From: a virus
Taxonomy: Duplodnaviria > Caudoviricetes
Strand: one strand, 5' to 3'
Length of the DNA stretch: 57,045 bases
Virus record (IMG/VR): IMGVR_UViG_3300020187_000040
Span: 1-57,045 of that record
The notes under the pieces were generated by a model, which saw only the letters and a list, made by a program, of their open reading frames with translations, did no database searches and was not told where the DNA came from. Shown here piece after piece: positions 1-57,045 of this stretch; the stretch's first letter is position 1, and each line of letters begins with the position of its first letter. Both the position numbers and the translations under genes were made by a program.

Positions 1-371
1 CCATCACCATCTGTATCGGTTCCACTTGCACGGTTCTCATTGTCTGGAAAGTTGTCGTCCTGATTTGCGACTCCATCACCATCACTGTCTGCAAGCGGTC
101 CATCTGTGTTGTCGGTATCGAACTCGTTGTCTATACCATCACCATCTGTATCGGTTCCACTTGCACGGTTCTCATTGTCTGGAAAGTTGTCGTCCTGATT
201 TGCGACTCCATCACCATCACTGTCTGCAAGCGGTCCATCTGTGTTGTCGGTATCGAACTCGTCGTCTATACCATCACCATCTGTATCGGTTCCACTTGCA
301 CGGTTCTCATTGTCTGGAAAGTTGTCGTTCTGATTAATCACTCCATCACCATCACTGTCTCCAAGTGGACC
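1..371. repeat. 135-bp coding tandem repeat (45-aa unit with two DxDGDG motifs), about 2.7 copies visible
   Basis: ccatcaccatctgtatcggttccacttgcacgg starts at 1, 136 and 271. The units are nearly identical and the last diverges near 330-371. Confidence 0.95.
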
Positions 372-770
372 GCTTGCATCTATAGAGTAGTTTGCGGTAA
401 TCGACACACTGCCCTCAGGCATTGTAAATGAGTTATTAATTATTGTCACTCCCCCAGAAACCACTGTCCATCCATCAAACAAATATCCAGAGTTTGGAGT
501 TGCAGATAATGCCACAACATTTCCGGCGGCGGCATATTGACCCCCTCCAATTACGGAGCCTTCATTACTGTTTATATTTACTTTATAAACCTGTATATTA
601 GACTCATTATTTTCTAACTCTTCCGGGGATGTTGTAAACCCAAGCGAATAAACACTCCAACCAATTGGTCCATATACTATGATAGATCCAGTATCAGTCT
701 CTAGCCACGTGTCCCCAATTAATGGTTCAAGTGGTCTAGTTTCGGATGTACACGCCAGAAGCCTACTCAT
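1..770 (-). CDS. Partial (runs off the window) virion adhesin/decoration protein: N-terminal fibre-docking-like module, InlB B-repeat-like domain, then thrombospondin type-3-like Ca-binding repeats
   Basis: Absent from the ORF track. ATG at 770 (minus), open to position 1: MSRLLACTSETRPLEPLIGDTWLETDTGSIIVY...ATPNSGYLFDGW...FTMPEGSVSITANY...DSDGDGVINQNDNFPD...DTDGDGIDDEFD. Starts 10 nt after the stop of 781..3825. Confidence 0.85.
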   Translation of the reverse strand, partial: MSRLLACTSETRPLEPLIGDTWLETDTGSIIVYGPIGWSVYSLGFTTSPEELENNESNIQVYKVNINSNEGSVIGGGQYAAAGNVVALSATPNSGYLFDGWTVVSGGVTIINNSFTMPEGSVSITANYSIDASGPLGDSDGDGVINQNDNFPDNENRASGTDTDGDGIDDEFDTDNTDGPLADSDGDGVANQDDNFPDNENRASGTDTDGDGIDNEFDTDNTDGPLADSDGDGVANQDDNFPDNENRASGTDTDGD

Positions 771-780
771 GACCAATATA

Positions 781-3700
781 TCACTTCCCTCTGCTTATCA
801 ATACAGAACTAGGTCTTAACTTATAGTTTTTATTGTCTATATCTAAGAAGCCTAGGTTTTCGTTAAATACCACACCGTCTTCAGGGTTAGTAATATTTTC
901 TGACGCACAGTTTTCTAAAACCGCACTGCTAGTTGATATGCAGTTGGTTCTAGGATATTTACTATAAAAAATGCAATTCTTGAACACACCATTAATACCT
1001 TGAGTTAAGTAATTATGAGCTGATTGGCGATCATTGTGGTCAGCGAATATGGAGTTTTTTATATCAGTATAAGCAGTTTCACCGACATTGAATGAATAAG
1101 TTGCTACTCCTGCTGGAATTTCAAATATAGAACCTTTGGCTGTAACCGAAAGAGATCCAATATACTTATGGGATAAGACATGGCAAGAATCAAAAACATA
1201 GTGGCACTCTCCACCTAAAGTAAAATGGTCTACTGCTATAAGTTGTATCCCTTTAAGGCGAAGAGTTGGATTTTTCCCAGCAGAATTGATTCTCCACCCG
1301 TTATCTGTAAAAATAGCTTGATGGGTGTTTTCTGCTATCATGGTAATATTATTGCCCACATTATCATCTTGCAAAATGGCACTAGTCCATACATATTGGC
1401 CATCTTTAAAGACTATTTGATTGCTAGAGCTTTGTGCCGCAGCAAGAAAAGCTTCAGAGTATTCGTTCCAGTAAAATGGATTACCTTCAGTTCCCGCGCC
1501 AGCGCCAGTTCCTGATTGCACCCAAATTGTATCGGCTGGGTATTTACTTTTGAAAATTCCACCAATACATGGCGAGTCTGGCCGCAACCTAAAATCTTCA
1601 TTTTCTGTAGTTAAGTCAACAAATAATGGATCTGCTACGATACAACTGCCACTATCAACATTTGGTGTATGAATAAAATCTGCGGCACTATTGTAATATA
1701 TATTATCAGTCCAATTTGTGGCCCAAATTCCTGTTTGAGTCTGACCACCAGAGGCAATAACTTGATTTAATGCTGCTATATCTGTGTATACAATACTGTT
1801 TTTAAAATAAGAATTGGCATCCATGGTTTGACCAAAGAATGTATTATTCTCATATGTTGGCCTGCGATATCCAGATAAATTAAAAAATGCACAGCTTTCT
1901 ATTCTATACCTGATGATACCATAACTATGGCCAATCCACTGCATGTCACCACCTGGACTTTTTTGAAGAGGAATGTTGAAAATACAACCCTTTGCATCAA
2001 ACCATTCGGATGGGGATATAATCAATGCCCCACCAATATTAGCAGTTGATGTAGCAGAAAATATGCATCCCCTCAAAGTAAGGTTTCGAAAACCACCTAA
2101 AATACCCCTATTAACATAACTAGTTGTATTGTTAATATGTATGCCAATATTTATGAAATAAAAATCAGAGCCACTAATTGTTGCGTTTGTATCTGTGTTG
2201 GCAGGATTATTATAAAGCATTGGCCATGCATTAATGTTATCTAGACTTACAAGCCTTGTGGATTTTGCACTAGACCCTACAAATCGAATACCATTTGGAT
2301 AGCTGGACTCAAAAGCCATTCCATTCGGACCTTGTCCGCCATTCATTGGGTGGTCACCTGCTTTGAATAAAATATCACAAGAACCAGTATATGCCCTAGC
2401 ATCAATAGCGCTCTGGTAATTCGAAAATGGATTAGATTCTGTACCAAGTGTACCCATTGAAACAGTTATATTGCCCCTCATATTTTCGTGGCCAGGTACA
2501 GTGCATTGATAATAGTATGTATCTGGATATTTGGGCGAAAAAGTAGTTGTCCCGCTCGCTTCAGAGGCTACCTGAATCCCTTGGCTGTTGTAAATTGCAA
2601 GAGCGTGCCCACCAGTAGTGTTAGTGAATACCAAGGTGTCCCTGATGTTTGCATTGATTGACGGGTCTGTTCCTGTAGCGTCTCCGCTAAAAGTATAATT
2701 GCTACCATCCCCAGCATCAAGAGAGAAAGAATAAGATGCATTGATTTCTGTGTGCGCAGAATCTACCCATAAACCATCTGGGTATTTTTCGTTTAATGGA
2801 TTGACGGTTGTAATCCCTCCGATCAATGAGGAGGAAGGGCGAAGTTGGAAATCTCTAAATGAAGAACCTAATGGGTTAACGAAAGAAGGTTCAATATTTA
2901 TAAGATTACCTGTGTTATTGACAACCTGACCAGAGGCATCAAAAAATACATTATTTTCCCATGTTCCTTTGTAAAAGCCACTGCTCGAAGCAAGTGATGT
3001 CGAGCCTGCATGGCTTTTAATATAAAATATATTATTTTTAAAAACAGGATTCATTAAACCCTGATTAATTAAACTGCTAAGCAATGGTTGAGCTGTAGTT
3101 GATGTTAAAATAACCGTGTTGTTTAGCATTTGAATAGCTTTGTCTGTACTCGCTGAATTGGTAGCTTGCCCAAAAGCTGCATAAAACATACCGTAAGTAG
3201 GTAGGGTTTGTTTAATTAAACAATTACTAACTACAGAATTAGCGGGCGGCCACCAATAACCACCACCGATAGATAAAATACATCGATTATAATTAAAACC
3301 AACTCTACCTCCATCAGGGTAATTGCTATAACCACTAATCCCAGGACTTCTTACATCTAATCCAACGCATAAAATATTTGCTGGCTTAAAGGCCGATTGA
3401 CCAATTATTGCTTCATAATCATTCAGGGCCCTTAATGTAGGTCTTCCGTTTTGTGGATAAACCGTCGAACTAAAAGGAAGATAATCATATAAACCATCAG
3501 TAAGAATGACCTCATCACCATCCGTTAAACTATCCAGCAAAAAATTACTTTGAATTAAATCAGTCGCCTTATATGGGTCGTCTAAGGTTCCTGAAACCTC
3601 CCTCCAGTCAGTAGTATTTGTGTTTGGTGGAGAATTTACATCCCCATCATGATTTGTTAAAGCTTCGTATATTTTACCATTATACGAAACCCTCATGCCA

Positions 3701-3825
3701 GTTAGCCAGTCAGGGTTTCTTCCGCCCACATCAGAGCCATCCCACTCTCCACCAAAAGATGGAATGGAAGGAAGGCCTCCGTATGTATCGGTATTACTAG
3801 ATTGCTTTAAATATACTGTCGCCAT
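781..3825 (-). CDS. Multidomain tail spike/receptor-binding-like protein: CBM5/12-like module, three beta-helix-like modules, inserted cupredoxin-like domain
   Basis: 1014 aa. W...RVSYNGKIYEAL..H....P......W module; three units starting GTxxxP[F/Y] and ending [F/Y]xLRPxS; H...YYYQCTVPGHENMRGNITV. Confidence 0.7.
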   Translation of the reverse strand: MATVYLKQSSNTDTYGGLPSIPSFGGEWDGSDVGGRNPDWLTGMRVSYNGKIYEALTNHDGDVNSPPNTNTTDWREVSGTLDDPYKATDLIQSNFLLDSLTDGDEVILTDGLYDYLPFSSTVYPQNGRPTLRALNDYEAIIGQSAFKPANILCVGLDVRSPGISGYSNYPDGGRVGFNYNRCILSIGGGYWWPPANSVVSNCLIKQTLPTYGMFYAAFGQATNSASTDKAIQMLNNTVILTSTTAQPLLSSLINQGLMNPVFKNNIFYIKSHAGSTSLASSSGFYKGTWENNVFFDASGQVVNNTGNLINIEPSFVNPLGSSFRDFQLRPSSSLIGGITTVNPLNEKYPDGLWVDSAHTEINASYSFSLDAGDGSNYTFSGDATGTDPSINANIRDTLVFTNTTGGHALAIYNSQGIQVASEASGTTTFSPKYPDTYYYQCTVPGHENMRGNITVSMGTLGTESNPFSNYQSAIDARAYTGSCDILFKAGDHPMNGGQGPNGMAFESSYPNGIRFVGSSAKSTRLVSLDNINAWPMLYNNPANTDTNATISGSDFYFINIGIHINNTTSYVNRGILGGFRNLTLRGCIFSATSTANIGGALIISPSEWFDAKGCIFNIPLQKSPGGDMQWIGHSYGIIRYRIESCAFFNLSGYRRPTYENNTFFGQTMDANSYFKNSIVYTDIAALNQVIASGGQTQTGIWATNWTDNIYYNSAADFIHTPNVDSGSCIVADPLFVDLTTENEDFRLRPDSPCIGGIFKSKYPADTIWVQSGTGAGAGTEGNPFYWNEYSEAFLAAAQSSSNQIVFKDGQYVWTSAILQDDNVGNNITMIAENTHQAIFTDNGWRINSAGKNPTLRLKGIQLIAVDHFTLGGECHYVFDSCHVLSHKYIGSLSVTAKGSIFEIPAGVATYSFNVGETAYTDIKNSIFADHNDRQSAHNYLTQGINGVFKNCIFYSKYPRTNCISTSSAVLENCASENITNPEDGVVFNENLGFLDIDNKNYKLRPSSVLISRGK

Positions 3826-3827
3826 AA

Positions 3828-5054
3828 TTAGAAATAACCTCCGTCAATTAATAAAGGACTGGGGTTTGATCCTATTGATGGGTTTTGAAATCCCTGCCTA
3901 ATTGGAAGACCATTCGTTCCAAGCGAATCACTGTCACCATTAATAACAGAGTAAGATTCTCCATCTGTATGTACGAACTCGATATCTGAAGGGCTGTCGC
4001 CGTCATCAACTTTAACAGCAATACCTAAAGCAATAGCATTGTTAGCATTAACTTCTTCTTCTCCCCCTACAAGGTGAGCCACCCTATTGCCAGCTGTATC
4101 AGTTGTAAATAAAATAAAAGAACTTTCATCAGAATAAATCCTAGTATCAACTGGATTAATTGGGTGCGCGCCAATATCAGTAGCGCCTTTAACTTTAAAA
4201 TCATTAAATCTATACCAACCAGATGGCAAATCACCCTGACCTGTCGTACCAACAACAAACCTTTCTTGATCCGTTAATAACTTAAATTTTATATCTTGGT
4301 CTATACCTGTTAGCACCGAAGCTGTCCCCAGGCCTAATTTATCTGCGGTTAAAATTGTAACTACATTTCCTTCGTCATCTTGGGCTTGAGGTATAGATTC
4401 AAAATATAAAGATTCCGGGTTATTTGGGTCTGGTTTAACCGCAGCTTGACCAACCAAGAACCCAGCTTCAGAAACTACAAGTCTACCCTGGTTATCTGAA
4501 TCCACGCTGGATTGACCAATTTTGATACCACTTGGTAAATTTAATACATCTCCTTCTGCCGATATACTTATGTTTTCTCCAATTTTTAATGAATTATCAC
4601 TAAGAAATAGGTGTCGAATTTTCTTATCTGCTGAACCGATGTCAAAGTCTGCATTTGTAGCTGGTAACATGTGTCCCGAAAAATTTATACCCCCCTCTAC
4701 AATAATGGATCCATCTTGCTCTATTGGTTGGTAGTTGTGGCTACTATTAAAATCAGAAATCTGAGAGGTGGTTATACTTAATGCAGCTTGATGTCCAGTC
4801 ACATCGGATTCAGTAACTGTATAGTCTGTGATATAAGATCCAAGGTCTGATATCTGGCTTTCGCTAATCGTAAGGGCTGCCTCATGTCCAGTCACATCAG
4901 ATTGTGTTACCACATATCCAGTTAACACCTGATTTCCATCAACATTAACTTCTTCAAAGTTCCCCGTTTTAAAGCCGGCATACCCCCAATGCAAACCAGG
5001 CTTACCTATTCCCCCTTCTCCGTCTCCTCTTGGTACTAAATTTCTTGTTGTCAT
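3828..5054 (-). CDS. Tail fibre-like protein
   Basis: 408 aa. N-terminal RNLVPRGDGEGGIG, duplicated YxVTxSDVTGHxAALxIxxSQISD repeat, and GHMLPATNADFDIGS..KKIRHLFLS typical of phage fibres. GAGGA RBS upstream. Confidence 0.65.
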   Translation of the reverse strand: MTTRNLVPRGDGEGGIGKPGLHWGYAGFKTGNFEEVNVDGNQVLTGYVVTQSDVTGHEAALTISESQISDLGSYITDYTVTESDVTGHQAALSITTSQISDFNSSHNYQPIEQDGSIIVEGGINFSGHMLPATNADFDIGSADKKIRHLFLSDNSLKIGENISISAEGDVLNLPSGIKIGQSSVDSDNQGRLVVSEAGFLVGQAAVKPDPNNPESLYFESIPQAQDDEGNVVTILTADKLGLGTASVLTGIDQDIKFKLLTDQERFVVGTTGQGDLPSGWYRFNDFKVKGATDIGAHPINPVDTRIYSDESSFILFTTDTAGNRVAHLVGGEEEVNANNAIALGIAVKVDDGDSPSDIEFVHTDGESYSVINGDSDSLGTNGLPIRQGFQNPSIGSNPSPLLIDGGYF

Positions 5055-5104
5055 ATTTGTCCTCTAATATATTTCATTAATTATAACTACACATTTAAAT
5101 CAAA

Positions 5105-5482
5105 TTATATCGGATTATCTCTAGGAGAAATATCTCCATTAATATCTTCAAAGTATTGTATGCCAGACTCCTCTGTTTCGTAATCTGATTCTCTTGGTGA
5201 ATAATCCGTAGAATTAACAGCTTCCCACAACTCTATTGCTGGGCCTTGAGAGTCTATCGAGGCGGTTCTTAATACCAGGTCACCGTCTTGTTCTTTTTCA
5301 AACCATTGAACGGAAAGGCTATTTTCAGCTATATTATGAGTTAAATCGTATTGAGCTACCCTCCATCCAGTTTCCTCTTTAATCAGTAAGCTTTTCGTCT
5401 CTGTATCAAAAAAAATATCCCCGACACTTGCATTGGTCGGCATATTAGAAGATGCACATGTTTTTATTGTTGTATAGCTCAT
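5105..5482 (-). CDS. Small virion structural/adaptor protein
   Basis: 125 aa. N-terminal CASSNMPTNASVGDIFFDTETKSLLI...GW resembles the N-terminus of the 770 ORF. Acidic C-terminal repeats. Confidence 0.55.
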   Translation of the reverse strand: MSYTTIKTCASSNMPTNASVGDIFFDTETKSLLIKEETGWRVAQYDLTHNIAENSLSVQWFEKEQDGDLVLRTASIDSQGPAIELWEAVNSTDYSPRESDYETEESGIQYFEDINGDISPRDNPI

Positions 5483-5508
5483 TATCTTAATGATACACTT
5501 AAAGAATA

Positions 5509-8100
5509 TTAGTTACTATCAACAATATACCAAGTTCCATCATAGTATATATATAAATTAGCCGTATCAGTTCCGTATGCCACGGTAGCCTCCCCCGAAG
5601 GGTTAGTTGGTTCTGTTGCTAATATTTCTGCCTCAGTTGCTTGAAAGTTAATATTAAAAGGGCCCTGATCTATGTTTTCATAAATATACCATATACCTTC
5701 ATAATATACATATAGGTTCGAAGTATCTGATCCATATGCTATCACAACCTCACCCGAAGGATTGGTTGGTTCTGTTGATAGTATTTCTTGCTCTGTTGCA
5801 ACAAAAGATATATTAAAAACACAATCCATCCATTTAGCTGCTATTCGCGACCTATTAATACCGGCATCTATATCCCACAAACCATTACCGCTAACCCATG
5901 GAGCATGAACGTTTAATGACATATTGCTATGACCCCATAGGGATGCTCTTCCGCACGGACTAAAACCATCTAAATCTGGTAAATACTTAAAAGCTACAAA
6001 ACAAGATAATCCACTTAATTGCCTCTGTGTATTACCTCCGGCTAAAAATGGAGATCCCCCACTAACTGTCTGCATATAATCACTCTCTGGGGTCTCTGCA
6101 CCATCAAACCTAATTGCCGGCAGTCCGTGAAGCTCTGAATAAATTGGGCTATCTACTCCAGCTGGCACATAAAAGCTCGCGCCAGATGATGTTTTATCGG
6201 TCCATTCAATTACTTCTCCATTAGATTCAACTATTGAAGTTTCATTATACCACCCAACTAGGGGGCTACCTATATCCGATGGCCTCCAACCGATAACACC
6301 TGAAGATTTATACGGATGAGACTCGGGCAGGAATTGTTGCATGGACCATTTATGGGCCAGGTATCCTTCTATTTTTTGCCTGTTTGCATTGCTTACATTT
6401 TCATCAATTACAACAATCTCCCCGATCACAGACGACTGATTAAAAGCAACCTCAGCTATCTTCATTCTTGCATTAGTTCCAATAACTATATTTTTATCTC
6501 TATCCGTTTCCTCAACTAAAAGGTTTCCATTCTGCCACATTTGCTGTGTCGTGGTTGATTGATCGTAAGTCCAACCACCTATAAAATTAATAAGCCTATC
6601 ACTAACCTCATCATATATCGCTGTCACAATTACATTGCTAGCAGGCATGATAATTTTATTATCAACAATCTCTACTGGGTTACCTTGCAAGTCAACTGCA
6701 GTTATAGAGCTTAAGAAGAAATTGTTTTGCGGATACAATAAGAGTATTACCTCTTGCCCTTCTTTATATAGAGGCTCTGGATATGATGCTTCGGACCCAC
6801 CAGGACTGTCTACGAAAGTAATACTATATTCATAACCTGCATTTCTATTACTTCCCTCGATCTTATTATATTCAACATCGTATGCATACGATGATCTTGG
6901 CGATAACCCAACAACTCTACTAATTTGTTGCTGCTTTTTTACTGCCGGCAAATATGCCAATTCCGTTGACAGAGCTCTGTGCTCACTTGAGTATCTACTT
7001 TTTGAGCCCAATCCTATATGCCAGTTTATAACAGTATCTAATAATGTTGTAGAGAAATCTTTATAAGAAAATAATCCTAAATTTTTAACATCATCTGATG
7101 CACCAAAATAATAAAAACAATATAATATATTATCTTTTAATATTTTAGGATCCCTTGTTGTTAGTTCTACTGATTCATCCTCTATTGCATCTCCCCATAG
7201 ATTTCTTTTTAATTTGCCATACCAATTTTTATTTATATATTCTTCTAGGTGCTGATAAAAAACTTCGTCCCTATTTGATCCGTCTCTGAATATTGAGTCA
7301 GCATTTGCAGATCCATTAACATCAAATATGGAGTTCCACTCAGTTAGTGTGGTGTTTTTATCCACCAGCCCCCCATAAATTAGCCCGGGTTTTTCATCTA
7401 ACCTTATACTGCCGACTCCCAGTAAATCTTCCTCGAGATAGTTTCTTTTCAAGTTAAACTTAAATAAAGACCCCTCAAGCTTTGGGGAGAATATCTCGAG
7501 AGCCATTAATTCTTTTGAAAAAAGCAATAGAACATTAGCGTGTGTTTCTGACAGCGAAAACCTTTCTTTTAAATACCTGACAGCATAACTCCTTCTCCCT
7601 AATGACCCTTGCTGGTTTGTTTTAATCTCTAAGTGGGGGGAGCTCTTATTAGAATCTTCTATGCTTGTTAATTCTACAGGAAACCAATCTCCCTCTGCCG
7701 GCCAAGATATATTATAATAGTCGTCAAGTATCAAGAACTCTCCTTTATGATATTCATCTTCGCTTAGAAGGGTAACATCTTGAGTGATTGGCAGCTTATT
7801 TGTTACAGTACTTTCTTGAGACAACATTGATACATGCTCGCCAGGCACCCATGCAAGCCCATCAGGATATCCGACCATATCTAACTCTGTTGTACTTAAC
7901 GGCTTCGACTCGTTAGTAAAAGACCTATGCCTACTTAGCTCAAAAATATAATCAGACTTTGTTGTATACTGCAGTATGCCAGTACCTCCAATATTAAATA
8001 AATTAATTTCAGAGTTAGTCGCAGCATCCATAGCTATACTAAAAGATAAATAATCGTTTTGATTATTGCTTGAAGAAATATTTATTTCATTAAATTCCAT
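5509..8100 (-). CDS. Virion protein with InlB B-repeat-like domain, LamG/ConA-like domain and duplicated C-terminal module
   Basis: 863 aa. YKEGQEV...IMPASNVIVTAIY; KIEGYLAHKW...LPESHPYK; two copies of FNIxFxATExEILxTEPTNPSGExxxAYGxDTxNLYxYYxGxWYI. Confidence 0.6.
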   Translation of the reverse strand: MEFNEINISSSNNQNDYLSFSIAMDAATNSEINLFNIGGTGILQYTTKSDYIFELSRHRSFTNESKPLSTTELDMVGYPDGLAWVPGEHVSMLSQESTVTNKLPITQDVTLLSEDEYHKGEFLILDDYYNISWPAEGDWFPVELTSIEDSNKSSPHLEIKTNQQGSLGRRSYAVRYLKERFSLSETHANVLLLFSKELMALEIFSPKLEGSLFKFNLKRNYLEEDLLGVGSIRLDEKPGLIYGGLVDKNTTLTEWNSIFDVNGSANADSIFRDGSNRDEVFYQHLEEYINKNWYGKLKRNLWGDAIEDESVELTTRDPKILKDNILYCFYYFGASDDVKNLGLFSYKDFSTTLLDTVINWHIGLGSKSRYSSEHRALSTELAYLPAVKKQQQISRVVGLSPRSSYAYDVEYNKIEGSNRNAGYEYSITFVDSPGGSEASYPEPLYKEGQEVILLLYPQNNFFLSSITAVDLQGNPVEIVDNKIIMPASNVIVTAIYDEVSDRLINFIGGWTYDQSTTTQQMWQNGNLLVEETDRDKNIVIGTNARMKIAEVAFNQSSVIGEIVVIDENVSNANRQKIEGYLAHKWSMQQFLPESHPYKSSGVIGWRPSDIGSPLVGWYNETSIVESNGEVIEWTDKTSSGASFYVPAGVDSPIYSELHGLPAIRFDGAETPESDYMQTVSGGSPFLAGGNTQRQLSGLSCFVAFKYLPDLDGFSPCGRASLWGHSNMSLNVHAPWVSGNGLWDIDAGINRSRIAAKWMDCVFNISFVATEQEILSTEPTNPSGEVVIAYGSDTSNLYVYYEGIWYIYENIDQGPFNINFQATEAEILATEPTNPSGEATVAYGTDTANLYIYYDGTWYIVDSN

Positions 8101-8108
8101 CTTGTTTA

Positions 8109-9683
8109 TTATAATATCAGATTAGCTCCACCGCCAAAATCGTTAGTCATAGAAAGTATAAACGGATCTATGTGCATACCATGTATTGCAGGGCCGTGAA
8201 TCATAGCTATAGCTATACCCTGTTTCCAGAATCCTTCAAAAGTTGACGGGCTTCCACCAAAATGAGCAATAAGGGTTGCGTTATATAAAGTCCTCCAAGC
8301 TGCCAACTGTCCATCTAGCCAGGTTAATGTTTGGGTACCATCATTATTAAAATCACCATTATTTATTTTTATAAATAACTGAGAATATATAGCCTTATAT
8401 CCGCTCCCTATGGCATTAATATCAGGCTCTGGTTCAGGCTCTGGTTCAGGCTCCGGTTCAGGCTCTGGTTCAGGCTCCGGTTCTGGTTCAGGCTCTGGTT
8501 CAGGCTCTGGATTTGCGGGCTCTATGTCAATTGAATCACAAAAATCTGTAGTATCATAGTCCCCCTCGTCAGCAGCAAATATTGATATAATTGTTTCCTG
8601 GCTACTATTTATAAATACGGTTTGGTTTCTTGCATCCAAACTACCCTCTACATTATAAAATAACCCAGTAAAATCATTTCCATCTATAGTTAAAGTTGTA
8701 TTTTTCGAGCTGTCATATTCTACTATCATAGAATAACCTTGATCATCATAAGTATATATAAATTCCTCGTCCGACAGGGATCCGTTTATTAATTCGTTTA
8801 CATTATTTTTGCCCTGTATCATCTTGCGCATACCCCCAAGAGCACCAGACATTCCAATATGCCCATATAATTCAGCAATATTCTTCCCCCCGTTAGTTAT
8901 CACGTCAGAGTATGACAATATAGAAACATCTAGTTTTTGCATAAACTCCAAATCATCACCCCATCCATCTGTATTAAATTGGGCTGGTGGAGTTTTATTT
9001 ATACAAACATCATTCTCAATGTCTGGGTTAAAGTCACTCAAGTCTGCTGGTATGAAATTATCCCGATTCTCCATCCACTCCCTATCTCCAGGATCTTCGC
9101 AAAGAAAGCTTCCTGTCAGTGTAAAGTATGCATCGCAGTCATTTTCATCAGTAGAGCAATTTGATATGGGAAACCCCGGATATATGCTTACTCTTGCCCC
9201 GAATACATCTACTGGTAATTCTTGATTGTGTACATCTTGAATTATTCCAGCATTCCCGCTCTCTAATTCTTTTATTAATGGATGAAAAAATGTTGGAATC
9301 TTAAAGGAATCGGTCGGATTTAGAGTGATCGGCAACTCTTCTGTATTATCTGCAGTATACATAGAGCCTTGATTCCTGTATTTAGGGTACTCAAACAAGG
9401 AAAACCTAACAGGATCACTATTAACAAAACCGGTTATCTCTATTGGAAGAGTGCATGTATTTGTAATCCTTACAAATCTGCCAGAATCCACTATTGTTCT
9501 TTTAAAATTACAATCAAATTTAGTTGTAGTGTCAGAGCAACTATTGTCTGTGTATATCTTTAATTCGCTCTCCGTAAAAACAAAGGCGTCGTCTTTTTCT
9601 CTTATTATTGGTCCGCATGCAGAAAAATTACTAGTACCTTCTTCGGACAGGCAAATTCCAGAATCTTGAGTTATAAATGCCAT
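8109..9683 (-). CDS. Tail-tip-associated protein with an Ig-like segment and a Glu-Pro linker
   Basis: The track ORF (to 9752) overlaps the upstream gene; ATG at 9683 (MAFITQDSG) lies directly after the upstream stop at 9685. VRITNTCTLPIEITG...LPITLNPTDSFKIPTFFHP is Ig-like. (EP)n precedes the C-terminal domain. Confidence 0.6.
   Translation of the reverse strand: MAFITQDSGICLSEEGTSNFSACGPIIREKDDAFVFTESELKIYTDNSCSDTTTKFDCNFKRTIVDSGRFVRITNTCTLPIEITGFVNSDPVRFSLFEYPKYRNQGSMYTADNTEELPITLNPTDSFKIPTFFHPLIKELESGNAGIIQDVHNQELPVDVFGARVSIYPGFPISNCSTDENDCDAYFTLTGSFLCEDPGDREWMENRDNFIPADLSDFNPDIENDVCINKTPPAQFNTDGWGDDLEFMQKLDVSILSYSDVITNGGKNIAELYGHIGMSGALGGMRKMIQGKNNVNELINGSLSDEEFIYTYDDQGYSMIVEYDSSKNTTLTIDGNDFTGLFYNVEGSLDARNQTVFINSSQETIISIFAADEGDYDTTDFCDSIDIEPANPEPEPEPEPEPEPEPEPEPEPEPEPEPEPDINAIGSGYKAIYSQLFIKINNGDFNNDGTQTLTWLDGQLAAWRTLYNATLIAHFGGSPSTFEGFWKQGIAIAMIHGPAIHGMHIDPFILSMTNDFGGGANLIL
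8424..8510. repeat. 6-bp coding repeat encoding P(EP)14
   Basis: aggctc/tggttc units in frame in 8109..9683. Confidence 0.95.
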
Positions 9684-9684
9684 A

Positions 9685-12600
9685 TTAATTACTAGCGCTT
9701 CGAGATTGAAACCTCTTGGGCCCCCTCTGTGTATAGCTTCCCGATCTATCATCTATGGGTATTTTTGTAAGCTTGAATGAATACCCACCCGCATTTTCTC
9801 TACCGTCTCGCCCATTCGCGTAAGCACCGCCATAATATTGCCACGCATACAAAGAGCCGGTGCTTATTGCATCACTATAACAGTTACTATTCCCTAGGCC
9901 ATAAACCGGTATACTTTTAATATTCGCCATCGCATCCCATATGGGGCAATCCATTTCGCCATATAGTTGTTTTATGCTACTAGGCACAGCGCCAGGGCTC
10001 GGAGAGAGATTGGCCCTAGGATTATAAAATATAAAGGGACCCTTAATTCCAGAAAACTGATTGACGCATCCATAGTTTGTGTGATTATAAACATCAACCC
10101 GCCATCCGGGAGGAACAATCATTGTGCCAAAATCAACTCCGGACCCGACTCTATGAACCAACCCAAAACCTCCAAGTCCATCCATAAACGATGTAACTGA
10201 AGGTATTCCTATGGTATTGTTTCCTAATTTTTGAGAATATGGAGATGGCACTTCATGGACATCATCATCTTTTAAAATTACATAAGAAGACTTCACGGAT
10301 ACATTTCCGTAACCTGGATATTTATAATTAATTCCGGGCGGGTGAGCTGATTGATCGCCGCGCGCATCATCTATCCCAAACGGTATTCCAGCCCCAAACG
10401 TCCCCCTGCTATCAGGTATTTGCTCTAAGCTGCACCCAGAGCCATCAGGGCCTCCTACCCAGTTTTTTCCCTGAGGAAAGCTTCCGCTACTCCAGCCTAC
10501 CGTGAATACTTGAACCGCATGAATCCTTCCGTCTTCATCAATTGGTAAATATTCACTAATTCCATCGCAGTATAACTTAGGCGGCTCCGGCTCAAGCTCT
10601 ACAGGCTCCGGCTCGGTTACATCATCTAATTTTATAGGGAATTGTATTTCGCCATAACAATCAGATTTCTTTATACTTCCATCGTCTGTGTTAAATACTA
10701 ATTGTATTTTTTCATTTATGTTGGCTAACCTGTTTACTCTTATCCCAAAAAATAAATCTAAGGACTGCCCCGTTTTCAATTTAGGCAGGTGCGAATAGTC
10801 TCCTTGAAAGTTATTTTCTTCGGTTACATTCCCTATGTTATAATCAACTACCTGAAGATCTGTGCTGCCAGTAAATACCCTAACTGGCATTCCCTTTGAT
10901 GCCACACCTACATTATTTACCCCGCTAGATGGTTTATTTTTCCAGCCTCCGTCAATTAAAACCAATCCGCAGTCTCTATATATTTCATATTTTGTATTAA
11001 ATGATTTCCACAGAATATTAGAATCTGCTGTTGTTTCATCTGTTAATGCTCTTTTATTATTCGGGTCTCCATAATATTGGCCCCCATTTCCATTCGATGA
11101 GTTACCCTCTATTTCTTCGGAATTTAAATATTCTAATTTCTGAAAGCTCCCACTTTTCGGTATTCCACCCTTTAGTCTTTCGGTCGTCCATTTCAGTGGT
11201 TCAGCTTCTGACTCAATATTAATTAATGTATTTTTTATTTCAACATCTCTTGGCCCACAATTATGCACAGTAACTGAGAAATAATTTTCATAACCCGACC
11301 CTTCACTAATTACCTCTACAGCTTTTATTAAATTTAACAGCCTCTTTAATTCACCTCCCTGGTTACCCGCACTGCTTATTTCAAAATAAAACTCCTTACC
11401 CTTGGTTTCCTCCTCGTAATCGTAAACATATTGCGGTAATTTGTTTGACATTTTTCCTGGGACACCTATTCCGACTGACATAAAAATAGTATTCAACCTT
11501 TCTTCATACCAATCTGGATTATCTACTCCATTGTCTGGGTTATGGTATAAAGATTTTCCTTCGTCGGATTCCGTCCATTTAAATTCATCCAAGAATCCCT
11601 TGATAGTCCCACCGTATCGGCTAATGTGTCCATATTTATCTAGCACCTCATCTCTTGGTCTACGCTTAGCTAGTTCTCTATCGGCCCTCATCGCTCTGCA
11701 CATCTCTAGTGCCTTGGGACTCCAAGTGTGAGGTATTTTCCCTGAAGTATCATTATCAAAACTTGCATCACCAGCTATGACTCCATCGCTCAGCATAATC
11801 ATTATTCTGTCGGTCACATACTCGGCCCTTGGGCTATTATACATTTGAGCTAACCCCTTAGCTATGTATTTCGCAAAATACTCGCCTTCATAAAACTGTC
11901 CGAAAGATATGGGTATGTTGCCTGCTTTTTTATACGCATTAACTTTATCAAAACCATCCTTGCTTGATGAATCTATAATAGTTCTGTTTTTGGGTCCAAC
12001 ACCCATTACCATTAACCCTATATTCACTCGCTGTTTATCTATCTTTATTTTAAATCTTTCAAAATTATCAACATTAAAACCTTTTGATTTTAAATCTTTA
12101 TTGATATCGTCTACTGCTGCATCAATCAATGAGTTTCCATCTTCATTAACAGCCCATGGCGGCAAATTATCATCTCCACTTATATCTGTAAACTTGATAC
12201 TTGGGGCATTTATTTGACCTCCGTAACTATTTGTACCCGGCATTACATAATCATCATGAGCAACAATCATTTTTCGTATTGCATCTATTGACGCATTAAA
12301 TTTTGATATATTAAAGTTTCCAGAAGGCCCAGACCCACTAATGTTGTAGTAGGTCATGCTGCCCGTAGTATCAACTATAAATATAATATCAACAGCTTTT
12401 CTTTTAAGCTGTACCCCAACTTCTCCCCCTTGTAATCTCTTAAATCCGCCACAGGTTGCAGTCTGCAAGACAGAAGAAAATGTACATAATTGATGGGGGG
12501 TAATTGGGTCTTCTAAATATGCCGAATAGCATGGGCGGCTCTCATTTTGCCCGATACCAAATACTGAAAATAAATCTTCTTCTTTGGATGTTGCAGACTC

Positions 12601-15273
12601 TATGAAGGTGGCAGTTATTTTGTGGTTATTCTTATAAGATACCTCATGGTCCCAACTAGGACAAAAGAATATTGACATTCTTGGTTTCGATAATGTGGTT
12701 TCATGAGATTCGTCGGTTAGATAGGGCCTAGGCATAGAAAACCTAAACTTCTTGCAACCTAAATGACTCTCTAAAAATTGCAATATTTCTAACGCCTCTT
12801 CATCATCTCTTTGATCGAATACAACAGTAAACTTTGATAAATTTTGATTGATTTGTTTTTTATATTTTTTGTTATAGTATTTTACAAAACTAGACTGAAC
12901 AGTATCAGGGGAATTATTGAGTTCAAATGATAAGCTTGGCTTTTGCTCAAACGATCTAACCTCTAACCATGGAAACTTTGGTATCCTGTCTGGATTTTCC
13001 AAGTATATACTGTGCCTGCCTCTTACCGCTGGAACTAGTATATAAAAATCATCTGTAGCATTTAAAGTAAAATCAGAAAGCGGAGTAACAATAATTTCCT
13101 TAGAATCTTTTGTGATCTCGGAGTCAATCTGAATCTTTCGATAATTTTTTAACATTACCACTCTTTTCTTGGGCACTCCAGTAACAGGGTCAAGAGTTTC
13201 TGGCGGTATAATATCTAACCCAGGAGGAAACAAAACCTTGCTAGTCAAGCAATCTTCTGGGCACCTCTCTAGGTGTTTAATATTAATTGTTTGCGGAGAT
13301 GCATCAGAGCCTGATTCTAATATCGGACCGAATATATAATTTCTGTCATCTATTTTATGAACTATTTTAGTTAACCCAACAGAAAAGATTGAGTCTTCTT
13401 CTGGGATTTCTATATAAACACAGTCCCCTAACTCAATAGATTGATCTTGATTAAAAATTATCTGCGCCTCTGTATCCGAGACTTTAATTATATCTGAAGC
13501 CCCATCTAGTGTCTCTGTTGGGTCTTCTTCATCTCCAGACTCCAGTGAGAATGTATTTAACTTTAATTGCTCTCCTTTTGTAAATTTTGTTTCTGCATCA
13601 ATAAATACAGGTACCAGCACATCAAGTCTGTAATTGTAACCAGCATGACTATCAACACTCTTTAAACTACTTTCAGTATTACATACAAACTTAGCACTAA
13701 CAACATTATTGTTTCTATATAAAATTGAGTGTGAAAAATCAGTACAAGTAAAATGTAAATCTTTTCTATATGGGTGGGTATAAACAAACCTAAAAGAAGA
13801 TACATCTCCAGACAATAATCGGTCTCCCCTGTAATCTATTCCAAATATAGACTCGTAAGCAAAATGCTTTTCCTGCAAGAAGTGCATGATCGCCTTAGCC
13901 TCTTTATCTGTTCTATTGTTGAAACTTACATCTATTTCTAGGGGCAAAGAATTTATAGCTAAATTATTTACATAATCAGAACCTTCTCCAAGATCAAGAT
14001 TTTCATTGGTTGCTACAAAATTACTTTTCGATCCATAAGAGGGCCTCCATTCAAAGTCTTGAGTCCAGTATCCAGTATCGTGCCACAGCTCCGACCCAGG
14101 ATGGTTCTGTATTGATGAATCATGATCTTGGGCGCAATAAAAAAACGGGCTTGTACTTGTCGCGCTAATTCTATCAAACTCAAATCCGCCAGATTTTAAT
14201 CCATATATAAATACGAACACTTGGCCGAGCCTCGCACCTTCAGGTATATCCTTTGATCTAATGTCTAAATATGCAGTATAATATTCATCGTGGCTTAATT
14301 CGGCCTGGGCTAAAAGCCTATAAGTATTCCTTCTGTCACTAGGATTTAATTTATTAAAATTTTCATCATAAAACTGTATCGCCACCCCAACACCTATAGA
14401 GTTTATTGGGTCGACAGCGCCATTAGTTTCTGTTAAAAATGTTTTATAATTATCTATTAATTCAGAATCTTTTGTGGCTTTTTTTATCATCGCCTTGGTT
14501 GAGTAGTCCCACCTTGGATTAACTGGGAAGTAGCCCCCGTAAGACAGCTCTCTTTCCTCTGATTCAGTATCTATAGACATATCGGGTACAGTACCCCCTT
14601 TTGCTGAAATAGAAGTGATTATTCCTCGACCAAAAACATCATCATCTTCTGAGTAAACAACAAGCCTTGTCGACGTTATTGTTTGGCCTGAGCTAATTTG
14701 TGTTATCCTAGCCCTTATATCGTCATAAGGTTGATCAAATTGAGTTGACACATATGGATTAAAAGGCTGACTCGCCTTAACCCCAAGTCTTTGCGGGTCA
14801 GGATAAAACCCTCCGTCTGGCTCAAAATATTGATGTGTTAAATCTGTCCCAGTATATGACAACAATTGATTAGATGCATCTACTAATACCTCTCCATCAG
14901 AATTAATATATTCCAATAATAAATTATTATAATTACTTGAATTGATTTCTTGTTTTAGCCATTCATATTCATTATCTATTTCTAATATTGATGTATATTT
15001 AGATGATTCCGTACTATGATAGAAGAGCATGTAGTCTTCTGGATTGCTAGTCTTCTGAGATAGATTTGTATACTTTAATTCGTTTGGTTGCCATGCCCCC
15101 CAGCCTTCTCCTGGCGCTTCATTCATTACGGATTTCCATGTACTACCATCGGTTTTTATTGGGTCTTGAGGCGGTACATAAAAGTCATCTATATTAGTCA
15201 AGTTGTCTATTTTGACGATATCATTTTTTGAGTAACTAACCCCACGCTTCCAGCTTTGTGCAGAAATATCCAT
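9685..15273 (-). CDS. Large distal-tail/minor tail protein: two lambda gpM-like domains, vWA domain and inserted domains
   Basis: 1862 aa, downstream of the TMP. FEWRPSY...FNNRTDKEAKAIMHFLQEK and FEQKPS...FDQRDDEEALEILQFLESHLGCKKFRF...FFCPSW resemble gpM-type minor tail domains. vWA MIDAS DIIFIVDTTGSM and IMIMLSDG. Confidence 0.7.
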   Translation of the reverse strand: MDISAQSWKRGVSYSKNDIVKIDNLTNIDDFYVPPQDPIKTDGSTWKSVMNEAPGEGWGAWQPNELKYTNLSQKTSNPEDYMLFYHSTESSKYTSILEIDNEYEWLKQEINSSNYNNLLLEYINSDGEVLVDASNQLLSYTGTDLTHQYFEPDGGFYPDPQRLGVKASQPFNPYVSTQFDQPYDDIRARITQISSGQTITSTRLVVYSEDDDVFGRGIITSISAKGGTVPDMSIDTESEERELSYGGYFPVNPRWDYSTKAMIKKATKDSELIDNYKTFLTETNGAVDPINSIGVGVAIQFYDENFNKLNPSDRRNTYRLLAQAELSHDEYYTAYLDIRSKDIPEGARLGQVFVFIYGLKSGGFEFDRISATSTSPFFYCAQDHDSSIQNHPGSELWHDTGYWTQDFEWRPSYGSKSNFVATNENLDLGEGSDYVNNLAINSLPLEIDVSFNNRTDKEAKAIMHFLQEKHFAYESIFGIDYRGDRLLSGDVSSFRFVYTHPYRKDLHFTCTDFSHSILYRNNNVVSAKFVCNTESSLKSVDSHAGYNYRLDVLVPVFIDAETKFTKGEQLKLNTFSLESGDEEDPTETLDGASDIIKVSDTEAQIIFNQDQSIELGDCVYIEIPEEDSIFSVGLTKIVHKIDDRNYIFGPILESGSDASPQTINIKHLERCPEDCLTSKVLFPPGLDIIPPETLDPVTGVPKKRVVMLKNYRKIQIDSEITKDSKEIIVTPLSDFTLNATDDFYILVPAVRGRHSIYLENPDRIPKFPWLEVRSFEQKPSLSFELNNSPDTVQSSFVKYYNKKYKKQINQNLSKFTVVFDQRDDEEALEILQFLESHLGCKKFRFSMPRPYLTDESHETTLSKPRMSIFFCPSWDHEVSYKNNHKITATFIESATSKEEDLFSVFGIGQNESRPCYSAYLEDPITPHQLCTFSSVLQTATCGGFKRLQGGEVGVQLKRKAVDIIFIVDTTGSMTYYNISGSGPSGNFNISKFNASIDAIRKMIVAHDDYVMPGTNSYGGQINAPSIKFTDISGDDNLPPWAVNEDGNSLIDAAVDDINKDLKSKGFNVDNFERFKIKIDKQRVNIGLMVMGVGPKNRTIIDSSSKDGFDKVNAYKKAGNIPISFGQFYEGEYFAKYIAKGLAQMYNSPRAEYVTDRIMIMLSDGVIAGDASFDNDTSGKIPHTWSPKALEMCRAMRADRELAKRRPRDEVLDKYGHISRYGGTIKGFLDEFKWTESDEGKSLYHNPDNGVDNPDWYEERLNTIFMSVGIGVPGKMSNKLPQYVYDYEEETKGKEFYFEISSAGNQGGELKRLLNLIKAVEVISEGSGYENYFSVTVHNCGPRDVEIKNTLINIESEAEPLKWTTERLKGGIPKSGSFQKLEYLNSEEIEGNSSNGNGGQYYGDPNNKRALTDETTADSNILWKSFNTKYEIYRDCGLVLIDGGWKNKPSSGVNNVGVASKGMPVRVFTGSTDLQVVDYNIGNVTEENNFQGDYSHLPKLKTGQSLDLFFGIRVNRLANINEKIQLVFNTDDGSIKKSDCYGEIQFPIKLDDVTEPEPVELEPEPPKLYCDGISEYLPIDEDGRIHAVQVFTVGWSSGSFPQGKNWVGGPDGSGCSLEQIPDSRGTFGAGIPFGIDDARGDQSAHPPGINYKYPGYGNVSVKSSYVILKDDDVHEVPSPYSQKLGNNTIGIPSVTSFMDGLGGFGLVHRVGSGVDFGTMIVPPGWRVDVYNHTNYGCVNQFSGIKGPFIFYNPRANLSPSPGAVPSSIKQLYGEMDCPIWDAMANIKSIPVYGLGNSNCYSDAISTGSLYAWQYYGGAYANGRDGRENAGGYSFKLTKIPIDDRSGSYTQRGPKRFQSRSASN

Positions 15274-16473
15274 TTATCTATAAGATTGTCTCACCGTGGC
15301 TCTTCCTCGAAGGAATCCTCCCTCTGAAACAGATAGTGCATCTTCATCTTTTACACCGTACTGCTCTAATTCTGCCGGAACGACATCTGGTAGTACTAGG
15401 TTTCCTGCTAATTTAAATTCATTTAGCTTACCATAATTATTGTCTGTAAATTCTTCCTCAAAGCCAATATCTGAAAGTAGAATAGTAATGTCAGCTCGCT
15501 GACCAGTAATTTTGAGAAATGGGTCCAATTTTTCTCCCTCTATGGATATCGTTATGTCTATTTCGTTTTTAGTCACACGGGTTGGTAGCTCTCCGTCATC
15601 ATCCATGAACCCGCTAATGGGTACATTGAGTTCTGGGTATCTATTTGCGCTAATATTATAACTGAAACTCAAGGGGTATTCGATGCCAATACCGTTGGCG
15701 CCATAAACTTTTGTATTCATGGCATGGGGTACGGTATACTGCCTTTTTCTCACACAGGGCATATCTTCTAATACATATTCAGACCACCCTTCATTATACT
15801 CCATTTTACCATAAACGTCTAAATCAATATTAGCTTCAATTACATTAAATGGTTCAGCATTAAATGATAGTTCTTTTAAGTATGCATGATTGAATTTATA
15901 ATCTCCTATTGACCCAGTTATTCTTTTCTCGTTTATCTGTGGATATATGTTTGGGTCTGCGAGGCCTGTTAGATCAGCAAAAGAATGAAGGTTACCGGTG
16001 TTCATGTAATAACTAATACTCAACCTACCTCTAATCTCTCCGTTGGCTGAATAATTCCTAATTATATCGACTTCTCCATACGGAACATCCCTATGCAAAT
16101 CAAGTATCGTATCTCCTGTGGACTTAACATTGATATGATAATCTCCCGGGTAAAGATCCTTGGATAAGTATAGCGACTGGCCTCCTGGATAAGATATTTT
16201 CTGCCCGCTTTTTATAATCTCTATTGATTCAGGCACCTTTATGCCCGGGCCAGAAGTTGGGCCTAATAAAAACTCAGCCTCCTCTTCTCCCTGAAATGTG
16301 ACATCTTGATTTTGAAGGGCAAAGGATATATTGTAATCCTCTAGAAATTTCTTTGCTTCCAACGGTTGGTTTGCTGATATCGAAGCATCTGTAGCTAGCA
16401 CCATAATAGGCTCTTGGCCTTCTTCGGCCAATAACACGGGTACATCTTCATATCTGTAAAAAGGTTTTCCCAT
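15274..16473 (-). CDS. Tail-tip/tube-initiator-like protein (tail-tube-fold paralogue)
   Basis: Likely start 16473 (MGKPFYRYED), just after the upstream stop at 16476. Beta-rich AYLKELSFNAEPFNVIEANIDLDVYG and LSFSYNISANR motifs echo the tube proteins. Confidence 0.55.
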   Translation of the reverse strand: MGKPFYRYEDVPVLLAEEGQEPIMVLATDASISANQPLEAKKFLEDYNISFALQNQDVTFQGEEEAEFLLGPTSGPGIKVPESIEIIKSGQKISYPGGQSLYLSKDLYPGDYHINVKSTGDTILDLHRDVPYGEVDIIRNYSANGEIRGRLSISYYMNTGNLHSFADLTGLADPNIYPQINEKRITGSIGDYKFNHAYLKELSFNAEPFNVIEANIDLDVYGKMEYNEGWSEYVLEDMPCVRKRQYTVPHAMNTKVYGANGIGIEYPLSFSYNISANRYPELNVPISGFMDDDGELPTRVTKNEIDITISIEGEKLDPFLKITGQRADITILLSDIGFEEEFTDNNYGKLNEFKLAGNLVLPDVVPAELEQYGVKDEDALSVSEGGFLRGRATVRQSYR

Positions 16474-16475
16474 GA

Positions 16476-18398
16476 TTATACTACTGGACGTTTTTCTTTG
16501 TAGGTGTGATCTTCTGGCAATAAATCTACAAAACCCCACTTGTGAGCTAAATACCCTTGAGTTCTGAATATTTCACTATCAGGAATAAAGCCACGAATAA
16601 CCACATTCTCCGCTATGAATCCATTGATAGTAGCTTCCATTTCATTCATAACTGAACCAATGGAAAAAGCTTCTACTTGATTGAGTCCTAAAGAACCTTC
16701 AATCATTACAGATCTTCCATTTATATCTAAATATGAATTATCTCCATCAATTAAAACTGTTATTATAAATTCTTCTACTCTAATAGTGTCTGGGCTAGAC
16801 GAAGCACTCTGATAGCTTTCTTTTATTCCTCCGTCAACAATATCATCTCCTTTGCTTTTTATTGACCCAGTTTCTTCTAGTATTCCATCCGGCCTTCTGG
16901 TTTGAGTCGATACTTTTATATTGTTTGTATCTAATCTCTCTATCAGAAGCCTATCAAATTCTTGCTGGAAATCAACACCCAGTGTATCCACCAACACAGC
17001 CCGCTTATCCATATCCTTAAACTGACCAGCTATAAAGACATAATAAGGTTCTCCCCTGTTTATATTAATATCTGTAGTAGTTAAAATACTTTTACCATAA
17101 AAATTAATAGCAGGTTTTTTATTAAATATATATTGAGTGAACCTTGGATCAAAACCCCCGCTTGAAGATTCTAATACGGCATCATTGGGACCCTTGCTCC
17201 TCCATCCCTTTACAGCATACCCATCTAGATTTAGATAGTTTTTATCTAAAGCATCATTCCATAAGGTTGGTCTCAAAAACGAAGGGCTCCACATTGCTTC
17301 GGTAAAATTGCTATTTGTAAAATCTTTAGAGTGAGGTAGTTTTCCCCTTTTATTATAATAAGATTTATACTGAAGATTTACAGTCAATCTTCCATCTACA
17401 GAAGATGAAACAGATTCTCCAATAAGCCTAGCTTGCTCTATAGTATAATATTGAATTGGATCCCCAAAGCAGTCATTAATCTTTATAGCAATATCTTCTA
17501 CAGTGGGTGTGAACATATACTTTCTAAGGCTTTGATATTTGTATTCATCTACTTCAAGGGTAAACGAAGTGTCTGTAATGATTGGCCAATTAACATCGAC
17601 CTGAGCAGCATATGCTGACCCAACAACATATATTGGCTCTATGCCTACATTAATTGAATGGTTAAATGCCACAACTCTATCTGTCTCTGAGCCTGCACAT
17701 TTTATGCTTATCGACCCTTGGTCGGGAACTCTTATTTCTGGGAAAGGATTGTCGCCCTTAGCATTATACTCTGGTTTGTTATAATATGAATCTTCCAGTA
17801 TATAAGCAAATCCATTTTCATCGAGTACGGAAAATTGATCGTTTTCTTTGTCAACGAAATTCGGGGAACCACCTATGTCCCCAAACACCCTTATACTTGT
17901 CGATGTTGACGGAACCTGGCCTATTGCACATGACACCGTATGGCTAGTAATGTAACCACTATGGAACCCAAAATACTCATGGCCATGGTGCAAGCTTCCA
18001 GTAAAGGGAGTGTCGCCCAAAAATTGTATAAAAAAATCTTCACTTACTAGTGTTGAATTTATTGAGAAATTGCCTTCTAGTGGGGCATTTAATACCGCCA
18101 TTGATTTGGGATTAGGACACCTCCTAGGTTTGTCTTCAGGGCAACTAAGAACATCTTCTTGCAATAAATCAAAAAAACCATGCTCTTGAATCACGAAGCC
18201 GTAGCAACTATCTTCTGGTTTATTTTCAATTTCTATTTTAGGTTCTGGTGGATAATAATCTTCTCCAACTAACCCCCAGCCTAATACATTAATTGGCTTT
18301 TCTTGTATAGAGTATGAGCCCTCAACACTCTGGATGCCAGACATTTGAGTTCCATTAATAAAAAATTTCTGCTCGTGAGCTAAGAATGCTTGCTTCAT
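16476..18398 (-). CDS. Tail-tube-fold tail-tip protein fused to a C-terminal LamG/ConA-like domain
   Basis: 640 aa, overlaps the TMP stop. GIQSVEGSYSIQEKPINVLG and GYITSHTVSCAIGQVPSTS match tube motifs. WSPSFL..TLWNDA...GYLAHKW...LPEDHTYK. Confidence 0.6.
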   Translation of the reverse strand: MKQAFLAHEQKFFINGTQMSGIQSVEGSYSIQEKPINVLGWGLVGEDYYPPEPKIEIENKPEDSCYGFVIQEHGFFDLLQEDVLSCPEDKPRRCPNPKSMAVLNAPLEGNFSINSTLVSEDFFIQFLGDTPFTGSLHHGHEYFGFHSGYITSHTVSCAIGQVPSTSTSIRVFGDIGGSPNFVDKENDQFSVLDENGFAYILEDSYYNKPEYNAKGDNPFPEIRVPDQGSISIKCAGSETDRVVAFNHSINVGIEPIYVVGSAYAAQVDVNWPIITDTSFTLEVDEYKYQSLRKYMFTPTVEDIAIKINDCFGDPIQYYTIEQARLIGESVSSSVDGRLTVNLQYKSYYNKRGKLPHSKDFTNSNFTEAMWSPSFLRPTLWNDALDKNYLNLDGYAVKGWRSKGPNDAVLESSSGGFDPRFTQYIFNKKPAINFYGKSILTTTDININRGEPYYVFIAGQFKDMDKRAVLVDTLGVDFQQEFDRLLIERLDTNNIKVSTQTRRPDGILEETGSIKSKGDDIVDGGIKESYQSASSSPDTIRVEEFIITVLIDGDNSYLDINGRSVMIEGSLGLNQVEAFSIGSVMNEMEATINGFIAENVVIRGFIPDSEIFRTQGYLAHKWGFVDLLPEDHTYKEKRPVV

Positions 18399-21300
18399 CC
18401 GCTAAGCTCTCCACCTATTCGCTTCTCCTCTCGAATAACTTCGAGTACCTTTGTCTTGATCTTCATGGCAAGTTGTTGTTCTTGCTCGTATGTTCCTTGT
18501 GTCCCTTCGGTGGAAACCTTTTCATTTCCGGATTTGTCAATTGTTACATTGACATTTATATTGTTTGTTACTTCTGTATTTTGATTTGTCGCAGCAGTTT
18601 CTGTTTGGTTCGCTTGCGTTCCTTCTAGTAGAGAGCTGATCCTGTTCTCTACTACAGGGGCAGGTTTTGCTCCTGATGTTGTCTGTGGGGTAGAAATGGA
18701 AGAGCTAGGAGAGCTTGCTGTACCCACTATGCCTCCCTTATAGTACCCTTTCTCTGCCTTACGGAATCCGTCTGGATTTTGCATTGCAAACCTCATCATG
18801 TTTGGATTGTCGCGAAGCAACTTATCTGTAGAGCTTCTTCTTATGATAAAATCCCCTTCGCTTAGTCCAACTGGGCCCACATTGTCCACACCTCCCGGTC
18901 CGTCAATGATAGGAATTGATCCAGTGCGATTCATTTTATTTAAATTGTCATAGCCTATACGCCTTGCAATTGGTGCTGGTATAAAAGATTCTCCTGCAGT
19001 CAACATGGCTGGAATTTCTCCACCGGAAAATACTTCTAATGGTTTGCCCCTGTCTATCCCTGTGCCGGGCCTGGTGGGATCTGACCACATTTCCATTTTA
19101 CCCATTTGAGTGCTATTTATCTTGTTTTGCAAATCTTGAGCGGTAGCGCCTCTAAAATTAGGATTATTTGCTGCTGTCTTTTTCTGAGCAATATGCCAGC
19201 TTCCATACTTCTTTCCACCCCTGAGTCTAAACTCGAAATTACTCATTTCATTGCCTTTTGCATTGGATGCAAAATCGCTAGAATACATTTTGCCATTATA
19301 CTCTAGTGGATTCCCAGACTCTATACTTTTTGCTACATCTTTATAATTAACATCGTGCAATCCAGCTTTTCTTGCGGCTTTAAATGCTTCAGAGTGTTTC
19401 CCTAATCCACTGTGGCCAAGAGCTACATTTTTTCCTTTTTCTATAAGCGAATTGATCGGTCCTTTGGCTACTTCAAGGGCCTGCGAGACCGCAAAAGATG
19501 CCACGGTTCCTACAATCGATCCAATCCTAGACATTCTTTCACTAACTTTTCTATTTTTCTGAGCCACACGATATGAAGCTACATCCAATAAATGCCCTCG
19601 ATACTCTTCCATAACTGGATCTTTAGCTAGAAGCTTCCCGCTTGATCTAGGGTCTCCTCTTGAAATTGAAAGTGTGGAATCCAAGTTCAAATTCTTAAAC
19701 TTGTTCATGTCAAATTCGGGCGGCTTTTCTTTATCTAAATCCTTGTTTTGCATTTTCTTGGCGACATACCTCGAAGCTTCCTGCATCGCAAGTGCCTGAA
19801 CTAGTCCACTCGCTCCAGCTTTAACTCTTTGTGCAGTCCCGCCCTCTTCAAAGTGTTGCAACATGCCGCCATCTTTTAATGCTTTTGCAGCCTTTTTAGG
19901 TACTACAAATTCGCCCGCAGTAAGCATGGCCGGAACTTTATCGACCCCGGGTTCGCCCTCAACAAATCCACCCTTTGCAAATTTTTGTATTTTACCGCCG
20001 AAGAAATGTTCAGGCATGTAACCATGCCTTGGTCCGTTTGGCACCGGTATAGCCTCAAGGGCATATGTTAATTTTTGTCCAAATTGTTCGACAGTGCCAA
20101 CTACAGAATTAAGACTCCGAGACATTCCGGTTGCAGCCTTGTCTATATTTTCATATCCAAAATCTCGCACATTAGACTCGTACTGAGGAGTGTTATTCAT
20201 TTTTGCTTGAATCTGAGCAATCGCAGGTTCCTGTGTATTCTGATATCCATGGTATGTGGTTGGGACATCAGGCACTTCTTGGTTTTGTCTGTTAACTTGA
20301 TTATTAGCATCCTCTGCAGCTTGCCTATCTTTGGCGGCTTTCACCATGGCTGCAGTTCTTTCTGCGGCTTCTTTTCCTAGTTTCACAGCTTGTTCTTCGG
20401 TTGCTGCTGATTGAATTTCAGCGGCTCTTTTTGTGTTTGGATCTGAGAGCGAGACATTATTAGGGTTCGCTCCTGTTTTTGTCACACCAATATCTGCCCT
20501 GCTCGCAGCTTGCTCTCCAACTATTCTTTGCTGATCCTCTACAGACATTCTTAGTGCATCAAGCGAGCCAATCAGCTGAGTATTTGCATCAATTAAATGA
20601 TTATTGGATCCAGCTATTTTCTCGGCCTCAGAAAGTGCATTCTCCCCAGTAAATGCAAATGTTAAATTTTTAATAATCTGATCGATGTTGTGTTCCATCA
20701 TACGGTCAAGCAAAACATCCGCCAATCCTAAACCAAAGTCAGACCATGCCTCTTTGGCACTCTTTGCTCCACTTCCGATATCTTTAAAGAGTTGCTTCAT
20801 GCCGCTTCGGGTTTGATCTAGTCCTATGTCAACTAAATCAGCCCCAAGATTTTTGGCGGCCACATCCATCTCTGCAATTTTCGTACGCATTCTATCAAAT
20901 GCACGCGATCCTTTTTGTAATTGTTTGTTTGTTTCTTCTAGCGACTGAGAGAAGGCCAGGGCATCTTCTGGGCTGCCAGTTATCGTTGCCCTCATGGCGG
21001 CTTCTCTTGTTCCTCTAATTCCAGTGGCCCTTTCTGTTGCAATATCCGAACCAACACTCAATCTTAATTCTTGCTCGCTTACCGCCGCTTTTCTTATCGC
21101 ATTCTCTAACCCGATTAATTTATTAGAAGATTCTTGCAATTCATTAGCTTGCTGTAGTAATCTTCCTTGTTCACCCATTGCACTTAATACTAATGCTTTT
21201 TCGGCATTAATTAAAGCAGACGACTGAGCAGAAGTAATTTCTTCTTGAATTTGTAAATCTGCTTGTTTTTTTAGCTCTTCAGATCCTGCTAACAATTTTA

Positions 21301-24300
21301 ATTTAGTAAGATTATTTCTGGCGGTTGTTTCTAGGGTAGTGGTCTCTTCTTTTATTTGTGACCCAATTAATGCTTCACGAGTTATATTGTAGCTTAAATA
21401 TTCATTTCGGAAAGCTGCATCTTTGGCGGCTGCACCGGCAGAAATAACTTCGGTTTGCATTTTAGCTCGTTGAATAATCTTAAACTCTTCAGTATCCCGA
21501 AGTATATTTTCTTGAACTTGTAATTGCTTGAGAGATAATAGTGCAGCTTCTGCATCTGTACGGTTTTTATTTATTTGTGTTTCGTAGGCTTTGTCATCAA
21601 GGACGCCGCTCTCCATGATCTTTTTAAGGCTATCTTTTCTAAAATGATTAATGACAGCCAGAGTGTCAACTTCGCCCTGTAAGTTTTTAACCATGGATTC
21701 TGCGGGGCTCTTTTGCTCAGCAAAAATCATAGCCAGTTCCCTAGCTCCCTTAACTGTTTTTTGTTTTATTAAATTTAAAGCCTTTTCGCTTTCTAATCCA
21801 GCCCTTGCTACTTTAGCAGTTGTTTCAGCTGTTTGCTTAGATCTTCTAAGACTATCACTAGTTTTCTTGGCTACCTCTATGTCTTCTGCCTTCATAGTAG
21901 TAAGCTCCATATGATGTTTTGCCAAAAGCACAGACATTGCTAAAATTGAATTTTGATTATCTCCATATTTTGCGGTAAGCTTATTTATAATTTCTTGATT
22001 ATCTGTATGATCTTTAACCTCTTTCCCTAATTCCTTAAAGAATGTATTTAGATCTTGAATTTGGCCTTTATCTAATCCGCCCAATGAATCGCTAACTTCG
22101 GCAATCATCTGAGGATTTAATCCTTTTTGAATTGCATTTTTGAGTTCAGCAACGCCAGCTTGAGCATCTTTAGCATCGCTATTAAATCGAGAGCTTAAAG
22201 CGGTAATGTTTACATATTTTTTACGAATAGCCTCAAGGCTACTTAATGCATCTTGATTAGCTTTTAATTTATCTGATTCAAGTTTTTCAGTTATTGCTGC
22301 ACCATCTAGGGCTGCTTTATTCTGTATAGCGGCAGAGCGACTAATCATTTCATATTCACTCTGTAAATCAATCAAGCTACTATTAATCTTTCTTTTAGAC
22401 TGAGTAATAATATTATCTAATTTATTTTGATGAATTATTTCTTCTCTTTGTTTTTTATAGTTAGCTACTATTTTAGTATATTCAGACAGTAGTCCAGCCT
22501 TAGCTTGTTGGGCTTTTTTGGTATCCTCGCGCTCTCTTTCTGATACTTTTATTTGTTCATTTAATGCATTAATGAAAAACTTTTTCTTTTCTGCAGTTTC
22601 TAAATCTAAAGACTCTAGTCCGGAAATTCCTTGAATATTTCCTGCTGCTAGGTTTTTCTTGATCTGTCCTTTTTTCTCAGGACCAAGGTCTACCGCTATT
22701 TCTGCAATTTTATTCGCTAAAAAGTTGAGTTCTTCTTTTAAGTCATCGCTAGGAGCGCGTCCTTCAAACATTCCGAATTCGTCTCCTGTTTTCTTACCGA
22801 AATCTTTAATGGCTGTAGCGAAAGCCATTTGAACCGCTTCTTGTTTTGCTATTTTCTCGAGCACACGGACCAATGCTTCTGTGCCTTTAACTTCTCCAGA
22901 CTTGGCCTTGTTAACTTCATTTATTAAATCCTTATTCTTGAGATTGGCCGTGTCGACTTGTGCAAGTTTAGACTGTAAACTAGTCTGCTGCTTGATTTCT
23001 TTTATTCTTAGACTAATTAGTTCCTTTTCTTGCTTTAATGTTCTGCCCGCCCCAATAATTTCGAGTTTAGACATTTTGTCCCTAGTCGAGAAAAGACCGT
23101 TTGCCGCATCTAGAGCAGACTGTGTTTTCTCTGCAGATTCAGCAAGTTTCTCTAATTTTTCCGCAGCTCTATCGGAATTAGATTTGAAGTGTTCAAATAT
23201 ATCTACATCAAAGTATTTTAAAGTTTCATTTAATATAGTGAATCCGGTAATAAGTTGGCCTACTACAGGAGCAAACCTCATCAAGCCTTTACCGAATTTC
23301 ATTACAGAGTTGATCGCCTTGCCTATTCCAGCGCCTTTTCCTCGACCCGCCCCACCAGCACCCGCTCCACCAGTAATCTTTCCTAACATGCCACCTATTC
23401 CCACTTGATCCTTTGGCGCTATATCTGCCATGTCTGTGAGTTGATCAGCAAATTCTTTAGTGGCAATCATGGTAGACATTACAGTACTAACGCCCATACC
23501 AAGTTCAGCTATCTTTTTTGTTGTCTCTCCCCCCGTTTCTGCAAACTCCTGCAAAAATCCATTTGCCATACTAATACTTGATTGAAGGTAAAACAGTTTT
23601 TGCAGCCCCTCCATATTTGAATGGGTATGCTTATCTACCTCTTCCTTATTATCCTTTAAGGAATTAGTGCTCGATTCTACTTGATTTTCAAAATCTTTAA
23701 ACTTCTGACCCGCCGGGCCTCCAGCCACACCACCGACTACAAAGTTAGGCATAAACCCTCCAGCTGCACCATGACTCTTAGGATCTAGCCCCATGCTTTT
23801 TGCCCGCCTGATTCCTTGCCCAACCCCAGCAGGCTCATCTCTCGTATTAGTAACAGCAAGACCCATTGGATTTCCGGGGCCTTTTAATTGATTACTTTGT
23901 TCAATTTTTATATTGCTTGCTGGAATTCCGGCGGCCTTTTCTCTCTCTACCGCTTCTGCTAATGGGTCTGCAAAGTTAGGAACAAAACCACCAGATAATA
24001 TTCTATAATCTTCTGGATATTTTTTTAAATCCTGAAGAGTTTTTCTGTCGTAAAATTTAGACAAAAATTGAAGCATAGTCTGTCCGGGCTTGAACTGAGT
24101 CTCACCTCCTGCAAACTCCTTTAAATATTCTTGGTGCATCAAGTTTTTTGACTTGATTGTTTTCTTCTTAAAAGGAGTGGTATTATCAAAAGGAATTATA
24201 TCTGCAAAGTTTGGAATGAGGCCGCTTGATGCATCACTAAAGTAACCTAAACTTCTGCCGCTGTTATACTTTTCAACCTTGTCTTTAAGGTTTTTAATAA

Positions 24301-27300
24301 AAATACCATTTAAATCAATCGTGCCCTTTCTGTCTTGAATCGCAGATCTTGACGCATAATGTTTAGCACCCTCCCTCCCCATAGATGGGCCGCCAAGACC
24401 CTTTAGGTCTTTACTTGCCTTTGCTTTAAACCCTTGAGTTTGTTTATTTATTTTTGCAATCTCTTGTGGGTTGGTGTCCGTATGGTTTTGTAAATAATTA
24501 GCAAAATCTGTTAAAGTAAAATCATCTCCCCTAAGACCCCAGCCATTTGGACCTTTAGACCATTTGATAAATTTTTGCCAGTAATGAAAGTTTGGGACGA
24601 AACCATCGTGGGATAATCCATCGCTAAGTTCCTCTGAGGAAGGAATTGCAGACCCTCGCCCTAGACCATACAAAATTTGTTTTTGCTTGTCTGGAACCTT
24701 AAGGTAATCCCTCATATATGAAAAGTTTATATTAGTATACGGATCAATTTCTCTCAGTACCCCTGGCAATCTTCCGCGAATATCTACAGGCCTTATAGAT
24801 TCACTAACAAATTTAATGCCACGCCTTGAAGAATTACCTATCATATCCGCAAAAGGAAATGCCCCAAAATCTATCGTGGAAGGCCTTCTTCCTGGCCGAC
24901 TTGTAATGTCCATTATTTTATTATCAACTTGCTTTTTAGTTTCTATGGAATTGGCTAATTTTTTAAATATACTTTCTGCCCCATGACCTTTGGGATTACT
25001 CGTGAATATAGGATCCCCATGATCGTATACCCCATCAATATCAAATAACTCTTTGTTTCTTTTATTAAAGTATGATGGGTCAATATTTTCAATATCAATC
25101 GCTTGAGGGCCTTTCATGAAAGGCCTATCAAAGGCTTGTTCTGAAATTAGTTTCTCAAAGGCATCTCCTCTGATATATTGAGCGGGTCTACCTTTTCCTT
25201 CACGTTTGTTTACGCCACCAGGAAGTCCCTTAACTAAATTAACATACTCATTATATTTTTTATCGCCTAAAATTGTTTTTGCACTTTTCCCCATACTTTG
25301 ATTTGGGTTTGCGGAGGCATTCAGGATTTGGTTATTTTCATCAAACTCATTGATTAAACTTGCCCTACTGTCATATGATCCATTTTTTAAATTATTTAAT
25401 ATTTCATGATAATCATATTTTGCTGACTTACCGCTTTTACTTTCCAAGCTGCGAAAAAAGCTCCACATTTCATCAAATTTTTCTTTTAATTGATTTTTTG
25501 CCTCCTTATTGTAGGGATTGGTATGGTTAATAGGAGGGAAGATATTGTCTGGCCTTTTTACTCCTATCTTTTCAAAGTCTGCACGCTCTTTTATCGAGGC
25601 TTTTTTTCTAACAAATTCCCGATAAATCGACTTCCAATCTTTTTTAGAAAAACTAGGCACAAATCCCCCACTCATGCCCCACATATCCACATCAGCTTCA
25701 GAAAATTCTCCACCCTTGCCTGAACCCTTGATCCCCAGCTTACCTGCTAATTTTTGTGCTTCTTTTAAATTCTTTCCTTGTAATCCTTTTCCTCCGCTTA
25801 TTTTATTTGCAGACATCCAATCGCTTAATTCGCGATCAGAAGCCATCCTTAAACTTTTTGATATTATATTTGCCGCACTTAATTTTCCGCTCTTTACCTC
25901 ATGAGCCCCACCAGGACCAATGATATCTACAGGATAACTCTGTACTCCTTTTTTGGTTTTTGGGTCGTATGTTAATTGATTCCCGCCAACTTCTTTATTT
26001 AATAAATTAAGAGCCTTTCTTTCTGCAAATTGATCCTGACTAAGCTTGCCTTGCCCTCTTCGGCCCGGAACTGGAGGTCTTACATTGAACATTCTTTCAA
26101 TTGAATGAACACCGGCCCCAGATAATGCACTGAATGCTTCAAATAATGTTTCTTTGCCTGATATCTTTTGCTTTCCGCTATCTGAAGACATAATAATATC
26201 TTTTAGACTTGCGGACATTTTCAAGGGCTGGCCGCTAGCAAACAGCTTTTCAATCTCTTTATAATTCACTCCAGTTGCGCGGGCTATATCCATTGAGCCC
26301 CCAAACAGTCCAAGCCTGGACTTATCCATGACCAACTTGTTGCCCATAACTGAAGCAAAATTAGGAACAAATCCTCCGCTCGCATATGGGTTAAAGCCGT
26401 GTTTTTCTTGAAATGCTTTTTGATATACCCCACCCGCCCTACTACTCTCTGGTGGCATAATCGCAGGTTGCTTCATACCCGGAAATTGCTTAACTGTTTC
26501 AGCCTTATTGTAAACTATATCTCCCATCCCCTGTACATGCATCGAATCAACAGGTCCCGCACTGTATCCACCCATTGCAGCCCCTCTTCTTTCTTTCCTC
26601 CTTGATGCTTCTGGAACCAGCCCTCCTGATGCCCCAAGGTCTGGGGATATTCCTTTTGCGACCAAAGGCCCAGCTAGAGACTGAGCAATTCTTCTTTGTT
26701 GCTCCATAGCACTTGTCTGAGCTTCTATGATACCCAGCATGAATTTTTCTTGAGCTAATCGATCTCCCTCTAAATTGTTTAAAGATTGCTGAATATTATG
26801 GTTCCTAGATAATGCATCCACAATAGAATCTTCCATCTGTTTTATTCTATCTTTTTGGCTAACTACTCCAAGTACATCTTTCATTGAGTTTGAAGCAAAC
26901 TTGGCGATATTCATAAATAATTTTATAAATATAGCACCAAATGCGATTGCCGCAGGACCCGATACGACATTTCCAATGCCCCTAACTAACCCTTTACCAA
27001 AAGTACTACCCTCTTCTTCTCCTCCTCCTAGGGCTCCTCGTATCTCTTGGATTCTTTCGTTTACAAACTCAAGAGCGTCTGCCATTTGCGGGCCGATAGC
27101 TAGTTGCCCTATAGTTGCTGCTAATTCTTGAAGGTTTGTGCCGGCTTGACTCGCTAATGCAGAAACCGTCTTGTTTAATAATTCATTTTTCCTGGCAGCT
27201 TCTCCGGATGCATCTGCAGATATTTTAGTGGCTTGAGCATGTAAACTATTTTCTTTTGAGAGATCTTTTAATGTCGCCCTAAACACATTGGCTTGAAATA

Positions 27301-28264
27301 TTCCTGCGGAAAATTGCACAACATTAGATTGTTGCGATTGAGTTAATTTATCAAAGGTTTTCGCCATATTAAGCAAAACTTTATCTGCAGGCAAAATTGC
27401 CCCGCTCAAGTCTCTTACAACTATTCCCATTTGCTCTAATTGATTTAAGGCTTCTGGTCGTTGTATTCTGGTGAAAATAGTTTTCAAACTGTTACCAATA
27501 ACCGCGCCACCTCTAGCTGTAGTTTGTTGAAGAGCCGCAACAATACCAACAAGGCTATCAAACTCGACACCAGCATCAATTGCAACAGCACCGGCGCGCT
27601 GTAAGGCATTAATTAAATCCTCAGAACTAACTGCAAAGTTAACATCTACCGCTGATAATTTATCAATAATATCAGTCGTAGTCAATCCGGCATCCCCGAA
27701 TGCATTAACCGCCGCTGTTAATCCAGCTACAGCATCTGCAGCCTTCAGGCTCGTTAACCTGGTGAGTATCAAAGCATCATTGGTTCGCTTTATGACTTCT
27801 TCTGTGGATAAACCTTGCCTGGAAAACTCTAGTGCAGCTTCCGCCGCAACATTAAAACCCTGAGCAGTATTCCTCGCTGCATCAAACAGTCCCTCCCCGA
27901 AGGATCTTATCTGGGAGTTTGATAAGCTTAATACCACATTAATATCAGCAAGGGTTTTCTCGAATGCTACAGCCTCTGTAACCAAACTTTTGAAAGCACT
28001 GCTTATCCCGTCAAGGATCGCAACCGATGCACCAAAAGCTATAACACGAGCATTTGAAGCTTCTAAAGATTTCGTAAACTCATTCGCAGATGCGTTGATT
28101 CTACCAAGTGGCTGTGTAAAGCTTTTTTCATTAACACTAAACCCTACATTCTTGCCGCTAATTTTATTAACAACCTTGTTGATTTCATTGGTGGCACGAT
28201 CCAGGCTACGCTTAACACCCTGGGTGTTAACGCTTAGATCAATATCTGCTCTTATTCCTGCCAT
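18395..28264 (-). CDS. Tail tape measure protein (TP901-like core) with internal cassette array and C-terminal PAMLTAGE repeats
   Basis: 3289 aa. N-terminal FEKTLADIN...EFSRQG...GGAVIGNSLKTIFTRI core, long Ala/Glu/Lys helical tracts, hydrophobic segments, and DKVPAMLTAGEFVV near the C-terminus. Located between tube and tail-tip genes. Confidence 0.92.
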   Translation of the reverse strand: MAGIRADIDLSVNTQGVKRSLDRATNEINKVVNKISGKNVGFSVNEKSFTQPLGRINASANEFTKSLEASNARVIAFGASVAILDGISSAFKSLVTEAVAFEKTLADINVVLSLSNSQIRSFGEGLFDAARNTAQGFNVAAEAALEFSRQGLSTEEVIKRTNDALILTRLTSLKAADAVAGLTAAVNAFGDAGLTTTDIIDKLSAVDVNFAVSSEDLINALQRAGAVAIDAGVEFDSLVGIVAALQQTTARGGAVIGNSLKTIFTRIQRPEALNQLEQMGIVVRDLSGAILPADKVLLNMAKTFDKLTQSQQSNVVQFSAGIFQANVFRATLKDLSKENSLHAQATKISADASGEAARKNELLNKTVSALASQAGTNLQELAATIGQLAIGPQMADALEFVNERIQEIRGALGGGEEEGSTFGKGLVRGIGNVVSGPAAIAFGAIFIKLFMNIAKFASNSMKDVLGVVSQKDRIKQMEDSIVDALSRNHNIQQSLNNLEGDRLAQEKFMLGIIEAQTSAMEQQRRIAQSLAGPLVAKGISPDLGASGGLVPEASRRKERRGAAMGGYSAGPVDSMHVQGMGDIVYNKAETVKQFPGMKQPAIMPPESSRAGGVYQKAFQEKHGFNPYASGGFVPNFASVMGNKLVMDKSRLGLFGGSMDIARATGVNYKEIEKLFASGQPLKMSASLKDIIMSSDSGKQKISGKETLFEAFSALSGAGVHSIERMFNVRPPVPGRRGQGKLSQDQFAERKALNLLNKEVGGNQLTYDPKTKKGVQSYPVDIIGPGGAHEVKSGKLSAANIISKSLRMASDRELSDWMSANKISGGKGLQGKNLKEAQKLAGKLGIKGSGKGGEFSEADVDMWGMSGGFVPSFSKKDWKSIYREFVRKKASIKERADFEKIGVKRPDNIFPPINHTNPYNKEAKNQLKEKFDEMWSFFRSLESKSGKSAKYDYHEILNNLKNGSYDSRASLINEFDENNQILNASANPNQSMGKSAKTILGDKKYNEYVNLVKGLPGGVNKREGKGRPAQYIRGDAFEKLISEQAFDRPFMKGPQAIDIENIDPSYFNKRNKELFDIDGVYDHGDPIFTSNPKGHGAESIFKKLANSIETKKQVDNKIMDITSRPGRRPSTIDFGAFPFADMIGNSSRRGIKFVSESIRPVDIRGRLPGVLREIDPYTNINFSYMRDYLKVPDKQKQILYGLGRGSAIPSSEELSDGLSHDGFVPNFHYWQKFIKWSKGPNGWGLRGDDFTLTDFANYLQNHTDTNPQEIAKINKQTQGFKAKASKDLKGLGGPSMGREGAKHYASRSAIQDRKGTIDLNGIFIKNLKDKVEKYNSGRSLGYFSDASSGLIPNFADIIPFDNTTPFKKKTIKSKNLMHQEYLKEFAGGETQFKPGQTMLQFLSKFYDRKTLQDLKKYPEDYRILSGGFVPNFADPLAEAVEREKAAGIPASNIKIEQSNQLKGPGNPMGLAVTNTRDEPAGVGQGIRRAKSMGLDPKSHGAAGGFMPNFVVGGVAGGPAGQKFKDFENQVESSTNSLKDNKEEVDKHTHSNMEGLQKLFYLQSSISMANGFLQEFAETGGETTKKIAELGMGVSTVMSTMIATKEFADQLTDMADIAPKDQVGIGGMLGKITGGAGAGGAGRGKGAGIGKAINSVMKFGKGLMRFAPVVGQLITGFTILNETLKYFDVDIFEHFKSNSDRAAEKLEKLAESAEKTQSALDAANGLFSTRDKMSKLEIIGAGRTLKQEKELISLRIKEIKQQTSLQSKLAQVDTANLKNKDLINEVNKAKSGEVKGTEALVRVLEKIAKQEAVQMAFATAIKDFGKKTGDEFGMFEGRAPSDDLKEELNFLANKIAEIAVDLGPEKKGQIKKNLAAGNIQGISGLESLDLETAEKKKFFINALNEQIKVSEREREDTKKAQQAKAGLLSEYTKIVANYKKQREEIIHQNKLDNIITQSKRKINSSLIDLQSEYEMISRSAAIQNKAALDGAAITEKLESDKLKANQDALSSLEAIRKKYVNITALSSRFNSDAKDAQAGVAELKNAIQKGLNPQMIAEVSDSLGGLDKGQIQDLNTFFKELGKEVKDHTDNQEIINKLTAKYGDNQNSILAMSVLLAKHHMELTTMKAEDIEVAKKTSDSLRRSKQTAETTAKVARAGLESEKALNLIKQKTVKGARELAMIFAEQKSPAESMVKNLQGEVDTLAVINHFRKDSLKKIMESGVLDDKAYETQINKNRTDAEAALLSLKQLQVQENILRDTEEFKIIQRAKMQTEVISAGAAAKDAAFRNEYLSYNITREALIGSQIKEETTTLETTARNNLTKLKLLAGSEELKKQADLQIQEEITSAQSSALINAEKALVLSAMGEQGRLLQQANELQESSNKLIGLENAIRKAAVSEQELRLSVGSDIATERATGIRGTREAAMRATITGSPEDALAFSQSLEETNKQLQKGSRAFDRMRTKIAEMDVAAKNLGADLVDIGLDQTRSGMKQLFKDIGSGAKSAKEAWSDFGLGLADVLLDRMMEHNIDQIIKNLTFAFTGENALSEAEKIAGSNNHLIDANTQLIGSLDALRMSVEDQQRIVGEQAASRADIGVTKTGANPNNVSLSDPNTKRAAEIQSAATEEQAVKLGKEAAERTAAMVKAAKDRQAAEDANNQVNRQNQEVPDVPTTYHGYQNTQEPAIAQIQAKMNNTPQYESNVRDFGYENIDKAATGMSRSLNSVVGTVEQFGQKLTYALEAIPVPNGPRHGYMPEHFFGGKIQKFAKGGFVEGEPGVDKVPAMLTAGEFVVPKKAAKALKDGGMLQHFEEGGTAQRVKAGASGLVQALAMQEASRYVAKKMQNKDLDKEKPPEFDMNKFKNLNLDSTLSISRGDPRSSGKLLAKDPVMEEYRGHLLDVASYRVAQKNRKVSERMSRIGSIVGTVASFAVSQALEVAKGPINSLIEKGKNVALGHSGLGKHSEAFKAARKAGLHDVNYKDVAKSIESGNPLEYNGKMYSSDFASNAKGNEMSNFEFRLRGGKKYGSWHIAQKKTAANNPNFRGATAQDLQNKINSTQMGKMEMWSDPTRPGTGIDRGKPLEVFSGGEIPAMLTAGESFIPAPIARRIGYDNLNKMNRTGSIPIIDGPGGVDNVGPVGLSEGDFIIRRSSTDKLLRDNPNMMRFAMQNPDGFRKAEKGYYKGGIVGTASSPSSSISTPQTTSGAKPAPVVENRISSLLEGTQANQTETAATNQNTEVTNNINVNVTIDKSGNEKVSTEGTQGTYEQEQQLAMKIKTKVLEVIREEKRIGGELSG

Positions 28265-28332
28265 TTTTCCTTATACCTTATAATAAAACCTTAAAAGGTT
28301 ATTACACTTAAAATTTTTACATTTAAACTACA

Positions 28333-29727
28333 TTAATCCATGTTTATTATTTCCCTGTCATCGTCTGGGCCTCCGTGGCAAGTTGCTGGTTTATTATTGC
28401 CATATGTACCGCTAGCAAAAAGACCTTCCCTTGCACTCATTTCAAAAGAAAAATTACAATCAACCGTTCCGTAGTCCCCGATTCCTTGACTCAAAGAATA
28501 TCCATCCAGTCTAGCATTATCTATTCTGAATTTCATCGCTTTTTGTCTTTCATATTCTGGAAAGCAGTGAAACGAGCATTCATTGGTCAATTCGATCTCA
28601 ATTTCATACTCAGTGTCCCCGCAAAATATATCAATAAACCTACCACTTTCAAATGTGCTAGACAATAAAGACATGGACAATGTACCGAGCTGTGGGTACT
28701 TTAATTTACTAGCATACATATGCATAGACTCGAAGCCTTCAAGGTCTTCCCTCTCGAAAGGTATATTAACATTAAAAGATTGAATATTAGCAGAGCTTTC
28801 AAAACAAGAATCTCCATCAGATTCAGTATTTAGTGTTGGACCCCCTATATTTAAATTTTTTATTTTTAAATTTATTCCATGCGGGGGTATGGCAGTAGCT
28901 GCTGACTTGTATAGTTTTGGCCTAAAGGTAAGGGCGGGAAATCCTATTTTATCTAACGGTGTTCCTTTATTTATTAAATCTAGGGACGGGTTCCTAATTG
29001 CACCTATTTTTTGGTATTCTAAATCTTTATCTAACTGTATCTCACTTCCGTCTTGGAATAAAATAAAATCTACATCATCTTGATCTCCTTGCAATAATAA
29101 GTTGCCTAATATTTCTGTTATTTTTTCCCAGTAGAATCCTCCGCCCGCATCCATGCAGTCATAATTAAAATCGGAAGCCGTAAATGAAACCGAGGCTTTT
29201 GCTATATCTCCAACTGATGCCGAGAATGAATAGCTTGATATATAGCCATTACCTATACCTAGCACATTAGTGCCTTCTAAACCCAACTCTCTTTTATCGT
29301 ATGCAGTCAAATCATGCCCTTCGTCACCTAGAACAAAAAACATGGATTTATTTTCTTTTAAATTATTGTATATAGTTCCACTATCCTGTACATTTAAATT
29401 GTATGCAGCGCCCTCTTCGTCGTACTTTACACTGGGCCCTAATATATTCAAGCCCAATAGGCTTTCTTCGTAACCGTCTGTCAGCAAGTAATCAAAACTA
29501 ACATTTATTGAGCCATGTTTAACCATGGTTCTTGCGACATAATGATCGCTCCCAATTTGCTTGATATTTTCTCTATTAGTTTCTACTGAAAACTGAAAAG
29601 ATTGAAGCTTGTTAAAAAAACTGACTTCGGTTTTTGCGACATCATCCTCCCTGCTGCTATCAGAAACTGAATCCGCAAGGAAAAGCCCTACCGAATTGTA
29701 CCTGATAACATTTCTGGTTTTTGCCAT
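28333..29727 (-). CDS. Tail tube protein paralogue (minor)
   Basis: 464 aa, collinear similarity to 29791..31302: RNVIRYNS, LQSFQFSVETNRENIKQIG, GIGNGYISSYSFSASVG, IQSFNVNIPFEREDL, ARLDGYSLSQGIGD. Confidence 0.7.
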   Translation of the reverse strand: MAKTRNVIRYNSVGLFLADSVSDSSREDDVAKTEVSFFNKLQSFQFSVETNRENIKQIGSDHYVARTMVKHGSINVSFDYLLTDGYEESLLGLNILGPSVKYDEEGAAYNLNVQDSGTIYNNLKENKSMFFVLGDEGHDLTAYDKRELGLEGTNVLGIGNGYISSYSFSASVGDIAKASVSFTASDFNYDCMDAGGGFYWEKITEILGNLLLQGDQDDVDFILFQDGSEIQLDKDLEYQKIGAIRNPSLDLINKGTPLDKIGFPALTFRPKLYKSAATAIPPHGINLKIKNLNIGGPTLNTESDGDSCFESSANIQSFNVNIPFEREDLEGFESMHMYASKLKYPQLGTLSMSLLSSTFESGRFIDIFCGDTEYEIEIELTNECSFHCFPEYERQKAMKFRIDNARLDGYSLSQGIGDYGTVDCNFSFEMSAREGLFASGTYGNNKPATCHGGPDDDREIINMD

Positions 29728-29734
29728 ATATATA

Positions 29735-29766
29735 AATACACCACAGCCCGAAAACTGTGGTGTATT
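29735..29766 (-). terminator. Perfect 12-bp hairpin after the major tail gene; probable terminator overlapping a GTGTA element
   Basis: aatacaccacag-cccgaaaa-ctgtggtgtatt. The U-tract is weak. Confidence 0.6.
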
Positions 29767-29790
29767 ATTGTTAAATAATTTTTAGTTTAA

Positions 29791-31302
29791 TTATGCTCGA
29801 TATCCAAACAGGTATCCACTTATAGCATCTTCGGTGCTACCATTAAGCCCTGTCCATGCTGGGGGGAGTCCGTTGTTACCCTCGGTTGATTCTTTGCCGT
29901 ATAGAAACAATCCATTATGTAGGTCATCTGCTCCACCAATTTGAGTGGTAAATGTAAGGTCGACGGTTTTATTGTCACCAAGGCTGCTGCTGTAGTTTTC
30001 AGATTCTAAGCGAGCACCCTTAAGAGTAAATCCCATGGCTTTAGTTCCTTGCTTTACTGTGCAGTCGTCGCACTGAGGATCGTAGATGTCAAGTGAAACA
30101 TTATACTCTTCACAGGAGCATAGAAAGTCGATCAAGTTATCTTCTTTCATGTCCGCGACTAATGCAGAAACACTCATGGTTACGGTCAACGGAAGATCCA
30201 TCGCCTTAGAGAATCCAAATGTTGAGCCAAGTCTTTGAAGAGTAGTTCTTCCCATTGGAACAGAAATACTTGCGGACTGTACATGGGCACTTCCTACTAA
30301 AGGTTGGTTTTGAGCTCCAGATACTGCTTTGTGCATAAGGGATGCATTTTGTAAATTAACAACTACATCTCCTGGACGTAACGCTGCAACATCTTGTCCA
30401 CAACCTTCGTAACCACTTGTAGTTGCAGGAAGCGAATAAAGTCCAGTACATCCATTTGCGCCTTTAGCAACTCTGTTGCCTTGCGCATCTTTATCCCATG
30501 CATTACTTGTTTTTGAACCATCCTTCATGTCCATGGCGGGGACATCATTACCGGTAGTTCCCAGGTCGCTCTTGATGTTCATTCCTTCAACAGTTACACT
30601 GGCAGTCGGAATTGATCCTACAGATACATCTACGCTGTAGTCGGTTATATATCCATTACCAAGAGAGATTACGGACTTTCTGTCTTCTTTACCTTCTTCG
30701 TGTATATTAGTGTCTCCATTTACAGCATCTCTTGCTTCTGGAGTTGTTAGTATAAAGAAGTTATTTCCAGCTTGGTATAGTTCTGGAGATAATGCTCCAC
30801 TCAATGTATTAGTCTCACCATCTGTGACAAACTCGAGCAAGCGCTCGTTCCTACCATCCACTAAATAATAAGAAAAATCTAAATTAACAGTTGGTGACTC
30901 AACTACGATTGAGTCAAGACGAGCTGCATGACCAAATTGGTTAATGTCCTGACGATTAACGGTGAAACCATAATTCGCACTTTGAACACGTTCTAATTGC
31001 TGTATAATACTTCCATGGGCTTTTGCAAATGCAGGGTTATCTCCCTTAGCATTCCACTCTGGCCAGGCATCTCCTTCGGCCCATCCAGCCAATTGTCCAT
31101 TATTGGTCTTGGTTGGTGAATCTACTGTTCCACCAAATACTTGAGATGAGTCAACCGGAGGGGTTGCAAGTCCAAATGGACCGCTTCCTATTCCCTCAAT
31201 TGGGCTATCAGCTTTTGCTCCTGTAAAATGATACCCAGTGGAGTCGGGGCTAATAAATAACGCTTCTGATTGATAAATTACTCGATTTCTATGTACGGCC
31301 AT
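29791..31302 (-). CDS. Major tail tube protein
   Basis: 503 aa after the neck genes, with a strong AAGGAG RBS and its own upstream motif. Two beta-rich halves (RVQSANYGFTVNRQDINQFG / HVQSASISVPMGRTTLQRLG). Confidence 0.75.
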   Translation of the reverse strand: MAVHRNRVIYQSEALFISPDSTGYHFTGAKADSPIEGIGSGPFGLATPPVDSSQVFGGTVDSPTKTNNGQLAGWAEGDAWPEWNAKGDNPAFAKAHGSIIQQLERVQSANYGFTVNRQDINQFGHAARLDSIVVESPTVNLDFSYYLVDGRNERLLEFVTDGETNTLSGALSPELYQAGNNFFILTTPEARDAVNGDTNIHEEGKEDRKSVISLGNGYITDYSVDVSVGSIPTASVTVEGMNIKSDLGTTGNDVPAMDMKDGSKTSNAWDKDAQGNRVAKGANGCTGLYSLPATTSGYEGCGQDVAALRPGDVVVNLQNASLMHKAVSGAQNQPLVGSAHVQSASISVPMGRTTLQRLGSTFGFSKAMDLPLTVTMSVSALVADMKEDNLIDFLCSCEEYNVSLDIYDPQCDDCTVKQGTKAMGFTLKGARLESENYSSSLGDNKTVDLTFTTQIGGADDLHNGLFLYGKESTEGNNGLPPAWTGLNGSTEDAISGYLFGYRA

Positions 31303-31340
31303 GGTTTTTTTCTCCTTTTTATTTAAAAATAAGTGTTTGG

Positions 31341-31381
31341 TTATTATTACATCTTTATAATGTATATGGGAAATATTTTTT
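31341..31381 (-). promoter_or_regulatory. Extended late promoter/operator TTCCCAT-W-TACAT-N7-ATGTAAT
   Basis: Plus strand ttattattacatctttataatgtatatgggaaatatttttt. Same motif and spacing recur at 39687-39726. Confidence 0.65.
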
Positions 31382-32292
31382 TAGGCCCTAGGGAACCTTG
31401 ATTGACTGATATCAAAATCCACAAAGCCTAAATATAATCCTGGATTTATTTTTTTTGATAATTTGTCGTTAATTTTAGAGGATCTCGTATCTTCTATGAA
31501 CATTAACGGTTCGCATTTCGTGTTATTTCTAACTTGCTCTCCATAACTGTAAGATCCTGTCTTGAGATCCCCATATTCATTAAAAGGATGACTATTGTAG
31601 CCTATGTTTTTTATTGCTAAATTATATGCATCTGTGCACAAAGACATTATTCCATCCAATTGATATAGGTCTTCAGCAAAAAATATCACCCTATAGTTTA
31701 ATGTGGTTAAGTCTTCCCCGCCAAAGGCAAAGGGTTCGTTATGAGACCTCTCCATAGAAACAAACGCTGCCGGAGAAACTTTCTCATAAGGAAGAATCCC
31801 GGTGTTTTCAAGAAACTCCGGGGTGGTCCTACTGTTTACATTGTATTTATTTTCAATAACAATGTTTTCTTCTGTGTCATCTGCGAGATATATGTTTATA
31901 TCCTTAACGGAAAATTCTGCCTCTACATTTAATTTATTGTAATTTTCTCCAAAATGTCTTCCCTCAAACAATACTCTGCCGTTATCAAAATCAATAATTA
32001 ATCCGCTTTGGCCTCTACCGCAAAAATTATACACTCCATCGCCTGTGTCAACATAAACTCCTGTTGGAATAACTGCCCCCTCTATATCACTATTGTAAAC
32101 CCATTGCTTGTAAGGACTATTGTAAGATATGTATCCGTTTTGGTCATCTTCGGGATAGGAAGGTAACCTTTCATCCTCATGGTAGTAGAGGCTGTCAAAA
32201 TGGTTTGAAAAAGCCTCTCCCTTACAGGTTAAATACTGGTCTAACCATAATGCAAAACTAGTATTGGCTTCATGTTGAAATTGAGGCTTCAT
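31381..32292 (-). CDS. Putative neck/tail-terminator protein
   Basis: 303 aa immediately upstream of the tail tube. IDFDNGRVLF and PAAFVSM...PFAFGG motifs. Call rests on position. Confidence 0.55.
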   Translation of the reverse strand: MKPQFQHEANTSFALWLDQYLTCKGEAFSNHFDSLYYHEDERLPSYPEDDQNGYISYNSPYKQWVYNSDIEGAVIPTGVYVDTGDGVYNFCGRGQSGLIIDFDNGRVLFEGRHFGENYNKLNVEAEFSVKDINIYLADDTEENIVIENKYNVNSRTTPEFLENTGILPYEKVSPAAFVSMERSHNEPFAFGGEDLTTLNYRVIFFAEDLYQLDGIMSLCTDAYNLAIKNIGYNSHPFNEYGDLKTGSYSYGEQVRNNTKCEPLMFIEDTRSSKINDKLSKKINPGLYLGFVDFDISQSRFPRA

Positions 32293-32296
32293 GGTA

Positions 32297-32920
32297 TTAT
32301 TTGGATAATTTAATAAATTCTTTTTGCCACTTATTGATAAATCTCGATATGTATGGAGTATTAGAGAATCTACCTGGCCTTAGTCTACTACTTGATTGTA
32401 TTCCTGCTCCGGACCTACTAAATGTAGAATTTGTCTTCATGTACTGGCCCAATCCAGATAATCCAGTCTCAATTCCTTTCGCCCAACTGATGCCATTCGC
32501 CCATGGCAGGGGCGTTACAGCAAAAATATCTTTTGAGCTTGGCATTTCTATCCTTATTCTGGTTGTACCCCTCGAGCTCAAGCCTGTAAACTTAATGTCT
32601 GTTTTTTGTAGCAAATCAATGATTGGCGATACGGGGCTCGATCCACTCTCAAACCCTATAAAACTAAATAGGTTTCCGTACCCTCCTAATGTACCACTAG
32701 TATTGCTTGCTCGTGGCCCTGCTAATAGCTCCCTGGTTATAGGTAGGTTTAAAAACTCTTGAATCATTATTTTTTTTTGTTCTTCAAACTTCTTGTATAT
32801 AAGTTTCCCGGATTTGTCTTTTAAATTATTTTTTAATTTAGCTGCATTTGCTCTTTTGGACATGGATGACTTTACTTCTTTGTCCAGCTCTCTTTGGTTA
32901 ACTTTGAATCTTACTTTCAT
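32297..32920 (-). CDS. Putative tail completion/neck protein (HK97 gp10-like position)
   Basis: 207 aa, basic, GNLFSFIGF and WAKGIETG...PYI motifs. Call rests on position. Confidence 0.5.
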   Translation of the reverse strand: MKVRFKVNQRELDKEVKSSMSKRANAAKLKNNLKDKSGKLIYKKFEEQKKIMIQEFLNLPITRELLAGPRASNTSGTLGGYGNLFSFIGFESGSSPVSPIIDLLQKTDIKFTGLSSRGTTRIRIEMPSSKDIFAVTPLPWANGISWAKGIETGLSGLGQYMKTNSTFSRSGAGIQSSSRLRPGRFSNTPYISRFINKWQKEFIKLSK

Positions 32921-33369
32921 TAATCTGTTGGTCTTAAGTAGTAAGTAAAGAATTTGGGACTAAACAATCCATGCTTTTTTACATCCGTAACCTTAAACAT
33001 AAGGCGGCCATCAATCTCTATACGTTTAGCATCCTTAAGGTAATCGTGGCCTTCTGCATCTAGTTTTATTCTCACTTCTCCTATGTCGTGACTAACTTTT
33101 ATTTGAGCCCCAACATCGGCGTCGTATGAAACTTCGCTCTGTTTGTCCATGTACATTATCCTTGCTTTTATGGCTTTAAACTGAGTTTTATTAAGTACTT
33201 GCTTTACCCCCCTTACATTATTATATAAATAATTAAAATTAGGATCTGTGCTTATTATTATTTTTTTTGATTCCTTATAGGCAAATATTGATCTAGCAAA
33301 AGTATCATGCATGTTTTGCATAACTGATTCAAGTATCTCTTTTTCTTCTGAATTAAAATAAGATGGCAT
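32920..33369 (-). CDS. Putative head-closure (stopper) protein
   Basis: 149 aa, beta-rich, HDTFAR...IEIDGRLMFKV...YYL pattern. Neck-cluster position. Confidence 0.5.
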   Translation of the reverse strand: MPSYFNSEEKEILESVMQNMHDTFARSIFAYKESKKIIISTDPNFNYLYNNVRGVKQVLNKTQFKAIKARIMYMDKQSEVSYDADVGAQIKVSHDIGEVRIKLDAEGHDYLKDAKRIEIDGRLMFKVTDVKKHGLFSPKFFTYYLRPTD

Positions 33370-33403
33370 ATTAAATATCTATTACACATATCCAGTTAAT
33401 TCA

Positions 33404-33438
33404 TTGGAAAAAATATTCATATATATTACTATAGTTAA
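33404..33438 (+). promoter_or_regulatory. Sigma70-like promoter, probably giving a leaderless transcript
   Basis: TTGGAA (33404)-17 bp-TACTAT (33427), ATG at 33439. Confidence 0.45.
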
Positions 33439-33723
33439 ATGACACCAGACGAACTTGTTAATTCTGCTTACTCGAAAAATACAAAAATTTTGTTTAAATC
33501 TTTTTTGGTTTTAATTGAAGACTTGCATAAAGACCATTCGATCAATTTCGAGAAGCTTAAAAAAGTCTTACCCCCAGAGTATCACCCATTAATAAATCAG
33601 GCCGATTACTTTGATAATCAAAAGTTACAGTACTTGAGGAAAAAGATACTAGACATGGGTAATGAAACAATAAGAGAAACAGAAAGCAGTTTTGAAAATT
33701 TTACTATAAGTTTTAAGTTTTAA
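33439..33723 (+). CDS. Hypothetical protein
   Basis: 94-aa helical ORF heading the plus-strand three-gene block. Confidence 0.7.
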   Translation: MTPDELVNSAYSKNTKILFKSFLVLIEDLHKDHSINFEKLKKVLPPEYHPLINQADYFDNQKLQYLRKKILDMGNETIRETESSFENFTISFKF

Positions 33724-33759
33724 TTTTATTATAAATAAACAAAGGTATAAGGAATATAT

Positions 33760-34524
33760 ATGAATAAAAAAGTGATCTATCAATTTAAAATCGCCAAAAG
33801 CGAAGAGGTTGAAAAAGAAGAAGTTTCTGAAGTAAAAAACAAAGAAACTGGCGAGGTGGAAAAAATCACCAAAACTAAAAAAGTTAAGCAAGATACTCCG
33901 TATGATATTATCATACATGAGCCATCTCGCAGGCAAGTGGAAGATGCTGATATGGAATTCAGTATTGAAATGAGTAGGTGCATCAAAAAAGGCATACTCA
34001 CGAAGGCTATGCTTGCTAAGAAATATAGCGATAGTGGAGGTCTCTTAAGCGAAGAAGACTCCAGCCGACTAATTCGCCTTTATCAAGAATTAAATGAAAT
34101 TAATAATTCCCTTGGTCGTCTTTTAGATAAAAAGCAAAAAAACGAAAAAGAAAAATCTAGAGAGGCCGAGCTGTCTAAATCTTTTGCTTCTACCAGGAAA
34201 GAGATTGTAGATCTTGAGACCGCATACCAGAATGTTTTTAATCATACGGCGGATACTAAAGCTCAAAACAAAGTTATTTTATGGTATCTGTTAAATCTTT
34301 CTCATTACCAGGCAGAGGGCGGAGAGGTTTTACCCTTATTTCCAGGACAGAACGCGGAAGAAAAAGAAGAGTCATACTACGAAATGGACGAAGGTGGCAA
34401 TGATATTTTTGATCTATCGAGAGATAAGTTAATGACATTCATTAGTTTTTGGTATTTCAGTCAAAATCCAACTGAGAAAGAGTTCCAAGATCTAGAGTCA
34501 GATATTGATTCAGGTAATTTGTGA
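33760..34524 (+). CDS. Putative tail assembly chaperone
   Basis: 254 aa, charged and helical, IIIHEPSRRQVEDAD...GILTKAML. Lies inside the head-tail module with an AAGGA RBS. Function is inferred. Confidence 0.55.
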   Translation: MNKKVIYQFKIAKSEEVEKEEVSEVKNKETGEVEKITKTKKVKQDTPYDIIIHEPSRRQVEDADMEFSIEMSRCIKKGILTKAMLAKKYSDSGGLLSEEDSSRLIRLYQELNEINNSLGRLLDKKQKNEKEKSREAELSKSFASTRKEIVDLETAYQNVFNHTADTKAQNKVILWYLLNLSHYQAEGGEVLPLFPGQNAEEKEESYYEMDEGGNDIFDLSRDKLMTFISFWYFSQNPTEKEFQDLESDIDSGNL

Positions 34525-34527
34525 TGG

Positions 34528-35514
34528 GTGGATTCCCGCAATTACAGAAAAATATTTAAAGAAATCTCTGAGGGTTTTTCTTCCTATTTTATAGGGGAAG
34601 AAAGAAGATACATAAAGCATCAGTCATTTCATGATGTTGTAGATTTTGACGACATCTATGACATGCACCTAGAGAGAGCTCAAAAAAAAGGCCTACCTAC
34701 TGAGGCGGAGATCTTTGAAGAGCTTAAAAAAGATGAAGTGTGGACCGAAAAAGATGATGCTGAAATCGAAAAGCAATCTTTTTATGTTGATAGCTTGATT
34801 AAGAATAAAAAGAATATATATCTTAAAAGTGCCCTTAATCAAATAAATAAACAGATCGCTGAAGCTGAAGAGAAATTATCCCGCATTCAGTCGAAAAAAC
34901 AAGATCTCGTATCTAATAGTGCCGACAAGTATGCATTGAGTCGAGCGAATGACTTCTATATAGTCAATAGCTTTTACAAGGATAAGGGATTACAAGAAAA
35001 ACTATACTCAGAAAAGGAATTTGAATATGCCTCCACGACGGAAGTCTCTAACCTTGTAGTGACATATAATGAGTTTCATAAGACTTTCTCTGATAACAAT
35101 ATAAAGCATTTAGCAATCCAAGATTTTTATAAATCCTATTACAGTTTCATAGAAAACTTGACTGATTTTTTTGGGAAGCCCGTGATCGAATTAACTAACT
35201 TCCAGTTAAATTTAACACTTTATACAAAGATATTTAAAAATATATTTGAGCAGTATAGCGAAGACATGCCTGAAAGGATTAAAAATGACCCAGACGGCTT
35301 ATTGGATTTTGCAAACTCATCGGAAAGTAGAGAGAAAATTAAGCAGGAAATATCTAAAGATTCTGGCGCATCTACTATTGTTGGGGCAACAAAAGAAGAC
35401 ATGGATGAATTAGGGCTATCTCAACCGAAGCAGGGGAGAACCCTAGAGGATTTAGCTAAAGAAAAAGGAGGTTCTCTGTCAATGAAAGATTTAATGAACC
35501 TTAGTGGGGCTTAG
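34528..35514 (+). CDS. Putative second tail assembly chaperone (GTG start)
   Basis: 328 aa helical, C-terminal ELTNFQLNL...MPERIKNDPDGLLDF. Same frame as the preceding gene. Confidence 0.55.
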   Translation: MDSRNYRKIFKEISEGFSSYFIGEERRYIKHQSFHDVVDFDDIYDMHLERAQKKGLPTEAEIFEELKKDEVWTEKDDAEIEKQSFYVDSLIKNKKNIYLKSALNQINKQIAEAEEKLSRIQSKKQDLVSNSADKYALSRANDFYIVNSFYKDKGLQEKLYSEKEFEYASTTEVSNLVVTYNEFHKTFSDNNIKHLAIQDFYKSYYSFIENLTDFFGKPVIELTNFQLNLTLYTKIFKNIFEQYSEDMPERIKNDPDGLLDFANSSESREKIKQEISKDSGASTIVGATKEDMDELGLSQPKQGRTLEDLAKEKGGSLSMKDLMNLSGA

Positions 35515-36611
35515 TTATATTTCCCTGAAATAATAACGTCTCTTTCTGGCATAATGAATATGCCCTCGCTAGTTATGCTCAGGTTATTAGGCTCAATTCC
35601 CGACCAGTACTCAAATCCATAATCAGGCTTTGGGCCGACTTGTATTTCTTCTCCTGGTATGAATGGTGGATATGGATAGATTACTTCTCCTTTGTCTTCA
35701 GTAAAATCAATATTAAATGCGACCCTGTAGTCATTTACCAAATCTATACCGGTAAACCCGGAAGGATCGATGCCGGAAGGATCAATACCGGAAGGATCGA
35801 TGCCGGAAGGATCAATACCGGAAGGATCAATACCGGAAGGATCAATACCGGAAGGATCAATACCGGAAGGATCGATACCGGAAGGATCGATACCGGAAGG
35901 ATCGATACCGGAAGGATCGATGCCGGAAGGATCGATACCGGAAGGATCAATACCGGAAGGATCGATACCGGAAGGATCGATGCCGGAAGGATCAATACCG
36001 GAAGGATCAATACCCGTAGGACTAACTCCAGTCCCTGTTGGAGAATATCCTGAATAGGGTGTGTGAGTGGCTGGGTTGCATAATAAATAATCTATATCCG
36101 GAGCATCTTTTCCAGCCACCTGTCTTGGTACAGCTCCATACATATTATATGTATATGCTAAGTCTTTAATTTTTTGTTCAGACTCTGCAGCCAAAGCTTT
36201 AAAGTTTTTGCTTAAATCTAATTTGTTGGTAAATAATCCGGGGATTGCCGACACCGGTCTTTTTATAGTCGTGTCGCCTTCTCTAAGTTCTGTCCAACTT
36301 GATGCTGCTGATGCATCCATTCCGGAAAGGGTGCTATTATAACTACCTCTTAATATTTTCCTGGCTTGTTTTGTGTTGTAGTCTCTTAGGTATATTTCCT
36401 CAAGTATGGTTTTTTCTTCACACCCTAGATTTATGTCTCCTGTGCAACAAAAATTTTGATTTAATAATATATTAAGCTCTCCAATCTTAGAGACTAAAGA
36501 GCCTGATATATTTAGCAGTTCAGCTTGCTGTTCGGCATGGTCCTCTATGAAGTCAAATTCATATTTTAATATACCACTAGCTAGCTCACCAATTTGATTA
36601 AATGAATACAT
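35511..36611 (-). CDS. Putative head-tail adaptor extended by a (GIDPS)17 linker and an InlB B-repeat-like domain
   Basis: 366 aa. Helical N-terminal domain with WTELREGDTTIKR. C-terminal PDYGFEYWS...FIMPERDVIISGKY. Confidence 0.6.
   Translation of the reverse strand: MYSFNQIGELASGILKYEFDFIEDHAEQQAELLNISGSLVSKIGELNILLNQNFCCTGDINLGCEEKTILEEIYLRDYNTKQARKILRGSYNSTLSGMDASAASSWTELREGDTTIKRPVSAIPGLFTNKLDLSKNFKALAAESEQKIKDLAYTYNMYGAVPRQVAGKDAPDIDYLLCNPATHTPYSGYSPTGTGVSPTGIDPSGIDPSGIDPSGIDPSGIDPSGIDPSGIDPSGIDPSGIDPSGIDPSGIDPSGIDPSGIDPSGIDPSGIDPSGIDPSGIDPSGFTGIDLVNDYRVAFNIDFTEDKGEVIYPYPPFIPGEEIQVGPKPDYGFEYWSGIEPNNLSITSEGIFIMPERDVIISGKYN
35761..36015. repeat. 15-bp coding tandem repeat x17 (GIDPS)
   Basis: gaaggatcRatRccS units that vary only at synonymous positions of the minus-strand frame. 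Confidence 0.97.
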
Positions 36612-36635
36612 GTAATTAAGTACACGTGAAACAAA

Positions 36636-37034
36636 TTATTGATTTAAAATCTTTAGAATATCTTTTTCTTTTTGAGAGCCGGGCTCTACCATTGGCTTCG
36701 TAACTTGAATTGATTTTAACGCTCCTTGTCCTTGTTGCTTATATGCTTTAATTAATTTAGACTTGAGTGTAACTTTTGTTCCTGATGGAAAGACCCCTGC
36801 GCTTACTGCTAATTCTTGCATTTGAGCTAATTGCATATTAGCTAAACTTGCCTCGAATTCTTCAATTGTGTTGGTCGCGAAAGCATTTTTTTGCTTTCTA
36901 CCAATCATATGCTCTAGGCTTCTTGCATAACTAGCTTCTTCCTGTATGTGGTTTTTTCCATCACTGAATTCTTGTATTTTCTTAGATGTCTTCTTTACGG
37001 GCTTTTTCGCATTTACATTTTTTTTATTTTTCAT
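36636..37034 (-). CDS. Hypothetical basic protein downstream of the capsid gene
   Basis: 132 aa, Lys-rich N-terminus, short helix-extension-helix-like segment (MQLAQMQELA..AGV...KVTLKSKLIK). AAGGAG upstream. Confidence 0.7.
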   Translation of the reverse strand: MKNKKNVNAKKPVKKTSKKIQEFSDGKNHIQEEASYARSLEHMIGRKQKNAFATNTIEEFEASLANMQLAQMQELAVSAGVFPSGTKVTLKSKLIKAYKQQGQGALKSIQVTKPMVEPGSQKEKDILKILNQ

Positions 37035-37083
37035 AATTTACCTTTCTCCTTTAGTCTATATATATATGATAATGTTTATAAAC

Positions 37084-37109
37084 AAAAAATCCACCGCTAT
37101 GGGTGGATT
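37084..37109 (-). terminator. Rho-independent terminator after the major capsid gene
   Basis: Stem aatccacc/ggtggatt with 6-nt loop, followed on the minus strand by a U-rich tract. Confidence 0.75.
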
Positions 37110-37137
37110 CTTTGAAGTCCTCTTAGAGGCGCTCTTA

Positions 37138-38220
37138 TTATAGAGTGATTCCTGTAAGAACTCTGTTGTCGAGAATCATGCGACCCTCTTCCATGGAACC
37201 GTAGTATCCAATTTTTTGTTGACGAACGCTGTATTGGTCGTCAGCAAGAAGGCTAAGCTCGGATCCGCTTTCTGCATCAAGAGCAATAGCGCGGAACAAA
37301 GATTCACGGCCACGGTCAAGACCGATAACCAAATCGCTGTCAGTACGAGTGCTAAGTGCATTCCAGGTAGCAAGGAATTTTTGAGCAGTACCATTAGTAG
37401 TTCCAAGCTCATTGATTTCCATGATGCTAATTCCGTAGAATTCAGGAATTCCTCCGTTACTGTAAATAGAATTGCGCATTTCGTCGGTTGCTGGAATAGC
37501 ATTACCAGCTCCAGGTCCCGCTACAGTATTGATTGGGTTGTAAGCCATAGCACGAAGACCTTCTACTGCCTCAGGAGACATAATCAAGTCGGTAACACCT
37601 TTAGTGCGTCCACCTTCTGGGGCTCCGCCGGTCCATGCTGTGTTAATGCGCTTTGCAAGAGTCAATAACTTATTGAAATCGTCAAGGATTAAGTTAGCTC
37701 CGTTTGCATCAATCAAGTGGTCTTGTCCGTTAGTTTGAGCATCGGCCAAAGATCCAAGGATCAAGTTAGCAGATGTATCTTCTTGGCGAAGCAAGATTTC
37801 TTGAGCAATACGTGTAAAAGTCTTTCCGATTACATCCATGCGAGATTTAGCAGCATAACGTTTGTCAAAGTCAACAGCACTATCAAGGCGATAGGTGTTA
37901 AACTTCATTTCAGAAACGGTAGGTGTTACGGTGTTGGTGGGCAATCCGCCAGGAACTGTGGTGCTGTAAACCTTAACATAGTCTGGAGCAGTTACATCAT
38001 AGTAAAGGTCCAAGGGAATGCTAGGGCTATCCATCTCGTTGAATTGAAAGCTTGTGAAAAGATTGCTTAAAGTAGGAGCTTGATTGATAACTTCGGACAA
38101 TACTGGTCCGATGAATTCAGCCAATGCTTGCTGAGCTTCGTAAGCGACATCTCTGTTACGAGAGGCCATGGCTTTTACAAGTTCTACTTGTTCTTCTGTT
38201 CTCTTAAGTGTGATTTTCAT
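37138..38220 (-). CDS. Major capsid protein (HK97 fold expected)
   Basis: 360 aa after protease/scaffold and decoration genes. DLIMSPEAVEGLR, IPEFYGISIME, IGYYGSMEEGRMILD. Strong RBS and downstream terminator. Confidence 0.85.
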   Translation of the reverse strand: MKITLKRTEEQVELVKAMASRNRDVAYEAQQALAEFIGPVLSEVINQAPTLSNLFTSFQFNEMDSPSIPLDLYYDVTAPDYVKVYSTTVPGGLPTNTVTPTVSEMKFNTYRLDSAVDFDKRYAAKSRMDVIGKTFTRIAQEILLRQEDTSANLILGSLADAQTNGQDHLIDANGANLILDDFNKLLTLAKRINTAWTGGAPEGGRTKGVTDLIMSPEAVEGLRAMAYNPINTVAGPGAGNAIPATDEMRNSIYSNGGIPEFYGISIMEINELGTTNGTAQKFLATWNALSTRTDSDLVIGLDRGRESLFRAIALDAESGSELSLLADDQYSVRQQKIGYYGSMEEGRMILDNRVLTGITL

Positions 38221-38250
38221 GTTTTTTTGTGTCCTCTCTTGACTTACAGA

Positions 38251-38925
38251 TTAAAGATCAATTTTGATGATATAGTATGCTCCAGTGGAACCATCTCCAG
38301 CAAATTGGTCAGCTGATTGAGGATCGTAGACATCTCCACGGTTTCCTACTCCAAGACATTTTCCAACAACTGTGTTTCCACTGCCGCCTTCTGCTCGGAA
38401 CTTTCCTCCGGCCCCCAATGAGACTAAATCTCCCACTGAAGGCTCGTTGCCTGCAATGACTGCGCTTGCTGCGACTGTTATAATACCTTTAGTAAGTACT
38501 GGTACAACTTCGCCTGGAAGTACAGCTTGAAGCTCGAGTGCTTTTTGACGATAGTAAAGAAGTTTTTCTCCATTTTCGTCGAATGCTAAAGTTTGATTCA
38601 AGGTAACACCAAGAACAATGTCGGTTCCGCTTGCTACTTCAAATTTTGGAGCGGCTTCAGGGTTAACGTTACGTCCTACATGAGGGTAACCGGTTTCGCC
38701 AAGATAAGCATTAAGCTCTGTGGATCCCTGCCCGTCACTTCCGTAACCTGCTGGTTCTCCAGCTGCCCAACTGCCATCAGTAACCTTTACTAAGGTACCT
38801 GCATCGTGAGCTCCTGAAGCTGCGTGAGTAAAGCCACTTAAAGTAGCACCACTTACATCTAGTGAAAACAAATTCACTACGAAGTGTTCGTTGTATTGTC
38901 TGAATGGTAGTAGTCTATTAGCCAT
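38251..38925 (-). CDS. Capsid decoration/cement protein
   Basis: 224 aa, Gly/Ala-rich beta protein between scaffold and MCP. GEVVPVLTKG...VGDLVSLGAGGK...VVGKCL. Confidence 0.7.
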   Translation of the reverse strand: MANRLLPFRQYNEHFVVNLFSLDVSGATLSGFTHAASGAHDAGTLVKVTDGSWAAGEPAGYGSDGQGSTELNAYLGETGYPHVGRNVNPEAAPKFEVASGTDIVLGVTLNQTLAFDENGEKLLYYRQKALELQAVLPGEVVPVLTKGIITVAASAVIAGNEPSVGDLVSLGAGGKFRAEGGSGNTVVGKCLGVGNRGDVYDPQSADQFAGDGSTGAYYIIKIDL

Positions 38926-38941
38926 TTTTTATGTCCTCTTT

Positions 38942-39661
38942 TTAGTATTGAATTTGTACACTGTCTTTAGAGAAAGATTTTTTAAACTTTTCCCTTAAAG
39001 AAATTTCTTCTTCGATTGATTCGCTATTATTATTTGCAACCGCTTCTTCTTCAGTTTCTGCGGATTCAATAACTTCTTCTGCGGCTGCCTCTGTTTCTTC
39101 AGGGGTTTCTACCTCAGTTTCGGTTTCGTTAGCGAGAGATGCAAGACGTTTTTGAACCTCTTCTTCAATCTTTTCATTAAAAATCTTTTCTTGCTCTTCT
39201 TTAAAAGCTTTTGTCTTATGTTTCCATACTACATTTAACTTTTCTTTGTATTGAGCGTAAGCCTCTTCGGATGAATCAAGGTCTTTAAGCTCTGAAGCCA
39301 AAAGAACTCTGTCTTCATCTTCTAACAAGAATTCACTATCAATTTCGGTCATTCTTTCGGTGAACCGCTCAGATTCTTGTTGGGCGGCCACTTCAGCTTT
39401 GATAGTAGCAAGCTCTTCACTAACTTCGGAAAGCTTTACTTTCATATCTTCAAGATCTTGATCGGAAACTTCTTGAGCTTTAGCAAGCTCTTCTTTTTCC
39501 TTTTGAAGGTCTTCTTTTTCTTGCTGCCATTTTTCGCTCTTGTCGATAATAGCATCATGAAATACTTTAGTAATATTAGCAATAGCTTCTTCAGACAATT
39601 TCTTGGAAGAAGCTTGAGCTTCGAGGGTTTCGGTTACTTGATTTAGAATTTCTTTGTCCAT
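38942..39661 (-). CDS. Probable nested in-frame scaffolding protein (239 aa)
   Basis: In-frame ATG at 39661 (MDKEILNQV) begins the coiled coil and is preceded by the extended promoter-like motif at 39687-39726. Confidence 0.55.
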   Translation of the reverse strand: MDKEILNQVTETLEAQASSKKLSEEAIANITKVFHDAIIDKSEKWQQEKEDLQKEKEELAKAQEVSDQDLEDMKVKLSEVSEELATIKAEVAAQQESERFTERMTEIDSEFLLEDEDRVLLASELKDLDSSEEAYAQYKEKLNVVWKHKTKAFKEEQEKIFNEKIEEEVQKRLASLANETETEVETPEETEAAAEEVIESAETEEEAVANNNSESIEEEISLREKFKKSFSKDSVQIQY

Positions 39662-40534
39662 AATGTGCTTTAGTTTATGATTCTTGTTAATGATTACATT
39701 GCCTTTATGTAAATGGGAACTTTTTTCTTGTAAAAAATTATTTTTTATTTTCAATACTTCTATCGATGCCTCAGTTTCTTTATCGTCTTCATTTTCTGGT
39801 TCATCTTCTGTTAATAAAACCACACCCTTGACATCAGCCGCAGGGTTAGATGTAAAGCCTATACCTATCGGGTAAATATCTCCAACTATTAATCTATGAA
39901 CTTCTTCGCCTTTGTCGGTTCTGCCATTACCCCCATATGCTTTAAGAAATTTTGAATATTCGTCTCTTTGCTCTCTTGGGATAATTGTTGCCTCTTCTAA
40001 ATTTTCACTACCTACCGCAATAACATAATCGTTAAATCCAATTTCCCAGCTTGCAGATACGGTCTGGTAAAGCTCGCTTTCCTTGTCTGTTGATTTCTCG
40101 ACCAGTTCCGCAAACTCTGGGTTAACTGTTTTATATACTACGGCAGAGAGAGCTATATTAAATGGCTTTTCAGTTAATGAAGCATCTTCAGTCGCCAAAA
40201 CTTCGTTGCTTCCATAAGCTGACAATGATGCACCTACAATATGGCCCACTACCTTTTGTTTTTGATGTTCAATATTCGTGGGTTTATGAATAAAATAATC
40301 CTTGATAGCCAATGCCGTGGCGGTATCTATACCGTCGCCGTTTTTATTAAACCTGTTAGCTACAGCCGCATTAAAAGCAACCCCCACCAAGTCTATATTC
40401 TTTTCAAAGTCAATATTTTCTGGAGCCAGCTCTTTCAGTGAATCAAGTGATGCAGAACTTATTAGTTGATCACCATCGTTATGTTGTATAGCTATACTCT
40501 CTTCAAAACTAGTTATATATTTATATGGAAGCAT
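38942..40534 (-). CDS. Prohead protease fused to a C-terminal scaffold
   Basis: 530 aa. NKNGD, HKPTNIEH...VVGHI, SASWE and GIGFTSNPA protease motifs, followed by an acidic coiled coil. Confidence 0.8.
   Translation of the reverse strand: MLPYKYITSFEESIAIQHNDGDQLISSASLDSLKELAPENIDFEKNIDLVGVAFNAAVANRFNKNGDGIDTATALAIKDYFIHKPTNIEHQKQKVVGHIVGASLSAYGSNEVLATEDASLTEKPFNIALSAVVYKTVNPEFAELVEKSTDKESELYQTVSASWEIGFNDYVIAVGSENLEEATIIPREQRDEYSKFLKAYGGNGRTDKGEEVHRLIVGDIYPIGIGFTSNPAADVKGVVLLTEDEPENEDDKETEASIEVLKIKNNFLQEKSSHLHKGNVIINKNHKLKHIMDKEILNQVTETLEAQASSKKLSEEAIANITKVFHDAIIDKSEKWQQEKEDLQKEKEELAKAQEVSDQDLEDMKVKLSEVSEELATIKAEVAAQQESERFTERMTEIDSEFLLEDEDRVLLASELKDLDSSEEAYAQYKEKLNVVWKHKTKAFKEEQEKIFNEKIEEEVQKRLASLANETETEVETPEETEAAAEEVIESAETEEEAVANNNSESIEEEISLREKFKKSFSKDSVQIQY
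39687..39726 (-). promoter_or_regulatory. Intragenic extended late promoter/operator (second copy)
   Basis: Plus strand ttaatgattacattgcctttatgtaaatgggaactttttt, matching 31341-31381. Confidence 0.6.
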
Positions 40535-40577
40535 GATATTTTTTTTTAATTAAAAATGATACTTTATATAGATACAC

Positions 40578-42587
40578 TTATTTTTTATTTTTTTTACTAT
40601 GATATAATATAGCCGCAGGATAAGATACTATTTTATGCTCTTCTCCAACTTCTAATACTTCAGGCATAATATTTAAATGTTCTATATTATTAAAATCTTT
40701 AATGCATTCGCTTGCCTTGCTTTTCCAGCAGTCCATATTGGAAGACATGACGATACTTTCAGAAAGACTCTCTATCATTGTTTTATGGTTTTTAGACAAA
40801 CGCTTCTTGTCGTATGCTTTCTTGAGTTCAGATTCCATATGTTTACCCAAATCTTCAATGGCATATATAACGGACTGTATGTCGGCTCTACTGTATGAAT
40901 CTTCTTTTGCGAGCAAATTGTTTGTTTTTGTTTTTGTACCAGCGGGTCTTCCTGTTTCTTGTTGGGTGGATTGCTGTGGCTGGCTTTGATCGAGCTCCTG
41001 ACCCTCTGGCAAAATAGGCTGAGCGACACTTAGAGGAGTGTAAAAACCTTTTTCTCTTTGTTCTACGAATTTTTCTTGAGCAGTCTTCAAGTCAGAAGGG
41101 TTGGGGTAAATGCCTTGCTTGAGAGCAGTCATTCCTTGCTCTGGGGTTATGATGCCCATTTCGATAAGCCTAGAAGTTACTCTATTCATTTGCACTTCAT
41201 CTTTGATATCTATCTCCACAAACTTTGCCTTAGGGTAGTTCTTGAATCCCATGGCTTTGCAAACCTCTTTTATTTGCGGCTGTAAAATGTCATTGAGGAA
41301 TGTATTCCTTGCCTCCTTTAGTCTCTCAAGAAATATTTGAGCTTTAACTTGGGTGCTGGAGTAGTTTTCTTTGCCTACGATAATATTCTGCAAGCCTTCC
41401 TTGATATCTTCATTGACTATATCATATTTATCGGACCCAAGAACTTTGTTTAGATCAGGAATTACAAATTCCGCCTTTGTGGTATAGTCTGCTATTAATG
41501 CTCTGCCTATGCTTTCATTTTGAAATAAATTTTGCATGGCTTTCAAGTTGTTTGGGTTTATTCCTCCTTTGTCAGGAGTGTTGCCCATTGTCACTAGTAA
41601 TATAACATTCTCGATAGTTCGAGTAATTGCTTGGTCTACTTTCTTAAGTTCCATCTTCCAATTTATATCGTCAAGAACCGGAAATCCAAAGGGAGTAGCA
41701 AACGGCTCGTAGTCTTGTTTTTTGTAAAAAGAGAATATAAGCTTGGATGGATCTAGACTAATTAAAACTCCTTCTTGGTTAAACTGGCTTCCATTAATTG
41801 CTTTTTTGGCATCTTCAGGAAGGGCATCAAATACTTCCTGGTCGTACTCTGTTTGGGGGTGCTTAAGCTTTTGAATATCGTATTCACTTAATATTTTCTT
41901 ATATACTCCATCTTGAGCATCAAAAGATAATACCCTATCAGCTACAAAATCATAAGGATTCAAGAATACATACTTAACTGGAATTTTCCTATTAGGTAAT
42001 ACTTCTTTTTCAGCAGCATATACTTTGTTTAATTTTACTAAGTCTTCTGGAGTGAACTTAGCATTTAACTTATACATAAATACATTGCCGGACCTATAAT
42101 ATTCTCTAAAATACTGATCTTTAAGTTTCCATATTTCTATTCTATCCATCCATTTCTCTATAAAGTTTCTTGCTTTCTCGGATCCCCCTTCTAGGTATAC
42201 GTCAGAATTTGAGAACTCAGACATTACATCGATGGCATTTCTAAAGATCGCTATATTTGCATAAGCTTTTTGGCATAGCAATATTGAGGATCGAGGACTA
42301 ATATAATTCTTTTCATTGCTGTAAGAAAGTGGACAGTCTTCTATATTCTTATATTTATTTTGTTTTTGATTTGTCGAAATATAGTTTCGTCTTGTTCTTG
42401 TTCCGTCTTCACATCCAGGTTGGTTTACATTCCTACTGCAGGATGCCTCTGCATAATATGCTTCCCCAGCACTTGAAGGTTTTACTTCCTCATTGTTTAA
42501 TGGCAGGGGGTTCTGGCTTTCTCCGGCCCCATTTGCAGTATTAAAATTGTTCCAATAATCCGACTTTTTTACATATTTTCTTGGCAT
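40578..42587 (-). CDS. Portal protein
   Basis: 669 aa between TerL and protease. AYANIAIFRNAIDVMSEFS, REYYRSGNVF, PFGFPVL motifs. Confidence 0.85.
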   Translation of the reverse strand: MPRKYVKKSDYWNNFNTANGAGESQNPLPLNNEEVKPSSAGEAYYAEASCSRNVNQPGCEDGTRTRRNYISTNQKQNKYKNIEDCPLSYSNEKNYISPRSSILLCQKAYANIAIFRNAIDVMSEFSNSDVYLEGGSEKARNFIEKWMDRIEIWKLKDQYFREYYRSGNVFMYKLNAKFTPEDLVKLNKVYAAEKEVLPNRKIPVKYVFLNPYDFVADRVLSFDAQDGVYKKILSEYDIQKLKHPQTEYDQEVFDALPEDAKKAINGSQFNQEGVLISLDPSKLIFSFYKKQDYEPFATPFGFPVLDDINWKMELKKVDQAITRTIENVILLVTMGNTPDKGGINPNNLKAMQNLFQNESIGRALIADYTTKAEFVIPDLNKVLGSDKYDIVNEDIKEGLQNIIVGKENYSSTQVKAQIFLERLKEARNTFLNDILQPQIKEVCKAMGFKNYPKAKFVEIDIKDEVQMNRVTSRLIEMGIITPEQGMTALKQGIYPNPSDLKTAQEKFVEQREKGFYTPLSVAQPILPEGQELDQSQPQQSTQQETGRPAGTKTKTNNLLAKEDSYSRADIQSVIYAIEDLGKHMESELKKAYDKKRLSKNHKTMIESLSESIVMSSNMDCWKSKASECIKDFNNIEHLNIMPEVLEVGEEHKIVSYPAAILYHSKKNKK

Positions 42588-42648
42588 ATTTAATAGTACA
42601 CCAAAGTTATTGAAAGTCTACTTTAAAGTTAAAAGTTGACTTTCTATT

Positions 42649-44523
42649 TTAAATCATCATCGGAGCAAATGTCGCAGCGGTTGGGTCTGCTTTTGCCATC
42701 GTAAAGTCATAGTAAGTCTTAATCATCCAGTTGCCTAATACTAGTGCAGAATAAGAATCTTTTCTTGTCTTTCCTGGGCCTGTTTGACGTCTCAAGTTAC
42801 TGGGCAGTCCAAATGTTTGAGTTCCCTGTGTAGAAGAAGATACCTGTATTAATGCACATTGGTTTTTTGTATAATTAACCATATCATACTGGTGGTCAAG
42901 GAAATCTATAATCTTAGAGGCGCCAGCATTTTTTAAAACTTCTTTTTGGTTTGGCAGGAATGTTAAGTTGTCAATAGGTACCTTTGCTTTTACTTGTTGA
43001 TGGTAACTCTCATCCAATGCCCGGCAGCCAAATGATATTCTCTTATGGTCAAAATTAGCCTGTAACAATTCGTTTGCTCTTCGAATCCAGTCGGATGTGG
43101 CTTTCCTTAATACACATATTCTTTTGTCCTTGATATTGTATTGATTTTTGGCCTGCAATAAAACATCTTGATATTTCTCTAAGTCATCAAAGTTAGCTGT
43201 AATCTCGCTAATATTAATACCGCTTTTATTAAACTGCTCGCTAGCATTTGCGGCCTGCATAAACTGAACACCCCCACCATAGTCACCAACAATTGCTACT
43301 ATATTAAAGTGTGTTAATAAATAATGAAAATAATTAATATGATCTTGCATTTTTAAACCAGGCATCGCATAGCTATGAACCAATGTTCCAGTCTGGGTAT
43401 TATCATTTAGTTTAAACACATGTATAGCAAAGTCATCAGAGCTTTCTGATTCTGCCCAACTAGGGTCAAAAGCAAGCAAGTATTTAGAGTCTCTATCTCC
43501 AGATATTTCTAGGTGAGGGCCTTCTCCATCCTTCACGGTACATTCAGCCATCGTAGAGGTCTTAAAATACCCAGAACTATCGTCAGTAAATACAGCATTA
43601 AATTCCCTATCAAATTGAGACTGACTCATGGTTTGCTTTGATTGATTAATCAAGTTTTGATCATAAAGAGCTTTTGGAGCTACATCATAGCTAAAATGCA
43701 TAATAACCCTCTTAGAAGTATCTAAGCTTTTGTCAGGCATGCCATTTAATATTAAATCTTCAAAAGTTTCATATACTTTATATAAGTATTCGAATTTATA
43801 ACTAGCAGAAGATAAAGCTATTAATTTATTGTTTGGCCATTGATATCTGTCTTCCTCTTTCATTTTGCCTTGAGCTATAAGGTCATCTTCAAGCTTTCTA
43901 ACCTTTTCACGCTCGGTAGGGTTTTGAACAACACTTAAGAACGGCAAGATAACTTCGTTATATATATGCTCAGGCATTAAAAGAAACTCGTCAATAATAA
44001 TCCTATGAAACCTAAAACCTCGAAGCTTTGATCCGTCACCCAATGGTAATGCAATAATTCTGGACTCCCCAATCTCTAATGTCCATTGATCATTCTTTTT
44101 AGATTTTTTTGTTATGCATTGTGCTAAAAACTGGGCCTCTGGTTTATTGGCAATGTCTTCGATTTTTTCAAATATCATTTTTGACTGCCTGAAAGTAGCC
44201 GCCATAATACCTATTTGGACTCCTTGATTAAATATAGCATCGAGAAATGCATATATGGCAGTACTGAAAGACTTAGACATACCCCGACTCCATATGCCCA
44301 GGAAATAATCCGTTTCAAGCATTGATTTAATTGCAAGGTGCTGAAATGGAAATAAATCCACCCCAGCGATAAGGTTGGTAGTAAAGGTTATATTTTCTCG
44401 CAAGAAATTATGTAAATGATACTTGGCATCTTTCTCTTCAAGATGCCCTGTTATTTTAAGTAGCTCCTCATTTACATTCGGAGTATTTTTCTTAATTAAG
44501 TATTTACCTTCTTCCCAGGACAT
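42649..44523 (-). CDS. terL: Terminase large subunit
   Basis: 624 aa. LFPFQ, Walker A-like SRGMSKS, LRGFR, Walker B IIIDE, coupling motif LSSA, FDREF, nuclease LAFDP and KDSYSA. Confidence 0.92.
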   Translation of the reverse strand: MSWEEGKYLIKKNTPNVNEELLKITGHLEEKDAKYHLHNFLRENITFTTNLIAGVDLFPFQHLAIKSMLETDYFLGIWSRGMSKSFSTAIYAFLDAIFNQGVQIGIMAATFRQSKMIFEKIEDIANKPEAQFLAQCITKKSKKNDQWTLEIGESRIIALPLGDGSKLRGFRFHRIIIDEFLLMPEHIYNEVILPFLSVVQNPTEREKVRKLEDDLIAQGKMKEEDRYQWPNNKLIALSSASYKFEYLYKVYETFEDLILNGMPDKSLDTSKRVIMHFSYDVAPKALYDQNLINQSKQTMSQSQFDREFNAVFTDDSSGYFKTSTMAECTVKDGEGPHLEISGDRDSKYLLAFDPSWAESESSDDFAIHVFKLNDNTQTGTLVHSYAMPGLKMQDHINYFHYLLTHFNIVAIVGDYGGGVQFMQAANASEQFNKSGINISEITANFDDLEKYQDVLLQAKNQYNIKDKRICVLRKATSDWIRRANELLQANFDHKRISFGCRALDESYHQQVKAKVPIDNLTFLPNQKEVLKNAGASKIIDFLDHQYDMVNYTKNQCALIQVSSSTQGTQTFGLPSNLRRQTGPGKTRKDSYSALVLGNWMIKTYYDFTMAKADPTAATFAPMMI

Positions 44524-45625
44524 GATTATCGATAAAGTATTGGAGGTCTGTTTCCCATAGTTTCTTTCCGTAGACTAATAACTTAGGTATGATGTTTTGA
44601 GATTCGATTCGGGCATCTGCGACATACTTTTCGTATGCCGGCTCAAATATCTTTTTTCTCATTACCCACATTTTTTTACTAATTTTACTGGCACGGTCTT
44701 CGTTTTTGACTTTTTTTAAATTAATTAATAAATCATTTAATTCATTATATTCATTATAAAAGTCAGAGTCGAGCTGGTCAAATAAATTTTTACCATTTTT
44801 ACCAGTAAATATAAATTGACAACGACCAGCATATTCGTGAGACAATACTCTCATGTTATGCCAAATAAAAGACAAGTTAGATCTAGAACCAAATAATATA
44901 TTATTATTTATAATTGATTCTATAGAGCCTTCTACAACAACAAATAAAAAAGCATCAAAGTGTTTTGCACGGTCAAGTTCTCGTTTGAATCGTTCGAAGC
45001 CCGTGGTTAATGTGCTCTTGAAGTCGCTTTCATCCTTTCGATCAACATAAGTATAGTTATAATAAGGGTCACCCACGGCATAATCACCAAAGTCTAACTT
45101 CAAGCTTGTACTTTTCTTAAACTCTAATGGTTTTCGCTCACGAGTATCAATCATAATCTTTACATCATCCAGTTCTGGATTAGAAACAAAAAAGTCTTTC
45201 ATTAACCCCTTGGGATATAAAGGAGGAACTCCAGCTTCTTCACAGGCCTTAGAATAAGACCCGAAATACTCTCTAAACATATCAATAGAAGGCATCTTAT
45301 TGAGACATAATTCAAGATGCGGAGGGGCAAACTTCAGTTCTTTGCCCGTTACACGGGCTTTGAGCTGTTTCAGCATCAAACCCCGAACTTCTTCAATTTT
45401 AGCATTTTTAGCCCAACTTATAAAATTATTTATATTTTTAAAGTCTCTATTAAAGTAATCAGTAAAGTCTTTAAACTCTAATAGTTCTCCTGTATGCTTA
45501 TCTCTCTTCTGATATACTTGTATATAGTATTCTGGTATTGTAAGCTTATGTACTCTGGACACATGAGAGTGAAGGCCTTGCTTGTTCTTGCAGGCCTTAC
45601 CGCATATCTTACAGGTTAGGGACAT
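44504..45625 (-). CDS. C2H2 zinc finger plus ERCC4/XPF-family nuclease
   Basis: 373 aa. CKICGK...HVSRVH; IDTRERKPL, LDFGDY, VDRKDESDF, RFKRELDRA. Confidence 0.8.
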   Translation of the reverse strand: MSLTCKICGKACKNKQGLHSHVSRVHKLTIPEYYIQVYQKRDKHTGELLEFKDFTDYFNRDFKNINNFISWAKNAKIEEVRGLMLKQLKARVTGKELKFAPPHLELCLNKMPSIDMFREYFGSYSKACEEAGVPPLYPKGLMKDFFVSNPELDDVKIMIDTRERKPLEFKKSTSLKLDFGDYAVGDPYYNYTYVDRKDESDFKSTLTTGFERFKRELDRAKHFDAFLFVVVEGSIESIINNNILFGSRSNLSFIWHNMRVLSHEYAGRCQFIFTGKNGKNLFDQLDSDFYNEYNELNDLLINLKKVKNEDRASKISKKMWVMRKKIFEPAYEKYVADARIESQNIIPKLLVYGKKLWETDLQYFIDNHVLGRR

Positions 45626-45674
45626 AGTTTATTCGCTACAAGCCCAAACACTTAATAGGAGTAGGCCCCAGAAA

Positions 45675-45896
45675 TTAGGCCGATTCCTGGGCAGCTTCTG
45701 CTTGAGACTTCTCTTGTGCTTCGAGTTCAGTAAGAATCTTGCCTTTGGTTTCGTCGTCTAATTCCTCAAACTTAGCTTCCGCTTCTTTAATGCAGTAAAA
45801 CTTCGCTGCATGGATAAGTCCATTAAGGTTTAGTGACTGAAAAGTCGCATTAGCAAGAGATTGAATAATTTTTTGGTTTTGGTCTTCTGTGGTCAT
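45675..45896 (-). CDS. Hypothetical protein
   Basis: 73 aa, 4-nt overlap with the upstream gene. Confidence 0.7.
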   Translation of the reverse strand: MTTEDQNQKIIQSLANATFQSLNLNGLIHAAKFYCIKEAEAKFEELDDETKGKILTELEAQEKSQAEAAQESA

Positions 45897-46150
45897 AATT
45901 TAAAATTTACATTACCTGTGTCTAATGATTTATCTTCAGGTTCTTTAACTTTTTTATAGATTACTTGTTCTGTGTCCACTTTTCCGCCGACATCTTTCTC
46001 TATTAAGTTATTGGGGTTAATGATTTGCTTTAAGGCCTTTATGATAACAAAGTCTTTTTCGTTTACGGGTACAAAGTCTTTTTCGTTTTCGAAAATCTCT
46101 TTAATTTGACTATATTCAAAATCACCTATTAATAATTCAATTTTTTTCAT
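45893..46150 (-). CDS. Hypothetical protein
   Basis: 85 aa, translationally coupled on both sides. Confidence 0.7.
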   Translation of the reverse strand: MKKIELLIGDFEYSQIKEIFENEKDFVPVNEKDFVIIKALKQIINPNNLIEKDVGGKVDTEQVIYKKVKEPEDKSLDTGNVNFKL

Positions 46151-47199
46151 ACTGCATCGTTTTTTGATATTCCTAATATTCTTGCTTTCCAGCTTTCCAT
46201 ATTATCAAGTCTAGTTACCTCTTCGTCAACTAATTTTTTTTGCATCTCTGCTATTTCAACCATTCTTCTTCTTTCAGATTCCGCCTGAAAGTTTTTAACG
46301 AGGGATATAATGGTCGCATTGTCTTGTCTGCGGTTCTTTAATCGCTCTGCACGGTCACCGTTGAGTTTTTTAATGAGAGACTCCATTCTCTTCTCGCATT
46401 TATCGTATTCATCGGTTTTTGATTTTAATACTTCAGCTAATCTAACAGTCATGTCCTGTTGGTCTTCGACTTCATTAAACATAGTATTTAACTTTTCGAT
46501 ATGATAAGTAATATTTTTTAAATTAATATAATCAACACAAACATTAATATATAAATTAATCTCATCACTTGTTAAGTCTGGTTTGTCCCATGTAGCCCTT
46601 ATAAACTCTGCTTCAAATAATTCCCTGTCCTTCATGTTTGTATAGTTGCTTATTACTTGAATAAGGCGGGGGGCAGAGAGGCTCCTAAGTAGAGCATTGA
46701 TGCAATCCTCCTCCTCGTGGGTTAGCCTGTCTTCCTGAAGGTCTATCATTGTATACATGTTTATTTTCTTGAGACATGTGATATTTAATTTGGGAGGACT
46801 GTACACCCTATTAACTGCGCTCTCACTGTCATGAACGTAAGAGGGTTCATAATGCCGCAAGAATTCAAGCACGGTTAGATGCTCTTTGCATAACCTTCTA
46901 ACATTAGAGTCAGGAAAAAGTATTTCGGCAATTTGATAAGCGCTTAATCCGTTTTGAGCCTGAGCCTTTATAAATTCCCTTTGCTGGTCATTTAGCTGGA
47001 TATCTGGCACTTTATCTTTTTTTGTAGTTCGATATTCCAAGTTTTCTTCTGCCAAAAACTCTCTTACAGATCTACCTTCTCGACTTCTTCCGTCGATATC
47101 AGGATTATCAAATAACTTGCGAGTTAGCTCCAATAAGTCAGGGGTTTCCTTGAAGTTGTCTCTAATGAATTGTTTTTGCTCGTCAGTTAAGTTCGTCAT
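46147..47199 (-). CDS. HTH plus coiled-coil protein, candidate terminase small subunit
   Basis: 350 aa. Two LxDxQxxFI helical starts, GLSAYQIAEILF HTH-like segment, C-terminal coiled coil. Upstream of terL. Confidence 0.45.
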   Translation of the reverse strand: MTNLTDEQKQFIRDNFKETPDLLELTRKLFDNPDIDGRSREGRSVREFLAEENLEYRTTKKDKVPDIQLNDQQREFIKAQAQNGLSAYQIAEILFPDSNVRRLCKEHLTVLEFLRHYEPSYVHDSESAVNRVYSPPKLNITCLKKINMYTMIDLQEDRLTHEEEDCINALLRSLSAPRLIQVISNYTNMKDRELFEAEFIRATWDKPDLTSDEINLYINVCVDYINLKNITYHIEKLNTMFNEVEDQQDMTVRLAEVLKSKTDEYDKCEKRMESLIKKLNGDRAERLKNRRQDNATIISLVKNFQAESERRRMVEIAEMQKKLVDEEVTRLDNMESWKARILGISKNDAV

Positions 47200-47959
47200 C
47201 GCCTAAAAATGCTATTCCTTTCTTGTTTAAAATTGCAGCAGCTTTGTCCTTTAAAGTCTTTTTTAAGTTTTTAATTTGTTTGTATCCGGCCTTTCTTCCT
47301 GTCTCTGTACTCTTAAAACCCATCTCATGAGCGACCTCTTCATCTGTCATGTTTTTAATAAATAATAATTCAAAAGCCTGAAACTGCCTAGAATTTAATT
47401 GTTTCTTTAATTCTTTTATTAATTTTGCTGATGCTACATCTATGTCTGTCCCCAGCACATTATCTGAACCTGCATCTATTTGATTTATGTGATTCTCTAA
47501 AGATAATGTTATTTTAATATTGTATGCATTCTTCTTACTCTTGCTCCACTTTTTGTATAGCGGGCATGTGCAGTCTTGCTCCCCAGAAGCGGTAAAACTG
47601 CAAAGATTATATTCTGAATCTGAATTAAATGGGCAATTTAAACATGGCCTCGCATAATTACTATAATGATTCCTTAGGATATTTTTCATCTGATTGGCGA
47701 TGATTTTGTTTATCCATGGTTTGATGGGGCGAGACTGGTCCCACTGGTCCCATTTATTAAAGATATGGGCCCGAATAATCTGGCAAACATCATCGAAGTC
47801 AACCCAGGCAACTGATGTCAAAAACCAATTCTTCCTTCTTTTGGATAGTTCTTGATCTATTAAGTCTGAGTGATCTTCGTATGTTTGAATTTCTGGGCTG
47901 GACGAGGTATCTTTTTTTGAATTATTTTCCGGGTTTCTGCTCTGGTTCGACATTGACAA
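47183..47959 (-). CDS. Phage-encoded ECF-like RNA polymerase sigma factor with a Cys-rich insert
   Basis: Region 2-like DFDDVCQII...WDQSRPIKPWINKIIANQMKNILR; region 4-like LNSRQFQAFELLFIKNMTDEEVAHEMG; CLNC...C...CTC between them. Start codon uncertain. Confidence 0.8.
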   Translation of the reverse strand: MSMSNQSRNPENNSKKDTSSSPEIQTYEDHSDLIDQELSKRRKNWFLTSVAWVDFDDVCQIIRAHIFNKWDQWDQSRPIKPWINKIIANQMKNILRNHYSNYARPCLNCPFNSDSEYNLCSFTASGEQDCTCPLYKKWSKSKKNAYNIKITLSLENHINQIDAGSDNVLGTDIDVASAKLIKELKKQLNSRQFQAFELLFIKNMTDEEVAHEMGFKSTETGRKAGYKQIKNLKKTLKDKAAAILNKKGIAFLGDDELN

Positions 47960-48236
47960 TATCTCCGAATTTGTAAGTTTTGTTGCCTGATCCTTCGTGA
48001 GCTAAATCATAACTCAATTTCCCAATACTTGGAACATAGTCAATGTCTGTTTCATCATCTTTTAACGGCACTGAAGCTTTAGATTGCGATGTCTTTTTAT
48101 TGAGGTCCACTTTTGTCTTTGTATTAGACTTGGTTAACACTCCTCCGATAGGTGAGCCGCATGAAGAACAAAATTTCGGCTTAGCCCCAGAGTATGAGAC
48201 TTTGCCTCCGCATTCAGTACAATATATATGTTGCAT
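47922..48236 (-). CDS. Zinc-ribbon protein
   Basis: Likely start 48236 (MQHIYCTECGGK...PKFCSSCGSP). Confidence 0.75.
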   Translation of the reverse strand: MQHIYCTECGGKVSYSGAKPKFCSSCGSPIGGVLTKSNTKTKVDLNKKTSQSKASVPLKDDETDIDYVPSIGKLSYDLAHEGSGNKTYKFGDIVNVEPEQKPGK

Positions 48237-48276
48237 ATTATTATATAATAATTGACTGCAAAAAAAAATCAATTAT

Positions 48277-48918
48277 TTATATTAAATATCCACCTATCGC
48301 TCTTGCTTGTGCTTTTATAAATTTAAGTAAGTAAAGTTCGAAGTCTTCTTCTCCAAATTTTTCCCGCACCTTCACTAGGTCAATATTTACCTTGACATAG
48401 TCTACTCCGAGAATTCCTATAATGTTGCCACTAAGAGTCTTGATTGGTACGTTCAAGATTGACTTAACCCCCTTGGAGTGTAAAAGAGATGAAAATGCAT
48501 GGTCATCTAATTTGTCGGAGTCAAAACTAAAAAACTTTCCGTCATCAATTAAATGGCTTATATAAGAATGGTAGTTTGATACTTTATATTCTTGCATCTC
48601 GATACATTCTCTACTGGTTCCTTCTGTGACAATCTCATGAGTGCAGCTAAATTTCTGCTGATGCCTGCCTGATAAGTAACTATTTCCATTGTGAAACTCA
48701 ATCACATATGCTCTGTCTCCACCTAACTCGGTTAAAATGAACTCTAATGCTTTGTATACGTTCCTACTTTGAAGAGTGTCTTTAACGACCGGGTCTTTGC
48801 AGTCAGAATCACAGGAGGCTTGATTCCTATTTTTAAATATTCTATGCCCGAATATTACACTGGTTAATGTAGCCAGTGCAGTAATTACAGATGCTATTAT
48901 TGTGGACCAATCGATCAT
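48277..48918 (-). CDS. N-terminal TM helix plus GAF-domain protein (possible holin)
   Basis: 213 aa. IIASVITALATLTSVIFG TM segment; DRAYVIEFHNG, GVKSILNVPI, IIGILGVDY GAF motifs. Confidence 0.65.
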   Translation of the reverse strand: MIDWSTIIASVITALATLTSVIFGHRIFKNRNQASCDSDCKDPVVKDTLQSRNVYKALEFILTELGGDRAYVIEFHNGNSYLSGRHQQKFSCTHEIVTEGTSRECIEMQEYKVSNYHSYISHLIDDGKFFSFDSDKLDDHAFSSLLHSKGVKSILNVPIKTLSGNIIGILGVDYVKVNIDLVKVREKFGEEDFELYLLKFIKAQARAIGGYLI

Positions 48919-48939
48919 TCAAAAAAATAGTACACTAAT

Positions 48940-49659
48940 TTATTTACTTTTTAATTTTTTAACTATATATTTAAGTATTTCACTCCTAAAAATGTCTGAC
49001 TCGTTAAATCGAAAGCAGTGAATTCCTTTTTCTTTGCTTTCATCATCATCAAACACTTTAATCATATCATTAAAACCACTCTTTCCGTTGATGTCGCTTT
49101 GCATTGTGTCGCCACATACAAAAAGTTTTGTGCCTTCACCGATTCGAGTAATTAATGTAACAAGCTCTCTGAACGTAAAGTTTTGTGACTCATCAGCTAT
49201 AACGATTTTATTTAACCAGCTCGCTCCTCGCAAGAAATTAATTGGCATTGCTTGAACTCTTCCGCTTTTAATAAGCTCTTGCTTGATGGTCGTTGTTTTT
49301 GGCAACATCTCGTCGAGCTTGTCTTCTAATGGAGCCATGTATGGATTAAACTTGTCTTCTATAGTGCCAGGAAGGGCTCCAAGGCCTTTTTCCGCGCTCT
49401 CTATAGCTGTCCTCACATAAAGCAGGTCGAGCTCGCCATCCTGCCTTAGTTGTTTAAGAGCAGCAAAGACCGCCATGTATGTTTTAGTGGACCCGGCCGG
49501 TCCAGAAACAAAAATTATCTTGCATTCTGGATCTAATGCTATATCTACAAATTTTTTTTGTTTTTCACTCAGTTTCAATCCTTTAATTCGGATCTTAGGC
49601 TGAAAGGCGTTATCGTTAATGATTTCAATCTCTTCTTGATTAATTTTTTTTCTTCCCAT
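48940..49659 (-). CDS. phoH: PhoH-family ATPase
   Basis: 239 aa. GPAGSTKT, LGALPG, FLRG, IADESQN, TRIGE, GDTMQSD, DIFRS. Confidence 0.93.
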   Translation of the reverse strand: MGRKKINQEEIEIINDNAFQPKIRIKGLKLSEKQKKFVDIALDPECKIIFVSGPAGSTKTYMAVFAALKQLRQDGELDLLYVRTAIESAEKGLGALPGTIEDKFNPYMAPLEDKLDEMLPKTTTIKQELIKSGRVQAMPINFLRGASWLNKIVIADESQNFTFRELVTLITRIGEGTKLFVCGDTMQSDINGKSGFNDMIKVFDDDESKEKGIHCFRFNESDIFRSEILKYIVKKLKSK

Positions 49660-49685
49660 GTGTTTTTGTTAGGATTGTATATAAT

Positions 49686-49703
49686 TACACAAAGTTTAGT
49701 GTA
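49686..49703. promoter_or_regulatory. Back-to-back divergent GTGTA elements
   Basis: tacac (49686) aaagttta gtgta (49699) between divergent phoH and the 49719 gene. Confidence 0.55.
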
Positions 49704-49718
49704 TAATATATATATTAT

Positions 49719-49916
49719 ATGGGAAATTTATCAAAATACGACGTACTTAATTTATTATCTAAGAAAATGCCTTTTTTTGCGGCCACACAATGGCTCAAAA
49801 ACCCACATGTAGGATTTGATGGTAAAGCTCCGTCTGACTTAATGAAAGATGGGGAAATCGATGCGGTTTATGCTCAATTAGAAGCCGATATCAACGCTAA
49901 AAAGAAAAATGGGTAG
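49719..49916 (+). CDS. Stand-alone Xre/MbcA/ParS antitoxin C-terminal (toxin-binding) domain protein
   Basis: 65 aa. ATQWLKNPHVGFDGKAPSDLM..G...VYAQL matches the family pattern AxxWLxxPxxxLxGxxPxxL. Confidence 0.75.
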   Translation: MGNLSKYDVLNLLSKKMPFFAATQWLKNPHVGFDGKAPSDLMKDGEIDAVYAQLEADINAKKKNG

Positions 49917-50418
49917 AGAGTTTGCCAGATTTTCCGCAGAACTTAGCGAGACTTTTGATTTGAGCAGCGGTCTTGATACCGAGTCCCCAGGGGTGTCTTC
50001 CGCTAATTTTCATGGGCCAAAGGGTTCTAGTACGGATATTACCAATTCTTTTGCTAGTTTGAATGCGATTGCATCCAATAATACTAGGTATACTATTATT
50101 GATATCCCAGGGGCAATAGCAACGCCTGTAACTTCTGGCTCTAAAATTATCGCCCATGGAGTAGTAGGACTAGGTCCGTCAGGTGATACCTTAGTAAATG
50201 CTACAGTAAGCAATAGATGGAAGAAGGGCTCCGCTCAAAGCGTAATGTTTGTGGACATTACCGTGCCTTCTTCTGCTAATGCAACTGTATTAGCTACAGC
50301 CGAGAATAGCGTGGGGCTCATATCTACAGTTTCAGTCAGAAATTTAGGAAGCAACAAGTATCGCTTTAACACAGACTCGGGCCAGAAAAAGATTTACTTC
50401 GCATTTATTAAAGGATAA
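49909..50418 (+). CDS. Hypothetical beta-rich, probably structural protein
   Basis: 169 aa, Ser/Thr/Gly-rich, overlaps both neighbours. Confidence 0.65.
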   Translation: MGREFARFSAELSETFDLSSGLDTESPGVSSANFHGPKGSSTDITNSFASLNAIASNNTRYTIIDIPGAIATPVTSGSKIIAHGVVGLGPSGDTLVNATVSNRWKKGSAQSVMFVDITVPSSANATVLATAENSVGLISTVSVRNLGSNKYRFNTDSGQKKIYFAFIKG

Positions 50419-51626
50419 TGAAAATCAATATTATATGGGGTAAGTATGTGGTCTACGATTATGGCCGCGAAGATATTTCTGATGCGGTCTTAGAAAAATC
50501 TATAGACATCAAAGATTCAACAGGAACAGTCGTCTCGAAGCTTGTTATCGATACAACAAACAACAAGATTTTAACGTTGCCCACATTATCACGAGATACT
50601 TCTTATAATATCGAAATAGATGACGGTATCCTTGATGTTCAAAGCGATTTACCTTCGGAAGATGAAGAGCCAGAGCCAGACGGCATAAAAATTAGCGAGC
50701 TACCGAATACATCTAGCCTACAGCAAGGTGACTTATTTGCAATATCCAGGGACGACGGAGAGGACGGCAGCTATAATCGAACATTGCATGTGACTTTGAC
50801 TGATTTAATTGCCTCAATTAATCCATCGACCACATATACCCTAACCGTTAACGGTGCGACGGGTGGAGAAGTAATTCCGCTAAATCCAGAAAATTATCAA
50901 GAAGGAGCCGATGTTACCGCAGGTATAACAATGATCACTGGTACAGAGCCAGAATACAATTTCTTGTCCTGGACTTCTGATTGGCCAACTTTAGATGGAT
51001 CAACTGATGCAAGCTTAAACTTTCAAATGCCTGCTCAAGATGTTACCCTGACTCCAAATGTCGAGGTCGCTGATAATAGCACCTGGACCGTTGATCTTTA
51101 TAATTCAGCTGAGGGAGGAGGAGGATGGGATCCAGACCATAATATATCCTCTGACGGCGTGCAAAAAATTACAAGTTCGGCTACCAACCCCAACCAAAAT
51201 GGAAGTATTATTTTCTATTACACACCAGGTCAGCACTCAGGCGGGTCTCCAACATACACATGCCGATTCATAATGGCAAATGAACATGCATGGGTAAAAG
51301 ATGAAATAAATGCCGGAAACTATGACAACTTAAGGCTAGACTTCGTAGACTCTAATGGTTCGGTCATACAAGATTCCCTAGGAACGGACATGAGTTATAA
51401 CGGGGAAGCAGAATTGACGTTTGGATATTTTGGTGCATTCACTGAAACAGAAAGATTAGGAATCTTAGCGGGTGGTGCGGGATCAGCTCAAATAACTATC
51501 GAATTTGATAAGGAGCATTCCAGCGTAAGGGCGGTTTTGACACAAATTAGCAGCTCGCAAACAGTTACATCTATACCGGCAATAGTTTATAGTGACATTG
51601 ACCCTGTATTCGGTTACGGTCAATAA
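50418..51626 (+). CDS. Virion accessory protein: KISELP module, InlB B-repeat-like domain and a domain shared with the distal tail protein
   Basis: 402 aa. IKISELPNTSSLQQGDLFAI; YTLTVNG...YNFLSWT...FQMPAQDVTLTP; C-terminal ~180 aa similar to the N-terminal region of 9685..15273. Confidence 0.7.
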   Translation: MKINIIWGKYVVYDYGREDISDAVLEKSIDIKDSTGTVVSKLVIDTTNNKILTLPTLSRDTSYNIEIDDGILDVQSDLPSEDEEPEPDGIKISELPNTSSLQQGDLFAISRDDGEDGSYNRTLHVTLTDLIASINPSTTYTLTVNGATGGEVIPLNPENYQEGADVTAGITMITGTEPEYNFLSWTSDWPTLDGSTDASLNFQMPAQDVTLTPNVEVADNSTWTVDLYNSAEGGGGWDPDHNISSDGVQKITSSATNPNQNGSIIFYYTPGQHSGGSPTYTCRFIMANEHAWVKDEINAGNYDNLRLDFVDSNGSVIQDSLGTDMSYNGEAELTFGYFGAFTETERLGILAGGAGSAQITIEFDKEHSSVRAVLTQISSSQTVTSIPAIVYSDIDPVFGYGQ

Positions 51627-51632
51627 CCTCGT

Positions 51633-51872
51633 TTACTTCTTATTCAAAAAAGATCGGTACCAGTATTCCCCGCCTTGTCTTAAACTGTCATTGCTCTCCC
51701 TAATATACTCTAATAAAGATTCAAGCAGTAATAACTTTTCTCCTATAAAGTAATTGTTTGTTTCGTCCCTGACTTCCTTTATAACATCTTTTGCAAAGTC
51801 TATATATGGGCATGTGTTTGTGGGTATGCTAGGAGCATCCGCCTTGTAATCTTCTATTGTTTTGCGCTTCAT
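51633..51872 (-). CDS. Hypothetical protein
   Basis: Likely start 51872 (MKRKTIEDY), 11 nt after a GTGTA element. TCPYID and LEYIRESNDSLR motifs. Confidence 0.65.
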   Translation of the reverse strand: MKRKTIEDYKADAPSIPTNTCPYIDFAKDVIKEVRDETNNYFIGEKLLLLESLLEYIRESNDSLRQGGEYWYRSFLNKK

Positions 51873-51890
51873 ATAACTTATAATACACGC

Positions 51891-51914
51891 AAAAAAAACC
51901 CTCAAGAGAGGGTT
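51891..51914 (-). terminator. Rho-independent terminator
   Basis: Stem aaccctc/gagggtt with loop aaga, followed on the minus strand by a U-run. Confidence 0.7.
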
Positions 51915-51941
51915 AGTTATTTATAATGTATAAACTTTTTA

Positions 51942-52526
51942 TTATGGTCTTATAACTTTTTTCCACACAACCCCCTGGTCGCTCAGGCTAATCTGCATAA
52001 TAACATTGTCCGCGTTAACCTGGGCACTTGATCTATCTGACACTCGCCATATCCCCCCCCCCATATCTTCACTAAGCAAATAATACTCTCCGGATACAAT
52101 ACCTTGAGAGTTTGGAAACATGGAGTCAGGTGTTGTTGTGCACTTGATTGTATCCCATGCAATAACAGAAGTATTTGACGAACTTAGTGTGAGTGCATCC
52201 AACTCCTCTTTTGTAATGACCTCAAGGTTATCGTTATACCAGTAATCCAAAGCGTCGTTAACGCCGTCGCCGTCAGTATCTATATTCTCTAGTGGGTTTG
52301 GCTCTGCAACCATATCTGTTAAATTAGCAATCTTGTAGACCTCTGCAGGATCTTGCCCTGTGACTGTTTTAGTGCAAACATAAACGGCGGGGCTTGCTCC
52401 TGTTACCAGAAGCATTTCTCCGGCAACTGCATCGCTTAAGGTGTTTTGTATATCTGAACCCGTCCGAATTTTAACGCGAAACTCTTTATTGTCTAAATAT
52501 TGACCGCTATATCCTATGTCTTGCAT
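51942..52526 (-). CDS. Putative fibre/decoration protein with one DxDGDG Ca-binding motif
   Basis: 194 aa. VKIRTG...AGEMLLVT...VYVC fibre N-terminal-like module; DTDGDGVNDALD. Confidence 0.55.
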   Translation of the reverse strand: MQDIGYSGQYLDNKEFRVKIRTGSDIQNTLSDAVAGEMLLVTGASPAVYVCTKTVTGQDPAEVYKIANLTDMVAEPNPLENIDTDGDGVNDALDYWYNDNLEVITKEELDALTLSSSNTSVIAWDTIKCTTTPDSMFPNSQGIVSGEYYLLSEDMGGGIWRVSDRSSAQVNADNVIMQISLSDQGVVWKKVIRP

Positions 52527-52642
52527 TTAATTACTTGCTTTTTTTCTTCGGCCGCCCAGGATTCCTGAGAGATTTCTTCTGTGTTGCCCTCTTCAGCATC
52601 TAATTGAGCCCGGATTTCTTGTGTGAAGTCTAGTTCTTTCAT
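52514..52642 (-). CDS. Small acidic ORF (42 aa) below the track cutoff
   Basis: MKELDFTQEIRAQLDAEEGNTEEISQESWAAEEKKQVIKCKT fills the gap downstream of a GTGTA element (52690-52694). Confidence 0.55.
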   Translation of the reverse strand: MKELDFTQEIRAQLDAEEGNTEEISQESWAAEEKKQVIKCKT

Positions 52643-52697
52643 TATATTATATAATAATTGTTAAATTGTAAATTTTCTATTTTAAATTCTACACCTA

Positions 52698-52928
52698 TTA
52701 AGGAGTTACCTGCATACTATCAGAGTGCCCTAAGTATTCGCCGAATTCATCGTAAGCCTTCACTGTAAGTGTCCCGGGCTGAGTAATATTGATGTTAATA
52801 TACGATGAGGTTGCCTCAACGAAAACTTCTTCTCCAAAATTGACTCTAATACCATATGTATGAACATTATCATCTGATATTTTTATTTGATGAGTTGATT
52901 TTGCTGTATGTGGTTCAAAACGTTCCAT
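52698..52928 (-). CDS. Small Ig-like hypothetical protein
   Basis: 76 aa, beta-rich, PGTLTVKAYDEFG. Confidence 0.55.
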   Translation of the reverse strand: MERFEPHTAKSTHQIKISDDNVHTYGIRVNFGEEVFVEATSSYININITQPGTLTVKAYDEFGEYLGHSDSMQVTP

Positions 52929-52933
52929 TATAT

Positions 52934-54247
52934 TTATTTTTTTGTTATTATTACTTGGCCCGCGGCGCCTCCGGTACGTATCCGGCAGTCTTTCTGAAAT
53001 GTTTTATGACCACTATCGGTTGTTGCAACTCCATCACCAATCCAACCCATTGGTGGTTGACTGGCGCTAAGACGATAATACTCAGGCCTCGGTCCAGGCG
53101 GTGTCTCCAGTATCCAGTCATCTGCATTACCGATTAAATTTGCATATTCAAGGGTGAGAGAGACTATATGGTAATTATGCTCTGTACCATCCCATCCTTG
53201 CGCAAAACCCACAAACGTCGAAGTTTTATTATGTTCACCATCTGGAATAATAGTCCAAGCCTTAAACTGACCCATAGCAACCGATGTATGACCATAAAAA
53301 TATCCTGATTCACTAGTGGTGGTGTCTTCTAGGAGATGTGTACCGCTGGCCCAAGAATATTCTCCATCATTATGTACGTATCCAAAGAAGGTTGCCTGCA
53401 ATAGATTATTGGGCCCTTTGAATTCAAGGGCATAAAGTTGTATATATCTTTCTGAAGCATCTGGACAAGAGGGGTACCATACTCTTAAGTCATCAATCGT
53501 TATATTATATAATATTCGACTTGTGGTTGATTTTGCTGAGCATAAAAGCTCATTTTCTGCTGTATAGGCTTTTGCTTCAAGGTTATATGGATTACGTCCA
53601 CTGGATGATACTTCATAAATTGGCAGTGTTACCTGTATTCCTTCTACCACAGTTTCGGCATCGTACTCTGATGGAAAAGTATAATTTTCCATCTCAGCTA
53701 TTGCCTCTGCATATGATAACTCGGGCCCTGTTTCTCCCCAGAGAACAAACTTACCATCAACATCCCAATATAAGTCACTTGAAGCCAAAATTTCATCTAG
53801 ATTTGTTATTTGATAATGTCTCTCATACCTTCTATTGCTGTAACGACTCCATTCATCAGGTATATATGGCACCAAGTCTGTTTCGACGTGCAGGTTTCGC
53901 CACACTCCAACTAGATCATAAAAACGTGAGCGCCATGTGCTAACAAAAGTGGTAGTGTTTATAGTCCAGTAATCTATATGCTGTTTTCCGGATCCCTCTA
54001 GGGTGTATGTAATGGTTTCATCGTTAGAATTAAAAAATGATTTAATTTTCAGATCACAGTAAGCATTATTTGAACCCGCACACTTAACTAACTGCAATAC
54101 CGGTTTTTCTGTTGAACCTATATTTACATAACCTCTATTGTGTTTATCAATTTCTCCTTCTCCTGCGGGTCTATTTTGCTCTGTCGTCTTAAAGATAGGG
54201 TTTGTTGAGTCACCTATATTATTATAAGATCTTCCGTATTTTTTCAT
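52934..54247 (-). CDS. Putative fibre/decoration protein
   Basis: ATG at 54247. Duplicated N-terminal KxxRxYxNIGxxxxPxx motif, related to the start of 54673..55902. Confidence 0.55.
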   Translation of the reverse strand: MKKYGRSYNNIGDSTNPIFKTTEQNRPAGEGEIDKHNRGYVNIGSTEKPVLQLVKCAGSNNAYCDLKIKSFFNSNDETITYTLEGSGKQHIDYWTINTTTFVSTWRSRFYDLVGVWRNLHVETDLVPYIPDEWSRYSNRRYERHYQITNLDEILASSDLYWDVDGKFVLWGETGPELSYAEAIAEMENYTFPSEYDAETVVEGIQVTLPIYEVSSSGRNPYNLEAKAYTAENELLCSAKSTTSRILYNITIDDLRVWYPSCPDASERYIQLYALEFKGPNNLLQATFFGYVHNDGEYSWASGTHLLEDTTTSESGYFYGHTSVAMGQFKAWTIIPDGEHNKTSTFVGFAQGWDGTEHNYHIVSLTLEYANLIGNADDWILETPPGPRPEYYRLSASQPPMGWIGDGVATTDSGHKTFQKDCRIRTGGAAGQVIITKK

Positions 54248-54342
54248 CAATCTATCCTGTTTTATATTCTGATTAGCAGTTATTCTGTGGAATATTACAA
54301 TGGAGCGGTAAAACTCGTGCTAGGCATTTTTTTTTGCAGTTT

Positions 54343-54669
54343 CTATTTTAAATCCCAAGGTAATTCTGCACTAAGAACAGCTTCATTAAGATGGATATCT
54401 ATTTTTTTAATTATCTCATCGTACTCTTTTGAGTTTTTTAAAACACTCCAAGTCCAGGATTCTACTTGCTCTCTGGTTAATTCAAAGTAGGTTATATAAT
54501 TTTCTTTGTTTTGGGGTAGTGGTAGAGTTATTTCTCCGTCACAACTAACTCGTACTTTACGTTCATTATATCCATGCAATGTATATCTGACTAATCTAGC
54601 AATATCTTGAAAGCCTTCATAATCTAGTTCTCTTGAAACTGATCGTATTTCTAATTTGTATGTATTCAT
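54343..54669 (-). CDS. Putative tail fibre assembly/chaperone protein
   Basis: 108 aa right after a Gly-rich fibre. YITYFELTREQVESWTW...LPW pattern. Confidence 0.55.
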   Translation of the reverse strand: MNTYKLEIRSVSRELDYEGFQDIARLVRYTLHGYNERKVRVSCDGEITLPLPQNKENYITYFELTREQVESWTWSVLKNSKEYDEIIKKIDIHLNEAVLSAELPWDLK

Positions 54670-54672
54670 CGT

Positions 54673-55902
54673 TTAAGAATCTATTATAAGCACCATGCCG
54701 CCGCCTCCGTTTCCACCTCTGTTTCTTGATCCGGACCATCCAGCATTACTATTATAGCCGCCAGTTCCACCGCTTACATCGCAATTTACTGCTGTATCTA
54801 TAACTAAGTCAGGGCTGACTAGTGAAATTATTCCACCACCACCACCTCCTCCTGGTCCACCCATAAAGTGACCCGAACTACCACGGCCCCCGCCCCTTCC
54901 TCTTGCATAAATTATTCCGTTTGTTCCGAATCTTATTCTAGGAGCTAACAATATTATGTTTCCGCCTCCAAGACCACCATTACCGGCAGTTGAGGGATCG
55001 CCAAGACCACCTGCACCACCATTTCCTCCAAGAAGTATAGGGATATCTAGAGAAGAGGTAAGTCCGGGTTTTTCTACAGCCAAATATTCTTGATAAAATA
55101 AATTGCTTTGCAGGGTATTTGAAAACTTATTCCAAGCATAATGTTCTTTTAAATAATTTGTAAATTCAGCCTGTATTGCCGCCGTCATATTTTCACCTTG
55201 CCCACCACTAGCCCCGCCACTGTTAGCTCCCCCATAACCGCCGCTACCTCCGTTAAGTTTAGATGTACCGTCGGGAAAAAGGCATGAGTCACCATGAGTC
55301 CCACCATCACAACTACCATTTCCACTCCCGCCACCACCACCGCCACCAGCGCTTGCGGAAATCGTGTTGACGTTAAGGTATTGTCTGCCACGGGCAGATC
55401 GGTTACTTCTTCTGCTGGAATATGGGGTAGCTGTAATTGTTGAGCTTAATGAGCTTGTGCCTGTCGAACGCGACATTTCAATACTTCCATTTATGGTTAT
55501 AGTTTCTGACGCAAAAATAATAGCGTAATCGTTGGTTACTGTCAATGTTGAGCCTTCATTAATCTGCAAATTTCTAAAATTTAAAACCCCAAGATTATTA
55601 TCCTGTAAGTTGCCCTCCCATGTTTCATTTGTGGATATTATTTTGTCTTCAGTGCTTACGCCATAGTTGGGCTCTCCGGCTTGTGCTTCTCCACATGGGA
55701 CACCATTAGTTTGAACCCATCCAGTATTATCTATATAAACATAGAGCTCGCCTGTTACTTCGTTAAACCATAAATCTCCATCAGATGGATTAGCCGGTGA
55801 AGCTTCGCTGGTTGTAACATTAGCACCACTTTCACCTGCTAATTGATAAACAGGATTTGAACCCAACCCTCTTTGATTGTAACTTTTTCCAAATTTTTTC
55901 AT
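54673..55902 (-). CDS. Glycine-rich tail fibre/adhesin
   Basis: 409 aa. PANPSDGDLWFNEVTGELYVY module followed by GGxGG-rich tracts with GGNIILLA and GGGMVLII. Confidence 0.7.
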   Translation of the reverse strand: MKKFGKSYNQRGLGSNPVYQLAGESGANVTTSEASPANPSDGDLWFNEVTGELYVYIDNTGWVQTNGVPCGEAQAGEPNYGVSTEDKIISTNETWEGNLQDNNLGVLNFRNLQINEGSTLTVTNDYAIIFASETITINGSIEMSRSTGTSSLSSTITATPYSSRRSNRSARGRQYLNVNTISASAGGGGGGGSGNGSCDGGTHGDSCLFPDGTSKLNGGSGGYGGANSGGASGGQGENMTAAIQAEFTNYLKEHYAWNKFSNTLQSNLFYQEYLAVEKPGLTSSLDIPILLGGNGGAGGLGDPSTAGNGGLGGGNIILLAPRIRFGTNGIIYARGRGGGRGSSGHFMGGPGGGGGGGIISLVSPDLVIDTAVNCDVSGGTGGYNSNAGWSGSRNRGGNGGGGMVLIIDS

Positions 55903-56275
55903 ACCTTAATACAATTATATACACAAGAATCTTATTTTCGGCGGCATATTCTGTCGCCAATCTCAACACGATCCCCTCACCCATGCCAGACATTATTCCA
56001 GTTTTTATTTTTTTTGTTTCAATTCCTATAATTTATTATAAAATATTATAAAATTTGTATTGTTTTATTTTTTACTTTCTTTTTAATCCCTCTTCCATTT
56101 TTTTTAAAAACCCTTTTTTGATTTTTTACCCGCCGATTTTTTTTGATTTAGTAAATTATATAAAGTTATAATATTCAAAATTGAGAATGAAGATACCCAC
56201 CCCCCCCGCTATTTAGAAAGTCATACCTTCGCAAAAATTCAAAAAAGTACCCCCGGGGTCGGATTAATTTTCTTT

Positions 56276-56331
56276 AAAATAATTGCCAATAAGTTTGACA
56301 TCAGCTCTTTTTTCCCTTACCTTGTATATAT
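56276..56331 (+). promoter_or_regulatory. Sigma70-type early promoter, leaderless
   Basis: TTGACA (56295)-17 bp-TACCTT, ATG at 56332, no SD. Confidence 0.7.
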
Positions 56332-56661
56332 ATGAATAAGACAATGATAATAGATAACTTAAAAATTGATCAAGTCGATTACGTCGACTCTAATGTAGTG
56401 AATGTGTTCTGCTCATTCGATACAGGCAAGGGTTACTACGAAGGCGGAATTTGCTCTGACGTAGTAGTTAGAGCAGAAGATGATTTCATTCTTGTTGATG
56501 CCGTAAAGATTAACCTTGTCGAAGGTGAAGACGGAAACGAAATTGAGTTTGCTTGCGATGCAAAGAAGTTAGAAAGTAAACTTGAGACCTTGCTTCATGG
56601 CGTGCTTCACAGCAAAATGACAAACGAAAACGAACGCAACTTAGTCGAAGCGATAGGGTAA
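56332..56661 (+). CDS. Hypothetical early protein
   Basis: 109 aa, acidic, with its own promoter. Confidence 0.75.
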   Translation: MNKTMIIDNLKIDQVDYVDSNVVNVFCSFDTGKGYYEGGICSDVVVRAEDDFILVDAVKINLVEGEDGNEIEFACDAKKLESKLETLLHGVLHSKMTNENERNLVEAIG

Positions 56662-56715
56662 AATAATTGCAATAAAGTTTGACGCACACCGGTTTTGCCC
56701 TTAGTTTATAAGTAT
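56660..56715 (+). promoter_or_regulatory. Sigma70-type early promoter, leaderless
   Basis: TTGACG (56679)-17 bp-TAGTTT, ATG at 56716. Same 37-nt spacing from -35 to ATG as the previous promoter. Confidence 0.7.
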
Positions 56716-56919
56716 ATGAAATACAACGACCCAATCGAAAGAATTCGCAAAGTTAAAGCCGAGATACTTGATCTCAGAGAGATGATCCGTAACACGGACA
56801 ACATTTATGTGATGCAGAATTGCCAACTACAAATCAATGAGTATGAAAAGTGGCTCAAGGAATGCCGGATGCAAAACGAGTTCACTTCATCCCGGAATGG
56901 TTTGCTAATTGCGGAATGA
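56716..56919 (+). CDS. Hypothetical early protein (67 aa, helical hairpin)
   Basis: ATG at 56716 (MKYNDPIERI) fits the promoter better than the track start at 56695. Confidence 0.7.
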   Translation: MKYNDPIERIRKVKAEILDLREMIRNTDNIYVMQNCQLQINEYEKWLKECRMQNEFTSSRNGLLIAE

Positions 56920-56920
56920 T

Positions 56921-56966
56921 TCGCAATTAGTTTGACTTTAATCAAAAAATAAAGGATATTAGTAAT
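56921..56966 (+). promoter_or_regulatory. Third early promoter-like element
   Basis: gcaattagtTTGACT (56932), ATG at 56967. The -10 box is weaker. Confidence 0.55.
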
Positions 56967-57045
56967 ATGACAGAACAACTAGAAACATTCATGACAGAAG
57001 AGCTAGGCATCATCGAACGCCTAGGCTCAGAACCACTCGAAGGAC
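56967..57045 (+). CDS. Partial hypothetical early protein
   Basis: MTEQLETFMTEELGIIERLGSEPLEG, open to the window end. Confidence 0.55.
   Translation, partial: MTEQLETFMTEELGIIERLGSEPLEG

Follow-up and report, generated by a model that had tools for sequence, protein, structure and literature searches.

A short conserved peptide closes the exchangeable modules of a polymorphic array in the tape measure protein of uncultured marine phages

The window, meaning the whole 57,045-nucleotide stretch of Caudoviricetes DNA analysed here, encodes on its minus strand a tape measure protein (TMP) whose gene is the longest of the tail module and lies between the tube-side and distal tail genes (Table 1). 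The protein is identified as a TMP because it carries a PF10145 domain (83.9 bits in Pfam against a cut-off of 33.2), matches eight PHROG tape-measure families over its N-terminal ~400 aa (best E 4e-44), and sits in a syntenic tail module, its nearest neighbours keeping the same order in 43-66 of 82 related loci (up1 in 60, up2 in 66 and dn1 in 43). No other Pfam family was found in the whole window TMP; a 1862-aa protein encoded downstream carries a Phage_min_tail domain. A central array was seen in the TMP of the window and in those of related uncultured marine phages, and in the window it is bordered by the hydrophobic segments that a sequence-only reading of this DNA had placed on either side of it. 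All eight matches in genome collections fell in MAGs labelled Halobacteriovorax, Flavobacteriales/Flavobacteriaceae, Neomarinimicrobiota or Proteobacteria, which we regard as diderm, periplasm-bearing lineages; these bins may simply hold phage contigs.

Table 1. Features of the tape measure protein gene and its central array, with positions in the window
Feature	TMP residues	Position	Strand	Remark
Tape measure protein (TMP) gene		18395..28264	minus	3289 aa, single open frame without a stop
PhageMin_Tail (PF10145) domain	130-316	27317..27877	minus	Pfam
Upstream hydrophobic segment	438-450	26915..26953	minus	top Kyte-Doolittle 19-residue window of the protein (1.9)
Motif copy 0, degenerate, SGGLVPEA	546-553	26606..26629	minus	fails strict pattern
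Conserved unit 4	554-628	26381..26605	minus	small alpha/beta domain (AlphaFold)
Motif 1, SGGFVPNF	629-636	26357..26380	minus	pattern match; segment holding it has pLDDT <50
Cassette family 0	637-864	25673..26356	minus	in 112 of 120 relatives
Motif 2, SGGFVPSF	865-872	25649..25672	minus	pattern match
Cassette family 3	873-1218	24611..25648	minus	swapped slot
Motif 3, HDGFVPNF	1219-1226	24587..24610	minus	pattern match
Cassette family 8	1227-1345	24230..24586	minus	without family match
Motif 4, SSGLIPNF	1346-1353	24206..24229	minus	pattern match
Cassette family 2	1354-1423	23996..24205	minus	in 68 relatives
Motif 5, SGGFVPNF	1424-1431	23972..23995	minus	pattern match
Conserved terminal unit 1	1432-1500	23765..23971	minus	in 96 of 120 relatives
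Motif 6, AGGFMPNF, array end	1501-1508	23741..23764	minus	pattern match
Downstream hydrophobic segment	1664-1678	23231..23275	minus	hydropathy

The same reading had described seven related peptides punctuating the TMP, and each was present at its claimed residues and coordinates. Six match the strict pattern G[FL][VIM]P[NS]F and one is degenerate, its counterpart in minimal-form relatives being intact (GFIPNF); 2000 shuffles of the TMP gave a mean of 0.001 strict matches and a maximum of 1, and the pattern [hydrophobic][VIMLF]PN[FY] was found in no other long ORF in the six frames of the window. The motif-to-motif spacings of 77, 228, 346, 119, 70 and 69 aa proved correct, as did the statements that the six intervening segments are mutually unrelated (best pairwise blastp E 0.035 in a six-sequence database) and that the array is rich in Lys and Arg, which together make up 15.3% of it, all six cassettes having a pI of 8.4-9.8. 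Codons were also said to differ between the motif copies, and they do (mean nucleotide identity 63% over 27 nt; longest common exact word 11 nt); it is therefore the peptide, and not the DNA, that is repeated and under selection.

Relaxed versions of the motif occur 4-15 times in each of the 120 homologous giant TMPs examined, the first near residue 540-650, and in the window TMP and its relatives alike they are confined to the array. A logo built from 886 sites, in which G and P are fixed by the collecting pattern, has S at position -2 in 52%, L/F in 89%, V/I in 96%, N in 94%, F/Y in 98% and A in 50% of the sites, and when 209 ends of unit 4 were located via a separate anchor, G, P and N stood at the expected register in 184, 181 and 181 of them, respectively. 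Every module is closed by the peptide [A/L]-S-x-G-[L/F]-[V/I]-P-N-[F/Y]-A.

The 760 inter-motif segments of these 120 TMPs fall into 121 families arranged in 103 distinct architectures of 3-14 cassettes each, which bears out the expectation of conserved flanks around inter-motif domains of variable number and identity, and 51 pairs of families are found in both orders. Three core units persist throughout the clade, namely unit 4, family 0 or its counterpart, and unit 1. Unit 4 comes first in the array in most relatives and has 28 invariant columns in 27 sequences, across a 103-aa A3 stretch that includes both flanking motif copies; family 0 aligns with the ~250-330-aa middle cassette of the minimal forms; and unit 1 is last in the array in 88 of the relatives that have it. 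Family 2 precedes family 0 in 21 and follows it in 46 of the relatives that hold it. The cassettes are basic throughout, 90% of 739 having a pI above 8.5 (median 9.66). Residues ~546-1508 of the TMP are a polymorphic array of unrelated basic modules, in which modules further to the core are gained, lost, replaced and reordered with joins at the motif.

Array length ranges from 396 to 2577 aa and correlates with total TMP length (r = 0.83), a relationship that would also be expected of simple tail-length filler. According to this alternative, which we regard as quite improbable, the array is a structural element that does no more than lengthen the ruler or form an internal tail or neck structure, the motif is a hinge or registration point keeping three TMP chains in register, and the turnover of cassettes is neutral drift plus recombination. 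Periodic repeats occur in other tape measures, whereas the motif spacing among the relatives is irregular (13-2228 aa, median 169), and the retention of the same three core units and of a motif of nine residues, each position conserved at about 87-94%, argues for function.

Replacement of a module can be followed by comparing the window with the loci L002 and L003, whose DNA is 90% identical to it over residues 1-881, has no homology to it over residues 882-1220, and is 82.5-88% identical in the right flank. Homology returns at residue 1221, the G of motif 3 (the first motif residue), and comparison with L011 gives the same right edge. The family 3 cassette of the window and the L002 cassette in the same slot share 20% amino-acid identity, and in P0010/L011 the slot holds family 6. 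The suggestion that the motif is a cassette-exchange site is thereby substantiated, the exchange being seen at nucleotide resolution. Inside the array, blastp alignments tend to break off near a motif: of 300 ends, 66% are no more than 12 aa away from one, compared with 14% under uniform placement. Nucleotide homology between loci is interrupted by 344 gaps, whose left edges in 91% and right edges in 86% of cases are no more than 10 aa from a motif. These counts are inflated, as the motif forms a conserved island of its own, many of the compared loci are relatives of one another, and the conserved units 4 and 1 by definition end in motifs. Alignment ends, homology gaps and the L002/L003 comparison all mark the conserved peptide as the border at which variable domains are exchanged. 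The contrary case, a collinear inter-motif sequence, was found only for five listed relatives, P0003-P0007 (66-93% identity; P0002 being the window's own sequence), and does not hold overall.

Cassettes that come and go between near-identical phages, n of them between n+1 copies of one motif and with an invariant Asn near each junction, also recall selfish insertions or protein-splicing elements, intein-like or homing, which would be removed after translation to leave an ordinary TMP. We find this barely credible. Neither the window TMP nor the 28 scanned relatives had a Pfam match to a Hint, intein or homing-endonuclease family, and the Asn is preceded by Pro, not His, and followed in 98% of sites by F or Y, not by the required Cys, Ser or Thr; an intein or Hint element was rejected on these grounds. 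The motif DNA is moreover unconserved and therefore not a recent target-site duplication.

Two AlphaFold models, one of a stretch of the window TMP and one of the minimal-array L067 homologue, have middling mean pLDDT values of 65 and 67. In both, every motif falls within or next to a segment with pLDDT <50, and the domains on either side have block means of 62-90; one conserved short motif stands at every domain junction in a predicted low-confidence linker. Unit 4 is modelled as helix-four strands-helix (block means 84-90 over model residues 21-90) and unit 1, in the L067 homologue, as a small helix/strand domain (block means 62-73). The modules are predicted to fold as separate domains in both modelled stretches, families 3, 8 and 2 of the window lying outside these stretches. 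The modelled cassettes are alpha/beta domains, in contrast to the C-terminal two thirds of the TMP with their long helices, which speaks against the array as filler.

Only 2 of the 121 cassette families have a Pfam match, one to staphylococcal nuclease (SNase) and one to a CI-type HTH, both from relatives. SNase (PF00565, cut-off 21 bits) was matched by family 6 members of P0019 (27.1), P0063 (25.2), P0118 (27.1), P0020 (25.1) and L005 (27.9), with no such Pfam match in those of L011 and L014, and the CI-repressor HTH scored above the Pfam cut-off in family 3 of P0016, P0020 and L004. The window TMP holds no family 6 cassette, and its own cassettes match no Pfam or PHROGs family, SNase and HTH included; no recognisable function was found in its five variable cassettes. 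Searches of Pfam, PHROG, ESM Atlas and structures gave no match for family 0, no stand-alone homologue (194-620 aa) of the window's family 3 cassette was found, and neither was a sequence or structural relative of the universal cassettes. The sequence-only reading had taken the cassettes for effectors; only the nuclease and HTH domains of relatives suggest as much, and the window cassettes offer no family match. Because the latter have no recognisable function, the payload reading rests on the 2 families, among 121, that could be annotated. The nuclease and the HTH being the only domains recognised, some modules at least probably act on DNA, and such domains are unlikely as filler; in favour of filler are the lack of a recognisable enzyme family in most cassettes and their uniform basicity, which could meet the demands of an electronegative tube lumen and not of a target.

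A D and a K (TMP residues 780 and 791 by calculation) are unchanged in 58 of 58 sequences of family 0 and of the middle cassette of the minimal forms. At the invariant K the window reads E-V-K, the E being nearly invariant in 30 whole TMPs, and the middle cassette of the minimal forms has a G-x-x-F-E helix. A pattern resembling the PD-(D/E)xK signature E ... D ... (D/E)-x-K was spotted here by eye, without a profile match; Foldseek and VIA-align gave no match to the alpha-beta-beta-beta-alpha-beta core of that fold (best Z 4.1), the window model having pLDDT <50 there. The ORF at 38942..40534, proposed earlier as a protease, had no match in Pfam, PHROGs, NCBIfam or PDB sequences, so that this assignment lacks support, and no protease family was found in the TMP, 28 relatives or 38 window ORFs. 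The universal cassettes match no known fold, and a protease of a new kind may be among them. The two flanking ~70-90-aa units, also put forward for cleavage, are indeed conserved across the clade, but show no sign of being enzymes, and no similarity between them is detectable beyond the common C-terminal motif.

TMPs of other phages are known to be ejected into the cell; by extension, this one would reside in the tail until infection starts and then pass into the host envelope. The array should then reach the host before or together with the DNA and serve as a variable payload, and that phages swap, add and reorder unrelated TMP modules at one short peptide suggests a variable cargo delivered into the host. 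Our best explanation of the whole, held tentatively, is that the array is such a payload and the motif a junction signal that would be read in trans once the TMP has been ejected. Of the possible forms of such a signal, a proteolytic processing site freeing the modules, as in viral polyproteins and MARTX toxins, would be the most likely, though we hold cleavage specifically to be less likely than not; neither a cleavage product nor a protease domain or gene came to light.

Docking of a chaperone or tail component at the motif is less likely than cleavage. The motif would then remain uncleaved while a chaperone or other partner handles unfolded modules, the candidates during assembly being the tube lumen or a tail-assembly chaperone of the phage, and later, when the chain emerges from the tail tip with its C-terminus leading, a SurA- or FkpA-like host periplasmic chaperone; docking would keep the modules soluble or ratchet the TMP out. 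We judge this unlikely, though it has several points in its favour. The motifs lie in low-confidence linkers with small residues upstream, as is typical of linear motifs, and at the C-terminal end of each cassette, and so would emerge first if the TMP exits C-terminus first, as TMPs of other siphophages do; the HK97 TMP reportedly needs the periplasmic chaperone FkpA. The eight MAG matches all belong to lineages taken as diderm, but the bins may simply contain phage contigs, and these lineages are thus only candidate hosts. Chaperone sites would moreover be expected along the entire TMP, yet the motif is restricted to the array, and in the single-chain AlphaFold models no motif docks on units 4, X or 1. 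In the consulted part of a study of SurA, the phage-display peptide WEYIPNV binds the P1 domain with a Kd of 1-14 uM and the reported preference is Ar-X-Ar-X-Pro (PMC11401910). The motif core [F/L][V/I]PN[F/Y] resembles WEYIPNV at 5 of 7 positions, with hydrophobic-[I/V]-P-N-hydrophobic in common, a likeness that is one of many possible look-alikes. The first aromatic of Ar-X-Ar-X-Pro is missing from the TMP motif (aligned position G 19%, K 17%, S 16%, Q 8%); with only the second position aromatic or Leu, the motif was rejected as a SurA client motif.

The closest known systems each share part of the arrangement, and no description of such a TMP module arrangement was found in the literature searched. 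TP901-family TMPs have the PF10145 N-terminal domain, the hydrophobic segments, the long helical C-terminal ruler and the tail-module position, and reportedly can embed extra globular domains, such as the Rpf/peptidase motifs of mycobacteriophage TM4 and the peptidase of T5 Pb2, which act on the host at ejection. Those are one or two fixed and mostly cell-wall-directed domains. The array TMPs instead hold 3-14 modules that can be exchanged, each ending in the one conserved peptide; 103 architectures of them were seen, and such domains as are recognised are DNA-directed. In MARTX toxins, effector-domain arrays are released by an internal cysteine protease (CPD) that cleaves after Leu. Conserved translocation regions there flank a central, strain-variable array of unrelated effector domains on unstructured linkers that is mosaic between close relatives, an arrangement like the one seen here; unlike MARTX with its recognisable CPD, the array TMP contains no protease domain that we could find, and its modules are carried by a phage tail protein instead of a secreted toxin.

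In the polymorphic toxins CdiA (VENN), Rhs and MafB, as far as the consulted parts of the sources go, a short conserved peptide likewise separates a conserved delivery region from variable domains exchanged by recombination (PMC3482391, PMC9424206), and proteolysis sets the C-terminal region of CdiA free once it is in the target periplasm (PMC9424206). Those proteins have only one toxin, at the C-terminus, with an immunity gene after it, whereas here several cassettes are internal, most of them not recognisable toxins. No immunity ORF follows each cassette because the cassettes lie within an uninterrupted 3289-codon frame, by which a polymorphic toxin system with cognate immunity gene was ruled out. 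Lastly, the Sle1-type effectors of actinobacterial contractile injection systems are tape-measure-related and have a modular, exchangeable functional domain, and Sle1 is packaged in a tail-like tube and ejected (PMC13277306). The TMP-like scaffold with an exchangeable domain is thus common to both; Sle1 belongs to a bacterial injection system and has a single functional domain in each protein, whereas the array TMP has a repeated junction motif of a kind that the consulted part of that source does not report for Sle1 (PMC13277306).

By its sequence, the ORF under study is a tape measure protein (TMP) and a member of the PF10145 family, with a PhageMin_Tail domain (Pfam, PF10145, 83.9 bits) at aa 130-316 and matches to eight PHROG tape-measure families in its N-terminal ~400 residues; the 57,045-bp IMG/VR virus record that encodes it is ~39% complete (CheckV estimate). 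All seven related peptides that the sequence-only reading had picked out at aa ~546-1508 were recovered at the same residues, coordinates and spacings. Six fit the strict motif G[FL][VIM]P[NS]F, compared with a mean of 0.001 and a maximum of 1 when the protein was shuffled 2000 times, the seventh (SGGLVPEA) is degenerate, and the motif core is absent from the other long ORFs of the window. The same reading had held that the motif is conserved as peptide with varied codons, that the segments between its copies are mutually unrelated and that the whole lies between hydrophobic stretches, and each point was borne out: the window copies share 63% mean nucleotide identity over 27 nt with a longest common word of 11 nt, the best blastp E among the six inter-motif segments (cassettes) is 0.035, which is not significant, and the hydrophobic stretches lie at aa 438-450 and 1664-1678. 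Across related loci, several synonymous codons are used at every motif residue. A second repeat, G-G-x-V-x-G-x-x-G-x-D-x-[V/I]-P-A-M-L-T-x-G-E-x-[V/I], occurs in two copies in the C-terminal region of the TMP, and is conserved in the consensus of 30 aligned giant TMPs and in the minimal form from IMG/VR locus L067.

Positions of the tape measure gene, its C-terminal repeat and further ORFs of the window
Feature	Positions	Strand	Description
TMP gene	18395-28264	minus	Open frame, 3289 codons
C-terminal TMP repeat, copy 1	19910-19936	minus	TMP aa 2777-2785
C-terminal TMP repeat, copy 2	18989-19015	minus	TMP aa 3084-3092
530-aa ORF	38942-40534	minus	Between likely portal (40578-42587) and scaffold-like gene (38251-38925)
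Upstream paralogue 1	28333-29727	minus	464 aa
Upstream paralogue 2	29791-31302	minus	503 aa
Tail protein	9685-15273	minus	1862 aa; Phage_min_tail (PF05939) at aa 775-892
ERCC4-type nuclease-like ORF	44504-45625	minus	
Sigma-70 region-2-like ORF	47183-47959	minus	
PhoH-like ATPase ORF	48940-49659	minus	
InlB B-repeat ORF 1	3-776	minus	Flg_new_2 (PF18998), divergent
InlB B-repeat ORF 2	50418-51626	plus	Flg_new_2 (PF18998), divergent

A word-indexed search with aa 540-1540 scored 7998 candidates; 826 of them, 1808-5756 aa long, reached E <= 1e-3. Among the best 120 listed, the whole region is covered only by the window's own sequence (P0002) and by P0003-P0007, at 66-93% identity, and the remaining listed matches cover 8-70% of it; 120 distinct proteins (P0001 and P0003-P0121) formed the comparison set. 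HMMER against all 1.84 billion cluster representatives (clusters at 50% identity) found 954 proteins at E <= 1e-3, and relatives are encoded on at least 540 IMG/VR stretches, from which 80 loci were retained. No match at E <= 1e-3 was obtained by tblastn with aa 522-1538 in 50,697 records of deposited phage genomes, and a scan of the species-genome collection with a 103-aa alignment (A3) of the first cassette and both flanking motif copies gave eight matches, every one in a metagenome-assembled bin; the clade is therefore uncultured. The bins are labelled Halobacteriovorax (2), Flavobacteriales/Flavobacteriaceae (3), Neomarinimicrobiota (1) and Proteobacteria (2), and the hosts of the clade are probably aquatic diderm bacteria, with the reservation that the bins may merely hold phage contigs; the bin labels would direct attention to Flavobacteriia, Bdellovibrionota and Proteobacteria of marine origin. 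Two window ORFs carry a divergent InlB B-repeat of the Listeria-Bacteroides type, which may hint at the host or at adhesion.

Relaxed matches to the motif were present in all 120 distinct proteins listed, at 4-15 per protein, the first near aa 540-650 in full-length proteins. The logo of 886 sites reads [A/L]-S-x-G-[L47/F42]-[V50/I46]-P-N94-[F86/Y12]-A50 with no conservation beyond, its G and P being fixed by the collecting pattern; when a separate anchor was used to find the ends of the first cassette (unit 4), G stood in the expected register in 184 of 209 cases, P and N in 181 of 209 each, and F/Y in 179 of 209. Cutting the 120 proteins at their motifs produced 760 internal segments of at least 20 aa (median 169 aa, 5th-95th percentile 73-383 aa), which fell into 121 families upon single-linkage clustering (blastp E < 1e-5, coverage >= 0.6). 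The array opens with unit 4 (~85 aa); family 0 (~243 aa) occurs in 112 of the 120 proteins, and family 1 (unit 1, 77 aa) in 96, in 88 of which it is terminal. Proteins differ in how many cassettes they carry (3-14), in which ones lie between these core units and in how they are ordered: the window reads 4-0-3-8-2-1, family 2 follows family 0 in 46 proteins and precedes it in 21, and both orders were seen for 51 family pairs. With 103 distinct architectures in 120 proteins, the variable number and identity of modules that the sequence-only reading had anticipated among orthologues were found.

In 31 distinct loci, with TMPs of ~1800-3200 aa (most ~1900-2600 aa), the array is minimal: four motifs bound just three segments, namely unit 4, a middle cassette of ~230-330 aa and unit 1. 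The middle cassette is alignable to family 0, with which it has an invariant D and K in common. Units 4 and 1 were rejected as paralogues, the hhalign match being confined to 15 C-terminal columns that hold the motif. Two motif-poor relatives, L024 and L082, lack all three core units (4, 0 and 1) at the array position. In L082 (8927-15043), PNF-like strings (…VPNFG…, …LPNFA…) flank another insert, of ~385 aa, at that position (TMP aa ~550-950), and given this locus the junction peptide may be older than the core units. A stand-alone family 3 homologue of 194-620 aa was not found, and the short proteins P0133, P0163, P0170, P0201 and P0231 among the 954 HMMER matches are apparent contig-end fragments of TMPs.

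Exchange at the motif is seen in loci L002 and L003, which share 96-98% protein identity with the window in the neighbouring genes. The TMP DNA of the window is 90% identical to theirs over aa 1-881 and shows no detectable nucleotide homology over aa 882-1220. Identity, now 82-88%, picks up again precisely at aa 1221, which is the Gly of the motif copy HDGFVPNF; the cassettes in the swapped slot share 20% protein identity. Homology restarts at aa 1221 as well in the comparison with L011, which has a family 6 cassette in that slot. Of 300 blastp alignment ends in the window array, 66% have a motif no more than 12 aa away, versus 14% under uniform placement, and 91% of the left and 86% of the right edges of 344 internal homology gaps between locus pairs lie within 10 aa of one. 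These counts overstate independence, given the relatedness of the sequences, the island of conservation that the motif forms, and the delimitation of units 4 and 1, which by construction end in motifs. The L002/L003 case is independent of these caveats. We conclude that aa ~546-1508 form a polymorphic array of unrelated basic modules, exchanged at a junction motif that is shared at the peptide level. This organisation is widespread: across a large uncultured clade, the middle of the ruler has become a hypervariable stretch of modules that are exchanged while the junction peptide stays fixed.

Against Pfam and PHROGs at lax thresholds, the window cassettes gave no match beyond sub-threshold noise, as did unit 4 and families 0, 3 and 1 against NCBIfam, and families 0 and 3 had no usable match in the ESM Atlas. 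A Pfam scan of 28 whole relatives, selected by greedy family cover (P0120 left out as too long, P0016 added), and of 27 cassette segments from the loci found two domains above cut-off and no others: SNase (PF00565) in family 6 of P0019, P0020, P0063, P0118 and L005, with no match in family 6 of L011 and L014, and CI-repressor HTH (PF07022) in family 3 of P0016, P0020 and L004, over part of which the window's family 3 has an alignment gap. PDB sequences yielded nothing for the L011 family 6 cassette and nothing below E 0.14 for the profile of a further alignment (A2). Read by eye, family 0 and its minimal counterpart show an E...D...(D/E)-x-K pattern that resembles the one of restriction-endonuclease-like nucleases. 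Unrelated families are alike in composition, with a pI above 8.5 in 90% of 739 cassettes (median 9.66; only 3% below pI 6), and this shared basic character would be in keeping with nucleic acids as targets or with a tube lumen that is electronegative.

AlphaFold models of two stretches, window aa 536-880 (58 aligned sequences, mean pLDDT 65) and the minimal array of L067 (31 sequences, mean pLDDT 67), predict the modules to be separately folded domains. Every motif lies within or beside a segment of pLDDT < 50, and neither model has a motif docked onto a neighbouring domain. Unit 4 adopts a helix-four strands-helix fold in the window model, with block means of 84-90; those of the middle cassette are mostly near 80 and those of unit 1 62-73. 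For these multi-domain models of middling quality, Foldseek found no PDB match at E <= 0.001, a BFVD structure search gave no match, and the best Z from VIA-align wide was 3.4 for one model and 4.1 for the other, a level seen for common arrangements. Several winged-helix/HTH chains that the N-terminal ~50 residues of the middle cassette drew at Z 3.3-3.5 were not counted. The folds bear on a purely structural reading of the array, which we consider quite improbable: array length correlates with total TMP length (r = 0.83), as would suit it, but the motif spacing is irregular, the modules have alpha/beta folds, and nuclease and HTH domains occur among the cassettes. Were the array only structural, the question would become how alpha/beta domains enter and exit the tail tube.

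TMPs are usually seen as rulers that also aid the passage of DNA across the envelope, and those of other phages travel in the tail, from which they are expelled when infection starts. By analogy, the array would ride in the tail and be expelled with the TMP, and its modules would therefore be a variable payload. One conserved short peptide at all junctions of unrelated domains, located in linkers, is a signature of polyprotein processing, as in viral polyproteins and MARTX toxins. Because such a peptide marks every junction here, we tentatively favor proteolytic release as the most likely role of the motif. No protease was found, and the 530-aa ORF that had been put forward as one matched nothing in Pfam, PHROGs, NCBIfam or PDB sequences. 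Candidate readings of the motif as a prepilin-peptidase, double-glycine leader or sortase signal were rejected, the residues after the Gly being unfit and no hydrophobic helix or sorting signal following, and an intein-like reading fails the defining features of inteins.

The main rival, which we judge unlikely, is that a chaperone or a component of the tail docks at the motif. The motif core resembles WEYIPNV, a SurA-binding peptide (PMC11401910), but the first aromatic residue of that peptide is absent from the motif. A predicted complex of E. coli SurA 21-428, as stand-in host, with unit 4 and its motifs scored 0.00 against a mark of 0.32, without controls, and is evidence neither way. Extending proteolytic release to function, these TMPs would be self-contained injection magazines, a fuller proposal that we regard as somewhat doubtful: after the tail fires, the array would be cut at every S-x-G-[L/F]-[V/I]-P-N-F-A, either by one of the universal cassettes acting as a new kind of processing enzyme or by a conserved diderm envelope protease. 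The cell would thus receive, before the genome arrives, a phage-specific and rapidly reshuffled set of basic effectors that target DNA, among them nucleases, proteins that bind DNA, and factors for takeover or against defence.

MARTX and polymorphic toxins likewise combine a conserved delivery scaffold, a region of variable modules and a border peptide. The TMP array belongs to neither, in that no protease domain was found and no immunity gene can follow the cassettes because they lie inside one open frame; if the magazine proposal is true, it would be their phage counterpart. Actinobacterial injection systems have been described in which TMP-related effectors carry one exchangeable domain (PMC13277306). 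Literature searches that covered few subscription journals gave no report of tape measures with multi-cassette arrays or with this motif, and none of the listed papers on SNase refers to tape measures. If the modules are delivered and active in the host, the array would represent a new route by which long-tailed phages inject protein ahead of their genome, and a large store of effector folds that lack annotation, only two of the 121 families in the 120 proteins being recognisable. The junction peptide offers a simple search handle for mining modules and a clear one for experiments, and it provides a natural template by which foreign proteins could be loaded into phage tails.

Directly upstream of the TMP gene lie two paralogues without a family match, both of which match one single ~380-aa gene in many related loci and may represent a duplicated tail-tube gene; no small chaperone gene intervenes between them and the TMP. 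The 1862-aa tail protein is conserved in 34 related loci. Lastly, the window encodes ERCC4-type nuclease-like, sigma-70 region-2-like and PhoH-like ATPase ORFs, the first of which adjoins the large terminase.
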